A DNA stretch of 64,000 bases, from positions 480,001 to 544,000 of the forward strand of contig CAXXDV010000003.1 in assembly GCA_963674745.2 (NCBI GenBank), read 5' to 3'. Below, one piece after another: positions 1 through 64,000 of the stretch. The number at the start of each line of letters is the position of its first letter. Position 1 is the stretch's first letter. This stretch comes from Desulfosudaceae bacterium. Its GTDB lineage: Bacteria > Desulfobacterota > Desulfobacteria > Desulfobacterales > Desulfosudaceae. Made by a program: the position numbers and the translations under genes. The notes beneath the pieces are model-generated. The model did no database searches. It was not told the origin of the DNA and saw only the letters and a program-made list of their open reading frames with translations.

Positions 1-1
1 G

Positions 2-676
2 GAAATCGAGATCGAAGACGACTGCTTTAATTTTGACTTGAACCGGGCCAAGAAAATCGCCCGCCTGATCATCGACCGAAAATTAAACCTGGCGCTTTCC
101 TTTCCGACCGGTTTGCGGGCCGACCTCATGGACCGGGAACTGATCGACCTGTTAAAACAGGCCGGTACCTACAGGATCATTTATGCCATCGAAACCGCCG
201 TGCCCCGCCTGCAGCAATTGATCCATAAAAATTTGAATTTTTCCCGGGCTGAAGATACGATCGCCTATACGGCGGACAGTGGTATCATGACCTGTGGTTT
301 CTTCATGCAGGGGTTTCCCACAGAAACTGAAGCAGAGATGCGACAGACCGTCGCCTATGCTGAAAACTCAAAGCTTCACCAGGCCTTTTTCTTCTATGTC
401 AATCCTTTTCCCGGGACAAAAATGGCGGAATTGTTTCCTGTTATGGAAAAACTGGACGGCAGGGACGACAGTATGGGGTACAATACGCTTCGGGTGAATC
501 TGTCCGAAGTGCCTTCTAAAACCCTGAGAAAGATTAACAAATCAGCCTATCGGCGGTTTCATTTTTCGTTCCGGCGCATGTGGCGGACGTTTAAGGTCGT
601 GCCCAAAAATTTCCGTACCCTCTGGGCGGTGGTGATTACATTCGTGCTCAGCTTCCGGGATCTGGACGACTTTTGA
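2..676 (+). CDS. B12-binding-type radical SAM protein, C-terminal part (5' truncated by window edge)
   Basis: Frame is open from base 2 (EIEIEDDCFNFD). It contains GLRADL, YAIETA and GFFMQGFPTET..PFPGT, which are class B radical SAM TIM-barrel motifs. The Cys motif lies outside the window. Confidence 0.8.
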   Translation, partial: EIEIEDDCFNFDLNRAKKIARLIIDRKLNLALSFPTGLRADLMDRELIDLLKQAGTYRIIYAIETAVPRLQQLIHKNLNFSRAEDTIAYTADSGIMTCGFFMQGFPTETEAEMRQTVAYAENSKLHQAFFFYVNPFPGTKMAELFPVMEKLDGRDDSMGYNTLRVNLSEVPSKTLRKINKSAYRRFHFSFRRMWRTFKVVPKNFRTLWAVVITFVLSFRDLDDF

Positions 677-682
677 TCCTTT

Positions 683-918
683 CGTCATTCTGGCGAAAGC
701 CGGAAGCCAGAGCGGGTGAACATTAAAACACGACTGCATCCACAATATATAGAAGGCAGACGGTCTGGAAGGTAAACACCCGTAGAGGGGCACCCCCCTG
801 TGGGTGCCCTATCAGAGGGCGACCCGCCGGTCGCCCCTACAACACCCACCATTATCGCTGAATCTTGACAAAAGGGCACGGCACGCCGTGCCCCTACAAC
901 CTTGAACCCTGAACCTAA
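683..918. repeat. REP cluster: one CGTC-type and three GTAG-type palindromes plus GAACCYT heptamers
   Basis: CGTCATTCTGGCGAAAGCCGGAA; GTAGAGGGGCACCCCCCTGTGGGTGCCC; GGGCGACCCGCCGGTCGCCCCTAC; GGGCACGGCACGCCGTGCCCCTAC, lying between convergent genes. Confidence 0.85.
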
Positions 919-919
919 T

Positions 920-3031
920 TTAAACCTTGAACTTTCTGACCATCTGATTCAGCTTTTCAGCCAGGTCCTTGAGCTCTTCAGCACTTTTGTTCACTTTGGT
1001 ACTGGTTTTCGAGATTTCGCCGGCCGATTGATCAACATTGCCGATTTCTTCGGCTATGCTGATGGCGGCTGATGAACTGTAGGCGATTTCGTTGTTGGTG
1101 TCCTGGATCCCCTGGGACGCCTGGCCTACATTGGCGGCGATTTCCCTGGTGGTGACCGACTGTTCTTCAACCGCTGTGGCAATAGTGGACACGATACTGT
1201 TGATCTCTTCAATGACCTGGATGATATTGTCGATTCCTTCCACGGTCATCATGGTGGAGTTCTGGATGCCGTCAATCTTCTGCTTGATCTGTTCCGTGGC
1301 ATCCGCGGTTTGACGTGCCAGCACCTTGATCTCATCGGCAACCACGGCAAAGCCTTTACCGGCTTCACCGGCCCGGGCGGCTTCGATGGTGGCGTTCAAC
1401 GCCAGAAGGTTGGTCTGTTCCGAAATCTCGGTAATGGTCTCCGTTACCATGCCGATTTCTTCGGCGGCTTTACCGAGTTCATCGATCTGCTGCGAAGCTT
1501 TTCTTGTTTCAACCACGGCTTTTTCAGTAATCTGGTTTGCTTTCCCGGAGTGCTGGGCGATGTCGCTGATGGTTGCCGTCATTTCTTCGGCTGATGAAGC
1601 GATGGAATCCAGTGTGGCCGAACTTTCTTCCATGGCGGTTGCCACGGAATTGACTTTTGAACTCATCTGTTCCGCTGCCCGGGCAACCGAGTTGGCCTTC
1701 ATGGAGACGTTCTCGGCACCGCTCGACATCTGGCTGGAAAGGGTGGACAGCCCGCCGGATGAATTGTTCAATGTTTCAGCATGACCGGAGACGTTTCTGA
1801 TCATGGAATGCATGCTTTCAATAAACACATTGAACCAGTGTGCCAGTTCCCTTACCTCATCCGCTTCATTGGCACCTTTGATGCTGAGTCTTCGGGTCAG
1901 GTCACCTTCTCCTTTGGCAATTATTTTAAGGCCGTCCACAACCTTGAATATGGGGCCTATGGCCCGTTTGATTAAGAGGTGGTTGGTGGGAATAATAATA
2001 ATAAAACAGACAAAGAAAACGATCAGCAGGATTTTGATGGCCTGGATGGTGTTGTCCTTGGCCTTTTGTTTGGAGATCAGGGCGGCGATTACGCCGATAC
2101 ATTTTGACTGGCTGTATATCGGTAAATAACCGGTAAAAAAGCCCCCCTCTTTCTTGATGTTGACGGTATCATGATCGACTTTCTGGCTTTCAAACTGCCA
2201 TGATGATTTAACCTCTGAGTATTGCGTTGAAATTTTCTGAAAAGCGGGCAGGGTTCCGGCGGTCAGTTCACGGCCGACGTAAATGTTAACGGCGGTCTCG
2301 GTTAACCGCCCCATTTCTTCAACAAAGGAGTTATTAAAACGATGGTAGGCGATAACCGTTCCGATCTGGACCGGCTCCATGGCATCGTTTTCCATATTAT
2401 ACTCCAGTACGGTTGATGGCATTCTTACCATCAGCGCAAGAAAATTGTCCGTGAACACAAAGCCGAAATTGTTGTTTCCGAAAATTAGATCCTGATTGTA
2501 TTTTAAACTGATATCGGGCAAGCCTTCCCGAATTGTCCAGTCCTGCTGCTGCAGATTCATATCCGTACCAAGTTCGGTAACATAAAATTTCTGTTCGCCC
2601 TGTTCCCGAAACGGGTACCCGATTATCGACTGCCCTTTGTTTTCCAGCGCGAAGGCCGCCAGATCACCTTCCAGGTCATAAATGGCGATTTTGTGCGTAT
2701 CCGTATCCTGCAGGATGGTGTACAGGGTGTGGGCCACGTTTCTGAAGGCACTTTCGGTCAGAACAGTTTTCTCGTCGGCTTCTTCTTTTGCCATCTGTTT
2801 GAATTTTATCCACATATTGCTGGAAGAAGCGGCACTTTCGGCGTCATCAATCAACTTTTCTTTTATTGAATCGATATTTTTGCGGATGATATTGAAGGTA
2901 AGGTCAATGGCCAGTTCAGAGGCCCTTTTGTTTTGACTGAAAAGCAATAAGGAAACTGCGATAGAGAGCGCGATCAGCAGCATCACCAGGCCAAGACTGA
3001 TTCGTATCGTAATTTTATTTCCGAGTTGCAT
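920..3031 (-). CDS. Methyl-accepting chemotaxis protein (periplasmic sensor, HAMP, signalling domain)
   Basis: Two TM segments, HAMP (GEGDLTRRL) and the hairpin QTNLLALNATIEAARAGEAGKGFAVVADEIK. Confidence 0.95.
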   Translation of the reverse strand: MQLGNKITIRISLGLVMLLIALSIAVSLLLFSQNKRASELAIDLTFNIIRKNIDSIKEKLIDDAESAASSSNMWIKFKQMAKEEADEKTVLTESAFRNVAHTLYTILQDTDTHKIAIYDLEGDLAAFALENKGQSIIGYPFREQGEQKFYVTELGTDMNLQQQDWTIREGLPDISLKYNQDLIFGNNNFGFVFTDNFLALMVRMPSTVLEYNMENDAMEPVQIGTVIAYHRFNNSFVEEMGRLTETAVNIYVGRELTAGTLPAFQKISTQYSEVKSSWQFESQKVDHDTVNIKKEGGFFTGYLPIYSQSKCIGVIAALISKQKAKDNTIQAIKILLIVFFVCFIIIIPTNHLLIKRAIGPIFKVVDGLKIIAKGEGDLTRRLSIKGANEADEVRELAHWFNVFIESMHSMIRNVSGHAETLNNSSGGLSTLSSQMSSGAENVSMKANSVARAAEQMSSKVNSVATAMEESSATLDSIASSAEEMTATISDIAQHSGKANQITEKAVVETRKASQQIDELGKAAEEIGMVTETITEISEQTNLLALNATIEAARAGEAGKGFAVVADEIKVLARQTADATEQIKQKIDGIQNSTMMTVEGIDNIIQVIEEINSIVSTIATAVEEQSVTTREIAANVGQASQGIQDTNNEIAYSSSAAISIAEEIGNVDQSAGEISKTSTKVNKSAEELKDLAEKLNQMVRKFKV

Positions 3032-3214
3032 AGTAATTCCCTTTTATTAATGGTTGGACAAGGGGCAGGATATGTTTCGATTCCGCGGTCGCTGTTATTT
3101 TTGGGGAAAGCAATTTTTTAAGTCCGTTTTTTTACGATATTCTCAAAAAATCTGAATATTTATTCTACGATTAAATATGCTCAATGTCAATATGTGCGGC
3201 TTTGTATCTTCCTT

Positions 3215-4102
3215 TTAACGGTTTATCGCATTATTGAGCAAATGCCTCAGTGCATCCGCCTGTGCCGATGTAATGGTTCCTTTGTCCATGGCCAGCCCGA
3301 TGGCGTGCAAACCCAGATGACTGTATATTGTCAGTAGATCTTTGTTGTGCGCATGAATATGATGCAGGTGATCTTCTATCGTCTTGATGTCTCCCCTTGC
3401 AATCGGTCCGGTCAACGCTTCCGGGATACCCGCGGTTTTAATGTTGTTCAGCGTTCCATGAATCAGGGGGTACAGAATCGTAACGGCATCCTGGCGATCG
3501 ATACCGGCGGACGATAGAAACGAGAAAGCGATATCGATTAGGGATACCAGATAATTTGACGCCACCACAGCGGCGGCATGATAGAGAGATTTGGATTCGG
3601 TCCGGATGGTGAAACAGGTCGCCCCGAGCGCATCTCCAAGCTGTTTGGCTGTTTTTACGGCCTGTTCGTCACCTTCAATGGCCGCGACAATACCGGAGAA
3701 AGGGTTCCTGCCTGACGTGTCCGCCGCGGCAAAACTCTGGAGGGGATGAAAGGAGCCTGTTGCCATTCCCGCGGCACTGGCTGCTTTTAAAATAGTTGAA
3801 GGCAGCGAACCGCTGCAATGCAGAACGATTGAGCCTTCAGAGAATCCGTTGCGTTTGACAATGGCATCGCAGGCTTCAGAAATGGTGTCATCCGGCGTGG
3901 TGATCAATACCAGTCGCGCCCGGGGGGTAATCTCCAGGGGGTCTGTGACGGCCGTTTCCGTTCCGATCGTGCTTGCTGACCGAAGCGCTGAATCTTTTGT
4001 CCGGCAACAGACGCCGGTTATCCGGTAACCGGCGTCAGACAGTTGTTTGCCAATGGCTGTTCCCAGCTTTCCGCCACCTACTACGGCAATCGATATGGTC
4101 AT
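3215..4102 (-). CDS. Rossmann-like/DUF2520 oxidoreductase (PanG-like ketopantoate reductase family)
   Basis: VVGGGKLG, ITTPDD, HCSGS, HPLQSF, YHAAAVVASN and LTGPIARGD motifs. Confidence 0.85.
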   Translation of the reverse strand: MTISIAVVGGGKLGTAIGKQLSDAGYRITGVCCRTKDSALRSASTIGTETAVTDPLEITPRARLVLITTPDDTISEACDAIVKRNGFSEGSIVLHCSGSLPSTILKAASAAGMATGSFHPLQSFAAADTSGRNPFSGIVAAIEGDEQAVKTAKQLGDALGATCFTIRTESKSLYHAAAVVASNYLVSLIDIAFSFLSSAGIDRQDAVTILYPLIHGTLNNIKTAGIPEALTGPIARGDIKTIEDHLHHIHAHNKDLLTIYSHLGLHAIGLAMDKGTITSAQADALRHLLNNAINR

Positions 4103-4116
4103 CTTTTCCTCCCCGG

Positions 4117-5100
4117 TTAAACGTTTCGGAAGATAATCTGACTTCCCTGGGATTCAAAGCAAAAGGGCACATTGGTCAGATGTCCAAGTTCTCGGCTGAC
4201 TTCGCTCTGGCGTTCCGGCGGAACAAAGAGAAGCAGAAAACCACCGCCACCAGCCCCCACGATTTTGCCACCGATGGCACCATTTTTGAGGGCTGAATGA
4301 TAAAAACCATCTATGGTGGAATTGGAAATTTCCGGGCTTAGTTTCCGTTTGGCCATCCAGGATTCATGCAGCAGATCACCGAACCGGATAATGTCTTCGC
4401 TGTCTGTCAGAATAGAAATGCCGCGGTCCACCATTTCCCTCATTTGTTGCATTAATGCGGCTTTTTCTTTCAGGGTTTTGACGTACATCCCGGCAATATC
4501 CGAGGCCGTCCGGCGGATACCGGTATAAAACAGCATCAGGTGGCTGTTTAGCTCATTTGCACGGCTTTTCGCCACTGGTAGCGGAATAACCTCAATGTCG
4601 CCTGAAGGGTGGAAAACGATTTGATTTAATCCGCCCATGGCGACTGAAAACTGGTCCTGGGAACCGACGGTTTCCCGGATCATGTCCTGCTCGATATGAA
4701 TGCTTTCTTCGGCCAGTTGCCGGGCTTCGGGTGGGGAACTTTTTAAGGCATGCAGGGCGTGAAGCAATCCGACCGTAAAGGACGAGCTTGAGCCCATGCC
4801 GCTTCTGGCGGGCAGGTCACCGTTATGATGGATCTCAACACCGTCGGTGAAATTAAGAAACCGGAGGGTTTCGCGAACAGCGGGGTGCTGCACTTCATCA
4901 AATTGCTGACACAATTCAATTTTGGAATAAACGATGCGCAGGCGATGTTCAAAAAAAGGGGGCAGTCGCCGGCAGAAAAGCCAGCAGTACTTGTCAATGG
5001 TAGTGGACAGAACGCTGCCGCCGTTTTCAAGATACCATTGGGGGTAATCCGTGCCGCCACCGAAAAAAGAAATTCTGAAGGGGGTCCGGCTGATGATCAT
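4117..5100 (-). CDS. hddA: GHMP kinase, D-glycero-alpha-D-manno-heptose-7-phosphate kinase-like
   Basis: RTPFRISFFGGGTD, PARSGMGSSS, GSQDQ and GAGGGGF motifs. Confidence 0.85.
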   Translation of the reverse strand: MIISRTPFRISFFGGGTDYPQWYLENGGSVLSTTIDKYCWLFCRRLPPFFEHRLRIVYSKIELCQQFDEVQHPAVRETLRFLNFTDGVEIHHNGDLPARSGMGSSSSFTVGLLHALHALKSSPPEARQLAEESIHIEQDMIRETVGSQDQFSVAMGGLNQIVFHPSGDIEVIPLPVAKSRANELNSHLMLFYTGIRRTASDIAGMYVKTLKEKAALMQQMREMVDRGISILTDSEDIIRFGDLLHESWMAKRKLSPEISNSTIDGFYHSALKNGAIGGKIVGAGGGGFLLLFVPPERQSEVSRELGHLTNVPFCFESQGSQIIFRNV

Positions 5101-5819
5101 ATTTGTCCCTCCAGGGCTGTGAAGAAATCAGCCGCCTCTTTATAGGATTCGGGGGTACCGATGTCGATAAAGGCGTCCTGTGTTGAAAAGCCCATCAGTT
5201 TTCCACCGGTGAGCTTGGGAAAAATATCCTTTTCCAGAGAGCAGGGCGTGTTTTCGGGAAAGGCTTCGATGATGGCCCTGTCAATAAGGTAAATCCCGGC
5301 ATTGGCCAATCCTGGTCCGTTTTTTTCCGGTTTTTCATTAAAGGAAACAACATGCCCCGAAGGATCGATTTCGACGCCTCCGAAACGGCGGGTGTCGGCG
5401 ACGCGTGTCAGCAGAACGGCCGCGTCAGCCGTTTTCTCCTTAAACCAGGTGTAAAATTGATTCAGATCGGTGTGACAGTAAGAATCCCCGTTTATCACCA
5501 GTGACGGCCCTGCCGGCAGCAGGTGGCAGGCGTTGGCCAGTGCGCCGGCCGTATCCAAAGGTGATTGTTCCGGGGAATATGCCAGTTGGATTTTTCCGGA
5601 TTGTTTTCCCAGGGCGTCTTGAATCAAATGACCCAGGTATCCGGTGCAGAAAATCACCCGGCGGACGCCGAACCGCTCCAGGCGGTCGAGCAGGAACGAA
5701 ATAAACGGTTTGCCGTTGACATCCGCCAGGGCTTTGGGGACATCAGGCAGGACCTTTTGGAGCCTTGTCCCGGCACCGCCCGCCAGAATGACAGCGGTTA
5801 TATCTGAAAGCGTATGCAT
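5097..5819 (-). CDS. hddC: Sugar-1-phosphate nucleotidyltransferase (heptose-1-P guanylyltransferase-like)
   Basis: ILAGGAGTRL..PKALA, NGDS, FNEKP and FIDIGTPE motifs; overlaps the hddA start; ATG at 5819 chosen. Confidence 0.8.
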   Translation of the reverse strand: MHTLSDITAVILAGGAGTRLQKVLPDVPKALADVNGKPFISFLLDRLERFGVRRVIFCTGYLGHLIQDALGKQSGKIQLAYSPEQSPLDTAGALANACHLLPAGPSLVINGDSYCHTDLNQFYTWFKEKTADAAVLLTRVADTRRFGGVEIDPSGHVVSFNEKPEKNGPGLANAGIYLIDRAIIEAFPENTPCSLEKDIFPKLTGGKLMGFSTQDAFIDIGTPESYKEAADFFTALEGQI

Positions 5820-5844
5820 GATCTCATTGTTTTTGAAATTATCC

Positions 5845-6175
5845 CCGAACCCCGACAAAAGGGCACGGCACGCCGTGCCCCTACAACATTCGCAAACGTC
5901 CCCATAACCACTCCAGACCCCGGACCGCCCTTACCGCCGTCATTCCGGCGAAAGCCGGAATCCAGATCCGCTGAACATCCAGGCACGACTGTACATCTTT
6001 TGCAAAGACAGCCGGCAACCCGTGACCTCGAATCCGGAACCCTGACAACAGGGCACGGCACGCCGTGCCCCTACAACATCCACCACCATCCCCGATCCTC
6101 GAATTCCTAAGCCTCAAACCACTGTTTCTTAAAACCCTAACACCCTGATACTTTAAAACCCCCGCGTAGCGGGCA
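5845..6175. repeat. REP cluster
   Basis: Two GGGCACGGCACGCCGTGCCCCTAC, one CGTCATTCCGGCGAAAGCCGGAATCCAG and a terminal CCCGCGTAGCGGG hairpin. Confidence 0.85.
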
Positions 6176-7189
<1,014 letters not shown>

Positions 7190-7254
7190 TTAACATGGAT
7201 TTTTCTTCTTTGTTTACAAGATAACAATACTGTGTAAAATAAGACAAATAACGT

Positions 7255-7372
7255 TGTCACCCCGGGCTGTCGGCCTTGGGGCCCGCAGCCGGAATGACGG
7301 CGTTGGATGGTGTAGGGGCAGGCCCCTGTGCCTGCCCTGATATTAAGGGCACCCACAGGGGGATGCCCCTAC
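7255..7372. repeat. REP cluster (CGTC-type plus convergent GTAG doublet)
   Basis: GCCGGAATGACG, followed by GTAGGGGCAGGCCCCTGTGCCTGCCC..GGGCACCCACAGGGGGATGCCCCTAC. Confidence 0.8.
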
Positions 7373-7394
7373 TAATCAGGCGGGGCTTACTACC

Positions 7395-7991
7395 ATGAAA
7401 AAAGAAGATCTTGTTGCTTTTGAAGAGCGGATTAAAACCCTTTTTGAAGCCGGTCATATCAGAGCGCCTGTTCATTTGTCAGGTGGCAACGAAGCGGCCC
7501 TGATCGACATTTTCAAAAAGTATCAGCCGGGAGACTGGATTTTTTCCACCTGGCGCAACCATTACCACTGGCTGCTGTCCGGCAGGGATCCGCAGGAACT
7601 GGAAAGGCAGATCCTGGCCGGTGATTCCATGTCGGTTTTTGATGATCGGTTTTTCACCTCGTCCATCGTCGGGGGAAACGCGCCCATCGCGCTGGGTGTC
7701 GCCCTGGCACTCAAGCTGAAGAAAGAGCGGGCTGCGGTTGATCCTCCGGCTTGCATGGTCTGGTGTTTTATCGGCGATATGGCCGCGTCCGGCGGCCTGG
7801 CGCAAGAGTGCGTTCAATATGCAGAAGGTCATAACCTGCCGGTTACATATATTATTGAAGACAACGGATTTTCAGTGACAACCGATACCCGGGAGGTGTG
7901 GGGCACCGGGAAAACAGTCAAAATCCGTCGTTATGAATACGACCGCCAATATCCCCATGCCGGTACAGGAAAATTTGTGGATTTTGATTGA
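7395..7991 (+). CDS. Short TPP-dependent enzyme, pyruvate dehydrogenase E1 alpha-like subunit
   Basis: PVHLSGGNE, STWRNHYH, SIVGG and the TPP-binding motif GDMAA..IIEDN; only 198 aa. Confidence 0.85.
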   Translation: MKKEDLVAFEERIKTLFEAGHIRAPVHLSGGNEAALIDIFKKYQPGDWIFSTWRNHYHWLLSGRDPQELERQILAGDSMSVFDDRFFTSSIVGGNAPIALGVALALKLKKERAAVDPPACMVWCFIGDMAASGGLAQECVQYAEGHNLPVTYIIEDNGFSVTTDTREVWGTGKTVKIRRYEYDRQYPHAGTGKFVDFD

Positions 7992-7997
7992 GAACCC

Positions 7998-8516
7998 ATG
8001 ACTTATAAAGATTACATTACCCGGGAAATGAACACGCTGGCCGAAAACCCGGATGTGTTTTTTCTGGGCCAGCAGGTGGGAGAGGGTGATTTTTACGGCA
8101 CCCTGAAAGATATTCCTACGGACAGGCGTATCGAGATGCCGGTGGCCGAAGAAATGCAGATGGGCATGAGCATCGGCATGTCTCTGGAAGGTTTATTGCC
8201 GGTGTCCATTTTCCAGCGCATGGATTTTCTGCCCCGGGCCATGGACCAGATCGTGAATCATCTGAACGTTATATCGCAAATGTCCAGGGGAAAATTCTCG
8301 CCCAGGGTGATTATCCGTACGACCATCGGCGGCACTGAACCTTTGCACCCGGGGTTGCAGCACGCCAAGGACCTGATTAAAGGCTTTCAGGCCATGGTGG
8401 ATTTTCCGGTCCTGGATCTGAAAACCAAAGAAGATATTGTGGACGGCTACAAACTGGCACGGGAAGAACCCCGTTCCATCATGCTGGTTGAACGGCAGGA
8501 TTTGTATCACTCATAG
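7998..8516 (+). CDS. Short E1 beta/transketolase pyrimidine-binding subunit
   Basis: IEMPVAEE..GMSIG, DFL.RAMDQIVN and GLQH motifs; 172 aa with no C-terminal domain. Confidence 0.85.
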   Translation: MTYKDYITREMNTLAENPDVFFLGQQVGEGDFYGTLKDIPTDRRIEMPVAEEMQMGMSIGMSLEGLLPVSIFQRMDFLPRAMDQIVNHLNVISQMSRGKFSPRVIIRTTIGGTEPLHPGLQHAKDLIKGFQAMVDFPVLDLKTKEDIVDGYKLAREEPRSIMLVERQDLYHS

Positions 8517-8765
8517 GATTCAAGGATTCAAGGGGTCAAGGGGTGGTTATGGGGACGTTCGCGAATGTTGTAGGGGCACGGCGTGCCGTGCCCTTTTGTC
8601 AAGGTTCGGGGTTGGTGGAGGATGTTGTAGGGGCGGCCCCCTGTGGCCGCCCGGTGAAGGGCACCCACAGGGGGGTGCCCCTACGGGTGCCACGGGCGAA
8701 GCGACAGCTTGCCCGTGATACGTTGACCCGGATCCAGTAGGGACGACCGGCGGGTCGCCCCTACA
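8517..8765. repeat. REP cluster
   Basis: GTAGGGGCACGGCGTGCCGTGCCC, a GTAG doublet and GTAGGGACGACCGGCGGGTCGCCCCTAC. Confidence 0.85.
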
Positions 8766-8789
8766 TACTGAAACGAAACAGACATCATC

Positions 8790-10274
8790 ATGGCAACCAG
8801 AACCGACCTCATTCTCGTTAATCCCGGCAATCAAAAACAGACTTACGGCAGTCTGGGCAATGACCTGGCCGGAATCGAACCTCCGTTGCTGATCGCGCTT
8901 CTGGCGGCCTATCTGCGTCAATACGGCTTTACCGTTCAAATCATTGATGCCGAAGCAGAAGGGCTTGATGCCGAGCAGACCGCCGACAGGATAGCTGCTT
9001 CTGCACCACTGGTAGTGGGTGTCGGCGCCATGGGGGCCAATCCCTCGGCCTCGTCAACCCCTAAAATGGCCGCCATCCGGCCGTTGTTGAATCATATCAA
9101 AGAAAAAAATCTGTCCTGCAAAACCTTTCTGTTCGGTATCCATCCTTCGGCCCTGCCCGAACAGAGTCTCTGGGAAGAGGCGGTTGATTTTGTCGTGCGT
9201 GGAGAAACCTTTTATCCTGTTGAACAGTTGCTTCATCTGGTCCGGTCAGGTGGTGAACTTTCTAATATTAAAGGACTTTGTTATTTACAGGACGGCAGGT
9301 TCATTAACCATGGCCGGGCGGATCTGGTTAAAAATCTGGATGACCTGCCTTCTGCCGCCTGGGACCTGCTGCCCATGGAAAAATACCGGGCCCATAACTG
9401 GCACTGCCTGGATGACCTTGGCCATCGTTCACCCTATGCCGTTATCCATACCGGCCTGGGGTGCCCGTTTAACTGTCATTACTGCAATATCCACGCATTG
9501 TACGACGGAAAACCGGGTATCCGGCTTAGAAGCCCGCAGCGGGTTGTGGCGGATATCGATCTGCTCTATCAACAATACCATGTCCGCCATATCAAAATCA
9601 TGGACGAGCTTTTTGTCATCAACAAAGACCGCTTGCTGGAAATCTGCGACCTGTTGATCAAACGTGACTACGAACTTAACCTCTGGGCCTATGCCCGGGT
9701 TGACACGGTATTTTTGCCCGTTTTAAACAGGCTGAAGCAGGCCGGCGTCAACTGGCTGGCCCTTGGCATTGAAGCCGGAGATCAGAAGGTACGAGAGGGG
9801 GTGGCCAAGGGGCGGTTTGACCGGCAAACCATCGAACAGGCCGTTTCCATGTGCCACGAAGCCGGGATTCATGTGCTGGGAAATTTCATGTTCGGCCTGC
9901 CCGACGATGATATGGAAACCATGCAGGAGACACTGGCACTGGCTCAGAGCCTGAAATGCGAGTACGTCAACTTTTATACTACCATGGCCTACCCGGGGTC
10001 GGCGCTCTATGAGGATGCTGTAAAACAGGGGTGGGCGCTTCCGCAAAGTTGGGAAGGGTATGCCCAGTTTTCCCCGGAAACCCTGCCGTTGCCCACAAAA
10101 CACCTGACGGCAGCCCAGGTATTGGCCTTCCGGGACAAGGCCTTTGAAACGTATTTCAACGATACCGGTTATCTTGGCAGGATCAAAAAAAAGTTCGGTC
10201 CGGAAGCCGTGACCCACATCAGGCAGATGCTGACGCATAAACTGCGACGGAATATTTTATCCCCGGAATCATAG
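8790..10274 (+). CDS. B12-binding radical SAM protein
   Basis: N-terminal B12-binding-like domain (EPPL..ALLAAYL..IIDAEAE), CPFNCHYC, GIEAG and GNFMFGLP. Confidence 0.92.
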   Translation: MATRTDLILVNPGNQKQTYGSLGNDLAGIEPPLLIALLAAYLRQYGFTVQIIDAEAEGLDAEQTADRIAASAPLVVGVGAMGANPSASSTPKMAAIRPLLNHIKEKNLSCKTFLFGIHPSALPEQSLWEEAVDFVVRGETFYPVEQLLHLVRSGGELSNIKGLCYLQDGRFINHGRADLVKNLDDLPSAAWDLLPMEKYRAHNWHCLDDLGHRSPYAVIHTGLGCPFNCHYCNIHALYDGKPGIRLRSPQRVVADIDLLYQQYHVRHIKIMDELFVINKDRLLEICDLLIKRDYELNLWAYARVDTVFLPVLNRLKQAGVNWLALGIEAGDQKVREGVAKGRFDRQTIEQAVSMCHEAGIHVLGNFMFGLPDDDMETMQETLALAQSLKCEYVNFYTTMAYPGSALYEDAVKQGWALPQSWEGYAQFSPETLPLPTKHLTAAQVLAFRDKAFETYFNDTGYLGRIKKKFGPEAVTHIRQMLTHKLRRNILSPES

Positions 10275-10288
10275 AAGGAATATTCGGG

Positions 10289-10996
10289 TCAGCGCCACAC
10301 AAAAAACTCCCGTATAAACTGAAAATAATAAGCCGCACCCCAGCGCCAGATTTGCAGTTTCCGTTCACCACCGATGCGGGGCGGCTCATCTCCCGGTATT
10401 TCGGTTATTTTAAGTTTGCGCTTGGCCGCCCGTACCGATAGCAGCGGTTCGGTTCCGATGCGTGTAAAAAACAGCTTTTCCGCAAGAATGAAGCCCTCGT
10501 CCTTATCCAGCTCAAGATTATAAAAAACACGGGTTTTGTACGCCCGGTAGATGACCATGCAGTCCGTGTACCGGCCGCCATGCAGAATGTTGACGGTCCT
10601 GGTGAAAAGCCAGTTGCCGAAGCCGGTCAGAAAATCGTCGTCAGCACTTTTGGCATTCCCCAGATATCGGGATGCAATCACCATGTCATACCCTTCTTCC
10701 ATTTTGGCGATCAGGCCGGGAATCAGTTCCGGGATCGAGTTGCCGTCCGGACTGAAAGTGATAACAATATCCCCTGTGACATGAGGAAAAGCCTCGTTGT
10801 AGGCATGCCTCAGTCCCGGACGACTCTGTTTGATCAGAACCCACCCGTTTTCCTGCGTGTATTCGATGGTGCCGTCAGTCGAGCCGCCGTCAACAATGAT
10901 AATCTGATCACACCATTCTTTTTTAATGCGCGGCATGATGGCCTTCATGCCGGTTATTTCATTCAGGGTCGGGATTAAAAGTGTGACAGTCATCAT
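10289..10996 (-). CDS. GT2 glycosyltransferase, polyprenol-phosphate glycosyltransferase (DPM1-like)
   Basis: IPTLNE, VDGGSTDGT, DMVIASRY, YTD..YRAY and EPPRIGGE motifs; 235 aa. Confidence 0.85.
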   Translation of the reverse strand: MMTVTLLIPTLNEITGMKAIMPRIKKEWCDQIIIVDGGSTDGTIEYTQENGWVLIKQSRPGLRHAYNEAFPHVTGDIVITFSPDGNSIPELIPGLIAKMEEGYDMVIASRYLGNAKSADDDFLTGFGNWLFTRTVNILHGGRYTDCMVIYRAYKTRVFYNLELDKDEGFILAEKLFFTRIGTEPLLSVRAAKRKLKITEIPGDEPPRIGGERKLQIWRWGAAYYFQFIREFFVWR

Positions 10997-11017
10997 CGGT
11001 CCAGTTTTCCGGTCTTT

Positions 11018-11477
11018 TTAGCGCACCATGCCAGTAATTTTTTTCAACAGGGTTCCCTTATCTATCCCGTAGTGGCGGGGGATAACTTCCCTGCCGCCGT
11101 ATTTGTAGCAATATCCCTTATCCATGGCAAGCCCCATGCGATGGACCGGTACATCGGATTGAAGATGAACGCCGAATTTTCCCCCACGTTGGGCAAAACG
11201 GTCATTCTCTTTTTTGTCAAAGAATCCCAGGTCCCCAAGAATCGCGTATAAAGCCGGGCTGACCTGGGCATGACTGATCAAAAACCGGTCGCGCTCCTCC
11301 CACTCAGGATTTTCAGGGTCGAAGCGAAGAAAACCGCCATAATAAAGCGCAACCAGAATATCTATACTGGACAGGGAAGAGGTCACCATGCCCGGTGCCG
11401 GCTTTGATGCACATTTCGAGCATCTCTTGCCGGATTTAAAAGGTTTTATTCTTCAGCTCTTGAATAATGTGGGTCAT
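11018..11477 (-). pseudogene. Transketolase-like pseudogene: N-terminal subunit fused by deletion to the tail of a C-terminal subunit
   Basis: ATG 11477 reads MTHIIQELKNKTF*IRQEMLEMCIKAGTGH, then a +1 shift to VTSSLSSIDILVALY..RDRFLISHAQ..HLQSDVP, then jumps to a C-subunit-like tail (YKYGGRE..HYGID). Confidence 0.8.
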
Positions 11478-11817
11478 GCTTTCCTCTCTGTCGGCTGTTA
11501 GGAAACAATAATGCGAATTATGTTTTCAGCCTATATAAAATTTATTCTAAATGCCATAAAATGATTTAATTTTCCATATACTTTATGACCTTTGGACCGA
11601 TTTCGGGATGAACCAGCAACGATAACCATAATATGCCGAATCATTTTTGACTGGCAGTCGGAGCAAATTGCGGATTTGTTTTTGAATGCCGACAGTAGGC
11701 TAAAATTATTGACATGATTTTTGTTTTTTTTCGATACCTATGCTAATCACAGTTAATGCGCCTAAGATAATTCTGAAAACATTTTGACCTCGAAGAAGCT
11801 GACTAGGATAGTACCCG

Positions 11818-13863
11818 GTGATGATTTTGGACCAAAACAAGATTAGCGAAAGTGTAACTGTTATTATTCCTGCATATAATTCAGCCTTATCACTTCCTTC
11901 CTGTCTGGAATCCGTTTTGAACCAGTCCTGCCCACCTGTGGAAATTGTGGTTGTTGATGACGGCTCTACTGATGAGACGGGTGAACTCCTGTCTAAATAT
12001 CCGGTTAAACAGTTGCGTTTACCGCGCCGGATGGGTGCTGCCTATGCCAGAGTTGCGGGTGCCAGGGCGGCAAAAGGTTCAATCCTTGCTTTTCTGGATG
12101 CAGACTGTATCGCCGGTCCGGACTGGCTCCGTGATTTGGTCGGTGCAATGTCAGCGGATGTGGCCGGAGTCGGCGGCGGGTATCGGTTTGAAAATGGTCA
12201 TAACCTGTTTGAAACATTTATCTCCAGGCTGGCCAGGGACTGGTTTTCCCAAAAACAGCCGGAAGGACGCGCGATTCTTATCGGGGGTAATGCCGCCTTT
12301 CGGAAAGAGGTTTTCCTGGGCAGGCAATATTTCTGGGAACTATCCCATCGGCGGCATTTTGCCAGCGGGGATGATACGCTTTTATGTCTGGAGATTCTGG
12401 AGAAACACAAATTAGACTATTTGCCGGGTTCGCCGGTCACGCATCAATCCTATGGAACAGCAGGCTTCTTCCGACGACAGATAAGGTGGGCTAAGAGTCG
12501 GACATCACTTTTTTTGAAACCGCCGGTTAAACAACGAACGAATCTGGCTTCAGGTCCCATTATCAATCTTTTATCCCAGATATTAAGCATCGGGTTCGTC
12601 GTTTTATCGAGCGTGCTTGCTTTATCTGCCCCTTTTTCAGTTTTAGGGCTTCCTTTATTTGTATTATCAGTATTACTGTTTTTTTTCAGCCATTTGAATC
12701 CGTTGAGTGTGCTTACTGAACAACGACGATTTACGCTGTTTTGGATACCCGCGGCCTTTTTTTTATGGCTCAGAGGTTTATGCTATATCATGGGGATTGC
12801 CGGTGCTTTTTTTGCTGAAATGGTCAATGCTGCTGGTATATTAGTTGACAAGCTGGTATTCGCCCGCGACTTTTTTGATCCAAAAAGGCTTTTCAAAATA
12901 TATGTATTTGTAACCAATCGCTGTAACCAGCGATGTGACTTCTGCTTTTATCGCAATAAGTTAACCAGCCAAAATGATCAAGATACGCTGATGTTGAATG
13001 ACTATCAGAAAATATCAGATAATTTACCAACAATTCCCTATTTGACACTCACCGGTGGAGAACCTTTTCTAAGGAACGATCTGGATCAAATCGCCTTGAG
13101 GTTTTATAAAAAAAATCGAGTCCGTTATTTGGTAATTCCTACCAACGGGACGTTGCCCCGGGCAACCGAAGACATAATTGAAAGACTGTTGATCGATGCA
13201 CCCCATTTGAATCTTACGGTACAGGTTTCCTTGAATGGACTGGAAGACTACTTTTTTAACGGTAAAAATTCGGAAGAGACCGCCGTTGTTTTTGATACGT
13301 GGGATCGTCTGTACCGACTGCAGAAAAGGTTTCGTAATCTGAAAAGGAATCTCTCGCTGGTTATTACCCAGGACAACAGCGACGTGTTGGAACAGCTCGT
13401 GGAAAAAATATCAGTAGACCTGAAACCGGATCATTTTTTTATTACGCCTCAGAGATCGGGACCTGGAGTGGTTTCTCTTCCCCATATCACAACGGAAAGG
13501 TTTGTGAGCGTTCTTCAGAAAATGCAAATGTCCGATAAGCCCACTTTTTTTGATCATATTTATCGCTTTGTATACAAAACGGTAGAGCGTCATTTCGTCA
13601 ATGTTTATCGAACCGGTAAAATGCCTGCGCCCTGCCTGGCGGGGAAAAAGTTTCTGGTTATCGACCCCGAAGGAGAGGTTAAACTTTGTGAATTAAGAGA
13701 TGATAAGATCGAAAATGTTCTTGATCATAAATGGAAGAACATAGCATCGATGGGACAATTCACAACAGTCTTGAACAGCGTCTATCATGAAAATTGCGTC
13801 TGCACCTGGGGGTGCGCCATTGTTTCCAATACGATTCATCGCTTTTCAGTATTGAATTCTTAA
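11818..13863 (+). CDS. Fusion of GT2 glycosyltransferase, membrane segment and radical SAM/SPASM(Twitch)-like domain
   Basis: IIPAYN..VDDGSTD..FLDAD..RRQIRW (GT2); hydrophobic block; CNQRCDFC, TGGEPFLR and C-terminal CLAG..GEVKLC..CVCTWGC. Confidence 0.88.
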   Translation: MMILDQNKISESVTVIIPAYNSALSLPSCLESVLNQSCPPVEIVVVDDGSTDETGELLSKYPVKQLRLPRRMGAAYARVAGARAAKGSILAFLDADCIAGPDWLRDLVGAMSADVAGVGGGYRFENGHNLFETFISRLARDWFSQKQPEGRAILIGGNAAFRKEVFLGRQYFWELSHRRHFASGDDTLLCLEILEKHKLDYLPGSPVTHQSYGTAGFFRRQIRWAKSRTSLFLKPPVKQRTNLASGPIINLLSQILSIGFVVLSSVLALSAPFSVLGLPLFVLSVLLFFFSHLNPLSVLTEQRRFTLFWIPAAFFLWLRGLCYIMGIAGAFFAEMVNAAGILVDKLVFARDFFDPKRLFKIYVFVTNRCNQRCDFCFYRNKLTSQNDQDTLMLNDYQKISDNLPTIPYLTLTGGEPFLRNDLDQIALRFYKKNRVRYLVIPTNGTLPRATEDIIERLLIDAPHLNLTVQVSLNGLEDYFFNGKNSEETAVVFDTWDRLYRLQKRFRNLKRNLSLVITQDNSDVLEQLVEKISVDLKPDHFFITPQRSGPGVVSLPHITTERFVSVLQKMQMSDKPTFFDHIYRFVYKTVERHFVNVYRTGKMPAPCLAGKKFLVIDPEGEVKLCELRDDKIENVLDHKWKNIASMGQFTTVLNSVYHENCVCTWGCAIVSNTIHRFSVLNS

Positions 13864-14022
13864 TATTGAAAACTTATCGACACTCGTGAAATACAGGGGG
13901 TATTTTGTTGTTTTTGATTGCCTTATAATATATTTTTAACTGTTTTGTGTTGAAAATCGGGCTTTAATACCTGTAATTTTAATTTTTTAAATTGGTCACA
14001 GCTGACAGATAAAGAATAGAAA

Positions 14023-15300
14023 ATGATACTTTACATTCATCCTGACGCCAAAATGATCCTTCCTGATATTATCCCCATGTCTTTGCCAGGGCTCATAAAC
14101 CGTCTGGAGGCGCCTGTTTCGGGACGTTTTTATAATGAATGGACAAAAGCGGAAGTTAAAAAATCGGACATCATTATTATGGACATCCACTGGTATACGA
14201 CGATTAAAAGCGCCATCCGGTTGTCGTTCAAGCTGAAGGCTGTCAATCCTGAAGTCGTCATCATTGCCGGCGGACTGTCGGCTTCAGTGTTTGCCCGGCA
14301 AATATTAAAAGATTCACGAATCGACTATATTATTCGTGGAGACGGAGAAATCCCGCTGAACATGCTTGTCGATAAGTTGTTAAAAAGCGATGATGTCTCC
14401 AACGTCCCTAATCTTGTAACCAGGCAGTTTGAATCCAGTGAAAATTATTTTTTAAACAATAATGATTTTGATGATTCAAATTTCAGGGATATCGGTTTTT
14501 TTCCGAGCCTGCAGGAAAGGATATTCAAGCTTCATAATAGCTGTCATGACTGGTTTTATCCGGTTTATCCGACCCTGCTCGTTATGAGAGGATGCCCTTT
14601 TAAGTGCAATAATTGTTATGGCTCTCCGGATTACCAGAAAACGATTTTCAGTCGAAACTGGCTTTTGAGATCTGCGGAAAAAGTTAAAGATGATCTTGCT
14701 TATTGGAGTGATTCCAGAGATATTCATTTCTTAAATGTCTTTCATGATTTTATTGCCGCATTGCCTGAAGATTATGCTGATGTCGTTCTAGATCGGGGGT
14801 ACGATTTGAACATATCATGGGACTTTGTAGATGTCCCCTCCAGAGAGGGCTTGATGAGATTGATGGACTCTTTCAACGGTGGGTTGATTCAGTTCTCTCT
14901 TGATCGCAAGCATTGTACCTCTATCGAGTTGCACGATCTGGATACCCTTATTGATCGAATACAACAGGTAAAATCAAACCGGAAATATAAATGCCGTTTA
15001 TGTTATGCGCATCGATTTGTCCAGGATCATGAGTCGTATGCAAAAGCATTGCGCAGGGTCGTAAAGTCTACAGGCTGCCTTTTGTATAGAGCAGACTTCT
15101 GGTGGGATGAGGATTTGGCTCCGGATGTTGACGGCACCTGCACTGATGAGCAATACAGAAAATGCATTTCCGGTACCAATAAATTTGTTATGTACAATAC
15201 CATTTTTAAAGCCGGGGTGGCGGTACACAGACGTTTTCCCCGTGTGGCGGAATCAATGGCACATATGCTCAATCGCCGGTTTGTTCAGGCAGTCACCTGA
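14023..15300 (+). CDS. Divergent B12-binding radical SAM protein
   Basis: MDIHW..IIAGG..IIRGDGE B12-domain-like segment and RGCPFKCNNC; the C-terminal barrel is poorly conserved. Confidence 0.75.
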   Translation: MILYIHPDAKMILPDIIPMSLPGLINRLEAPVSGRFYNEWTKAEVKKSDIIIMDIHWYTTIKSAIRLSFKLKAVNPEVVIIAGGLSASVFARQILKDSRIDYIIRGDGEIPLNMLVDKLLKSDDVSNVPNLVTRQFESSENYFLNNNDFDDSNFRDIGFFPSLQERIFKLHNSCHDWFYPVYPTLLVMRGCPFKCNNCYGSPDYQKTIFSRNWLLRSAEKVKDDLAYWSDSRDIHFLNVFHDFIAALPEDYADVVLDRGYDLNISWDFVDVPSREGLMRLMDSFNGGLIQFSLDRKHCTSIELHDLDTLIDRIQQVKSNRKYKCRLCYAHRFVQDHESYAKALRRVVKSTGCLLYRADFWWDEDLAPDVDGTCTDEQYRKCISGTNKFVMYNTIFKAGVAVHRRFPRVAESMAHMLNRRFVQAVT

Positions 15301-15410
15301 CAGGTATCATTTTATCCTGTCGATTTATTGTGGCTGGCCGGTCATTTCAGAAAAAAGATTGCCTTGATGTATTTATAAACCATCAACTTTTTTAGTCGCA
15401 AACCGGTAAA

Positions 15411-16829
15411 ATGCCCGATAAAGAAAAACCACGCAAACGGATTTTACTGGTTTACGTCAGCAGGTATTCCTCTGGTAAGCTATCAATGCCTGTTTATCAA
15501 TTATCTTCCTATCCGCAACTCGGACTGCTGTATCTTGCCTCGGTTTTACGAAACGAAGGGTTTCAGCCCGAATATCTTGACCCTGTTTCGACGCCCCTGA
15601 ATCGGAGTGCCTTTTTAAAAGCCATTTCGCGCGATGATGTTCTGTTCGTTGGTTTTTACAGCAATTTTGCATTAAAAGAGGCCGTCTGCAGGTTTATTGG
15701 CATTGTTAAAGACATAAAAAATATTCCTGTGCTGGTGGGCGGCCCGGGATTCTATGATGCGGGATCATACTTTAATGCTGGTGCAGATGCGGTCGTAGCC
15801 GGTGAGGCGGATGACATTATCGGTTCAATCGCCAGGAGAATAGAGGCGGGCCGTTCCCTGAGGGGCATAGCCGGTGTTACGCTTCCGGAAATATTTCCGT
15901 TAACCTTGTCCGCACCGGTTTTTCCGAATTCAGATATAAATGACTTGCCCCGGCCGGACTGGCGCCAGTCGGATCCGCGAAATTGTTTCTGCCCGACCAT
16001 GGTTTTTGGCCGGCATCCTTTTGCAACTGTTATGGCTTCCCGCGGTTGCCCGATGGCCTGCGCTTTCTGCTGGATGGCCAACAGAAAATGGAAGACGCCC
16101 TGGCGGATTCGTTCAGCAGAAGATGTCGTAATGGAAATCGTTGAGTTGCATCGACGTTTTGGTGTCAGGCATATCAGTTTCCAGGATGATTGTTTCGGTG
16201 CAAGGCTGTCCTGGGTCGATGACCTTTGTGAAAGGTTACTTCAATCTTCACTGGATATCACGTGGGATTGTTATGGGCACCCGCTTGTTTTCTCGAAAAT
16301 GAATAATAATTTTTTGAAAAAAATCCGAAAATCAGGTTGCCGGAGTGTTCATTTCGGCCTGCAATCAGCTTCACCTTCCGTCCTGAAAAAAATTAATCGA
16401 AGCCCGGACGAAGCGGATATTTTAATACGGCTTTTCCCGCTGATGAAAAAATTGGGATATTACCTGATACTTGATTTTATATATGGGCTTCCGGGTGATA
16501 CCCGGCAGAGCCTGGCTGCAAATTTTAATTATGCTCTAAAAGCGGGGCCCCACAGAATTTCGATAGCCCCGCTTCTGGTTTTTCCGGGGACAGGCCTTTA
16601 TGAAGTGTATAAAGAAAACCCGCCTTCCTCGGTTTCCAATGAAGAGATACGCAATGCGATTGTTCAAGGCATGAAAAGATATCATTTAAGACCCGGAATT
16701 GTTTTCGAGAATGTGCGTTTTGCATTGAAATACAATCCGGATTTTATCATTAGACTCTTGGCCTCGGCGCCGGGTTGGTTCGGATATTTTGCCAGGCTCA
16801 ACGAGTTTTACAAGTCTATAGATGAGTGA
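15411..16829 (+). CDS. B12-binding radical SAM protein
   Basis: PQLGLLYLAS, VLVGGPG, GEAD, SRGCPMACAFC and FIYGLPG motifs. Confidence 0.92.
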   Translation: MPDKEKPRKRILLVYVSRYSSGKLSMPVYQLSSYPQLGLLYLASVLRNEGFQPEYLDPVSTPLNRSAFLKAISRDDVLFVGFYSNFALKEAVCRFIGIVKDIKNIPVLVGGPGFYDAGSYFNAGADAVVAGEADDIIGSIARRIEAGRSLRGIAGVTLPEIFPLTLSAPVFPNSDINDLPRPDWRQSDPRNCFCPTMVFGRHPFATVMASRGCPMACAFCWMANRKWKTPWRIRSAEDVVMEIVELHRRFGVRHISFQDDCFGARLSWVDDLCERLLQSSLDITWDCYGHPLVFSKMNNNFLKKIRKSGCRSVHFGLQSASPSVLKKINRSPDEADILIRLFPLMKKLGYYLILDFIYGLPGDTRQSLAANFNYALKAGPHRISIAPLLVFPGTGLYEVYKENPPSSVSNEEIRNAIVQGMKRYHLRPGIVFENVRFALKYNPDFIIRLLASAPGWFGYFARLNEFYKSIDE

Positions 16830-16862
16830 TCGAAAAACAGCAGTTACCCGGGGTGAGGAAGA

Positions 16863-18293
16863 CTATTTGTTATATAAAAAAGGGTAACCAAGGATTTTAA
16901 AAGCCGTTATTGTGGTCTGGCGTAATTGAGAACCGGATTTTATCTTTTTTAACCGATTGATGATATAGCCGGGCCGAAAATAAAATCGTAAATATAATGT
17001 GGACAATTTTCGGAGCATAAGTTTTTCCGAGTCGGTGTTCGGGTTTAAGATGAATGGACAGTCGTCGGCATACCTGCTCTTTGTTACCGGTTGTGTTTCA
17101 TCATGCAGTTGGGCTCCCGGCATCACGCATGTGAGCTGGAATTGCGGGTAATCAATTTTTAATTGTTTTGCATATTTCAGTAACCTCAGATGGGCATCCG
17201 GTTTCTCGCCGGGAAGTGAAAGCATTAAACCGCCTGAAATTTCCATGCCGGCTTTTTTGGCCCATGAGGCCGCTTTGCGGGCCTGGGTCACGGTGATTCC
17301 CTTGCCGATTGCGTCCAGAACCTCCTGGTCATCGGTTTCAAAGCCAAAGGATATTTGATGGCATCCGGCCCTGGCCATCAGTTCAAGCAGATCTTTATCA
17401 ACACAATCGACCCTTGTAGAGGCCCGCCAGGTAATATCCCAGGACCGGTTAATTATTTCACGGCAGATATTTTCGACTAAATCCTGATTGCCCGAGAAAC
17501 ACTGGTCACGAAAATTGATACCGGGTATCTTGAAGCGGTTAACAACTTCATCGATTTCTGCCAGGATGTTGTCGGCACTTCGACATCGGTAAGCCCCCAG
17601 GGCATAAGTGTTCCCGTTACAAAACCGGCATTTACTGTGAGGGCATCCGCGACTGATCAGCATGGAAGTGACAGGGTTCCGGGGAGCAAAAGGTAGCGTG
17701 TAGCACTCATTACAAATCAGGTCCCGTGCAGGGAAGGGGATTCCATCAAGATCTTCAATCAGTGTGCGTTTGCCACGCTTTATGTCCCCTTTATGATCGA
17801 GATAGCTGCAATTGTCTTCCGGATTTCCGTCCATTAATCCGCGCAGCCCCCCTTCAATTTCACCCAGTATCACCAGGTCAATCGCACTGCCGGGATAAAG
17901 AACGAGATCTGGGGAAAGGGTCACATTCGGTCCTGACAGGCAGGCCTTTACATCAGTCACATGTTCTTTGACCTGTTTAATGAATTCAATATCGGTATCA
18001 AGGCTTTTCCAGCCCGTCGGGCATACGAGCCAGTCTGGATGAAATGACTTGATATTTCTGATGATCTTTTCTCGTGAAAAAGATTTCAGGTTGCCGTCTA
18101 TGAGTCGGACATCATGTCCCCGTCCGCGGACATATGATGCGCCATACATTGCATCCAGGGGTTGGAATAACAGGTGCCCCGGAACTTCTGTCCCGGTCCA
18201 GTCTCTCAAGTAATGGACCCTGACTTTACGCCTGAAGGGGGAGTCCGGCCGGATAATTCTATAGCTGTCTGGTATTATGAATAAAAATTTCAA
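16863..18293 (-). CDS. B12-binding radical SAM protein (CX4CX2C variant)
   Basis: SRGCPHSKCRFC, FRDQCF, GFET and LSLPGE motifs; TTG start. Confidence 0.88.
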   Translation of the reverse strand: MKFLFIIPDSYRIIRPDSPFRRKVRVHYLRDWTGTEVPGHLLFQPLDAMYGASYVRGRGHDVRLIDGNLKSFSREKIIRNIKSFHPDWLVCPTGWKSLDTDIEFIKQVKEHVTDVKACLSGPNVTLSPDLVLYPGSAIDLVILGEIEGGLRGLMDGNPEDNCSYLDHKGDIKRGKRTLIEDLDGIPFPARDLICNECYTLPFAPRNPVTSMLISRGCPHSKCRFCNGNTYALGAYRCRSADNILAEIDEVVNRFKIPGINFRDQCFSGNQDLVENICREIINRSWDITWRASTRVDCVDKDLLELMARAGCHQISFGFETDDQEVLDAIGKGITVTQARKAASWAKKAGMEISGGLMLSLPGEKPDAHLRLLKYAKQLKIDYPQFQLTCVMPGAQLHDETQPVTKSRYADDCPFILNPNTDSEKLMLRKLSTLYLRFYFRPGYIINRLKKIKSGSQLRQTTITAFKILGYPFLYNK

Positions 18294-18397
18294 TATTTTG
18301 TCGCTTTTATCGCCGTGGATAAGTCGTGTATATGTTCGTGTTTTTAATTAACATAACAAATAAAGGCCTGTATGTGATATATATCCTATTTTTAAGG

Positions 18398-19819
18398 TTA
18401 TCTTCTTAGATTCGTGGCCAATTCTGACAAAAGAAAGCGCATCCCGCGCAAGATTTCTTTCATCGGCAATGAACGCTGCCGTATCTGTTGGATTACAAAA
18501 CTCGGCCGGGCGTAAAACCATATCATCCCCAACGTCTGCAAATGCGAAAGTGTTTTTTCAGAAAGTGCGCCGGGAATGGTTGTCAGGGGCGGGGCGCCCT
18601 TAACGGGATGATACCAACTGCTGTAGGTTTCCGGGTGAAAATCTCGCAATAGTTGCTTTTTATACTGGTTAAAAAGTTGTGAACCCGGAAAAGGGATGGC
18701 AATGTTAAACTTGACCATGTCGCATTTTATTTTCCGGGCGAACTTAAATGTTTTAATGATTTCTGGTATCCCTTCGCCAGGCAAACCGATCATGAACAGA
18801 CCAAGGGTACGAATGCCTGCTTTACGGGTAATCGCCATAGCCCGTATCCCGTCTTCTAGGGTCGTCCGTTTCCCCAGGCTTTCCAGGATTTCTGGATCAC
18901 CCACCTCAAACCCAAATTGAATATGATGGCAGCCCGCTTCTTTCATGGTCCGCAAAATCTCTTCATCAACCATATTGACTTTAATTTCGCAACCCCATTT
19001 TATTTTTGGCCAATGCCTGGAGCTGCGAAATGCTTTGCAGAAATCCATTCCATATTGTTTGCTGGGAGGAAAGTTGGCATCTGCAAATATAAAACAGTTA
19101 ATCGCATAACGGTCTGCCAGCAGGTCAATTTCTTTCATGACGCTTGGAATGGATCGTATCACCACTTTTGAGTAAAAGCACTCCTGACCGCAGAAAATAC
19201 ACCGCTCCGGGCAGCCTCTGGAAGCCTGGATGCCAAGTGCTCTGCCATAAAATTGAATAAGCGGGAAAGAAGCGTATTGGTTTAGATCCAAAATGTGCCA
19301 GGCTGGATAAGGAAGGGCATCTAAATCCCGGTTTTGGGGGCGCTCTTTCGTTTTTATTATGTTACCCGCAGGGTCCCGAAAAGCCAGACCGGCAATATCA
19401 TTTAAAGGCAATTTGTTTGCCAGAGCATCCATCAGCTGCTCAACTGTCTCCTCCCCCTCACCCAAAACCACGATGTCTGCCAGTCCATCCGTTAGAATAG
19501 ATTCATAAAAAATGGAGGGATGAACACCGCCAAGCACTATGGTTCCGGAAAAGCCTTTCAGTTTCAACAAGTTGCATATTTCAGCAACGTTGGGCATGGT
19601 AGGCGTAAGAGCCCCGATCCCCACCACATCAGGATTGAAGCATAGAATATTTTCCACAAGACGTTGATTTGATCGTCTGGTGGCAAATTGATCTTCCGCT
19701 TTTACAATGTGTCCGGCCGCTTCCATTACGGCCCCGATATAGGCCAGGCCCTGTGGTGGAATCGGCATAAGCAGAGGGTGCCGTTGCGGATAATCAGGAT
19801 TAATAAGAAAACATTTCAT
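18398..19819 (-). CDS. B12-binding radical SAM protein
   Basis: PPQGLAYI, GGVHPS, GEGEET, SRGCPERCIFC and FMIGLPGE motifs; start could be 19849. Confidence 0.92.
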   Translation of the reverse strand: MKCFLINPDYPQRHPLLMPIPPQGLAYIGAVMEAAGHIVKAEDQFATRRSNQRLVENILCFNPDVVGIGALTPTMPNVAEICNLLKLKGFSGTIVLGGVHPSIFYESILTDGLADIVVLGEGEETVEQLMDALANKLPLNDIAGLAFRDPAGNIIKTKERPQNRDLDALPYPAWHILDLNQYASFPLIQFYGRALGIQASRGCPERCIFCGQECFYSKVVIRSIPSVMKEIDLLADRYAINCFIFADANFPPSKQYGMDFCKAFRSSRHWPKIKWGCEIKVNMVDEEILRTMKEAGCHHIQFGFEVGDPEILESLGKRTTLEDGIRAMAITRKAGIRTLGLFMIGLPGEGIPEIIKTFKFARKIKCDMVKFNIAIPFPGSQLFNQYKKQLLRDFHPETYSSWYHPVKGAPPLTTIPGALSEKTLSHLQTLGMIWFYARPSFVIQQIRQRSLPMKEILRGMRFLLSELATNLRR

Positions 19820-19832
19820 TGTTTTTGAAAGA

Positions 19833-21284
19833 CTAATGTTTTTTACCATTGATTAAATAGTTTTTTATGGTAATGCCACCACCCAACAGCATATTTCCGG
19901 GTGACACATTACCTTTAATAAAATGACGTAATATCAGTTTTGGCCGGATGTAAAAACGGAAAAAAGCTTTTTTTTGCCAGTGCTCAAGCTGTCGTGAAGA
20001 CATCCCGTCGGGCGTATAAACAAGATCATGTGCTTCAGCATTTTTTTGATAGTTTGCAGAAAAATTTTCCCAGGCAGGGATTGTCTTGTTTCTGAATACG
20101 TCTTGAAAAAACTGTGAGCCTGGATAAGGTACGGCTATGTTAAACTTGGCAAAATCCAGCCCGGAACGTTTCGCGTAATCAATCGTTTTTATAATGCTTT
20201 GTTCTGTCTCTCCGGGCAATCCCAGCATGAACAGGCCCAGGCTCAGGACCTTCTCGGTCTTGGCAGCTGATACCGCCTTTTTACCGTCAGCCAGCTTTAA
20301 TCCCGGTTTCATTCGGGTGAGCAAATCCTGATCACCACTTTCCAGTCCGAAAATCAACATGTAAAGGCCTGCCTTTTTCATCATCCGAATAAGCGGACGG
20401 TCTATCAGATCGGCCCTTGTTTCTGTTATCCATCTTATCTTATTGTGAAGGCCCTTTTTGGTTATCTCTCGGCAAAAAGTTTCTGCATCTTGGGTGGTTA
20501 AAGGGAAGATGGCATCGGCAAACCAGAACATATTTATACCTGTTTTATTGTAAATAGATGCAACCTCGTCAGCCACCAGGGCAGGGTTCCGCTTTCGAAT
20601 TTTTGGGCTCATTACGTTCTGAGCGCAAAAATAACATCGAAAAGGGCATCCCCTTGAGGCCAGAAGGGGGAGCAGCCGTTTGTTAAAGGAGAACATGGGC
20701 GGGGTTTTGTATTGATCTATGTCTACCAGGTGCCATGCCGGCAGCGGCAGGTCATCCAGATTGCGCACAAGATCCCGATCGGAATTTTCTATTATTTGAT
20801 CCTGATCAAGATATGAAATTCCCCGGATGTTTGCAAGATCCCCCTGGCCGGCCAGGCAGTCAGCAAGCTCGCCAACAGTTTCCTCGGCCTCGCCACGGAC
20901 GATGATATCTCCGAGTCCGTTTTTTAACAGCTGCTTTGCGAACAATGTGGGGTGAATATTGCCAAGGACAATTTTGGTGTAAGGGCTGTTATTTCGAATT
21001 AGTCTGGAAAGATGGGGTAGAATACCCATTACAGGCGTCAGGCAGGATATGCCCACAACGGCCGGATTCTTGAGGCGAAGGATGTCAACAAAAGGCACTC
21101 GGTTTTTGACAAAATCATCATAAATCGATACGTCAAACCCCTTTTTTCCCAACACAGCGGCAAGATAGGCCAGGCCCATGGGAGCAAATGGCACCATCAG
21201 CGGATCATAATCACCCAGAACATTATATTTTGGCCGGGGGTTGAGGAATAACCAGTCCAGAGGCTTATTATTTATACTTGTCAT
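19833..21284 (-). CDS. B12-binding radical SAM protein, paralog of the 18398-19819 gene
   Basis: APMGLAYLAA, GNIHPT, SRGCPFRCYFC, GLESG and FMLGLPGE; shares FADA.FP and KFNIA.P.PGS with its neighbour. Confidence 0.92.
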   Translation of the reverse strand: MTSINNKPLDWLFLNPRPKYNVLGDYDPLMVPFAPMGLAYLAAVLGKKGFDVSIYDDFVKNRVPFVDILRLKNPAVVGISCLTPVMGILPHLSRLIRNNSPYTKIVLGNIHPTLFAKQLLKNGLGDIIVRGEAEETVGELADCLAGQGDLANIRGISYLDQDQIIENSDRDLVRNLDDLPLPAWHLVDIDQYKTPPMFSFNKRLLPLLASRGCPFRCYFCAQNVMSPKIRKRNPALVADEVASIYNKTGINMFWFADAIFPLTTQDAETFCREITKKGLHNKIRWITETRADLIDRPLIRMMKKAGLYMLIFGLESGDQDLLTRMKPGLKLADGKKAVSAAKTEKVLSLGLFMLGLPGETEQSIIKTIDYAKRSGLDFAKFNIAVPYPGSQFFQDVFRNKTIPAWENFSANYQKNAEAHDLVYTPDGMSSRQLEHWQKKAFFRFYIRPKLILRHFIKGNVSPGNMLLGGGITIKNYLINGKKH

Positions 21285-21593
21285 CAGGAAATATTTATCG
21301 CAAAACCGGAAATGTAAATTCCAGCCTGAATAAGTTGAACATTGTCTCCGCAAGCTATAGAATCATTTATTTCAGGAATCGTTCTAAATAATTAAAAAAT
21401 AACTGATATTTATGTTGAATCCATCGCTTTTGTGATGCATTATAAAAAACTTATATTGGTAGAAAAAACGGAATTAAAGTTTCACATTAACAAATTTTGA
21501 CCATATGCCATAAAAGCTGGTTTCGTCAATGGTTTAAAAATAAAGGCGATAGAGTTGAATGGTGCGGCCGGAACAGCAGAAAGGCACTGAAGA

Positions 21594-23198
21594 ATGACTC
21601 CGGATTCTGATACATGTTTTCAAAACCCCATCATCAATAAAGAGAAGATTAAAATTATGTTCCTGCGTTCACCCAGGAGCATGTGGCCAATAATTAACGA
21701 GCAGGACAATTTTTTGCTGCCGCTGGCCTACCCTACACTGGCAGCATATCTGAAAAAATATTTTCCTGGAATAGAAATTGAGATTGTTGACACCATGGCC
21801 ATGAAAATGGGTTGGCGGTCTCTTGAAAAGTGCCTTGCTGAAACGCAACCGGATATTGTGGCGATCGGCGAGAAAACCATTTATTATAAAGAAGGATTCA
21901 GGGCGTTTGAACTCGCCCGGAAAGTTTTGCCCAATGTCGTTAATATTGCCGGGGGTGTTTTTTTTACCGCTATGCCCAAGTGGACGCTGGAAAACTGTCC
22001 GGCCATCGATTTTGTCGTGCTCTATGAAGGTGAAGAGACACTCCGTGATTTGATTACCACCCTGCGGGATGGGCGGCTGGTTGAGAGTGTAAAGGGAATT
22101 GTCTATAGGGACACAGGTAATAATCCACAATTTACGCCGGAGCGACCCTTAATTGAAAATCTGGATGACCTGCCCATGCCGGCCTATGACATTGCCGGTC
22201 TTGATCAATATCAACCTTTTGGTCACCTCTGGCCCAAGGCCATTACCGTTCAACGTTCAAGAGGGTGTACCCGCAGCTGTCGTTTTTGCAGTTGGCGCCA
22301 GCAGGAGGGGCGGCCGGAGTTGGCCGGTGATAAATATATCAGTCATCAGGCCTACCGTACAAAAAGTCCGGAAAGAATGGCGGACGAGATAGAGTGGCTT
22401 TATCGGGATTTTGGCATCAGGTATCTTTTCTGGGTTGATGCCACCTGGAACCTTGACAATGACTGGTTGATGGCTTTCTGTGAAGAGATTTTCAGGCGGA
22501 AAATCGAGTTGGATGGATGGTGGGCCTTTGTCCGGGCAGATGAATTAATCCACAACGAAGAGGGCGGCGTACTAAGTGCCATGGTGAAAGCGGGTTTGCG
22601 TCATGTCCTGGTAGGTGCCGAGCATGATTCCCAGGAGGTCCTTGACTCTCTTAACAAGGGAGTCAGAAATTATGATATTACTAAGCAGGCGTTTCGTATG
22701 CTGAGTAAACAATATCCCCAGGTGTTCAGGCAGGCCACCTATATTACGGGACTTCCCCAGGATACGGTTGAGTCTATAAAAGGACTGGTCAAACACGCCC
22801 ATGATTGTGACCTTGACTTTGCTGCTTTTCATCCGGTAGCACCTTTCCCCGGCACCGAAATGTATGAACTCGGAAGGCGCGAAAACCTTTTGGAAGAATT
22901 TGACTATTCAAAATATGATATGTTTTATCCCGCCATGAGAACTCACCATATCTCCCGGGAGGAGGTCGCTGCGGCAACGCAGTGGTGTTATAGGAATTTT
23001 GTTCAGAAAAAACCCTTCAAATATTTCCGGCGCATGTTCTCCCCATACCCGATACGAAGAGACCTGCATCGCTGGTTCGCATTTGCAGTTGCCCGTGTGA
23101 TGTTGAAAGACTTAAAAAACAGTTTGATCCATAAGACACAATTCAAAGGTTTTTCAGGAATTGATACATTGCAAAAACCCCATTGGTATGAAGAATGA
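21594..23198 (+). CDS. B12-binding radical SAM protein (BchE-like architecture)
   Basis: PLAYPTLAAY, EGEETL, SRGCTRSCRFC and PFPGT motifs. Confidence 0.9.
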   Translation: MTPDSDTCFQNPIINKEKIKIMFLRSPRSMWPIINEQDNFLLPLAYPTLAAYLKKYFPGIEIEIVDTMAMKMGWRSLEKCLAETQPDIVAIGEKTIYYKEGFRAFELARKVLPNVVNIAGGVFFTAMPKWTLENCPAIDFVVLYEGEETLRDLITTLRDGRLVESVKGIVYRDTGNNPQFTPERPLIENLDDLPMPAYDIAGLDQYQPFGHLWPKAITVQRSRGCTRSCRFCSWRQQEGRPELAGDKYISHQAYRTKSPERMADEIEWLYRDFGIRYLFWVDATWNLDNDWLMAFCEEIFRRKIELDGWWAFVRADELIHNEEGGVLSAMVKAGLRHVLVGAEHDSQEVLDSLNKGVRNYDITKQAFRMLSKQYPQVFRQATYITGLPQDTVESIKGLVKHAHDCDLDFAAFHPVAPFPGTEMYELGRRENLLEEFDYSKYDMFYPAMRTHHISREEVAAATQWCYRNFVQKKPFKYFRRMFSPYPIRRDLHRWFAFAVARVMLKDLKNSLIHKTQFKGFSGIDTLQKPHWYEE

Positions 23199-23250
23199 AC
23201 TTATTTGATTACTCTTATAGCCCTTATTTTCGGTTATAGGAATCCGGGTA

Positions 23251-25806
23251 TTGTTTGATAAACAAAAATATCCAAGTAAGAAAACTCATATCCCAATGAA
23301 TAAAATTTCGGAAGCTGATAAGCAGCCTTACCTTTTCCACCCCCATGCTGTCGAAAAATACCTTTTCCTCCTGATCATATCCATAGAGGCCTTGATTTTT
23401 ATCTACCTCACCTTCGCACACAGGTTAGTGGCCGGACATGACGGTTTTCATGCCTTTACCATGTTGTATAGTATTTTTAACCAGGTAGCCAATTATGGTG
23501 AAATTCCCCAGTGGTCACCTTTTATGATGCATGGCACAATCTTTATTTTTACCTATGTCATCGCAGGCGGAATTCTAGAAAAAGTGCTGCTTTTGTTAGG
23601 AGGTGCTTTACAGTCCTTTAACTTTTTAACACTTTTCCATGTATCATTGTTTTTTGATGAGTTGGTTCTGATTGTGGGCGTCTGGCTTCTGGCAAGACGA
23701 TTTTTTGTATCGCCGTTTACGCGTTTTTTTGTTGCCTTGTCAATAATGGGGTCCTGCATCTGGTTTCTACAGCCGCTTTACAATTTTTATATTTATTATT
23801 CCATTCCTTTAATTCTGCACTTTATTCATCAGTTTTTCGATAGTGGTAAAAACCGATATTTGTTTCTGGGTGGCAATTTATTGTTGATGCAATCTTTTGG
23901 TAACCTGCCACATTTTCTTCCCATTATATCTTTAATCATTTTTTTGTATTTTCTTTTCTATTCCATATGTAACCAGGCGGACATGTGGAAAAATGTAAAA
24001 AAAATTAGATTTAACGGCTCTTTTGTCATTATTTCCGTCTGCGTCATCTTATCGTTTGTCATTGTAATTTTCTTTATGAAGTTCGGTACAACTCAAATGG
24101 CCTCGTATTCTTTGAGAAAACCGGACGGCTCTGTATCATTAAGTCAGTTTTTAACCTATGGCGGCCCGTTCAAGTGGGAGATATGGTTGGAATCTCTCCT
24201 CGGGGTGTCTCCCTGCGTGGATTACACCCTGTATAGCGGCATTCTCTGTGTCCCTTTAATTTTTCTGGGATTGATTTTGAATACCAATAAACAGAATGTC
24301 CATTTTTTTTTAACAGCCATTGTTCTGCTTTTATTCAGTATGGGCTCTTTTGTCAGTGTTTTTTTCTATCATTGCTGGCCGATGATGAAATATTATCGGC
24401 ATATTGTGTCCATTTCTCCCATCATTAAGGTTTTTCTATGCTTTTTGGCGGGAATTGGATTGGAAAGCTTTTTAGTCCGAAACCCCTTTTGTGAAAAGCC
24501 GCTTCGCGCAAAAATGGCTGTCCCGGCCATGGTTCTGTTTCTGATCGTCTGCGCTTTATTTACACTTTACTTTTCCGGAGAATCCTTTATCCCCGTAAAT
24601 TTTTTCAAAAGTATTGTACCGCATATGTCGGCTTTAGATCTTATCCAGATCATGGTTCCAAAATATCTGCCCAAATTTTTAATATTATTTAACAAGGGGC
24701 TATTATGTTCTCTGATGACTCGTACCGCTTTTTTTGCTTTAAGTGGTTCATTTGTTTTGCTTTTTGCGTATTTTGTTTTTGAAAAAAATATTAAAATTCA
24801 TTATTGGGTAATTTTACTTTTAGCGGTTCATTCGGTTGATCTTTATTCGTTCAAATTTTTTGAAATCCAATTGAAGACAGTCCCTTTAAATGAAGAGGTA
24901 TACAGTATCGCCGGTTTTCAGAAGATGCCATACGTCAAGCGAAGAGATTTGACTTTTTGGGATAATAATCCAAGAGCAGAGATGCTTCGAGCCTTGCCGG
25001 TGGTCACTGATAGCGGTTCTTTTTATTCGCCTGTTCACGCCTTTTTATTTAAAGACCAGTTGGGAAATCCCTTCCGGACGGATTTCTGGATGTTGCCACT
25101 GGACAACTATATGAGGGCTTACTGGGGGCAGGATATAAATGATTTAACCATTAAACCCAAAGGCCTTGTTCATCGTTCTGAAACAGAGTACCCCAGGTTT
25201 GACTTTCCCGATAAACACCCGGCCATTTTGAAAATTTCCGGAATAACTGAGGATAAAATTCAGTTTTTTTCCCAAGCTGTTTTTTTGTCGTCAGCCGATG
25301 ACATCGTGTCAAAGATCACCGATCCGGATTATACAGGTGATATTCTTTTTCTCACACCCCTGGAAAGGTCAGGGCAAAACAATTCAGCTGCTTCTTTCAC
25401 GCATAGCGGATATGACCTCTCTGCCAATAAACGACTCCATTTTGCCTATCAGATAGACCGATTTGATTGCAATCATATCGTGGTTTCTACCGATGTCGGG
25501 GATGCTGTTTCAGCCTGGCTGTTATACAGTGACGCCTGGCATCCGCTTTGGAGAGCGACCGTCAATGGAAAAAACACGCCGGTATATAAAGCCAATCTGG
25601 CTTATAAGGCCGTAAAACTCGATAAAGGGTTTAATGAAGTCCATTTTTATTTTAAATCCGGATTTATTAATTTTTTTCATTATGTCATTGGCATAAATTC
25701 ATTATTTTGGCTGATTGCTTTAATTTATTTGGTAGGAAAGATTGCCATCGTGCCCACCGGTTTTGATCGGAAATGCAGTGAGATCTGCAGCACGTCTCCG
25801 AATTGA
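23251..25806 (+). CDS. Multi-pass membrane protein, YfhO-like/GT-C fold (paralog 1)
   Basis: First loop GHDGF..GEIPQW.P...G, many TM segments and C-terminal LLYSDAWHPLWRATVNG..KAVKL..G.N.V.F; start uncertain (TTG 23251 or ATG 23296). Confidence 0.7.
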   Translation: MFDKQKYPSKKTHIPMNKISEADKQPYLFHPHAVEKYLFLLIISIEALIFIYLTFAHRLVAGHDGFHAFTMLYSIFNQVANYGEIPQWSPFMMHGTIFIFTYVIAGGILEKVLLLLGGALQSFNFLTLFHVSLFFDELVLIVGVWLLARRFFVSPFTRFFVALSIMGSCIWFLQPLYNFYIYYSIPLILHFIHQFFDSGKNRYLFLGGNLLLMQSFGNLPHFLPIISLIIFLYFLFYSICNQADMWKNVKKIRFNGSFVIISVCVILSFVIVIFFMKFGTTQMASYSLRKPDGSVSLSQFLTYGGPFKWEIWLESLLGVSPCVDYTLYSGILCVPLIFLGLILNTNKQNVHFFLTAIVLLLFSMGSFVSVFFYHCWPMMKYYRHIVSISPIIKVFLCFLAGIGLESFLVRNPFCEKPLRAKMAVPAMVLFLIVCALFTLYFSGESFIPVNFFKSIVPHMSALDLIQIMVPKYLPKFLILFNKGLLCSLMTRTAFFALSGSFVLLFAYFVFEKNIKIHYWVILLLAVHSVDLYSFKFFEIQLKTVPLNEEVYSIAGFQKMPYVKRRDLTFWDNNPRAEMLRALPVVTDSGSFYSPVHAFLFKDQLGNPFRTDFWMLPLDNYMRAYWGQDINDLTIKPKGLVHRSETEYPRFDFPDKHPAILKISGITEDKIQFFSQAVFLSSADDIVSKITDPDYTGDILFLTPLERSGQNNSAASFTHSGYDLSANKRLHFAYQIDRFDCNHIVVSTDVGDAVSAWLLYSDAWHPLWRATVNGKNTPVYKANLAYKAVKLDKGFNEVHFYFKSGFINFFHYVIGINSLFWLIALIYLVGKIAIVPTGFDRKCSEICSTSPN

Positions 25807-25849
25807 ACGAAGGCGGTATAGGAATTCGTTTACGGTTGACCCATTACAT

Positions 25850-28354
25850 ATGAATAACCTGGAAAAAACAAATAAATTATCACTGGATTTTGAGCCCACG
25901 CGTTCACGCGCCGTCGAAAGCTGTTTTTTTTTTACTGATTACTCTTTTTGAGGCCGTCATATTTTTTTATCTGATGCGCGGACATCGGATAGTCAGTGGA
26001 CACGATGGCTTTGAATATTTTTATCTCCAATATTATTTTCTAAACAATGCTGTCAGTTGTGGTGAGGTCCCTTTGTGGATCCCTTATATATTGCATGGGA
26101 TTGTTGGAACCTGGTGGTACGTGATACAAGGCGGCCTGTTACAAAACATATTAGTCATATCCGGAAAACTGATCAGTGGTATTAACTTTCTACCCTTATT
26201 TTATGTGGGCATCTTTATTGATGAATTGCTGTTGCTGGTGGGGGTGTGGCTCCTGGGAAGACGTTTTTTTGTTTCAACCTATACCGTTCTCTTTGTCGCA
26301 CTGGCTATCATGGGGTCGTGTATCTGGGTGCTTCAACCCTGGTGGAATTTTCATCTATACTATGCCGTGCCATTGATCCTGTATTTTATTCATGAATTTA
26401 TTGATAGTGGTAAATGGCGGCATTTGTTCCTGGGCGGTAACCTGTTACTTATTCAGTCATTGGGGAATCTCCCATATTTTCTGCCTCTCATTTCCTTGAC
26501 GATCTTTTTATATTTTCTGTTTTACCTGGGACTCACATTTAAGGAAACCTTTTGGAAAATCAGGGCTCTTCGTTTCGGGTGGCCATCTTTTCTTGTGATG
26601 ACGGCCTTGGCGGGTCTGTTTTTCTGTTTATATTTTGTGATGCGTTTTGGCACGGACCAGTTAGTAAACTATAGTCATAGAGCTCCGGATGGTGGTGCGT
26701 CATTAAATCTGTTTTTATCATATGGCGGAAAAATATGCTGGAAAGCCTGGCTTGAGCTACTGCTAGGGATATCCTTTGGCCTGGATTACACATTATATAT
26801 TGGCGTTATTTGTTTTCCGTTTATCGTTTTTGGGCTCTTGTTCAATCAAAATAAAACCAATATGCATTTTTTGTTTATGGTCATTATTCTTTTACTTTTC
26901 AGCATGGGAACGATAGTCAGCGTTTTCTTTTATTACTGCTGGCCAATGATGAATTTTTTTCGGCATTTAGCACTGATTTCGCCATTGATTAAAGTTTTTA
27001 TTTGCTTTGTGGCGGGCTTTGGCTTCGACGCGATATTTTACAAGAAACCTAATCGCAAAAAGTCAATTGGAGAAAAAGCTTCGTTGATTGGTATGTCCCT
27101 ATTTATGTTTGGCGTTTCTGCAAGCCTATGGCTCCTGTCAATAAATTACCCCGATAATTATCATTTTTTTGTTAAGCTCGTCGAATATATGATACCACGA
27201 CAACTCCCCGTAAATAATGAATTGTTTGATAGGGATCTGATTCCGATGCTGCTGATGCGAACTTCTTTTTTTGCGATGGCGGCTTCTATTTTGTTGGTCA
27301 GTATCTTTTTGATTAAAAGAGAAAAATATCTTACACCTTTTATTGTCATCTTATTGATTTTGCATGGAGGAGATATTTATGGGTTCAAATTTTTAGAAGT
27401 ATCTCAAAAGTCAGTCCCTTTAACTGATAAGTTGTATAAGATAATTAATTTTCAAGCCATGCCGTATTCCAGAAATCGCGATACCTCTTTTGAAACCAAC
27501 AATTCAAGAGCTGAATTATTGAAGAGTTTACCCTTTTTGGCGCCCGGTGTTCTGAATTTTTCAACACATGCTTTTTTGTTTAAAGATGAACTTGGAAATT
27601 CGTTAAGGATAAACTTCGGTCTTTATCCGTTAGATCAATATATGAGGGCCTATTGGGGGCAACCTATCCATGATTTATCTGTTAAACTTCGAGGACTTGT
27701 TTATCCTTCAATGTTTGTGCTTCCCAGGCTTGAGTTTCCTCGGGAGCATCCGGCGGCACTAAAGATTTCCGGTGTTACCGAGGATAAAATTCAGTTTTTT
27801 CAAGAGGCGGAAATTGTGCCGTCAGACGATTTGATCGCTTCATATATTACCGATCCCAATTATAAGGGCGATATGATTTTTTTATCTCCTCAAAAGGAGA
27901 TTAAATCCGGAATTCCTGTCAGTATTTCCCCCCTTTCCGGAAATGCGCTTACCAAGAACAATCGTCTACACCTTCCGTATCAGATATTGAAATTTGATTC
28001 GAATGATCTGACCATCACAATTCAGAACAATGAGGCTAAGCCGGCATGGTTGTTATACAGCGATGTCTGGCATCCATTTTGGAGAGTGACTGTTAATGGA
28101 CAGAAAACAAAGGTTTACAAGGCAAACCTGGCTTATAAAGTCGTCAAATTGAGTAAAGGCTTTAATAAAGTCCATTTTTATTATAAATCTCAACTATTTT
28201 CTGCGCTATCCGTCATTTTTTGGAATAAATTCCTTCTTCTGGCTGATGTTGATTCTTGTCATGTCGGGAAAAATTTTATTTTGCCCGGATATGTCACGAA
28301 ATGGTTCAGGCGCGGCTAAAAACTGTGGTTGGCAGGCTACAGCCAATATGCCAT
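25850..28354 (+). CDS. YfhO-like/GT-C membrane protein (paralog 2), with two +1 homopolymer frameshifts as sequenced
   Basis: Paralog alignment is restored by removing one T from T10 (25924-25933) and one from T6 (28216-28221); the main ORF is 25890-28319. Confidence 0.65.
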
Positions 28355-28460
28355 GAAATACAGGCTAAGAATTTAAAATCATTGTATATCCAAGTATGTT
28401 GAGGCGCAGCCGCCAAAGAATTGTGACATTTTAATATTATGGCCGAACTTGTGTAACTTT

Positions 28461-30908
28461 ATGTTGGAAAACAATTCAAAATCTGTGGGGGATAATGGGG
28501 GGCAGGATTCACGCTTGTTTGAAAGCGTTTTATTTCTGCTGCTTGTCATTATCGAGGTCGGCATAACGTTTTTTATGATCCATGATCACCGGATTGTCGG
28601 CGGCCATGACGGTTTCCAATATTTTACCCTGCAGTACTATTTTCTGAATCATGTCGTCAGTTATGGTGAGATCCCACAGTGGATGCCTTTTCTGACTCAT
28701 GGCACGGTTGCTTCCTGGTGGTATATTATTCAGGGCGGTATTCTGCAGAGTGTTTTGCTTTTGTCTGCCGGGCTATGGAAAGGATTGAACTTTCTGCCGT
28801 TTTTTTACGCCGGTATTTTTGTTGATGAACTTCTTTTATTAACCGGTGTATGGCTGTTGGGCAGGCGCTTTTTTCTTTCACCATTAACTGTATTTATCGT
28901 AGCCGTGTCTGTCATGGGGTCTTGTATCTGGATCCTCCAGCCCTGGTGGAATTTTCATCTGTATTACGCGCTTCCCATGATACTGTATTTTTGCCACCGG
29001 TTTCTGGACAGCGGCCAATGGCGATATGCTTTTCTGGCCGGTAATTTACTTTTTATTCAGTCCCTGGGCAATCTGCCGTATTTTCTGCCGCTAATATCCC
29101 TGGTCATTTTTCTTTATTTCCTCTTTTATACAGCGCTTAACTATGCAGAAGTATGCCGGCAGGTAAAAAATATCAGATTCAAGTGGTCGTTTCTTCTGAC
29201 GATATCAGTAATTTTGATATGTTTTGCCGCCTTGTATGCCACCATGCATTTTGGTACGGACCAGATCAAAAATTATACCTTCAGAAGCCCGGATGGCAGC
29301 TCTTCTCTGGACGTTTTTTTTACTTACGGAGGAGAACCTACCTGGAAGTCATGGCTTGAAATGCTGCTGGGGGTATCGCCCGGGCTGGACTATACGTTGT
29401 ATATCGGCATCATTGGGGTGCCGTTAATCATATTGGGATTATTTTTTAACCTGCGAAGAAAAAATATTCATTTTCTGTTTACGATAATCGTTCTTCTACT
29501 TTTCAGTGCCGGGACATTCGTCAGCGTTTTTTTCTATTATTGCTGGCCCATGATGACGTATTTCCGCCATCTGATGCTGACCGCCACGGTTATTAAACTG
29601 CTTTTTTGTTTCCAGGCGGGCTTCGGGTTTGACGCGTTGATTGACGCTTCTTTGCACCGGCAAAAACCCATGAAGATTACAACATCCCTGGCTGTGCTGT
29701 CTTTACTGATGATGGGCGTCGCTTTTGTCTTGTGGCGTCTGTCCGGTGATTGTGATTTCACCACCCGGCTTCTCGATGACATGGTGCCGGAGAAACTTTA
29801 TCGCTTTCTCACTTTGGCAGATGAATGCCTGGTCGGTTCCCTGCTTGTTCGCAACGCGATTTTTGCCTTTATCGCGTCACTGCTTTTAGCCGTTATGGTT
29901 CTGTTTGAGAAGAAGAGAGAGGCCCTTGCTCTGTTGCTTTTGCTGGCAAGTTTTCATGCTGCGGATCTGTATGGGTTTAAATTCTCTGAAATAAATTTCA
30001 AAACGGCTGAGTTGAATGATGCGGCCTATGATGTCACCCGTTTTACAACCATCCCCTATACTGCTAAAAGAAATCTTACTTTTAATAAGACCAATTCCAG
30101 AACAGAATTGTTGAATGTCCTTCCCATATCATACGGTGCGACTTACTGGACAGCCCATGCCATGTGCTTCATGGATGAACTCGGTAGCCCGTTTAAGACC
30201 GATCACATGCTGTTGCCACTGGATCAATACATGAAAGCATACCGGGGACAATCAATCTATGATAAAGGTGCCCCTCTGGGCCTGCATCCATTTTCCCACC
30301 TGGATTTCTCGACACAGAATCCGGCCGTCATGAAGATTTCAGGTGTTACCGAAGACAAAATTCAGTTTTTCAGTCAGGCTGAGATGGTGTTTTCGGATGA
30401 ACTTATCGCTTCGTATATGACGGATTCCGAATATAAAGGTGATATTCTGCTTCTTTCGCCGATTAAGAGTAAAGGCGAGGACGTTGTCGATACGGCGGTA
30501 CCTGCTGAAATAAACCTTTCAACAAACACCCGGCTGAATAATATGTATCAAGTGAATCGGTTTGATTCCAATAACCTCGAAGTGTCGACGGATATCAGCG
30601 TTAATGGATCAGCCTGGTTGATGTACAGCGATGTCTGGCATCCCTTATGGCGTGCAACCGTAAACGGTAAAGAAGTACCCGTGTACAAGGCAAATCTGGC
30701 CTATAAAGCGGTTAGGCTGGAAAAAGGTGAAAACCGGGTGCATTTTTATTTCAAATCTAATCTCATGTCCTTTATTTATTTTCTTTTTAGTTTGAATGCT
30801 TTCCTATGGTTGTTGTTGATTTTTTTTCTGGCTGGAAGAATCGTCTTCGCAGGCATTATCCCTCGTCATCCCGGGTTCCGACCCGGGATCCAGAGCGGAC
30901 AGGCATGA
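28461..30908 (+). CDS. YfhO-like/GT-C membrane protein (paralog 3)
   Basis: GHDGFQYF, GEIPQWMP, KISGVTEDKIQFF and YSDVWHPLWRATVNG are shared with paralogs 1 and 2. Confidence 0.72.
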   Translation: MLENNSKSVGDNGGQDSRLFESVLFLLLVIIEVGITFFMIHDHRIVGGHDGFQYFTLQYYFLNHVVSYGEIPQWMPFLTHGTVASWWYIIQGGILQSVLLLSAGLWKGLNFLPFFYAGIFVDELLLLTGVWLLGRRFFLSPLTVFIVAVSVMGSCIWILQPWWNFHLYYALPMILYFCHRFLDSGQWRYAFLAGNLLFIQSLGNLPYFLPLISLVIFLYFLFYTALNYAEVCRQVKNIRFKWSFLLTISVILICFAALYATMHFGTDQIKNYTFRSPDGSSSLDVFFTYGGEPTWKSWLEMLLGVSPGLDYTLYIGIIGVPLIILGLFFNLRRKNIHFLFTIIVLLLFSAGTFVSVFFYYCWPMMTYFRHLMLTATVIKLLFCFQAGFGFDALIDASLHRQKPMKITTSLAVLSLLMMGVAFVLWRLSGDCDFTTRLLDDMVPEKLYRFLTLADECLVGSLLVRNAIFAFIASLLLAVMVLFEKKREALALLLLLASFHAADLYGFKFSEINFKTAELNDAAYDVTRFTTIPYTAKRNLTFNKTNSRTELLNVLPISYGATYWTAHAMCFMDELGSPFKTDHMLLPLDQYMKAYRGQSIYDKGAPLGLHPFSHLDFSTQNPAVMKISGVTEDKIQFFSQAEMVFSDELIASYMTDSEYKGDILLLSPIKSKGEDVVDTAVPAEINLSTNTRLNNMYQVNRFDSNNLEVSTDISVNGSAWLMYSDVWHPLWRATVNGKEVPVYKANLAYKAVRLEKGENRVHFYFKSNLMSFIYFLFSLNAFLWLLLIFFLAGRIVFAGIIPRHPGFRPGIQSGQA

Positions 30909-31027
30909 CCCCCGCCGGATCTTTTTTTTAAGGCCAGCCGATCGCTGCTGTTTTTTACGGCCTATTTTTGTTCACCTGGTAGCTTACCTCCGGCCAAACT
31001 GGATTCCGGCTTTCGCCGGAATCACGA
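30863..31027. repeat. Pair of inverted CGTC-type REPs
   Basis: CGTCATCCCGGGTTCCGACCCGGGATCCAG and CTGGATTCCGGCTTTCGCCGGAATCACG between convergent genes; the first lies within the 3' end of paralog 3. Confidence 0.7.
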
Positions 31028-31095
31028 ATATGAAAATTGAGCTTTACAAAGGTGTAAATTGGAACAAGAAAAAAATAAATTAAGGCAAAAACCGG

Positions 31096-32505
31096 TTAAA
31101 GATTTTTTAAATGCCGCAACACCATTCTCAGTTTGATGCGCAAGGGCACTCGTGGGATGCAGAGTCTGGACATTTTGTAAGTATATACCAGCTCATAAAT
31201 CAGCCGCAGAAGAATTCGGGGCACATTCAAGAGCGCTTTTCGGATTTTCAGGTTGTAAAACAGGACCGGCCACTGCACGAACAGGGGAAACAGGCAGAAG
31301 AGTTTATAAATCAGGTTTTTTTCTTTTTCGCTGAAATTCAGCATGGTGTTTGAAAAATAATCTTTGGGAAGCTTACGAATATCAGGCTGGCGGCAACAGC
31401 CCTGTTCCATGGCATATTGTGTTAATTTCAGTCCCGGGAAAGGGATAAAAATATTGGCCAGGCCAAGGTAGGGCTTTACCTTAATGTTCATTTCAACGGT
31501 CTCGTACATCTGGACAAGTGTTTCGCCCGGTAACCCGAGGATGTTCCCGGTACGAAAACGGATGCCGTATTTGGATAAACATTGAGCGGCATGATAAATC
31601 TGATCATCCGGCATGTTGCGGTTTAGCACGTTATTCCTGATTTGCTGGTTGCCGGTTTCAATGGCCCAGTTTACCCCCTGGCAGAAACTGTCCCGCAAGC
31701 CGGCTACGATTTCATCCGTTATTAAATCAGCACGGACGTTACAGGTGTATGGAAGTCCGATTTCTCCGGGATACCTGTCACAGAACTCGGAAAACCATTT
31801 TTTCTCTAAAATGAAAATATCGTCGTTGAAAACAATCTCTTTTAATGGGTAGTGCTTTCTGACATCTTTGATTTCTTCCAGCAGGTAATCGACGCTTTTT
31901 TTTCTTACCTGGGGGCCACAACCCTGAAAAAGTTCACGGAATTTGTGATTAAAACAATAAGAGCAGTTGTAAGGACATCCGCGACCGGAAAAGAACTGTT
32001 TAGAAGGTGATTCTCTAAGAAGTGTGTCCGTATTGTACACAACCGATCGGTCCGGAAACGGTAGGTTATCCATATCGGCCAGAGGGTAGAAGGCCGTCGG
32101 GAACGGATCGTCCCGGTTGAAAATGTTTTTTGCGGGTTCAAAGCCGTTTTGAATATAATCAACTATGGCGTATTCTCCCTCACCGATGCAAATGGCGTCA
32201 ATACTTGAATCCCGCAATGTCGACCAGTCAAAGGTCGGGCCGGGTCCGCCGATCAGGGATCTGGCGTTAACTGATTTTTTGACCAGTTTATCAAATGAAA
32301 TATACAACGGAAGGGTCGCGGAAAACGAAGAATAACAGAGCAGATCCGGATCTATTGTTTTTATTTTTTCCAAAATTAGGGGAAATTTTCGTGAGCCGAT
32401 AAAAAATAAGTGCGCACCCTTTCCCTTCAGGGCACCCGCCAGAGCGTAAATTCCATGATAGTCGTTATAAAGATTCAGAAGGTCAACAAAGACGATTTTC
32501 ATCAA
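31096..32505 (-). CDS. B12-binding radical SAM protein
   Basis: IGGPGPT, IGEGE, GRGCPYNCSYC, AIETG and ILGLPGET motifs. Confidence 0.92.
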   Translation of the reverse strand: MMKIVFVDLLNLYNDYHGIYALAGALKGKGAHLFFIGSRKFPLILEKIKTIDPDLLCYSSFSATLPLYISFDKLVKKSVNARSLIGGPGPTFDWSTLRDSSIDAICIGEGEYAIVDYIQNGFEPAKNIFNRDDPFPTAFYPLADMDNLPFPDRSVVYNTDTLLRESPSKQFFSGRGCPYNCSYCFNHKFRELFQGCGPQVRKKSVDYLLEEIKDVRKHYPLKEIVFNDDIFILEKKWFSEFCDRYPGEIGLPYTCNVRADLITDEIVAGLRDSFCQGVNWAIETGNQQIRNNVLNRNMPDDQIYHAAQCLSKYGIRFRTGNILGLPGETLVQMYETVEMNIKVKPYLGLANIFIPFPGLKLTQYAMEQGCCRQPDIRKLPKDYFSNTMLNFSEKEKNLIYKLFCLFPLFVQWPVLFYNLKIRKALLNVPRILLRLIYELVYTYKMSRLCIPRVPLRIKLRMVLRHLKNL

Positions 32506-34283
32506 GTATTCTTCCGGTAAATCGCCACCCCGAACCCCTTGCTTTCAAAAGGGATGGCGCCGATCACCTGTTTCAGGTGATAGTGTTGCTGTATCCAGTT
32601 CATTAACCTTTTTCCGTAGTCCACCCCGAAAAACGGATGGCCGTAATCGGAAGCGTTCCGGCCGATAATTACGACATAGTCCACATTATTGGCGGACAGG
32701 TCCTCGACCAGTTTGTCATAGCCGATGTATTGCAGCACGGGTGGCATGAAATTACAATATTTTAAGGGGTTTTCCCGGTCGGAAAAGAAATTGATGCCGA
32801 TGCCTTCCGGAAACACGGCCACTGTCGCTTCCGGCCTGGTGTTGTGGCGCAGCCAGGCAATTGTTTCATGAACGGTTCGGGTCTGAACATTGTCGGGCCA
32901 GATGAATGTGCCCTTTTCGGTGATCATTTTGGCGGTTCGTTTTTGATAATAGGCGTTGGCCCAGGTCCCGTAATCAACAGCCGGAAAAATCAGAAAGCCG
33001 ATAAAAACGGCATAAAGAAGGGGCCGTGGCGTCACGGGAAGGCGGCACAGAAGAAAATCACCGATTACCTTGAATACGATTAAATGGTAGCAGACCAACC
33101 CCACAACCACCAGGTAAAAGCCGTACAGCCCGGGGCCGTTTTTCAGCAGCACGCGAAAAGCCAGCAGCAGGGCGACCAGAAAAAGACAGAACAGTTGAAG
33201 GTGATACCCGTCCGCATTTTTTAAAAACTTCCGGCCGTAGTAGAAAATGCCCACTGCCAGAAACAATGGCAGGCAACGGTATTGAATGCCATACAGCAGG
33301 GCGGGGGTGAAAAGGAAGATCAACGCCAGGCCGGCAATGCCTGCCGGCAGAAAGGGCAGGGCCGTGGCGCCTGATTTAAAGAACCGGGCAATCCCTGCCG
33401 CACACAATCCGAGTAAGGAAAACAGCACAAGGGTAAGCAGTGACGACTTGCAGATTATCTTCAGACTTTTAAAGACATTTTCTGTCCCCATGACCATCTT
33501 CTGAAAAGAATCGTCCTTCATAAACAGGGCCGGGCCGATAACGGATTCTTTGAATCCACTCCAGGCATCGAAGTGACATATGAACAGGCCATAGCCGATG
33601 ATTCCTGCGATAACCGGGCTCGCCAGCGTCAGCCACAGTCTTAAGCGGCGCTGTCCCGGGTTTTTGACAGCCAGAAGCCCGCCGGTGAACATGAATCCCG
33701 TCCAGACCAGCAGCGGCTGATCGACCCGGCAGAACAGGGCCATGCTCAGGCAGGCAGCCCAGCCGTTCAGCATTGCCTGGCGGCCGGATTGAATAAACCG
33801 GAGAAAAAAGAAGACCGCATAAAGCGTAAACAAAAAAAACAGCGTGGAGGCGAAACTGTACGGCAGTATGAAGTTAAAGTTGTTGTTGCCGGTATAATGA
33901 CCGAAAGCAAACACCAGAAAGAAAATGATAACCGTCAGCACGGAAACAACCCGGTCAAGAAACAGACGGCTGATCAAATACAGGGCGGCCGCTGTCAGGA
34001 TGGTGATAACGACACCCAGCCCCACCAGGGTATGCTCATGTACCCCGAACAGTTTGAATAACAAGGCCTGGAAATAGGGCGGGAAAAAGCCGTATTCGTA
34101 AAACACATCGCGGTATAGGATGTGGCCGTCCAGGAGCTTCATGGGGATCCAGAACTCCCGAAAGGTATCGACGATCAGGTCTCCCCACTTCATCCATGTC
34201 CGGTTCAGCAGAAACAGAAAACAAGCGGACATGGCCGCCAGGGCGATAAGTGAATTTATATAATCAGATCTTTTTTTCAGCAT
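32502..34283 (-). CDS. GT-C fold membrane glycosyltransferase (ArnT/PMT-2-like)
   Basis: WGDLIVD..RE..LYRDV..YG..PY first loop, about 12 TM segments and a C-terminal extracytoplasmic domain; overlaps the start of the downstream rSAM gene. Confidence 0.7.
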   Translation of the reverse strand: MLKKRSDYINSLIALAAMSACFLFLLNRTWMKWGDLIVDTFREFWIPMKLLDGHILYRDVFYEYGFFPPYFQALLFKLFGVHEHTLVGLGVVITILTAAALYLISRLFLDRVVSVLTVIIFFLVFAFGHYTGNNNFNFILPYSFASTLFFLFTLYAVFFFLRFIQSGRQAMLNGWAACLSMALFCRVDQPLLVWTGFMFTGGLLAVKNPGQRRLRLWLTLASPVIAGIIGYGLFICHFDAWSGFKESVIGPALFMKDDSFQKMVMGTENVFKSLKIICKSSLLTLVLFSLLGLCAAGIARFFKSGATALPFLPAGIAGLALIFLFTPALLYGIQYRCLPLFLAVGIFYYGRKFLKNADGYHLQLFCLFLVALLLAFRVLLKNGPGLYGFYLVVVGLVCYHLIVFKVIGDFLLCRLPVTPRPLLYAVFIGFLIFPAVDYGTWANAYYQKRTAKMITEKGTFIWPDNVQTRTVHETIAWLRHNTRPEATVAVFPEGIGINFFSDRENPLKYCNFMPPVLQYIGYDKLVEDLSANNVDYVVIIGRNASDYGHPFFGVDYGKRLMNWIQQHYHLKQVIGAIPFESKGFGVAIYRKNT

Positions 34284-34319
34284 GCTATTTGATCGGTTTT
34301 TTGTTTTTGTCACACCGGC

Positions 34320-34565
34320 CGACCTGGATCCCGGAGGACCGATTCAAACCCCGAACCCCGAACCTTGAACCCCGAACTCCCTGTACGGGCGACCGGCGGG
34401 TCGCCCCTACGGACCGTGGCGGGTGTCCATGAATAATGTAGGGGCAGGCCCCCGTGCCTGCCCGGTGAAGGGCACCCACAGGGGGGTGCCCCTACATGCG
34501 CAAAAAACCCCGCACCCCGCACCCCGCACATTGAACCCTGAACCCCGCACCTTGAACCTCAAACC
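34320..34565. repeat. REP cluster with 122-bp module and heptamer repeats
   Basis: Module 34387-34508 is near-identical to 36816-36938 and 45091-45212. Confidence 0.9.
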
Positions 34566-35768
34566 TCAATTCTTTTCAATAAATTTCTCCAGTACATCCA
34601 GCAGATACTGCATCTCGTCCAGGCCCAGGCCGTCATGAACGCCTACGTGAAGGCCGTTGCCACCGGCATACTCGGCATGGGGAAAATCCCCCGGCCGGTG
34701 GCCGCAAAATTTGAAACTGGCGCATTGGGTCGGCATGGCTTCAAACAGGGTCCGGGTTTCGATACCGTTTTCTTCAAGGTACTGCATCAGGTCGTTTCTG
34801 GAAAACCCGGCCGCCCGGCCCACGATGATGGGAATGGCATGGGGCCCGATCCGTTCATCCGGCTGCTCCTTAATCGTGGCCAGCAGGGGCGAAAACCGGT
34901 CAAACCGATCCAGCACATACATCAGGTTGGCCCGCCGTTTTTCAAGAATGTCAGGGTAGGCTTCAATCGTTCCCAGCCCCACAGCAGCTTCCAGTTCGTT
35001 CATCTTGCTGGAAAACCCCACCCGGCGGGTGATAAAACGGATGTCCGTTCCGTCCTTGAAGCGATCCGGGCAGTATCCGGAGGAAACATTAAGCTGGCAG
35101 ATGCGGCAGTCACAGGCCCGGCCGTGGGACCTTAAAGACCTCAGGATCCGGGCCAAAGATTCGTCGTTGGTGGTCACGATGCCGCCTTCACCCGTACTGA
35201 CCAGGTGGGCCACATACAGGCTGAACGCCCCCATATCGCCCATGGATCCGGCAGCCTGCCCTTTGTAAAGGGTGCCATGGGCCTCGGCGGCGTCTTCAAT
35301 TACACGAAGGGAATGCCGCCCGGCAATATCCCTGACCTTATCCATATCGGCCGGTTTTCCCATCAGGTGGACCGGCATGATGGCGCGGGTTTTTTTTGTA
35401 ATGGCCGCTTCGATTTTATCCGGATCGATGTTCAACGTGTCCGGATCGATATCGACGAAAACCGGTGAAAAACCGGCATGCAAAACGGCGTGACCGGTGG
35501 CGACAAACGACAGGGCCGGAATAATGACCTGGTCGCCTCTGTGCGCGCCGAAATCATAAAGGGTTGCCATGGCCAGGGTGTCGGCGTCTGTTCCACTTGC
35601 AACGGCAACTGCCTCTTTGACGCCGATCAGTTCCGCGAAACGGTCTTCAAACTCCCGTACCAGCTTACCGTTACTGATTCTGCCGGTGTCAAGGACTTCG
35701 GCGATCAGGCGTTTTGATGTGTCCTGAATGGTTATATTACCGAAAGGCAGGTGCTTGCCGGGTTTCAT
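34566..35768 (-). CDS. DegT/DnrJ/EryC1/StrS family PLP enzyme; His-type, probably a nucleotide-sugar 3-dehydratase
   Basis: IEDAAEAHG; FSLYVAHLVSTGEGG has His at the usual Lys position; Cys-rich insert HGRACDCRIC..C. Confidence 0.85.
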   Translation of the reverse strand: MKPGKHLPFGNITIQDTSKRLIAEVLDTGRISNGKLVREFEDRFAELIGVKEAVAVASGTDADTLAMATLYDFGAHRGDQVIIPALSFVATGHAVLHAGFSPVFVDIDPDTLNIDPDKIEAAITKKTRAIMPVHLMGKPADMDKVRDIAGRHSLRVIEDAAEAHGTLYKGQAAGSMGDMGAFSLYVAHLVSTGEGGIVTTNDESLARILRSLRSHGRACDCRICQLNVSSGYCPDRFKDGTDIRFITRRVGFSSKMNELEAAVGLGTIEAYPDILEKRRANLMYVLDRFDRFSPLLATIKEQPDERIGPHAIPIIVGRAAGFSRNDLMQYLEENGIETRTLFEAMPTQCASFKFCGHRPGDFPHAEYAGGNGLHVGVHDGLGLDEMQYLLDVLEKFIEKN

Positions 35769-35811
35769 TCGTATGACTCCATGTGTTTTATTGAACAGTA
35801 ATGACGGGTAA

Positions 35812-35960
35812 TTAAGGGCATCTCTAAAAATTAGAATTTTGGTTCGAGGTCAAGGCGTGCGAGAATTTTAACCACAGGAATACTTGAAGTATTTCGAGGA
35901 TTAAAATTTGAGCACAACGCCGACATCGGGCCAAAAGGCAATTTTTAGAGGTGCCCTTAA
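35812..35960. mobile_element. ~145-bp palindromic MITE-like element
   Basis: Terminal inverted repeats TTAAGGGCATCTCTAAAAATT ... AATTTTTAGAGGTGCCCTTAA with imperfect internal dyad symmetry. Confidence 0.75.
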
Positions 35961-36062
35961 CCTAATAAACGTCATCCGGGGGAAGGTTGTCAAGTGCTTG
36001 AATCGGGCCGAAGACCTGAAAAAGACGCGATTTTTTTGGTGAACACGGAAAATGAATTTTTC

Positions 36063-36091
36063 TTGACGGATGATTTATTAAAGATTATAAT
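36063..36091 (+). promoter_or_regulatory. Sigma70-type promoter
   Basis: TTGACG-17 bp-TATAAT upstream of the 36170 ORF. Confidence 0.65.
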
Positions 36092-36169
36092 ATATTATAA
36101 CTTAATCCGGTTGTGCCCGTCTTTTGCGCGGGTTTTTTTTATGAAACTGATTTGATAATTTGGTGAAGA

Positions 36170-36700
36170 ATGACTGGAAAAACCACTAAAGCCAGATCCA
36201 GAAAGGCTGAAAAAAATATTCCGTTTGATCTCGACCACACTTTTTCGGGAAAAAAGAAGAAACGCGCGAAGCCTGAAGAAAAAGCTGTTGAGCCGGAATG
36301 CCTGCCCGCCAATAACACCAAAAGACTCTGGAAACGCTATGCCTTAAAGCAAGGCGCCTTTGTCATGATCTATCGATCTTCGAAGATGAAACTGGGCAAG
36401 CCCGTAATGGTCAAGTTGGGCCCGATAAAAGATATCAGCATGAGAGGGCTGGCCGTTCAGTATGTGGACCATAAAAACATCCTGCGCGATATTGACGAGA
36501 TCGCCATTGCCCTGTCTGACGGCACGGTGGTGTTGGATAAAATCAAATTCAGGCCGATCAGGGATTTTGAAGTCGGGCGGATGCCGAGGCTCGGAACCAT
36601 CCGTACACTGTGCATTAACTTTCACAACCTGCTGCCGGCCCAGAAAGTCCACCTCGAGCGGTTTATCGACGAGCATGCCTGTGAAATGGCGCTGGATTAG
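36170..36700 (+). CDS. PilZ-domain protein
   Basis: RLWKRY (RxxxR) and DISMRG (DxSxxG) motifs. Confidence 0.7.
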   Translation: MTGKTTKARSRKAEKNIPFDLDHTFSGKKKKRAKPEEKAVEPECLPANNTKRLWKRYALKQGAFVMIYRSSKMKLGKPVMVKLGPIKDISMRGLAVQYVDHKNILRDIDEIAIALSDGTVVLDKIKFRPIRDFEVGRMPRLGTIRTLCINFHNLLPAQKVHLERFIDEHACEMALD

Positions 36701-36779
36701 CCCGGGGCTTTTTCTATCCGTCGCTCAATGGTTTCCTGTGAGATTCCTCTGTTTTTAATATGTGATCTCGATAATAGCC

Positions 36780-37005
36780 CCCGGCCGCCCCTACGTCCGT
36801 GGCATCCGTGTGAGAGGGCGACCGGCGGGTCGCCCCTACGGACCGTGGCGGGTGTCTATGAATAATGTAGGGGCAGGCCCCCGTGCCTGCCCGGTGAAGG
36901 GCACCCACAGGGGGGTGCCCCTACATGCGCAAAAAACCTCGCCCTCCGCCCTCCGCACCCTGAACCCTGAACCCTGAATTTTGAACCTTGAACCTTGAAC
37001 CCCAA
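36780..37005. repeat. REP cluster with 122-bp module
   Basis: Same module as 34387-34508, with GAACCYT heptamers. Confidence 0.9.
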
Positions 37006-37093
37006 ATATGATAGAAAAAGCGTAAAATATGGATCGGGGTTTTGCCTGAATCCGGTAACCGTGTAATACCTGTTGTAATGCGGAGGCAAAGGA

Positions 37094-37942
37094 ATGAAGT
37101 ATATCGGCGCCCATGTCAGCATAGCGGGTGGCGTGGAAAACGCCCCCCTGAATGCAAGCCGGATAGGGGCCCGGGCCTTCGCCCTGTTTACAAAAAACCA
37201 GCGCCAATGGAAGACCAGGCCTTTAAGTGAGGCATCAATCAAGGCCTTTCGAAAAAACTGCGACGATCATGGCTTTCTTCCGGCCCATATTCTTCCCCAT
37301 GACGGATACCTCATCAACCTCGGGCATCCGGACAAAGACGGCCTGCACAAATCAAGAACGGCCTTTGTCGATGAAATGTCCCGCTGCCGGCAACTGGGGC
37401 TGTGTTATCTGAATTTTCACCCCGGCAGTCATCTGGGACGAATGAACGATAACGACTGTTTGGATCGAATTGCCGAATCTGTTAATATGGCCCTTGATGA
37501 AACCGAAGGCGTGACGGCCGTTATTGAGAACACGGCCGGACAGGGAAATAATGTGGGCTTCAGGTTTGAGCATATGGCCCGTATGATAGACGCCGTGGAG
37601 GATAAATCGCGGATCGGTGTCTGCCTGGATACCTGCCACGCCTTTGCCGCCGGTTATGATTTGCGGACCCGTAAGGCCTATGAGCAAACGATGACGGATT
37701 TTGATAACATTATTGGATTTACATTTTTAAAAGGCGTTCACTTAAATGACGCCAGGGTTGATTTTGACAGCCGGGTCGACCGGCATGAAAGCCTCGGTGC
37801 CGGATCCCTCGGGCTGGCGCCTTTTCGTTTTCTGATGAACGATGCCCGGTTTGATGATATCCCCATGATTCTTGAGACGAAAAACAGTGATATCTGGGCG
37901 GAGGAGGTCGCATTACTTTATAGTTTTGAAAAACAGGATTGA
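37094..37942 (+). CDS. nfo: Endonuclease IV
   Basis: [34 protein letters not shown] and DRH metal-ligand motifs. Confidence 0.97.
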
Positions 37943-37958
37943 GGTTTGAGGTGCAAGG

Positions 37959-38025
37959 GTAGGGGCGACCCGCCGGTCGCCCCTACACGGTTGCCACGGG
38001 CGTAGGGGCGACCGGCGGGTCGCCC
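37959..38025. repeat. Two GTAG REPs
   Basis: GTAGGGGCGACCCGCCGGTCGCCCCTAC and GTAGGGGCGACCGGCGGGTCGCCC. Confidence 0.85.
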
Positions 38026-38078
38026 TCTCACACGGTTGGTATTTTGAATTGTCAAGACGTTGAGATGTTGAGGCCATT

Positions 38079-38426
38079 TTGAAAGAAAGCGAGACAGGCG
38101 AAGCCACAGGCCGGGAAAGACGAACTGAAGCCCGGGAAATTATAAACGAATTTTACAGTGTTCAGTTTTTTGTCAAACACCTGGACGCTCTGTTTCAGTT
38201 CGTTCTGTGGGATATCTCACCCAACGGCATGTGCATCCTGATCGATAATGACTCGGAGGCCTTATACCATCTGGCAGTAGGGGATGTGTTTAAAATTAAA
38301 TATTATCCCCGGGACCTGTATGGGGAAACCATGATATGCAGAACAGAAATAAGGCATATCACCAAAGGCAGTGGCACCCGGTTTACAGATTACCATATGG
38401 TCGGACTGAAAATACTGGGAAGGTAA
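38079..38426 (+). CDS. PilZ-domain protein
   Basis: ERRTEAR and DISPNGM motifs. Confidence 0.7.
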   Translation: MKESETGEATGRERRTEAREIINEFYSVQFFVKHLDALFQFVLWDISPNGMCILIDNDSEALYHLAVGDVFKIKYYPRDLYGETMICRTEIRHITKGSGTRFTDYHMVGLKILGR

Positions 38427-38474
38427 GGCTTGAGCAACGTTTGCAGGGAGTCGGACATAATTAGGGGGGAGATT

Positions 38475-39317
38475 ATGGGCGTTTTAGACAATAAAAAGGC
38501 AATTGTGACCGGCGGCGCCATGGGGATCGGGCGGGCCACGGCCAGGTGCTTGCTGGAAGAAGGCTGTGACGTCACGATCTGGGATATGAATCAGGAAATG
38601 CTGGCGGCGACCGCGGCGGAGCTGAGCTCCCTTAACCGCGGAGCGGTTTACGCTCATCAGTGTGACGTTACGGACCGGGAGCGGGTGCTTACCCTGGCCG
38701 AAACAGCCGAGCAGGAAATGGGGCGGGTTGATATATTGATCAACAACGCCGGCATCGAAAAACACGGCCGGTTCTGCGAGGTGCCGCTGGAAGTCTGGGA
38801 ACAGGAGACGGCCGTCAATCTTTATGCCATATATTACACGACTCACGCCATTCTGCCCGGCATGTATCGCAGAAATGAAGGGCACATTGTCAACATCTCT
38901 TCGGCGGCCGGTTTGATCGGGGTCGCGGATCTGGCGGTTTATGCCGCCACCAAGTGGGCGGTATTCGGGTTCACCGAGTCGTTGCGGGCCGAGGCGGCCA
39001 TGGACAAGAAAAATGTTTTGTTTACGTCGATTCATCCGCATTTTGTCAAGGAAGGGTTGTTCTCCGGCGGACGGCTCAATTTTCTGGGTGAATTGCTGGT
39101 GCCGCGCATCCGGACACATGAGGTCGTGGCCCGGGCCATTATTAAAAAAGCCCTGAAAAAGAAACAAAACACCGTCAAGATTCCAATAACACTTCATCTG
39201 GGCGTATTTTTCCGGGGTATACTGCCGGATCGCTTGCTGCAGATGATGACCGTTCGGATGATGGGGGTTGGCAACTGCACGGAAAACATGGTCGGATACG
39301 AAGATGAACAAAAATAA
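38475..39317 (+). CDS. Short-chain dehydrogenase/reductase
   Basis: TGGAMGIG, INNAG and YAATK motifs. Confidence 0.92.
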   Translation: MGVLDNKKAIVTGGAMGIGRATARCLLEEGCDVTIWDMNQEMLAATAAELSSLNRGAVYAHQCDVTDRERVLTLAETAEQEMGRVDILINNAGIEKHGRFCEVPLEVWEQETAVNLYAIYYTTHAILPGMYRRNEGHIVNISSAAGLIGVADLAVYAATKWAVFGFTESLRAEAAMDKKNVLFTSIHPHFVKEGLFSGGRLNFLGELLVPRIRTHEVVARAIIKKALKKKQNTVKIPITLHLGVFFRGILPDRLLQMMTVRMMGVGNCTENMVGYEDEQK

Positions 39318-39891
39318 CGTTAAATGTGACAATCAGATGAGACAGCCCGGGAAATGCCGCAGTCTTACCGCGCTGTGGGTTTTTATTTTTTGTGCCGGGT
39401 TGGTGCTGCCGGCCGGCCCTGGTGCAATCCCTGCTCTGGCAGGTGATTGTAAGGTGGGCGTTATCGATACCGCCATGATCGTCTTAAAGTCCAAATATGG
39501 CGAGGAGATCAGGGCCGGTTTCGCCGAGCATATGGAAGATCAGCGCCAGGCGCTTGAAAAAAAACGGGTAAAAGCGGAAAGGAAGAAAAAAAGGCTCATT
39601 CAGGCAAAAAAGGACGGTAAAAGTGAGAAGGCGCTTGAAGAGCTGAAAAAAGATCTGGAGAAAGACATCAAGGAATTGGCCTTGATGAAAGAGAATATGG
39701 ATAATACGTTGGTGAAAATGGATAAAACCCTTCAGACCAAAATGAAAAAACGGGTTCACATTGTTCTGGATCAGTTTGTCGCTGCCACGGATTATTGTAT
39801 TGTCATTGAGAAACATCGCGTTGCCGCTTTTTCCGAAAAGGTCGACGTAACCGATGTGTTCATTAAATGGATGGACAGCTACAAGGAATGA
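39304..39891 (+). CDS. skp: OmpH/Skp family periplasmic chaperone
   Basis: Signal peptide, KVGVID..S..G, long coiled coil and C-terminal DVT; start uncertain. Confidence 0.75.
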   Translation: MNKNNVKCDNQMRQPGKCRSLTALWVFIFCAGLVLPAGPGAIPALAGDCKVGVIDTAMIVLKSKYGEEIRAGFAEHMEDQRQALEKKRVKAERKKKRLIQAKKDGKSEKALEELKKDLEKDIKELALMKENMDNTLVKMDKTLQTKMKKRVHIVLDQFVAATDYCIVIEKHRVAAFSEKVDVTDVFIKWMDSYKE

Positions 39892-40652
39892 TCCGGCCAC
39901 TGCTTGCGGCCTTTCCGGTTCATCTTTTTCCGCTCCCGCTTCCAGTCCGCGTCTTTTTTCTTCTTTTTCCCCGGGCTGTTTGAACTGCCGGGTTCCGGCC
40001 GGGGCGGAAGGAATGTCCCGGCCCGGTTCTGTGTGCCCTCAAGCGGTTGATCGGCCGGCGGATTAGCCCGTTTTGGCGTCTGTTTTTTCTCTCTTTCTTT
40101 GGGCAACGCCGGCCCGGTAAAGCCGTCCGCCGGTATGTAATCCGCCAGAAAAAGATTCTCGCCGACTTGATAGAATACGGCCCCTTGTGCTTCCGCTTTT
40201 TCCGTGTGGACTGTCAGCGTGACCGGATTTTCTGTTTTACGGCGCCCGATTTTTTCGGCCAGTTCGGGGTCGGCAAACAATATCACCCGGCTGTGGGATG
40301 ACGGGGAAATGCCTTTCTGGCGCACATGGGGATAAGCCTTCTGCCGGACATACGTAAAAAGACATTTCGGGGGCGCCTGGCAAAAAACAGGCTGCGGCAG
40401 TTCCTGCCATTGCCTCGAACGGATGTCGTTCCCGCTGATTTCAAAAGGCACCTCGGGCAGGGTGATGGCCAGTTCGTTCAGGGTGGCAGTTCGGACATGG
40501 CGCCACCCGTCTTCATCATGCAGTGCCTGCAGAAGATCTTTGGTTTTGACAAAACCGTTCTCATCCGGGATCAGCCCGAACTCGCCGGGTGCTTTCCCCA
40601 GCATATAGGCAATGACTTTTGAAAGCCGTTTATTCTGTTTCTGATCAGCCAT
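39879..40652 (-). CDS. kptA: RNA 2'-phosphotransferase (KptA/Tpt1)-like protein with a degenerate active site
   Basis: LSK.IAY.L..P..FGL.PDENGFV, A..IGRR..P..L.V and GA.FY..N.FLA..IP motifs; Lys-rich tail. Confidence 0.7.
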   Translation of the reverse strand: MADQKQNKRLSKVIAYMLGKAPGEFGLIPDENGFVKTKDLLQALHDEDGWRHVRTATLNELAITLPEVPFEISGNDIRSRQWQELPQPVFCQAPPKCLFTYVRQKAYPHVRQKGISPSSHSRVILFADPELAEKIGRRKTENPVTLTVHTEKAEAQGAVFYQVGENLFLADYIPADGFTGPALPKEREKKQTPKRANPPADQPLEGTQNRAGTFLPPRPEPGSSNSPGKKKKKDADWKRERKKMNRKGRKQWPDHSL

Positions 40653-40776
40653 GACCGATTTCCAAAGCCTTCAGTTTTTACAGAGGCCGTCCGATATCCT
40701 TGACCGCCATGCGGTTTTTCTGCTATCTGTAAGCCTGTAGAACAATCATGTCAAGTCGTAAAGGGGGAAAAGAAAG

Positions 40777-42060
40777 ATGAAAAGACAAGCGTCTGAAGCA
40801 TTATTTGAAAAAGCGGTCAAGCTGATTCCGGGTGGCGTCAACAGTCCCGTCCGGTCATGCAAGTCGGTCGGTGGCCGGCCGTTATTTATCAACGGGGCAA
40901 AAGGCGCTGAGATTGTCGATGCGGATGGCAATTCTTATATTGATTATATCGGTTCCTGGGGGCCTATGATCGTCGGCCACAATCATCCCCAGGTGCTGGC
41001 CGGCGTCGAGGCCGCCCTGAGCCGGGGCATGAGTTTCGGCGCGCCCACGGATCTTGAAGTGGAACTGGCCGAAATGGTTGTTGCGGCCGTGCCGTCGATT
41101 GAAATGGTGCGTATGGTCAATTCCGGCACCGAAGCCACCATGAGTGCGGTCCGGCTGGCCCGGGGCGTTACCGGCCGCGATGTGATCGTCAAATTTGACG
41201 GCTGTTATCACGGTCATGCCGACACCCTGCTGGTCAGCGCCGGATCCGGAGTGGCCACCCAGGGCATTCCCGGAAGCCCGGGTATCCCCGCAGATGTCAT
41301 TAAAAACACCCTTTCCCTTCCCTATAATGATGCAAAAGCCGTCACCCGGTTGTTTGCCGAACGCGGTCATACCATTGCCGCCGTGATTGTCGAACCGGTG
41401 GTCGGTAATATGGGGCTGGTGACCCCGGCGGCCGGTTTTCTGGAAACCCTGCGGCAGGAAACCCGTCAACACGGCAGCCTGCTGATATTTGACGAAGTCA
41501 TGTCCGGCTTCCGGGTGGCCTACGGCGGCGCCCAGGAAAGATTCGGCATCATGCCGGATATCACCTGCCTGGGCAAGGTGATCGGCGGCGGTATGCCGGT
41601 CGGGGCCTACGGGGCCGGGAAAGACATTATGCGGCATATTGCGCCGGAAGGCGATATTTACCAGGCCGGGACCCTGTCCGGAAACCCGGTGGCCATGGCC
41701 GCCGGCATCGCCTGCCTGAAATTGCTGCAGCAGCCCGGTGTGTATGACGAGCTGGAAAATATGTCCCGTATCCTGATAACAGGCCTCAAACGGGTCGCTG
41801 ACGAGGCCGGCATTCCGGTTCAGGTAGACTGTTGCGGTGCTATGCTGGGCATGTTTTTTTCCGATCAGCCGGTAACCGATTTCAAAAGCGCCAAAAAGAG
41901 CGACCTTGATCGCTTTGCCGCCTATTACCGTGGTATGCTCGAGCGGGGTATCTTTTTAGCGCCGTCCCAGTTTGAGGCCTTTTTTATTTCCACGGCCCAC
42001 ACCAGGGTGGACATAGACAAGACCCTGGACGCGGCAAAAGCGGTCATGGCCGGATTGTAG
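40777..42060 (+). CDS. hemL: Glutamate-1-semialdehyde 2,1-aminomutase
   Basis: PGGVNSPVR, NSGTEATM, FDEVMSGFR, LGKVIGGG and PSQFEA motifs. Confidence 0.98.
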   Translation: MKRQASEALFEKAVKLIPGGVNSPVRSCKSVGGRPLFINGAKGAEIVDADGNSYIDYIGSWGPMIVGHNHPQVLAGVEAALSRGMSFGAPTDLEVELAEMVVAAVPSIEMVRMVNSGTEATMSAVRLARGVTGRDVIVKFDGCYHGHADTLLVSAGSGVATQGIPGSPGIPADVIKNTLSLPYNDAKAVTRLFAERGHTIAAVIVEPVVGNMGLVTPAAGFLETLRQETRQHGSLLIFDEVMSGFRVAYGGAQERFGIMPDITCLGKVIGGGMPVGAYGAGKDIMRHIAPEGDIYQAGTLSGNPVAMAAGIACLKLLQQPGVYDELENMSRILITGLKRVADEAGIPVQVDCCGAMLGMFFSDQPVTDFKSAKKSDLDRFAAYYRGMLERGIFLAPSQFEAFFISTAHTRVDIDKTLDAAKAVMAGL

Positions 42061-42248
42061 GGGGCATGGCTGGAATTGTAGGGGCGACCGGCCGGTCGCC
42101 CTCGCACACGGGGCTGACGCCCTCCAGCACCCCGTAGGGGCACGGCGTGCCGTGCCCTTTTGCTTGCGCCCCGAATCCGAAAAACAGGGCACGGCACGCC
42201 GTGCCCCTACAATATTCCCGAACGGCCTCGAACCCTGAACCCTGAACC
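42057..42248. repeat. REP cluster
   Basis: Three GTAG palindromes between convergent genes. Confidence 0.85.
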
Positions 42249-43247
42249 TCATCCCTGTTTTTTCGCCACCAGTACTTCGGTCGGCAAATGCGGACACGGC
42301 CCGGGATAAATCATCACTTCTTCCATGCCGGCCGGTTTTAAAAAATCCATCCAGACGTCGGCGGCCACATTCTTCCAGTACCCTTTGTCATGCATTTGGG
42401 CCGCCATCTTTGCCCAGCGAATCTGCCAGGGCGCGAAATCCAGCACCACCGGCAGGCCCAGGGGCGTGGTCAGGTAAAGCCGGATTTTGCTGAGGATGCC
42501 GTGGGCTTTTTTAAAACTGATCTTGTCGGTCATGGTAGATGTGACCAGGTGGCCGCCGGGCTTGATACAGCGGGCGATTTCGCGCAGGATCAGGGGCTGC
42601 TCCTCAATGGTGGCATAGTTCCCGGTCAGGGAAAATACGATAATATCCTGGCTGCCTGAAGCCAGCGGCGCCATCAGCCGGAAATTCCATTTTCGGATGG
42701 AGATCATCCCCTTGATCAGCGCGCCGCAGGCGATAAGATCCGTTACCGTTTGTTCCAGGCAGGAGAGGTTGTTGTCGTCAAATTCGGTGACCATGATTCG
42801 GGCGTCGGGTTTGGCCAGCCGCATGTATTTTTTGTCGATCTCTTTGTATGTGCCTTTGATTCGGTTCGGGGCCATGGATTCAAAGACGCCTGCAGCCAGC
42901 CCGACCTTGATCAGGTCCCGCCCGCTGCCGGCGGAAAGGATGGTGATGACGGGTGCCCGACCGGGCGCTACCAGTTTCAGACCGTTTTCAATATTGCCCC
43001 AGAAACCGCTGCGTTTACGGCCCTCATACCACTCGTAACGGAAAATCTCCTGGTACATTTTATGGTTTTTGTCCCGCCGCCGGCTGGTGGACAGGTATGT
43101 CCGCCAGATGTGCTCCTCCTGTTGCCGGGCTTCCGGGTTCTGTGGCGGACAGACGGGAAAAGCCCCGGCATTGTCATTATAAACAGATGCCGGTATAAAA
43201 CCGTTTTCATCGGCCAGTGCTTCAATTTCCTGCCAGGATTTCTCCAT
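42249..43247 (-). CDS. Class I SAM-dependent methyltransferase-like protein
   Basis: ILSAGSGRD motif I, and QDIIV..NY..LREIARCIKPGGHLV. Confidence 0.65.
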   Translation of the reverse strand: MEKSWQEIEALADENGFIPASVYNDNAGAFPVCPPQNPEARQQEEHIWRTYLSTSRRRDKNHKMYQEIFRYEWYEGRKRSGFWGNIENGLKLVAPGRAPVITILSAGSGRDLIKVGLAAGVFESMAPNRIKGTYKEIDKKYMRLAKPDARIMVTEFDDNNLSCLEQTVTDLIACGALIKGMISIRKWNFRLMAPLASGSQDIIVFSLTGNYATIEEQPLILREIARCIKPGGHLVTSTMTDKISFKKAHGILSKIRLYLTTPLGLPVVLDFAPWQIRWAKMAAQMHDKGYWKNVAADVWMDFLKPAGMEEVMIYPGPCPHLPTEVLVAKKQG

Positions 43248-43336
43248 TGATTAGGCCCTCGACACTAAAGCGGTTTAATCTATCAGAATTGGCGGAATGT
43301 TATCATAAAGCGACGGAAACGCAAAATCATCTGCAA

Positions 43337-43550
43337 GGGCGACCAGCGAGTCGCCCCCGTACGCCCATGGCACCCACCCGTAGGGGCACGGCGTGCCGTG
43401 CCCGATTGTGAACCACGTCCATGTAGGGGCGACCGGCGGGTCGCCCTAAATCTCAACCCCCGTTCTTTCCCTCGCGCAACGGGCCACGCCCATTCGCACA
43501 CCCCGTCAACCTAACCCTAAAACCCTGAAACTTTAAAACCATAAAACCGC
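43337..43550. repeat. REP cluster
   Basis: GTAG palindromes followed by TAAAACCC-type octamers. Confidence 0.8.
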
Positions 43551-43569
43551 CTGCCAAGTAGGCTGAACC

Positions 43570-44934
43570 TCAGTTTTGCGGTTCAATCACCCTGCCCATA
43601 AACAGCACCGCATTGGTAACACTGTCGCGGATCAGAAAGATAAACGGCCGGTCAGCCGAAATAACGATCGGATCCGGATTTACAGTCGTTTCGGCCATAA
43701 CCACCGCCGTGGCCGCCGCGGCTTCCGTGCCTTCTTCATCCACCGCGATAAAGGCCTTGTGATAGATGTCGTCAATCCACGGAGCGGTTTCGGCCGGGTC
43801 CGCCATACCGGAAAAGTCAGCCAGATTGGGATCAAACGCTTTGGTCATGCCCAGGTCCATCATGATTTTTTTGCATGAAACCTCAAACTCAAAGGTGAAC
43901 TTCGGAAGACTCAGCATGATATCACCGATGGACAGGGCCGCCACAATGGTTTTCAGCTGATCGGCGTCCAGTCCGCCGGACACGGCCTCGAAGCGTTGGT
44001 CTTTCGGAATTATGACCAGCATGGACAATTCCAGGGGATATTCGTATTCCGCGTACCCGGCGCTGACATACGGCAGCTCAACCGCATCAAACAGGTCATC
44101 CCGGTAAAACCGGGTGTCCACACGCTGACGCATCATGGGAACGGTAACTATGGAATCATCCAGGCAGGTAAACGGCTGATCGGTAGTCGCATTTTCTTCA
44201 AAGGCCGAATGCCAGGACGCCTTGAAATAAATGGCATTGGTCAGCACCAGGACGGTAAAACTGGTAATGGAGCCCGGTGGCAGCAGATTGATGATCTTTT
44301 CGTTGGTCTGTTCCTCAACCCACTGGTTGATCGTCTGCCGGCTCTCGTCCGGGGCGCCGTAAAAGTCGAGCAGCCGGACACCGGCATCATAATGGGTCGC
44401 CAGCGTATCCAGGTAAGCGGGCAGCAGGGGATACCCGTCCTGGCTCCAGACGGCATTGACCAGGTTCAGCTGAAACGCGTCTCCATCCCACGGGGCCTGG
44501 TCGTCCCGGCTGTTTAAATCGATATTCAGGCCGTTTAAGGCCGGATGAAACGCTTCCTCTGAAAGGGTGATGCCAAGCGCGTCAGCCATTTCCGCGGCCG
44601 TGTCGTTTTCCGCTCCGGCCCAGGTCATGGCCAGGGCATTGATGATGCTGTATGACGAAAAAAAGATGTTTTTATCGTCCATGTCCGGTTCGGCTTCAAG
44701 CTGGTGAAAAAAATCAAAGGTAAAATCGATCAGGCCGCTGACCAGGGCCTGCTGATCGGCCGGTGTAAAAGCCGGTGAATCGTCATAGGGCAGGGCGGAC
44801 CTGGCAACCCCGTTTTCGCCCGTCGTTCCGCCCGAGCCGCTGCCGCTGCCGCCGGTGCCGATAAGGCACAGAATACCGAAAATAATCATGCCCGACAGCA
44901 ATACCAGACGGATATGATAAAAGATGCGATTCAT
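43570..44934 (-). CDS. Serpin family protease inhibitor, probably exported
   Basis: NIFFS.YSI, NAIYFKASW, hinge VDEEGTEAAAAT and ADRPFIFLI..LFMGRV motifs; hydrophobic N-terminus. Confidence 0.95.
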   Translation of the reverse strand: MNRIFYHIRLVLLSGMIIFGILCLIGTGGSGSGSGGTTGENGVARSALPYDDSPAFTPADQQALVSGLIDFTFDFFHQLEAEPDMDDKNIFFSSYSIINALAMTWAGAENDTAAEMADALGITLSEEAFHPALNGLNIDLNSRDDQAPWDGDAFQLNLVNAVWSQDGYPLLPAYLDTLATHYDAGVRLLDFYGAPDESRQTINQWVEEQTNEKIINLLPPGSITSFTVLVLTNAIYFKASWHSAFEENATTDQPFTCLDDSIVTVPMMRQRVDTRFYRDDLFDAVELPYVSAGYAEYEYPLELSMLVIIPKDQRFEAVSGGLDADQLKTIVAALSIGDIMLSLPKFTFEFEVSCKKIMMDLGMTKAFDPNLADFSGMADPAETAPWIDDIYHKAFIAVDEEGTEAAAATAVVMAETTVNPDPIVISADRPFIFLIRDSVTNAVLFMGRVIEPQN

Positions 44935-45090
44935 GCCTGCTCCTTGTGCTCAATGGTGGTTGTTTTAACGAAAGATTTTTCAAAAAGGCGTTTATTTGAA
45001 TGTCGCTGGATCTTAATTATCATAATTTTATCATAAGTTCCAAAATAAACACAAAAAGAGACGACCCTGCGCCCGTGCACCCGTACATAC

Positions 45091-45235
45091 GGGCGACCCG
45101 CCGGTCGCCCCTACGGACCGTGGCGGGTGTCCATGAATAATGTAGGGGCAGGCCCCCGTGCCTGCCCGGTGAAGGGCACCCACAGGGGGGTGCCCCTACA
45201 TGCGCACAAACCTCGCCCTCCGCACCCCGATCCCC
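45091..45235. repeat. REP 122-bp module
   Basis: Third copy of the 34387 module. Confidence 0.9.
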
Positions 45236-45311
45236 AAAAATGTTGACACTTTTCGTCCATCCTGTTATGGATTTCGGCCATACCTGCAACTATTCGTTTA
45301 ACCTGTAAAAT

Positions 45312-46091
45312 ATGGATTTCATTGTGAAGGGCAATCCACGAAAAGAATTTCTATACGGCATGCACCCGGTTCATGCGGCACTGTCCGCCGGTCGGCGGCG
45401 TGTATATGAGATATATGTGGCCGGTGCCGGCAGCCGGAAAAAACGGTTTGCCCCGATTTTTGAGCTGGCGAAAAAAGCCGGTACCAGGATCACCGACACC
45501 ACCGGGGAGCAGATCGAGCGGATGACCGGTGCCGGCGCCCATCAGGGCATTGCCGCACAGGTTGATCAATACCCGATGTTGTCGGTGGAAACCCTGCCGG
45601 CGGTCGAAAATTTTTCAGCAGATGCGCTTCTGTTGATCGCGGACGGCATCGTTGACCCCCACAACCTGGGCGCGCTGATCAGGACCGGTGCCTGCGTTGG
45701 TGTTGACGGGGTGATTATTCCCAAGGACAACGCCGCCTCACCCACACCGGCTGTTTCAAAAGCCTCGGCCGGTGCCCTGGAATATATGGCGGTTGCCCGG
45801 GAAACCAACATCGCCCGCACCCTGGACCGGCTCAAGGAAGTGGGGTTCTGGGTTGCCGGCCTCGACAGTTCGGGTGAAATATCTGTTTTTGAAGCGAATT
45901 TGAACGGCCCCATGGCCCTGGTCATCGGTGGCGAGGACCGGGGCATCCGGCGACTGGTCAGGGAAAAATGCGACATGATCGTTTCCATCCCGCAGAAAAG
46001 CACCGTCAATTCCTTAAACGCCTCGGTCGCCGGCGGGGTGGCCATGTACGAAATCCTCAGGCAAAGAACATCGAAGTTGTTAAGTGATTAA
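45312..46091 (+). CDS. rlmB: 23S rRNA Gm2251 methyltransferase (TrmH/SpoU family)
   Basis: YGMHPV, HQGIAA, DPHNLGA..R, GGEDRGI and SLNASVA motifs. Confidence 0.93.
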   Translation: MDFIVKGNPRKEFLYGMHPVHAALSAGRRRVYEIYVAGAGSRKKRFAPIFELAKKAGTRITDTTGEQIERMTGAGAHQGIAAQVDQYPMLSVETLPAVENFSADALLLIADGIVDPHNLGALIRTGACVGVDGVIIPKDNAASPTPAVSKASAGALEYMAVARETNIARTLDRLKEVGFWVAGLDSSGEISVFEANLNGPMALVIGGEDRGIRRLVREKCDMIVSIPQKSTVNSLNASVAGGVAMYEILRQRTSKLLSD

Positions 46092-46640
46092 GTGATTAAG
46101 TGATTAAGTGATTATGTGATTATGTGGCGCAAGGCTGTTCAGCTTTCCAGAAAAGTTGATGGTTTTAAAGTGTTAGGGTGTTAAAGTTTTAAAAGCACGA
46201 TGGATAAATAACAGTTCATATGTCAAAAACTATCGGCCGTTGCTTGCTTCAGACCATGTAGGGGCGACCCGCCGGTCGCCCGTACAGGACAAAGACGGAT
46301 GCCAAGGCGTAGGGGCACGGCGTGCCGTGCCCTTTTGCCGGGGTTCAAGGTTCAAGGCTCGACGTTCCGGGGCCTATGGCTGTCTGCGAATATTGTAGGG
46401 GCGACCGGCTGGTCGCCCGAACAAATGGGCGCCACGAACGTAGGGGCGACCGGCGGGTCGCCCGCTGAAGGACACCCACAGGGCGCCGCCCCAATAACTT
46501 GATTTTTTTAGGCTGGTCTTTAATTATGAAAAAAGCCATAATTTCATGACTGACCTAACCACCTAACCACATAACCACATAAACACTTAAACACTTAACC
46601 ACATAAACATTTAATCACCTAAACACCTAAAACCGATAAC
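46080..46640. repeat. REP cluster framed by oppositely oriented octamer microsatellites
   Basis: (TTAAGTGA)n at 46080-46125, four GTAG REPs, and (TAACCACM/TAAACACT)n at 46553-46632. Confidence 0.85.
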
Positions 46641-46710
46641 TTTTGAATGATGGTTATTAAATTTCAGTAACAACTGGAGATGGTATCTGACCAAACAGAA
46701 AGGAATTTCT

Positions 46711-47937
46711 ATGTCCGAAGCAGCAAAAATTACAAAAAACAACGATGGTTCATTAAATGTCCCGAATTGTCCGATTATCCCTTTTATCGAGGGTGACGGC
46801 ATCGGCCCGGATATCTGGAAAGCGACACAAATGGTCATGGACGCGGCTGTTGAATCGGCATACGCCGGCAAAAAGAAAATTGCCTGGCTGGAGGTCTATG
46901 CCGGGGAAAAAGCCCATGAAAAAACCGGCCAGTGGCTGCCCGAAGAGACCCTGGACACCATCAGAGAGCATGTGGTCGCCATAAAAGGCCCGTTGACAAC
47001 GCCGGTAGGCGAGGGCATGCGCAGCCTGAACGTGACCATCCGGCAGCGGCTGGATCTGTACGCCTGTGTCCGGCCAGTCAAATATATTGACCCCATCCCC
47101 AGCCCCATGAAAAATCCGGAAAAAGTGGACATGGTCGTTTTTCGTGAAAATACCGAAGATGTTTACGCCGGCATCGAGTGGGAAGCGAAAAGCCCGGAAG
47201 CCGAGCGGGTGATTGCCTTTCTGGAAAAAGAGATGGGGGCATCCATACCGGAAAACGCCGGCATCGGCATCAAGCCCATCAGTGAAATCAATACCCGGCG
47301 GCTGGTGGCCCGGGCCATCAATTACGCCATCGACAAGGGCAGGGCCTCGGTCACCCTGATGCACAAGGGCAATATCATGAAATTCACCGAAGGCGCTTTC
47401 CGCACCTGGGGGTACAAGACCGCCAGTGACCTGTTCGCCGACAAGGTCGTCATCGAACAGGAGCTGTGGGACAAGTACGACGGCGTGGCCCCGGCCGGTA
47501 AAGTGGTCATCAAGGACCGCATCGCCGACATGCTTTTTCAGCAGATCCTGCTGCGGCCCGACGAGTACGATGTCATTGCCTGCCCCAACCTGAACGGGGA
47601 TTATATTTCAGACGCCCTGGCAGCCCAGGTGGGCGGTCTGGGCATGGCCCCGGGCGCCAACATCAGCGACGAGTGCGCCGTGTTCGAAGCCACCCACGGC
47701 ACCGCCCCCAAATACGCCGGCCAGGACAAGGTCAACCCCGGATCGCTGATTCTTTCCGGTGCCATGATGCTCGAGCACATGGGCTGGCAGAAAGCGGCCG
47801 ATATGATCTTTACGGCCATGCAGCAGGCCATTGCCGATGGTGAGGTCACATACGACCTGGCCCGTCAGATCGAAGGTGCCCGTGAAGTCAAATGCTCGGC
47901 CTTTGCCGCCAACGTGTGCGCCAAACTGGCCCTGTAG
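46711..47937 (+). CDS. icd: NADP-dependent isocitrate dehydrogenase
   Basis: [34 protein letters not shown] and [10 protein letters not shown] motifs. Confidence 0.98.
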
Positions 47938-47946
47938 GGGCACGGC

Positions 47947-48732
47947 GTGCTCAACAATATCTTTCATTCGGTAATGGACGCCGTCTATCCGCCCCTGTGC
48001 GGCGTCTGCGGCAACTTTTTTGCCGTGCCTGAGGAAAACCCCGGCAACCCCACGTTTGCCGGACTCATGGCCAAGCATGTCTGCCCGGAGTGCGCCGCGG
48101 CGTTCACACCCGTCAGTGGGCCCATGTGTACGGCCTGCGGCATCATGTTCAAAAGCCGCAACACCCACGACCACCTTTGCGGTGAGTGCCGCCGGGTGCC
48201 GAAATTTTTCCGGTCCGCCCGCGCGGCCGGGGTCTATGAAACGTCGTTGATGACAGCCCTGCAGCAGTTAAAGTACAGGGGGCGGACCGAACTGGCGCAG
48301 CCCCTGGGCGGCCTGCTGTGGTCGTCCTTTCATCGCTGGCATGCACCGGAAGCGGTGGATATGATCATGCCCGTCCCCCTGCATGCCAGAAAACAGCGCC
48401 AGCGGGGGTTCAACCAGGCCTGGCTCCTGATCCGAAACGGCCGGGGGGAAGCGGCTGACGGGCACACCTTGCGGCCGTTGAAAAAAGCGGCTAAAAACCT
48501 GCTGGTCAGAACCCGCATGACCCGCTCCCAGACCAAACTGTCCCGGCGGGAACGCCTGGATAATGTCCGCGGCGCGTTTGCCCTGAAGGATAAAGCGGCT
48601 GTGAACGGCCGCTCTGTTTTACTGGTGGATGATGTCTTTACCACCGGCGCCACGGTCAACGAATGCGCCCGGGTCCTGACCGCCGCCGGGGCTACCAGGG
48701 TTGACGTGCTGACCGTGGCACGGGTAAGGTAG
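47947..48732 (+). CDS. comF: ComF family protein (double zinc ribbon plus phosphoribosyltransferase)
   Basis: Four CxxC pairs, PVPLH..RGFNQ and LVDDVFTTGAT. Confidence 0.92.
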   Translation: MLNNIFHSVMDAVYPPLCGVCGNFFAVPEENPGNPTFAGLMAKHVCPECAAAFTPVSGPMCTACGIMFKSRNTHDHLCGECRRVPKFFRSARAAGVYETSLMTALQQLKYRGRTELAQPLGGLLWSSFHRWHAPEAVDMIMPVPLHARKQRQRGFNQAWLLIRNGRGEAADGHTLRPLKKAAKNLLVRTRMTRSQTKLSRRERLDNVRGAFALKDKAAVNGRSVLLVDDVFTTGATVNECARVLTAAGATRVDVLTVARVR

Positions 48733-48799
48733 GACAGGTGCGCAGGGCAGGGCTTAGGCGTCTCACTGCGGTTTGAAAAGGCCTTGCGGAAATGCAAAC

Positions 48800-49030
48800 G
48801 GTTTTAAGGTGTTAAAGTTTTATGGTTTTAGGGCTCGGGGTTCAATGTTCGAGGTAGACCGCAAAACGCTGTAGGGGCGACCGGCGGGTCGCCCTTGGAC
48901 ATGGGCGACCCGCCGGTCGCCCCTACATGGTCCGAAGCAAGCAGCGGCCGACAATTTTTGATATATGAATTGTCGTTTATCCATAGCGTCTTTAAAACCT
49001 TAAAACCTAAAACCTTAAAATCTTTAACTT
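48800..49030. repeat. REP cluster with an inverted copy of 46185-46282
   Basis: Two GTAG REPs plus a ~70-bp non-REP segment that is the reverse complement of the segment upstream of icd. Confidence 0.8.
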
Positions 49031-49052
49031 CCTAACATCAAAAGCGCTTGTT

Positions 49053-49841
49053 ATGTCAAAAAAACTACACGCCGGCATTGTCCAATTCGACGTCAAAACC
49101 GCCGACCCCGAAGAAAATCTAACCCGTGCCCTTTCGGGTATAACCGCGCTGGCAGAAGCGGGCGTACAAGTCGCTGTCCTGCCCGAGCTTTGGACCGGGG
49201 GCTTTCACGATAACATTGCGGCCGACGCCCGGCAGACCCCACCCATTCTGGAAGCACTGTCCGAAACCGCCGCTGCCTGCCGCATGGTCATCGCCGGATC
49301 AATGGCTGAAGCCACCGACCAGGGGATCTACAATACCCTTTATGTGCATGACAGCGATGGCACGCTGGTCGGGAAATACAGGAAAACCCACCTGTTTACA
49401 GCCACCGGTGAAGACCGGTCGTTTCTGGCCGGTGATCAGGCCGTGGTCTGCAGGACAACCGCCGGCATTTTCGGCCTGGTGATTTGCTATGATGTGCGGT
49501 TCCCGGAATTCTGTCTGTCCCTGGCCTTAAAAGGGGCGGACGGGCTTATTGTCTGCGCCGAATGGCCGACGTCGCGGATTCATCACTGGGACGCCCTGCT
49601 GTGTGCCCGGGCCATTGAAAACCAGCTGCCGGTTCTGGCGGCCAACCGTTGCGGCAAAGACGCGACAATCCTTTACGGCGGCCATTCACAGATCGTGACC
49701 GCGACCGGTAATGTTGCCGTATCCGCCGACGACACGGAAACCACCGCCATCCATGCCGTCCTTGACCGGGCAGAACAGGACCGCTTCCGCAAATCCATCC
49801 CCAGCTTGAAAGAACGACGACCGGATGTATATGGGATTTAG
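49053..49841 (+). CDS. Carbon-nitrogen hydrolase (nitrilase/omega-amidase family)
   Basis: LPELW, YRKTHLF, ICYDVRFPE and RAIEN motifs. Confidence 0.92.
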   Translation: MSKKLHAGIVQFDVKTADPEENLTRALSGITALAEAGVQVAVLPELWTGGFHDNIAADARQTPPILEALSETAAACRMVIAGSMAEATDQGIYNTLYVHDSDGTLVGKYRKTHLFTATGEDRSFLAGDQAVVCRTTAGIFGLVICYDVRFPEFCLSLALKGADGLIVCAEWPTSRIHHWDALLCARAIENQLPVLAANRCGKDATILYGGHSQIVTATGNVAVSADDTETTAIHAVLDRAEQDRFRKSIPSLKERRPDVYGI

Positions 49842-50172
49842 GTTCGTGGTTCAGGTTGCCTGCGAATGGTGTTGGGGCGACCCGCCGGTCGCCCCTACAC
49901 TCGAACCTGAAATCCATCTTTTCCGCGTCGTGCCGGACCCCGATCCGGCATCCGGATATTCCGCCTATCCACCAAATTCTGTACTGTTTTTAGAAGGCCG
50001 AATATTGGGGACGGAAACACACGTAGGGGCACCCCCCTGTGGGTGCCCTCCACCGGGCAGGCACGGGGGCCTGCCCCTACAACATTTGAGGATTGCCCTT
50101 GAACCCCGAGCTTCAAACCCAAAACCTCAAACCTCGAACCTAAACCCCTAAAACCGCCCGCGCAGCGGGCGA
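49840..50172. repeat. REP cluster
   Basis: GTAG single and doublet, a CGTC-like palindrome, heptamers and GCCCGCGCAGCGGGC. Confidence 0.85.
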
Positions 50173-50174
50173 AC

Positions 50175-50519
50175 CTACTTATCCGTCTTCTGCTGCGACG
50201 CGTCATTCCCCGGCAGAACCACCAGGTTGGACTTGTCTTTTTTAAATTTCAGCCCCTGGTTGGATTTTCCCACCTCTTCAATGGACAGGATGGTATAAAT
50301 GGACAGGTGCAGGGATTTGACATCCTCAAAACGTTTTTGCTGTGTCTCTTCGTTGGGGTTGACCACCAGTGAGTCTGTATCAAATATAAAATCCGATATG
50401 GACACAAAACTGATGCCCAGTGTCGAGTCCGTCACGGTTCTGGCTTTTAATGTCTGAATTTTTCCCTCTGCCGGTTCGCGATAGGTAATCCGGTAACAGG
50501 TTTCTGGTTTTTTTCGCAT
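50175..50519 (-). CDS. Small conserved hypothetical protein (DUF1820-like)
   Basis: F..ISDFIF..LVVNPNEE..RF..VK.LHL..I.SIEEV pattern. Confidence 0.6.
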   Translation of the reverse strand: MRKKPETCYRITYREPAEGKIQTLKARTVTDSTLGISFVSISDFIFDTDSLVVNPNEETQQKRFEDVKSLHLSIYTILSIEEVGKSNQGLKFKKDKSNLVVLPGNDASQQKTDK

Positions 50520-50534
50520 TGATGCCTTTCTGAA

Positions 50535-52412
50535 TCAGGAAGATTGCTGTGTATGGGCTTGCAGTTGATTCACCAGCTGCTCCAGGGATTTTAGCGTGTT
50601 TCGCGTTTTTTCCGTGGCCGAGGTTGTTTCCTGAGCCCCTGTTTTAATCTGGCGGATAATATCGTTTAGCTGCTGGTTTGTCGAGGCCTGATGGGATGTG
50701 ATGCTTTCGATTTCATCAAGATCCCGGTTGGCGTTCAAACAGGCGTAGAGAATCTTTTCAAAATGCTCGGTCATCTGGGTCATCACTTCTTTACCCGCCG
50801 CAACCGCCTGTTCGCCTTCTTCAACATGCAGGACCGAAGATGCCAGGGAACTGCGGATGCGATTCAGGTTCCGGGTGATGCTCATGGTCGACTCCCGGGA
50901 ATCCTGCGCCAGAAAGCGGATTTCCCGGGCCACCACACCGAACCGGCTGCCCTTGTCGCCGGCCTTGAGCGCTTCGATCCCGGCGTTGATGGAAAGAATA
51001 TTGGTCTTGCTGCTGATCTGGTTGATGGTTTGCACAATGCTGTCAATCTCGCGGGATTGTTCCTCAAGTTGGTCCATGGCCTGGACAATGTCCTTCATCC
51101 TGGCCGAGATTTCAGTGAGTGTGGTTTCCGTTTGTTTGAGTTTCTGCTGACCGGCCAGGGTGATATCCCGGGTCTTTTCCCCGTCCCGGGTTATCCGGGC
51201 CGTGTTTTCGGCAATCCGCCTGGCCACGCCGGCGATGATTTTGCCCATGTCGGCTGCTTCTTTTGCGGCCGCCTCCTGCTGTTCACTGCTGCCGGTCTGC
51301 TGGTCCGCGATATCCACCAGCTGGCGCGACAGGGGACTCAAGGTCTCAACCGCCTCGCGGATGCCGTCGATCAGGGCGCGGTTCTGTTCCAGCTGGGACA
51401 ACAGCGTGTCGGTCATGCGGTTAATTGACGCGCCCATGTGGGCAAATTCGTCATTGGCGATAATACTGATTTTTTCATTATACTGGCCGGCCTGAATTTT
51501 TTCCGCCACTTTTTTAAACATGTTTATCGGCCAGGTAATGGCCATGGACGTGCCCAGGCTGACGAGCAGGGCCAGCAGTGTGCCCACGATCATGACGCCC
51601 ACAAACAACATGGTTACACTGCCCATCCGGGATTGGAAATAGTCGACCGACTTGATGCGGTCATCGGCCGTGCCGAAACTGTCCCGGGCCAGTTGGCCGG
51701 CGGTTTCGGCGGGCAGCAGGGATTCTATCTTCTGCATGTTGTCCAAAACCGAGCCGTACAGGCCGTAACTGATGATGACGGTATAGCCGGTGAAGGCCAC
51801 CACCATGACGACGATGAGCAAAACGAATTTCCGGCGCAGCGGCATGGGCCGGCCGACGTTTCGCGAATGGGCCCGTCCGCTGCTGTGGTCCCGGATCGTG
51901 GCCAGTACAGGCGTGATCGCCCAGGCCGAGAAATGCTCGGACATGGGAATGGTCAGCAGCCCGGCGATAACACCCGACAGGGCCCCGTAAACAATGACAT
52001 GGGCCGGCCAGCCCGGCAGGGCCAGCACCATCAGCCCGTAACCGAAAATCCCGCCCAGGATGTACGCGGGAAATGACAGCAGGGCCAGAAAATAGGTCAG
52101 GTCGATGACCCGGGCCTCGGCTGACGTGATCAGCTCCGGGTCCGGCGTTTTGTCCAGATCGATCTGCTCCAGGAACGCGCGCACCGGCCGCAAATAGTAA
52201 ATGGAGATTAAAATATGGCCGCCCAGCAGGGGGATGGCCGCCGGCAGGGGACTGATCATGATGATGGGCAGCTCTTTTAAGGTGGGACCCATAATACAGA
52301 TAATGAGCAGTTCCATGCCCAGAATGTTAAAGGTACCCACACCGATGATAATGGCCGCCACTCGCCACAGAAACTGTGCCGGTTTCATACGTCCCCCCGA
52401 TTCGTCACTCAA
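50535..52412 (-). CDS. Methyl-accepting chemotaxis protein with a multi-TM N-terminus
   Basis: About 6 TM segments, HAMP (NDEFAHM) and TNILSINAGIEA.KAG..G.RFGVVAREIR; start could be ATG 52388. Confidence 0.9.
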   Translation of the reverse strand: MSDESGGRMKPAQFLWRVAAIIIGVGTFNILGMELLIICIMGPTLKELPIIMISPLPAAIPLLGGHILISIYYLRPVRAFLEQIDLDKTPDPELITSAEARVIDLTYFLALLSFPAYILGGIFGYGLMVLALPGWPAHVIVYGALSGVIAGLLTIPMSEHFSAWAITPVLATIRDHSSGRAHSRNVGRPMPLRRKFVLLIVVMVVAFTGYTVIISYGLYGSVLDNMQKIESLLPAETAGQLARDSFGTADDRIKSVDYFQSRMGSVTMLFVGVMIVGTLLALLVSLGTSMAITWPINMFKKVAEKIQAGQYNEKISIIANDEFAHMGASINRMTDTLLSQLEQNRALIDGIREAVETLSPLSRQLVDIADQQTGSSEQQEAAAKEAADMGKIIAGVARRIAENTARITRDGEKTRDITLAGQQKLKQTETTLTEISARMKDIVQAMDQLEEQSREIDSIVQTINQISSKTNILSINAGIEALKAGDKGSRFGVVAREIRFLAQDSRESTMSITRNLNRIRSSLASSVLHVEEGEQAVAAGKEVMTQMTEHFEKILYACLNANRDLDEIESITSHQASTNQQLNDIIRQIKTGAQETTSATEKTRNTLKSLEQLVNQLQAHTQQSS

Positions 52413-52557
52413 ACTATTATTTATTTACGAAAAATGTCAATGAATTTCACCCCGAACCCCCTTCCGCCGTCTCCCCGACCCGGGATCCAGATCTGCCGAA
52501 CATCCACCAACGTCTGCACAATTTACAGAAAACAAAAGATCATGAACGTAATCACCC

Positions 52558-53340
52558 GTAGGGGCAACCCCCTGTGGTTGCCCTCCACCGGGCAGGCACG
52601 GGGGCCTGCCCCTACAATTGTTGCGAACGTCCCCAAACCCGAACCCGAACCGCGCCCCTCAACCCCCGTAGGGGCGACCGGCGGGTCGCCCTCTCACTCA
52701 AACCCGACTTTTCCCCCCTCCCGCGAAGCGGGCCCCCACCCGCCGCGCCTGCGACCTCGAACCCCGCCCACCCATACACGCCTGTACGATCTTTAGAAGG
52801 CAGAACACCTGGAACGTCAACACATGTAGGGGCAACCCCCTGTGGTTGCCCTCCACCGGGCAGGCACGGGGGCCTGCCCCTACAATTATTGCGAACGTCC
52901 CCAAACCCGAACCCGAACCGCGCCCCTCAACCCCCGTAGGGGCGACCGGCGGGTCGCCCTCTCACTCAAACCCGACTTTTCCCCCCTCCCGCGAAGCGGG
53001 CCCCCACCCGCCGCGCCTGCGACCTCGAACCCCGCCCACCCATACACGCCTGTACGATCTTTAGAAGGCAGAACACCTGGAACGTCAACACATGTAGGGG
53101 CAACCCCCTGTGGTTGCCCTCCACCGGGCAGGCACGGGGGCCTGCCCCTACAATTGTTGCGAACGCCTCGCCCCCGAACCCCGAACCCCGACCCCCGAAC
53201 CGCGCCCCTCAACCCCCGTAGGGGCGAACGGCGGGTCGCCCACTCACTCAAACCCCGAACCTCCCCCCGCGTAGCGGCCCTCCACCCCCCGCGCCTGACA
53301 CCCTAAAACTCTAAAACCCTAAAACCCCCGCGCAGCGGGC
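52558..53340. repeat. Tandem 268-bp REP-containing repeat (two full units plus one diverged partial)
   Basis: GTAGGGGCAACCCCC starts at 52558, 52826 and 53094, and the intervening sequence is near-identical. Confidence 0.93.
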
Positions 53341-53410
53341 CCACTATTTCATTTGCCCCCACATTCAACTTGGGCTATCCTAAAAAATTAAAAAAAATGG
53401 AAACCACCCA

Positions 53411-54256
53411 ATGACGGTAAAATGCCCCAAATGCAAAGCCGTTCAGGGCGATACAACGCAATGCAGATTCTGCGGTACGGATTTTAATCAAAAACCGGAC
53501 GGATCCCTGCCGCAAAACCCTGTCGTCCTCGAACTGGTTAAATTTTACCTGAAACTGGCTCAAATTTATCAAAAAATAGCCGCTTTCCCGCCGGCTTTTA
53601 AAAAGCGTTGGCTGGCCCAGGTTGACCGGCTGTCCGCAAAGATCGGTATCGACCTTGCGGCGGTCTTTAATGCCGCCTGGCAAACCGTCCGGTCCTGGTT
53701 CCGGGACGTGCTCGACCTTATCGCCACCATACTGGTCTGCGCCTTCTTTGCCTGGGTCATCTGTGTCGTCCTGCTGTCCATCAGCGAGGGGCTGTGGGCC
53801 CTTTACCTGGAAACCCAGGTCGGACAACAGTTTCTGCTGCATTTTCCTTTTCGGGCCCGCGCCATCGCCAGAATCGTCTATGGCGATCCGGTCGGGTTTT
53901 CTTACCAGTTGTGCCTGATCAGCGTCAAAGCCTGCCTGGTCGTGGCCGCCGTCGCCCGGGTGTCTTATCTCGCCCGCGTCCTGTACGAAAACAGGATGGT
54001 GCCTATCAGGGTCATCCTCTGGGTCCCTGCCTGCGCCGCCGCCGCTGCCTGGATTTTTCTTCACGAACAGGGCCTCCAGTTCCAGATCGGCCTGGCCATC
54101 ACCCCCCTGCCCATCCTGTTCCTGTTTCACCCCTGCTTTGAACTGGCCGCTAAATGCCTGCCCGAAGCCAACCTGCGCCGGGTCTTCCAACTCACCAAAC
54201 GGCTGATCAAACACGCCTGGCGAAAAACCAAGACCTACTTCAAACCCAATCTTTAA
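53411..54256 (+). CDS. Hypothetical membrane protein with an N-terminal zinc ribbon
   Basis: CPKC..CRFC followed by about 4 TM segments; its duplicated 3' half differs mostly at synonymous sites, which supports this frame as coding. Confidence 0.75.
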   Translation: MTVKCPKCKAVQGDTTQCRFCGTDFNQKPDGSLPQNPVVLELVKFYLKLAQIYQKIAAFPPAFKKRWLAQVDRLSAKIGIDLAAVFNAAWQTVRSWFRDVLDLIATILVCAFFAWVICVVLLSISEGLWALYLETQVGQQFLLHFPFRARAIARIVYGDPVGFSYQLCLISVKACLVVAAVARVSYLARVLYENRMVPIRVILWVPACAAAAAWIFLHEQGLQFQIGLAITPLPILFLFHPCFELAAKCLPEANLRRVFQLTKRLIKHAWRKTKTYFKPNL

Positions 54257-54264
54257 ATATCCCT

Positions 54265-54570
54265 CAAACCCCAACCCTCACGGCACCCATCTGTAGGGGC
54301 ACGGCGTGCCGTGCCCTTTTGTGCCCCCCCCGCATACGCACCCCCTGTAGGGGCGACCGGCTGGTCGCCCCCAATCTCGAACCTCGAACTCCCCCCGCCC
54401 GCGAAGCGTGCCTCTATCCTCCGCACGTCATTCCGGCGAACGCCGGAATCCAGATCTGCCGCCCAACCAGGCACATCTGTACAATACCTGCTAAGCCAGT
54501 CAGCCCCCCCGCCGCCTTAATCACATAACCACTTAACCACTTTCCCCTAAAACCGCCCGCGCAGCGGGCA
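54265..54570. repeat. REP cluster
   Basis: Two GTAG REPs, CGTCATTCCGGCGAACGCCGGAATCCAG, octamers and GCCCGCGCAGCGGGC. Confidence 0.85.
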
Positions 54571-54627
54571 TAAATTCTATTCCCATTTACGATGTTTTAC
54601 GATATATTATTAATTTAACTTCAGTAG

Positions 54628-55708
<1,081 letters not shown>

Positions 55709-56779
55709 ATGGGAAAACGAATCCTAACCATCATCGGCGCACGTCCGCAATTCATAAAAGCTTCAGCGGTCAGCCGCGAACTGCAAAAAATCGGTGATGA
55801 ACTGATCGTTCATACCGGTCAGCACTATGACGACAATATGTCCCGGATTTTCTTTGACGAACTGAAAATTCCAAGGCCGGACTACAACCTGGGCATTGGC
55901 TCCGGAGGCCATGGGGCACAGACCGGAGCGATGCTGGCAGCCATTGAGGACGTTCTGCAAAAAGAGCGGCCGGACCGGGTACTCGTATATGGCGACACCA
56001 ATTCCACCCTGGCCGGAGCCTTGGCCGCCGCCAAACTCCATATTCCGGTGGCGCATGTAGAGGCAGGGCTACGCAGCTTCAACCGTCACATGCCGGAAGA
56101 AATCAACCGGGTGGTAACAGATCATCTGTCCGATATTCTGTTCTGTCCCAGTCAAACCGCAATAAATAACCTGGCTGCCGAAGGTATTACCAGAGGCGTT
56201 CATCTGGTGGGTGATGTCATGTATGAAGCATTGATGCACGCCGTTGCCATCGCGAAAAGACAATCAGACATACTGGAGCGTATGGATTTGCATGACGGTG
56301 GCTATATCCTGGCTACTGTCCATCGTGCCGAAAATACCGATCAACCGGACAGATTAAAAAAAATAATTGAGGCGCTTTACGAGATTTCACAAACGCATAC
56401 GGTGGTATTCCCCGTCCATCCACGCACGCGGAATAAGTTGAAAGAGTTGCCGGACGCTCTTGCGTCGGCCATCAACAGTACCCTGAGCATGATTGAACCG
56501 GTCGGCTATCTGGATATGGTAAGACTGGAAAGTGGAGCAAAAATGATTATGACCGACTCCGGAGGTATTCAGAAGGAGGCCTATTGGCTTAACGTGCCCT
56601 GTGTGACTCTGCGTGAGGAGACCGAATGGGTAGAAACCGTGGAGCAGGGCTGGAACGTACTGGTCGGCACTGACCACGACCGGATATTAGCCGGGATGGC
56701 CGCCCGGACCAAGCCAGATGGATTTATTGATGACTATAACGGCAAGGGCAGCGTATCGCGTCTGGTGCAAGCCCTTTGA
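55709..56779 (+). CDS. wecB: UDP-N-acetylglucosamine 2-epimerase, non-hydrolysing (WecB/WbpI family)
   Basis: GARPQFIK, HTGQHYD, GDTNST, HVEAGLRS and TDSGGIQKEA motifs. Confidence 0.93.
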   Translation: MGKRILTIIGARPQFIKASAVSRELQKIGDELIVHTGQHYDDNMSRIFFDELKIPRPDYNLGIGSGGHGAQTGAMLAAIEDVLQKERPDRVLVYGDTNSTLAGALAAAKLHIPVAHVEAGLRSFNRHMPEEINRVVTDHLSDILFCPSQTAINNLAAEGITRGVHLVGDVMYEALMHAVAIAKRQSDILERMDLHDGGYILATVHRAENTDQPDRLKKIIEALYEISQTHTVVFPVHPRTRNKLKELPDALASAINSTLSMIEPVGYLDMVRLESGAKMIMTDSGGIQKEAYWLNVPCVTLREETEWVETVEQGWNVLVGTDHDRILAGMAARTKPDGFIDDYNGKGSVSRLVQAL

Positions 56780-56899
56780 TTTTAAGATATTAATAAACGA
56801 TCGGCACGATGCTGCTGATATTTATCAGTATCCGGAATTGGGCTGGATCTCTGTAATTAATGTTTTGAAAATTATGTGGCACCTTTCTACTAGCGAATA

Positions 56900-57301
56900 A
56901 TGGCTCAATCTCGTTCGACAAAAGTAATCATCCTATCCTCTGGACAGGCACTTACAGCCCTTGTCTTTCTTGTTAGTGCTTCAATCCTGACGCGTATTTT
57001 ATCGCAAGCGGATTTTGGAACCTATAGGCAGGTGATTGCTTGCCTATGCCTTTGCTGTACCTTTTGTGCTTCTTGGTTTTGACCGGGCTTTATTCGCATT
57101 CCTGCCCGGTGAGGAAGAGAGGCCACGCGGTCTCTTAGTAGAAAACCTTTTACTGCTGACAGTCGCCGGCGGCATCCTTTCCTTGTTTATTGTTTTTGGC
57201 GGCGGCCATTTTCTGGCAAAAAGGTTCAACAATCCGGCTTTAGCGCCATTGCTGTCGCTAATGGTCTTGTATCCTCTTTTTATGTTGCCGGCTTCTGCCT
57301 T
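56900..57301 (+). pseudogene. Truncated Wzx-type oligosaccharide flippase (N-terminal ~130 aa, +1 frameshift near 57036)
   Basis: ILTRILSQADFGTYRQ..LLGFDRALFAFLP..LAKRFNNP; breaks off into the duplicated sequence at ~57302. Confidence 0.75.
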
Positions 57302-57810
57302 GTCGGCCAGCAGTTTCTGCTGCATTTTCCTTTTCGGGCCCGTGCCATCGCCAGAATCGTCTATGGCGATCCGGTCGGGTTTTCTTACCAGCTGTGCCTG
57401 ATCAGCGTCAAAGCCTGCCTGGTCGTGGCCGCCGTCGCCCGGGTGTCTTATCTCGCCCGCGTCCTGTACGAAAACAGGATGGTGCCTATCAGGGTCATCC
57501 TCTGGGTCCCTGCCTGCGCGGCCGCCGCTGCCTGGATTTTTCTTCACGAACAGGGCCTCCAGTTCCAGATCGGCCTGGCCATCACCCCCCTGCCCATCCT
57601 GTTCCTGTTTCACCCCTGCTTTGAACTGGCCGCTAAATGCCTGCCCGAAGCCAACCTGCGCCGGGTCTTCCAACTCACCAAACGGCTCATCAAACACGCC
57701 TGGCGTAAAACCAAAGCCTACTTCAAAGCCAATCTTTAAATATCCCTCAAACCCCAACCCTCGCAGCACTCATTTGTAGGGGCACGGCGTGCCGTGCCCT
57801 TTTGTGCCCC
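57302..57810 (+). repeat. Direct repeat of 53819-54325 (3' half of the hypothetical gene plus the following REP)
   Basis: Near-identical sequence with about ten substitutions in the coding part, mostly synonymous. Confidence 0.92.
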
Positions 57811-57983
57811 CTGTAGGGGCGACCGGCGGGTCGCCCACTCACTCAAACCCGAGTTCTCCTCCCGCGTAGCGGGCCCCCACCCGCCGCGCCTGCAACTCTA
57901 AAACCTTAATCACCCTTCCCCCATTTCCCCAAATGTGTTAATAACGTGTCAAACCGCAACAAATCAATCGAAGGAGAAAAAAC

Positions 57984-58499
57984 ATGAAGGGTTACGTCCA
58001 AATATACACGGGCGACGGCAAAGGCAAAACCACCGCCGCCCTGGGCCTGTCCCTGCGGGCCGTCGGCGCCGGCCTGCGCGTCTTTATCTGCCAGTTCATG
58101 AAATCCGGCGACTACAGCGAAATAAAGGCCTTAAAATACTTTTCCGACCTGATAACCGTAGAACAGTTCGGCACCGGCCACTTTGTCAGAAACAAACCCT
58201 CCGCGGAAGAAATGGCAGCCGGCCAGAAAGGCCTGGCCCGCCTCAAACAAGCCATAACCTCCGGCAACTATGACGTCGTCATTGCAGAAGAAGCCAACGT
58301 CGCCGTCTCCTGCGGCCTGTTCCCGGCCGCCGAACTCATCCACATCATCGACACCAAACCCGAAAACGTGGAGCTGGTCATTACCGGCCGCGGCGCTGCC
58401 CCCGAAGTCATCCAACGCGCAGACCTGGTCACCGAAATGAAAGCCGTCAAACACTACTACAAAAACGGTGTTCAGGCCAGGGTGGGCATAGAAAAATAG
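57984..58499 (+). CDS. cobO: Cob(I)alamin adenosyltransferase (CobO/BtuR)
   Basis: YTGDGKGKTTAALG, QFMK, ELVITGR and ADLVTEM..KH motifs; AAGGAG SD. Confidence 0.93.
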   Translation: MKGYVQIYTGDGKGKTTAALGLSLRAVGAGLRVFICQFMKSGDYSEIKALKYFSDLITVEQFGTGHFVRNKPSAEEMAAGQKGLARLKQAITSGNYDVVIAEEANVAVSCGLFPAAELIHIIDTKPENVELVITGRGAAPEVIQRADLVTEMKAVKHYYKNGVQARVGIEK

Positions 58500-58682
58500 A
58501 TTTTGGTTCCCCATCATTCCGGCGAAGGCCGGAACCCGTTTCTGCGAACACCAACAAAAGACTGTACATTTTCTGCAAAGCCAGCCAATAAACCCGATAC
58601 CTGGAACCTTAAACCAAAAACCGTCTTTATCAAAAAGACAAAAATATATTGACTTGTCTTCCATAAAGATATAGAAAAACAT

Positions 58683-59987
58683 ATGCAAACCATTCTGGAA
58701 CAACTTATCGCCGATTTTCATGAACGCGAATTACCTTCCTTGACACTACGTCAAACGGATTTACCCTGGCTGCCGGGAAAGATCGATGCGGTAATCGGTA
58801 TGCGTCGCTCCGGTAAAACCTGGTTTTTATATCAGCATATGAAACGTTTGATTGATGCGGGCGTGTCCCGGGAATGCCTGTTGTATTTGAATTTTGAAGA
58901 TGAACGACTGCTGCCGATGACAACATCCGACCTTCAGCAGATTACAATGGCGTTTTATCGCCGTAATCCGCATTTGAAAAGCCGGGAATGCGTTTATTTT
59001 TTTGATGAAATTCAGAATATTCAAGGCTGGGAACAATTTCTACGCCGCCTGCTGGATACGGAAAAAGCCCATATCTGCCTGACCGGCTCATCGGCCAAAC
59101 TTCTGAGTACTGAAATCGCCACCAGTCTTCGCGGTAGATCTCTGGCGACAGAAATATTCCCTTTCAGTTTTGCCGAATCCCTGGAACATGCCGGCATTGG
59201 GCAGAAAGACACAAAACCACCGGGCGCAAAACGGCGGGCCCTGCTGGAAAACCGGTTTCAGGCTTATTTGACCACCGGCGGGTTCCCTGAAGTCCAGGAG
59301 ATTGAGGCACACTATCGCACCGGCATATTACAGAATTATCTGGATGTGGTCGTTTTGCGGGACCTGATTGAACGCCATAACATTTCAAGCGTGGTCCCTT
59401 TGCGATATATGATCCGGCACCTGCTGAACGCGCCGGCCGGCCTTTTCAGCGTCCAGAAGTTTTACAATGATTTGCGATCACAAGGTATTCCCTGCGGCAA
59501 AAACACCCTGCACGAATTTTTGGATTACCTGACCGATGCCTATCTTTTTTTCCAGGTTTATATCCATGCGGACTCCCCACGTGCCCGTATGGTAAACCCC
59601 AGAAAAATCTATGCCATTGATACCGGCCTGGTAAGGGCCTGCTCTCGCAAGACGACTCCGGACTGGGGCCACCTGCTGGAAAATTTTGTATTCATGGAAC
59701 TTCGCCGTCAAAAAGTCGGCATAGAATATTATCGAACGCAAAAGGGCAGGGAAGTTGATTTTTATATCACCACTGCTGACGGCACAGAACACTTGATCCA
59801 GGTGGCGGCTGAGCTCGGTGATCAAAAGACAATCCAGCGTGAAACGACCGCTTTAAACGAAGCCATGGCAGAATGCGGACATTCAAAGGCCACGATTCTC
59901 ACTTTTGCCACGGAAGATCACCTGACAACAGCCTCAGGACAAATCCATGTGCTGCCGGCCTGGAAATGGGCCTTGAAAATAGCATGA
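58683..59987 (+). CDS. AAA+ ATPase with a C-terminal DUF4143 (PD-(D/E)XK-like) domain
   Basis: GMRRSGKT, FDEIQ, TGSSA, GGFPE, KIYAIDTG, LENFV and EVDF motifs. Confidence 0.9.
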   Translation: MQTILEQLIADFHERELPSLTLRQTDLPWLPGKIDAVIGMRRSGKTWFLYQHMKRLIDAGVSRECLLYLNFEDERLLPMTTSDLQQITMAFYRRNPHLKSRECVYFFDEIQNIQGWEQFLRRLLDTEKAHICLTGSSAKLLSTEIATSLRGRSLATEIFPFSFAESLEHAGIGQKDTKPPGAKRRALLENRFQAYLTTGGFPEVQEIEAHYRTGILQNYLDVVVLRDLIERHNISSVVPLRYMIRHLLNAPAGLFSVQKFYNDLRSQGIPCGKNTLHEFLDYLTDAYLFFQVYIHADSPRARMVNPRKIYAIDTGLVRACSRKTTPDWGHLLENFVFMELRRQKVGIEYYRTQKGREVDFYITTADGTEHLIQVAAELGDQKTIQRETTALNEAMAECGHSKATILTFATEDHLTTASGQIHVLPAWKWALKIA

Positions 59988-60033
59988 TAACCAACCTTGA
60001 CCCGAACCCAAAATCGGATTCCATTATTATTTT

Positions 60034-60062
60034 TTGACCAAAATTGACTATTGTGGTATATT
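60034..60062 (+). promoter_or_regulatory. Sigma70-type promoter candidate for the wzm operon
   Basis: TTGACC-17 bp-TATATT with an extended TG. Confidence 0.45.
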
Positions 60063-60184
60063 ATTATGCTAAATTAAATCTTTTGAAGTGCTTTTAAGGG
60101 GAATGGGATTCGTTTTTGTCGCAGGTGGGCACTGATCAAAAAGGTGGATAAGTAGGATGTCTCACCGGTGCTGCTGTCTGCGAT

Positions 60185-60205
60185 TGTAACCAAAGGGGCG
60201 GAGCT
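60185..60205 (+). promoter_or_regulatory. ops/JUMPstart-like element
   Basis: TGTAACCAAAGGGGCGGAGCT, 33 nt before the wzm ATG. Confidence 0.7.
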
Positions 60206-60238
60206 ATATTGTTTATACAATAAAAGGTTATTATTTTA

Positions 60239-61066
60239 ATGGAATTTGATCGAATCATAAAACCCAAAAAAGGCCTTATTCCTGTCGATTTTCGAGAGCT
60301 ATGGCAATACAGGGAGCTTTTTTTGTTTTTGGCTTGGAAGGAGATCATAATTCGCTACAAACAGACAGCACTGGGTATTCTTTGGGCATTGATTCAACCC
60401 TTGTTGACCATGATTGTGTTTACTTTTATTTTTGGGTCACTTGCGGGGTTTTCGGAAGATACGGATGTGCCCTATGCTGTAATAACTTTGGCCGGGGTTG
60501 TCCCTTGGCAGTTCTTTTCCAGTGCCATGAATTCCAGCGGCTTATCACTTGTATCTCAAGGCAGTCTGATTACAAAAGTATATTTTCCTCGATTGATTTT
60601 ACCTGTGTCCTATATTATCTCTGCCGCAATCGATTTAGCCATTTCAATGTGCGTTTTATTTATCTTGATGTGGTTGTTTGGCATCGTCTTTTCCCCCATG
60701 TTGATCATGCTGCCGCTTTTTCTGCTCATCGGTGCCTTGGCCGCATTGGGTATGGGCTTATGGTTTAGCGCATTAAATGTTAAATACAGGGATGTCAAAC
60801 ATATTATCCCGTTTTTAGTTAAATTGGGGCTTTACATCAGCCCGGTCGGGTTCTTATCAACCAAAATTCCAGAAAATTATCATTTCTGGTACAGTCTGAA
60901 TCCCATGGTCGGCGTTATTGATGGTTTCCGTTGGTGCATTTTGGGCCAGGAATTTGCGCCTTATTGGCCTGGATTGTGGGTCAGCATTTCTGTTGTTATT
61001 GTCCTGCTAATCAGTGGCGTTTACTATTTTCGTTATGTGGAACGCGGTTTCGCCGATGTGGTTTAG
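60239..61066 (+). CDS. wzm: Polysaccharide ABC transporter permease
   Basis: RYKQTALGILWA..QP, KVYFPR, YRDV and LNPM motifs. Confidence 0.93.
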   Translation: MEFDRIIKPKKGLIPVDFRELWQYRELFLFLAWKEIIIRYKQTALGILWALIQPLLTMIVFTFIFGSLAGFSEDTDVPYAVITLAGVVPWQFFSSAMNSSGLSLVSQGSLITKVYFPRLILPVSYIISAAIDLAISMCVLFILMWLFGIVFSPMLIMLPLFLLIGALAALGMGLWFSALNVKYRDVKHIIPFLVKLGLYISPVGFLSTKIPENYHFWYSLNPMVGVIDGFRWCILGQEFAPYWPGLWVSISVVIVLLISGVYYFRYVERGFADVV

Positions 61067-61088
61067 TCCGCGATAAAAGGGAACCATT

Positions 61089-62354
61089 GTGGATATGAGC
61101 CAAAATGTCATTAGTGTAAGCAATCTCGGAAAACGATATGATCTCGGAGCGACACTTTCTCCTGATACTTTACGAGACCATATTGTGTCAATGGCTTCCC
61201 GGCTTGTGGGGAGTAAAAGAGACATGGCAACGCTCACGGAGCAGAAAGAGTTTTGGGCGCTGAAAGACATTTCCTTTGATGTCGCAAAAGGAGAGATCCT
61301 TGGTTTGATCGGCCCTAATGGCGCCGGTAAATCAACACTGTTGAAAATATTGACTGGTATTACGGAGCCTACGGAAGGCGAGATAAAAATCAAGGGCAGG
61401 GTATCGAGTCTGTTGGAAGTGGGGACGGGTTTCCATCCGGAATTAAGCGGTCGGGAAAATATATTCTTAAATGGTGCCATTCTCGGCATGAAACGATCGG
61501 AAATAAAATCAAAGTTCGATGAGATTGTCGCTTTTGCCGAAGTTGAGCGTTTTATCGATACCCCGGTCAAACGTTATTCCAGTGGAATGCGGGTGCGTCT
61601 CGGTTTTGCCGTAGCCGCGCATTTGGAGCCGGAAATTCTTTTAATTGACGAGGTGTTAGCCGTCGGAGATTTTAAATTTCAGGAAAAGTGCATTGGTAAA
61701 ATGCAAGAAGTTTCGGAAGCTGGCAGAACTATCATATTCGTGAGCCACCAGATGCCGGCAGTTCGTCGATTCTGTACCCGATGTGTTTTATTGAAAAACG
61801 GCAGCGTTGTTATGAATGGCAATACAGATGAGGTTGTAACTAATTACCTTTCCGACGATAATACCGACCAAATTTATAAACTTAGCAAAACGCCGCCTTT
61901 AGGTGAGTTGTCTCTTTTTGATTATGGCGTTTTAAATAAACAAGGCGAAAGGGTCAATGATATAAACTTTTTAGAACAGTTCGATCTGTTTTTTGATCTC
62001 GCGGCTCCAGGGCTTCAGGCTGAAAGCGCTTTTGTAGTCAGGTTTTATAACGCTGAAGGGATAAGGGTCGCCAGTGTTGGAAACCGACCTTATGGGTTTT
62101 CCTGGATAAAATATAAAGAAAGATTTCGTCTCATTATCAAGATAAATCAAAATATCCTCTCCCCTGGTGATTATATACTGGACCTGGAAATAGGCCCTCC
62201 GTTGATGCCGCGACATGTTAAATATGAAAAATTAAAAGGGGTTACCATAAATGAAAAAATCATTTTGAAGGGTTCTCAACCATACACATCTGCGCATGGA
62301 ACATCTTTTCTCGATGCCGAGATTCAAGTGATCGAAATAAATGATCATGAGTAA
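61089..62354 (+). CDS. wzt: Polysaccharide ABC transporter ATPase with a C-terminal carbohydrate-binding extension
   Basis: GPNGAGKST, YSSGM and IDEVLAVGD motifs; ~170-aa C-terminal domain. Confidence 0.93.
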   Translation: MDMSQNVISVSNLGKRYDLGATLSPDTLRDHIVSMASRLVGSKRDMATLTEQKEFWALKDISFDVAKGEILGLIGPNGAGKSTLLKILTGITEPTEGEIKIKGRVSSLLEVGTGFHPELSGRENIFLNGAILGMKRSEIKSKFDEIVAFAEVERFIDTPVKRYSSGMRVRLGFAVAAHLEPEILLIDEVLAVGDFKFQEKCIGKMQEVSEAGRTIIFVSHQMPAVRRFCTRCVLLKNGSVVMNGNTDEVVTNYLSDDNTDQIYKLSKTPPLGELSLFDYGVLNKQGERVNDINFLEQFDLFFDLAAPGLQAESAFVVRFYNAEGIRVASVGNRPYGFSWIKYKERFRLIIKINQNILSPGDYILDLEIGPPLMPRHVKYEKLKGVTINEKIILKGSQPYTSAHGTSFLDAEIQVIEINDHE

Positions 62355-63294
62355 CAACCAAGATCCTACAATCCTTTATATTTCCAGCGCAAACCGTTCA
62401 GGGTCGACTCTTGTTGAACGACTGTTAGGGAATCATTCGCAGATTTTTTCAATAGGTGAGCTTCGTAATCTTAGAGGTTATCTGACAGATGATAGAAGCT
62501 TTTTTGATCCTGTCTATCCTTTGAAATGTTTCTGCGGCGAAAATATAAGAGAGTGCAATTTTTGGAATGAAGTCTTCCGGGTTGTTGATAGCCCTATAGA
62601 AAATATGTCGTTTAATTTCAGCTTCACACTGAAAAGGCCAAGAAAAAACGAGGCTGACCGCCTCAGGAGGAAGTTTGAGAAAAGTTTTTTCGAAAAACAC
62701 CCGGAGTGGTTTTCGAACAGGGCCATGCAGATTGCAATGGGAAATTCGTCGATCGCAGAGAACTGTTTTAAGCTTTATCGCGCAGTAGCAAGTGTAAGTG
62801 GGAAAAAAATATTAATAGATTCCTCAAAACTGGCTCACAGGTGTTACGCGCTTTATTGCAAATCACCGGACAGGATAAAAGCTATAGAGCTTTATCGACA
62901 TCCTTTAGGCGTGGCCAGTTCAATGAAGAAAAGAAACGTTCCGATAGAGAAGGCGGCTCGAGATTGGCGTCAGGCATATATAACAAATCAGATATTTTTT
63001 CGTAAGATACCTCAACAACAAAGAATAACCATGAAGTATGAAGATTTATGCCTCGATACGCAAAATCAGCTTAAGCGTATTTGCGATTTTCTTAATGTGG
63101 AATATGAAAAGGAGATGGTTTTGAATAAACGGGTTTATAAACGGCATAGTATCGGGGGAAGCCCATCTCAATATGAGGATAGTGCCTTTGAAGTGGTTGA
63201 CAAGGAAGAGTATCGGCGCGACTTATCCGAAGAGGAGCAAAGAAGAGTGCTCTCTATGGTAGGCCCAATCGCCTCAAAGTTTGGATATGGTTAA
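62341..63294 (+). CDS. PAPS-dependent sulfotransferase
   Basis: 5'-PSB-like SANRSGST, DSSK, 3'-PB-like R.P..V.SS, and KYEDL. Confidence 0.85.
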   Translation: MIMSNNQDPTILYISSANRSGSTLVERLLGNHSQIFSIGELRNLRGYLTDDRSFFDPVYPLKCFCGENIRECNFWNEVFRVVDSPIENMSFNFSFTLKRPRKNEADRLRRKFEKSFFEKHPEWFSNRAMQIAMGNSSIAENCFKLYRAVASVSGKKILIDSSKLAHRCYALYCKSPDRIKAIELYRHPLGVASSMKKRNVPIEKAARDWRQAYITNQIFFRKIPQQQRITMKYEDLCLDTQNQLKRICDFLNVEYEKEMVLNKRVYKRHSIGGSPSQYEDSAFEVVDKEEYRRDLSEEEQRRVLSMVGPIASKFGYG

Positions 63295-63765
63295 GAATGA
63301 TGGTTACACATAACAAGGGATGACGAGTATTCATAACGGCCATGAAACATGGCACTGTACTTTGGATGCATTAAAGAGATGCTTGTTTATGGCGGTTTCA
63401 ACGTTCTTGATGAGAGAATGCCGCCTTTCTAAAACGCAAACGATTCCCTTAGCACTTTGCCTATGGAGAAGCTTTATAGGCTCATGACAAGCTGATGAAA
63501 AGATGGGGCAAAAACAGCAACAATCCATTTACTAATAAGTCGGGTATTCTCTAGACATAAAAATGCAATTACAAAATATAAAAAGTTTTGATAATGGGGT
63601 GCCACAAGGATTATTGGCCTTGCTTTATGTCTAAAGAATTATAGACCCACACTCGTGTCCAAAATACTCTAAAAACACCGATCTTATTGTCGTAACTATT
63701 TGAAATTATTTAACCGCAATTCTTTTTCCAAAAACAGGTTGTCCTTTCCACTGATGCTGTCCAAT

Positions 63766-64000
63766 TTAACAGAGCATTAGCTGTTGCTGAACAGGGGCCA
63801 CCTCCTTTGGCATTACATCAAATGGTTTATCTATCCATTCCCATAATCCCCTGTAGGTAAACAGGTTCCAGCGAAGAAAGGCCACCAGGTTGGATAACGG
63901 CCAATCAAATTTTGATTTCAGCTGAAGGTACTTTATCAACAGCATGGCAATCAATGCTGTCCAAATCTGAATATACAAGGCGTTCTCACTGGTTCCGACA
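63766..64000 (-). mobile_element. IS4-family transposase, C-terminal end (extends beyond the window)
   Basis: GTSENALYIQIWTALIAMLL..W.LSNLV..LR.NLF is typical of IS4-type DDE transposase C-termini. Confidence 0.8.

Follow-up and report, generated by a model that had tools for sequence, protein, structure and literature searches.

Our analysis of a 64,000-nucleotide stretch of a Desulfosudaceae genome (the window) identified one uninterrupted gene for a GT2 glycosyltransferase joined, through a membrane region, to a radical SAM enzyme with a Twitch-like tail (Table 1). The gene is real and intact, and not an artefact. We are confident that the fused pair represents a genuine, conserved bifunctional unit, and we give an even chance to a model in which it works as a bifunctional, cytoplasm-facing enzyme of the inner membrane that performs glycosyl transfer and radical tailoring as coupled steps on one and the same membrane-bound glycoconjugate. 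We found no published description of the architecture, a GT2 with helices followed by a Twitch radical SAM domain, and the radical SAM family concerned is large and unnamed.

Table 1. Coordinates, in the window, of the fused gene, its parts and the genes around it. G002 is the genome of a sister species.
Feature	Position	Strand	Details
Whole fused GT2-radical SAM gene	11818..13863	+	681 codons from GTG 11818; 680 from ATG 11821
GT2 (GT-A) catalytic domain	11845..12507	+	residues ~10-230; DxD D94/D96; acidic pair D185-D186; PF00535
Basic amphipathic stretch after GT-A, putative interface helix	12460..12552	+	residues ~215-245; 8 K/R, 0 D/E
Membrane region, two hydrophobic blocks	12553..12852	+	residues ~246-298 and ~305-345; positively charged loop between
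Radical SAM core	12895..13587	+	residues ~360-590; CX3CX2C at nt 12922-12945; GGE; PF04055
Twitch-like auxiliary-cluster domain	13615..13827	+	C606-x12-G619-x4-C624-E625 ... C660-x-C662-x3-C666
Nucleotide-sugar genes: HddA-like kinase, HddC/ManC-like nucleotidyltransferase, epimerase/dehydratase, split PDH-E1-like TPP enzyme	4117..8516		59-84% identical orthologs in G002
B12-binding radical SAM gene upstream	8790..10274	+	Pfam; 71% identical ortholog in G002
Small GT2, 235 aa, polyprenyl-phosphate sugar synthase-like	10289..10996	-	NCBIfam, solved matches
Six B12-binding radical SAM genes directly downstream	14023..23198		14023-15300, 15411-16829, 16863-18293, 18398-19849, 19833-21353, 21594-23198; Pfam, NCBIfam
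Three tandem YfhO-like (GT-C) membrane proteins	23251..30908	+	Pfam YfhO 19.0, 28.5, 29.2 bits vs 28.5
B12-radical SAM	31096-32505	-	ortholog in G002
PMT_2-like GT-C	32502-34313	-	ortholog in G002
DegT-type sugar aminotransferase	34566-35768	-	ortholog in G002

The fused gene and its domains

The frame translates without a stop, bearing out the single unbroken 681-aa ORF that a preliminary description of this DNA had reported, and the database copy of the protein (P0002), at 680 aa, is of nearly the same length. Two public read runs (X1 and X2), both made from a single sample that is possibly the origin of this DNA, were re-assembled, and the Logan contig of each covers positions 11700-14000 unbroken, with 0 other letters and 0 indels; neither contains the stop or frameshift at the junction for which the preliminary description had allowed. 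Runs of 8 and 9 T residues lie in the membrane-coding part, at about 12682-12689 and 12757-12765. The genome of a sister species (G002) carries a 64% identical fused ortholog as a 686-aa open frame inside a syntenic island, and two proteins from other assemblies (P0003, 73% identical, and P0004, 64%) are colinear with the window protein across the junction. No Rfam family reached its gathering score in the window, so no riboswitch precedes the fused gene, and a scan for promoters and terminators returned nothing beyond consensus-level matches.

The domain order given earlier, a GT2 followed by about three to four transmembrane helices, CX3CX2C and a Cys-rich tail (CLAG..C..CVCTWGC), agrees with Pfam, hydropathy and motifs. 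The N-terminal half is, by its sequence, an inverting GT-A glycosyltransferase domain with its catalytic motifs kept. Pfam Glycos_transf_2 (PF00535) matches residues 14-166 with 127.7 bits against a cut-off of 23.3, and Glyco_tranf_2_3 extends over residues 13-225. R78, D94 and D96 are invariant across 22 GT2 halves (alignment A3), the two aspartates also in alignment A6; by our own reading of A3, all 22 keep an acidic residue at the first position of the E/D-D pair (185-186 here), and D186 is invariant within the fused clade (A6). The role of the acidic general base in GT2 enzymes is set out in PMC12595478.

A profile of the 22 GT2 halves aligns through positions 5-269 of 334 with residues 42-317 of 355 of 6yv7 (E 1.3e-32), one of the structures 6YV7-9 of the GDP-mannose-binding GT2 enzyme PcManGT (6YV9), and through positions 5-320 with residues 140-472 of BcsA (E 5e-12); chondroitin synthase, like these two, is matched over most of the length of the GT2 half. 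The PcManGT and BcsA alignments take in the GT-A domain and the helices after it, which places the half, at sequence level, with the cellulose-synthase-like membrane GT2 enzymes. It is not of the polyprenyl-phosphate synthase type: DPMS, ArnC and sll0501 are matched only within profile positions 4-163, and the NCBIfam ArnC model gives 36 bits against a cut-off of 529. With the likeness to such synthases limited to the first 130-160 positions, a lipid carrier as acceptor is a guess. The fold of PcManGT was reportedly called a minimal cellulose-synthase-like fold in its original paper. The fused GT2 differs from the cellulose-synthase type in that extra channel-forming helices are not evident and that QxxRW, the acceptor motif of cellulose-synthase-like enzymes, is not conserved in alignments A1, A3 and A6, RQIRW being confined to the window protein (at 220-224) or its clade and other members having R....SR.

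In the membrane region, the second hydrophobic block contains a conserved polar residue (R317 here), an aromatic residue and an invariant glycine, G326 (alignments A1 and A6). Basic stretches flank the blocks both in the window protein and in the average of the 22 GT2 halves, 17 out of 21 split GT2 proteins end in a tail with more lysine and arginine than acidic residues, and a linker of only about 17 residues separates the last helix from the radical SAM core. The blocks and their basic flanks fit about four helices in two hairpins with both soluble domains in the cytoplasm, in line with the topology that the preliminary description had expected. From hydropathy and charge only, we infer that these helices tie the two cytoplasm-facing domains to each other at the surface of the membrane.

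The radical SAM core is matched by Pfam Radical_SAM (PF04055) over residues 364-481, with 46.5 bits against a cut-off of 29.5, and Fer4_12 scores 23.4 bits against 22. Its motifs, C369-x3-C373-x2-C376 and G413-G414-E415, are invariant at all six named residues in 103 sequences. In the tail, C606, C624, C660 and C662 are invariant and the fifth cysteine is not. Full SPASM membership, taken as a score above the cut-off together with the seven-cysteine motif of two auxiliary clusters (CX9-15GX4C ... CX2CX5CX3C ... C), does not apply to this tail, in which SPASM (PF13186) reaches 13.9 bits against 21.5 (E 0.066, residues 606-662) and C-x12-G-x4-C plus C-x-C-x3-C supply five cysteines. The same model is matched at E<=0.01 by 32 of 48 family members, so the homology of the tail to the SPASM domain is clear. 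A profile of the last 110 residues finds the Twitch domain of BtrN as its best solved match, at a marginal E of 0.0015 (21.5 bits), with CteB second. The SPASM/Twitch-like character first noted for the tail is thus upheld as homology; the hairpin motif, cysteines enough for one cluster and the likeness to a solved Twitch domain suggest a Twitch-like tail with one putative auxiliary cluster.

Over its whole length, the radical SAM profile is nearer to SkfB (the best match, with an alignment that reaches into the Twitch hairpin), MoaA (5e-16), CteB (positions 13-336 of 360), Tes, anSME and viperin (1e-10) than to BtrN, which aligns through positions 257-325 only (E 0.001); cytosylglucuronate decarboxylase is matched at 3.5e-7. 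BtrN-type dehydrogenase membership does not extend over the whole length, and the resemblance marks a possible working mode rather than a family. Several of these nearest matches bind nucleotides or peptides. The preliminary description had interpreted the protein, with BtrN in mind, as transferring a sugar and then oxidising or epimerising it on a lipid carrier. The parts of this interpretation that stand are a real and recurrent fusion and the catalytic motifs kept in both domains; its simplest version is opposed by a GT2 half that is not of the polyprenyl-phosphate synthase type and by a core nearest to SkfB, MoaA and viperin.

None of the NCBIfam families considered (MftF, TIGR04283, MoaA, NirJ/AhbD, HpnH, PTO1314 and N_Twi_rSAM) scores above its curated cut-off. 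The fused protein gives 94.6 bits against 280 for MftF, 63.8 against 182 for the arsenosugar glycosyltransferase TIGR04283, 54.5 against 284 for MoaA and about 31.7-34.8 against 306 for PTO1314 (TIGR03961); N_Twi_rSAM reaches at most 67 bits, against 170, in relatives. HpnJ (TIGR03471) is absent from the protein's best 25 of 85 and best 25 of 34 families. PTO1314 as a possible Cds family was dropped, since other radical SAM genes of the genome outscore the fused protein, and we found no paper naming TIGR03961. Arsenosugar and mycofactocin systems were set aside as well, with scores far under the cut-offs and partner genes absent among the annotated window ORFs. Two Atlas searches returned clusters that were all unnamed or generic radical SAM/SPASM and GT2, and in the main texts of openly available papers we came across neither a GT2-radical SAM fusion nor a role for radical SAM enzymes in lipid-linked glycosylation systems.

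Recurrence of the pair and the surrounding island

How widespread is the pairing? Fused relatives fall into at least 22 clusters at 50% identity, and together with the ortholog in G002 they dispose of the one-off artefact that the preliminary description had named as a risk. PF00535 and PF04055 are both present in 15 of the 120 best word-index matches. Of the radical SAM half's 150 best representatives, 23 (the window protein included) are 618-744 aa long with the match in their C-terminal half, and an N-terminal GT2 is present in 20 of the 21 long representatives tested. Nine single-ORF fusions occur among 80 metagenome loci, and the ESM Atlas holds clusters of 57-261 members with the GT2 plus radical SAM architecture. 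The radical SAM family itself comprises 119 representative clusters at E<=1e-30.

The two halves also occur as separate genes. At 40 of 81 loci (80 genome loci and the window), the radical SAM gene has a GT2-with-helices ORF no more than 6 kb away, and 34 of these 40 ORFs score at least 100 bits by our own count. Separate neighbours are found in both gene orders. A dozen phyla or more have the separate-gene pair, and marine single-cell genomes of Pelagibacteraceae are among its carriers; the window's own genome has a split copy as well, whose halves are separated by a B12-radical SAM gene. Where the pair is split, the radical SAM partner is soluble, about 360 aa long and free of helices. The halves are in different frames at three loci (L001, L002 and L067), and a fourth (L049), with TGA TAA between them, is not a fusion. 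On the radical SAM tree the fused or split state changes at least 10 times, 7 of these changes being forced by starred branches, and the window protein falls within a starred clade of 19 rows, all of them fused. Distances within the two halves are correlated (Mantel r 0.64, 56 pairs, a value reached by 0 of 2000 permutations). These patterns suggest that the GT2-plus-helices and radical SAM pair is an old functional unit whose halves co-diverge. No GT2 accompanies a large Chloroflexota clade (38 rows) of the radical SAM family, whose neighbours are B12-radical SAM genes and small ORFs. A phage origin, raised by a contig labelled as viral (L081), was discarded; the contig carries a split pair surrounded by a heptosyltransferase gene and four further genes for radical SAM proteins, and resembles a bacterial glycan island.

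Within the island, the small GT2 resembles polyprenyl-phosphate sugar synthases, with 92.8 bits for AglJ (cut-off 325), 55 bits for a Dol-P-hexose transferase, and ArnC, DPMS or sll0501 as all seven of its solved matches. The first of the downstream B12-radical SAM genes encodes the motif CPFKCNNC, and several neighbouring B12-radical SAM proteins have HpnJ (TIGR03471) as their best NCBIfam match, at up to 177.7 bits against a cut-off of 577.6. The YfhO-like region contains internal repeats D1-D4 and is conserved in G002. A sequence search found no solved relative for the PMT_2-like protein; with it the island has four GT-C-like proteins, whose Pfam scores are at or close to the cut-offs. Between its genes, the island contains REP-like repeats only, with no plausible small ORF and no GtrA-like or small multi-helix ORF as a candidate flippase, and no hopanoid or tetraether genes occur among the annotated window ORFs.

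Of the genes in the island, those for B12-radical SAM proteins alone turn up repeatedly beside the pair: 16 of 48 module loci have them, as do 6 of 9 metagenome fusions; the other 32 module loci, many of them short contigs, have no such neighbour. The window's genome contains 57 B12-radical SAM ORFs, which makes chance adjacency likelier here. A YfhO-like gene was found by BLAST at 1 of the 48 module loci and GT-C-like genes by Pfam at 3 of 15 annotated loci; the link of the pair to GT-C genes is local to this island.

A possible coupling of glycosyl transfer and radical chemistry

The acceptor, the order of steps and the chemistry of the fused enzyme are what we infer as follows. With a nucleotide sugar as donor, the GT2 half would glycosylate an acceptor in or on the membrane; this may be a membrane lipid, or else a sugar or glycan that is linked to a lipid. 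The radical SAM half, tethered to it, would cleave SAM and abstract a hydrogen atom from the transferred sugar, with the electron passing to an auxiliary cluster fully ligated by cysteines. The net result would be a BtrN-like two-electron oxidation to a keto sugar, an assignment of the radical step that we make tentatively and would not call probable. Such a keto sugar could open the way to epimerisation or amination, or be tailored further by the B12-type radical SAM enzymes encoded nearby, and in this genome the product would go on to the island's four GT-C transferases.

BtrN (2-deoxy-scyllo-inosamine dehydrogenase, PDB 4M7T), whose substrate is a sugar-like polyol, shares with the fused protein a CX3CX2C motif followed by a single auxiliary cluster domain at the C-terminus; this domain has, in both, the C-x(9-15)-G-x4-C hairpin and an acidic residue after the second cysteine (C-E in the fused protein, C-F-E in BtrN). 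As described in PMC9012708, the auxiliary cluster of BtrN has four cysteine ligands and accompanies a two-electron oxidation, and that of MoaA has three cysteines and an open iron site; the fused family has four invariant cysteines at its putative auxiliary site, the number of ligands in BtrN. Only the last ~70 residues of the two proteins align, weakly (E 0.0015), and BtrN, unlike the fused protein, is a small soluble enzyme of antibiotic biosynthesis without a glycosyltransferase partner.

Soluble antibiotic pathways provide known cases in which radical SAM enzymes tailor sugars, and for lipid head groups such tailoring is known through genetics only (Cds, HpnJ); to our knowledge, radical chemistry on a membrane-bound glycoconjugate has in vitro proof for no enzyme. 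Cds, HpnJ and PtmC are radical SAM enzymes that act on a sugar once it is attached to its carrier, according to two accounts (PMC13459092; PMC9092360). The logic is the same as the one that we propose: in these accounts, HpnI/HpnK/HpnJ (hopanoid cyclitol ether), a glycosyltransferase with Cds (calditol) and the PtmC pathway (pactamycin) have the sugar attached first and rearranged by a radical SAM enzyme next. In the calditol pathway the glycosyltransferase partner of Cds is an unknown protein. HpnJ and PtmC belong to the B12-binding class, genes for which share the locus with the fused gene. Unlike the two halves of the fusion, all of these enzymes are separate proteins, and we found no membership of the fused protein by sequence, HpnJ being absent from its best-25 lists of NCBIfam families.

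A second set of precedents comes from polyprenyl-phosphate sugars, whose tailoring by oxidation and reduction before GT-C transfer is described for DprE1/E2 and ORF13, and is established before export for DprE1/E2, in PMC11127046. That tailoring is the work of flavin or SDR enzymes, whereas here it would fall to a radical SAM enzyme. With three-component glycosylation systems (GtrB/CsbB-type GT2, flippase and GT-C) the island has in common a synthase-like small GT2 and the four GT-C-like proteins; it differs from them in that its gaps contain no flippase and the fused GT2 is not of the synthase type.

Could the radical step come first? The radical SAM half might act on the nucleotide sugar, by dehydration, decarboxylation, epimerisation or C-C chemistry as in viperin, BlsE and MoaA, and hand a labile donor to the GT2 half. 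We consider this unlikely, even though the core is most similar to the nucleotide- or nucleoside-sugar binders MoaA, viperin and cytosylglucuronate decarboxylase, the split partners are soluble and helix-free, and a fusion would fit the channelling of an unstable donor. The four invariant cysteines of the auxiliary site contrast with the open iron site of MoaA, the short linker would hold the radical SAM active site at the membrane, and the island already encodes soluble nucleotide-sugar tailoring enzymes.

It is less probable still that the sugar goes to a membrane lipid and its pyranose ring is then turned into a carbocyclic cyclitol head group, by the radical SAM half or by the B12-type neighbours that resemble HpnJ. 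Cds, HpnJ and PtmC, in the accounts cited above, are three precedents for glycosyl transfer followed by radical SAM contraction of a carrier-bound sugar, as proposed there; the HpnJ matches of the neighbours point the same way, and the membrane-embedded fold type of the fused GT2 also suits lipid glycosyltransferases (Glyco_transf_21, 23.4 bits). Against such a contraction, the TIGR03961 lead scores low on the fused protein, HpnJ-type enzymes are of the B12-binding class and not of the Twitch type, and hopanoid and tetraether genes are missing from the annotated window ORFs.

A peptide or protein substrate, which the Twitch/SPASM half would mature (by thioether or C-C bond formation or epimerisation) and the GT2 half glycosylate in the manner of glycocins and sactipeptides, seems very improbable to us. 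Most characterised SPASM/Twitch enzymes do act on peptides, SkfB is the best whole-domain solved match with CteB aligned over nearly the full profile, SunS-type GT2 enzymes are among the weak matches, and the setting of the Chloroflexota clade gives a RiPP-like picture. Yet no RRE or precursor-peptide gene was seen next to the fused gene, the gaps offer no plausible small ORF, the partner GT2 is membrane-embedded, and the island consists of nucleotide-sugar, GT2 and GT-C genes. An assembly error that joined two genes, or a fusion with one half dead, can be dismissed with near certainty: the T-runs are prone to indel errors and three loci have their halves in different frames, but the two re-assemblies are identical base for base, P0003 and P0004 come from other assemblies, and the starred clade is fused throughout, with catalytic motifs conserved in both halves.

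The coupling of glycosyl transfer to radical tailoring, if true, would tell what a large radical SAM family, so far unnamed, does and aid the reading of the radical-SAM-rich glycan islands that recur in uncultured anaerobes; with the glycosyltransferase and the radical enzyme on one polypeptide, the protein is a compact, expressible test case. It is conceivable, and for now doubtful, that the pairing of a GT2 with helices and a Twitch enzyme marks a widespread, unrecognised 'glyco-radical' class of membrane enzymes, acting on a lipid-anchored sugar at the cytoplasmic face in a composite cavity of two active sites, with B12-type radical SAM enzymes as downstream partners. Such a class would give anaerobes a way, independent of oxygen and flavin, to make keto, epimeric, C-branched or carbocyclic sugars for the glycans or lipids of the envelope.

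A different combination of the same two chemistries exists in B12-radical-SAM/GT2 fusions, which join a B12-type domain to a DPM-synthase-like GT2 across many uncultured phyla, often beside GT-C genes. The window fusion differs from these in having a small Twitch-type domain, placed C-terminal to the helices of a cellulose-synthase-like GT2. At one locus (L075) the two kinds meet, a GT2-Twitch radical SAM fusion lying beside a B12-radical-SAM/GT2 fusion.

Frame, domains and topology of the fused protein

The fused gene encodes 681 residues from a GTG and is stop-free throughout; an ATG lies one codon further on, and P0002, its public database copy, has 680 aa. The CX3CX2C motif and Cys-rich tail of the preliminary description can be read in the sequence as C369-x3-C373-x2-C376 and C606-LAG...C624...C660-V-C662-TWG-C666, and the membrane segment that it placed between the two domains appears as hydrophobic stretches at residues ~246-298 and 305-345. 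The junction shows neither a stop nor a frameshift in Logan contigs from two public runs: in both cases a single contig spans 11700-14000 unbroken with no differing letters and no indels; as the two runs come from one sample, possibly the source of the window DNA, this is a re-assembly check, not independent biology. Relatives provide the independent evidence: two database proteins, P0003 (73% identical, 682 aa) and P0004 (64% identical, 681 aa), the latter carrying no NCBI name beyond 'MAG: glycosyltransferase [Thermodesulfobacteriota bacterium]', align colinearly across the junction, and the ortholog in the sister genome of the same genus (G002) is an open frame of 686 aa; the T-runs in the membrane part therefore hide no frameshift.

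Among solved proteins, the best match to a profile of 22 GT2 halves was chondroitin synthase (E 7e-55), over its GT-A domain only. The longest coverage was obtained with 6yv7 (profile 5-269 of 334 to residues 42-317 of 355, E 1.3e-32) and BcsA (5-320 to 140-472, E 5e-12); 6YV9 is PcManGT, a GT2 binding GDP-mannose. DPMS, ArnC and the GtrB-like sll0501 were matched over the first 130-160 positions only, and an identity as a polyprenyl-phosphate sugar synthase was rejected on these grounds; the profiles instead argue for a membrane-embedded, cellulose-synthase-like GT2. R78, D94 and D96 are invariant in 22 GT2 halves, and the alignment keeps the acidic position that is the general base of inverting GT-A enzymes. 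No NCBIfam family reached its cut-off in these halves, the sub-threshold matches (MftF in 22/22, EpsD in 22, TIGR04283 and PgaC in 21 each) all falling far below.

Averaged over the family, hydropathy and charge describe a basic amphipathic stretch (~205-250) ahead of two hydrophobic blocks, the first of 50 and the second of 40 residues, joined by a positively charged loop, and K/R exceed D/E in the C-terminal tails of 17 of 21 split GT2 proteins. By the positive-inside rule this gives two predicted membrane hairpins with both termini inside, and a radical SAM domain that would lie in the cytoplasm ~17 residues past the last helix, in agreement with the expectation that both domains are cytoplasmic; sequence profiles and hydropathy are the basis of the fold assignments and of the topology alike. 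A polar residue (R317 in the window protein) is conserved in the second block, which also contains an aromatic residue and an invariant glycine; this suggests that the block is more than an anchor.

In 103 radical SAM sequences, C369, C373, C376 and G413-G414-E415 are invariant, as are C606, C624, C660 and C662; C666 is frequent yet not invariant. The domain profile found SkfB as its nearest solved match (3.6e-17), followed by MoaA (5.4e-16), CteB (3e-13, aligned over 13-336), tetraether synthase (8.4e-13), anSME (2.3e-11), viperin (1e-10) and cytosylglucuronate decarboxylase (3.5e-7). No NCBIfam family was reached at cut-off by the domain or by seven stand-alone relatives, and the window protein belongs to none of the curated families tested. 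The proposed SPASM/Twitch-like tail is supported: the window protein itself stays below the SPASM cut-off, but 32 of 48 family members match Pfam SPASM at E<=0.01, and a profile of the last 110 residues (19 members) has the Twitch domain of BtrN as its top match (E 0.0015), with CteB next (0.041). In the BtrN alignment the two hairpin cysteines line up, as does the acidic residue after the second. According to PMC9012708, a Twitch domain binds one auxiliary cluster, which in BtrN, an enzyme that performs a two-electron oxidation, is held by four Cys and in MoaA by three, leaving an open iron site for GTP. The four invariant cysteines seem closer to the BtrN pattern than to that of MoaA. The protein belongs to GT2 and to the radical SAM superfamily and has a Twitch-type tail.

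Positions of features in the window (nucleotides) and in the fused protein (residues)
Feature	Position	Strand	Remarks
Fused gene	11818-13863	+	
Glycos_transf_2	residues 14-166		Pfam, 127.7 bits (cut-off 23.3)
Glyco_tranf_2_3	residues 13-225		Pfam
Radical_SAM	residues 364-481		Pfam, 46.5 bits (cut-off 29.5)
Fer4_12			Pfam, marginally over cut-off
SPASM	residues 606-662		Pfam, 13.9 bits, below cut-off 21.5; E 0.066
Island	about 4.1 to 35.8 kb		
HddA-like kinase; HddC/ManC-like nucleotidyltransferase; epimerase/dehydratase			in island
Split PDH-E1-like thiamine enzyme			in island
B12-radical SAM gene			island, ahead of fused gene
Small GT2	10289-10996		island, ahead of fused gene
Transketolase N-terminal subunit fragment	11018-11389	-	123 aa, between small GT2 and fused gene
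Six B12-radical SAM genes			directly after fused gene
B12-binding-domain protein	14023-15300	+	425 aa
Three tandem YfhO-like paralogs	23251-30908	+	GT-C candidates
B12-radical SAM gene; DegT aminotransferase			island, after YfhO-like genes
PMT_2-like GT-C protein	32502-34313	-	island, after YfhO-like genes
REP-like repeats	680-916, 5843-6093, 7314-7372, 8540-8684, 34370-34566, 36799-36995, 37946-37986		
Tpt1/KptA RNA 2'-phosphotransferase homolog	39879-40652	-	outside island
Bacterial serpin	43570-44934	-	outside island; Pfam Serpin, E 2e-103

Recurrence, splitting and descent of the pair

The fusion is not a one-off: the architecture recurs across sequence databases. A word-index search found PF00535 and PF04055 together in 15 of the 120 proteins listed, the window's own included. 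Searching 1.84 billion representatives by phmmer with the radical SAM half (residues 340-681) returned 5862 matches at E<=0.001, of which 1607 pass 1e-10 and 119 pass 1e-30. Of the top 150, 23 (the window's own protein among them) have lengths of 618-744 aa and match in their C-terminal half, three measure 487-520 aa and the remainder are stand-alone proteins of ~305-420 aa. An N-terminal GT2 was found in 20 of the 21 long matches scanned; the long match P0242 has Radical_SAM alone at E<=1e-5 and no N-terminal GT2. ESM Atlas clusters combining GT2 and Radical_SAM hold 77, 83, 57, 61 and 261 members, and a metagenome scan gave nine single-ORF fusions in 80 loci, of which L109 and L110 look near-duplicate. 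The architecture is recorded repeatedly, each time without a name.

A genome scan at one genome per species returned a further 80 loci, in which stop-to-stop ORFs were searched with HMMs at 30 bits (thresholds set by us). With the window included, 40 of 81 loci have a GT2-with-helices ORF no more than 6 kb from the radical SAM gene, 34 of them at >=100 bits, and the only same-ORF fusions are L009 (5' end cut), L035, L075 and the window. The halves in L049 lie in one frame with nothing but TGA TAA and six bases between them (11030-11041); in L001, L002 and L067 they lie in different frames, both open over the junction, owing to a frameshift or to gene overlap. Both gene orders are represented among the split pairs, with GT2 first (e.g., L003, L010, L011, L012, L017, L036 and L038) or the radical SAM gene first (L004, L005, L014, L018, L023, L028, L031 and L041). 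By record title, carriers include Acidobacteriota, Planctomycetia, Omnitrophota, Elusimicrobiota, Myxococcota, Alpha- and other Pseudomonadota, Pelagibacteraceae single-cell genomes, Clostridia, Bdellovibrionota, Schekmanbacteria, Coatesbacteria and Nanoarchaeota.

The window's own genome (5.55 Mb) has a second, split copy at C1:2573601-2577130 (locus L089, 6623-10134), in the order GT2 (330 aa), B12-radical SAM (494 aa) and radical SAM/SPASM (346 aa). The last is colinear with the fused half at 27% identity; the GT2 is of the same general kind, its resemblance to the fused GT2 half being confined to the DxD region. The three genes are followed by one for a GT1 and one for a methyltransferase.

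For 109 radical SAM domains, a maximum-likelihood tree was built in a quick search that flagged several long branches; it combined 79 of the 81 loci (two fell below a 250-residue filter) with 30 database proteins hand-picked as fused, so that its fused share is not a frequency. At least ten changes between fused and not-fused states are required, seven of them forced by starred branches. The window protein groups with P0003 and P0004 in a starred clade in which 19/19 rows are fused. A separate starred clade holds 38 Chloroflexota rows without a GT2 nearby, and may have a different substrate. Its members (L013, L019-L026, L032-L034, L040 and others) have two or three B12-radical SAM genes and a PIN-like gene as neighbours. 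Across 56 pairs, distances between GT2 halves and between radical SAM halves are correlated (Mantel r 0.64, reached by 0/2000 permutations), a value to which shared organismal descent contributes and which drops to 0.37 without near pairs. This correlation, taken with the mixed-phylum tree, fits a pair inherited and transferred as a unit.

A possible coupling of glycosyl transfer and radical chemistry

What could be the purpose of such a union? Repeated fusion and splitting with both active sites kept argues that the two proteins act on the same molecule in the same place, and the short tether and helices point to a working site on the membrane's cytoplasmic face. We propose that both halves would work on one molecule at this face, with the radical SAM half acting on a sugar already attached to a lipid or carrier. 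According to PMC13459092 and PMC9092360, Cds, HpnJ and PtmC are radical SAM precedents for such tailoring after attachment, all resting on genetics; PMC11127046 describes oxidation/reduction of polyprenyl-phosphate sugars by DprE1/E2 and ORF13 before export and GT-C transfer. Weighing the recurrence, the tether and these precedents, we consider it about an even bet that both halves act on one membrane-bound glycoconjugate. The putative four-Cys cluster, closed as in the Twitch enzyme BtrN, suggests a two-electron oxidation as the radical step, which we put forward tentatively, as less likely than not.

The main alternative, in which the nucleotide-sugar donor is the substrate of the radical SAM half, agrees with that half's MoaA/viperin-like core and strikes us as unlikely. 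Ring contraction is a more doubtful proposal still, and a peptide substrate for the radical SAM half seems very improbable. An artefactual fusion can practically be dismissed, given the unbroken junction and the recurrence of the architecture. Both enzyme classes and the logic of attaching, then tailoring by radical chemistry, were already known; the membrane-tethered Twitch/GT2 unit is undescribed in the literature searched, where we found no paper on its architecture (subscription journals and supplements lay outside the search).

Genomic surroundings

Neighbour counts are lower bounds, as many loci are short contigs. Among 48 pair-carrying loci, BLAST found the island's B12-radical SAM genes in 16, the small GT2 in six and a YfhO-like gene in one. 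In 15 loci annotated by Pfam, a B12-radical SAM gene directly adjoins the pair in five (L001, L014, L017, L049 and L075) and GT-C-like genes occur in L004, L014 and L049; for six of the nine metagenome fusions, the nearest B12-radical SAM gene is at most 6 kb away. What is conserved is therefore the pair itself, frequently accompanied by a B12-type radical SAM enzyme, and the GT-C link belongs to the window island and some others.

The small GT2 is of the polyprenyl-phosphate sugar synthase kind: all seven solved matches are ArnC, DPMS or sll0501, and its best NCBIfam matches, AglJ and a Dol-P-hexose transferase, lie below cut-off. An HMM trained on the B12-radical SAM proteins encoded in the window matches 57 ORFs of its genome at E<=1e-10, an unusually high count; nine of these ORFs are within C3:479237-512544, and more clusters were found at C1:395-405 kb, C1:2358-2368 kb and C3:2209-2233 kb. 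The island core (10.3-32.5 kb) has a G+C of 0.436 versus 0.505 for the genome, a value as low being found in 3.9% of 22-kb windows. The island is syntenic in the sister genome, with ortholog identities of 54-84% gene by gene, and the two islands differ in which B12-radical SAM genes immediately follow the fused one.

Several smaller observations concern the island and other loci. The 425-aa B12-binding-domain protein, encoded by the first of the six genes that follow the fused one, is not called as Radical_SAM by Pfam, yet contains CPFKCNNC and is therefore a divergent B12-radical SAM enzyme. At the place of the transketolase fragment the sister genome has intact ORFs of 308 and 316 aa; in the window's genome, therefore, genes immediately upstream of the fused one have been lost or have decayed. 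The YfhO-like paralogs contain internal repeats 62-79% identical at the DNA level and, with the PMT_2-like protein, make four GT-C candidates, all kept in the sister genome at 54-61% identity. The REP-like repeats, G+C-rich intergenic palindromes in direct and inverted copies that end in GCCCCTAC, border island sub-blocks, with none in the low-GC core. In L075 (Elusimicrobiales, 9518-15317), the gene after the fused one encodes a 727-aa B12-radical-SAM/GT2 fusion, which places two different GT2-radical SAM fusions side by side, and another radical SAM gene comes next. The split pairs of L018 and L028 (Pelagibacteraceae single-cell genomes) come after an ABC-transporter ATPase, a Pfam-less 263-aa ORF and a methyltransferase; dxs and a polyprenyl synthase gene are close by. 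L081, filed as viral in IMG/VR and with no phage gene seen among its annotated genes, has a split pair with four more radical SAM/SPASM genes and a GT9 heptosyltransferase.
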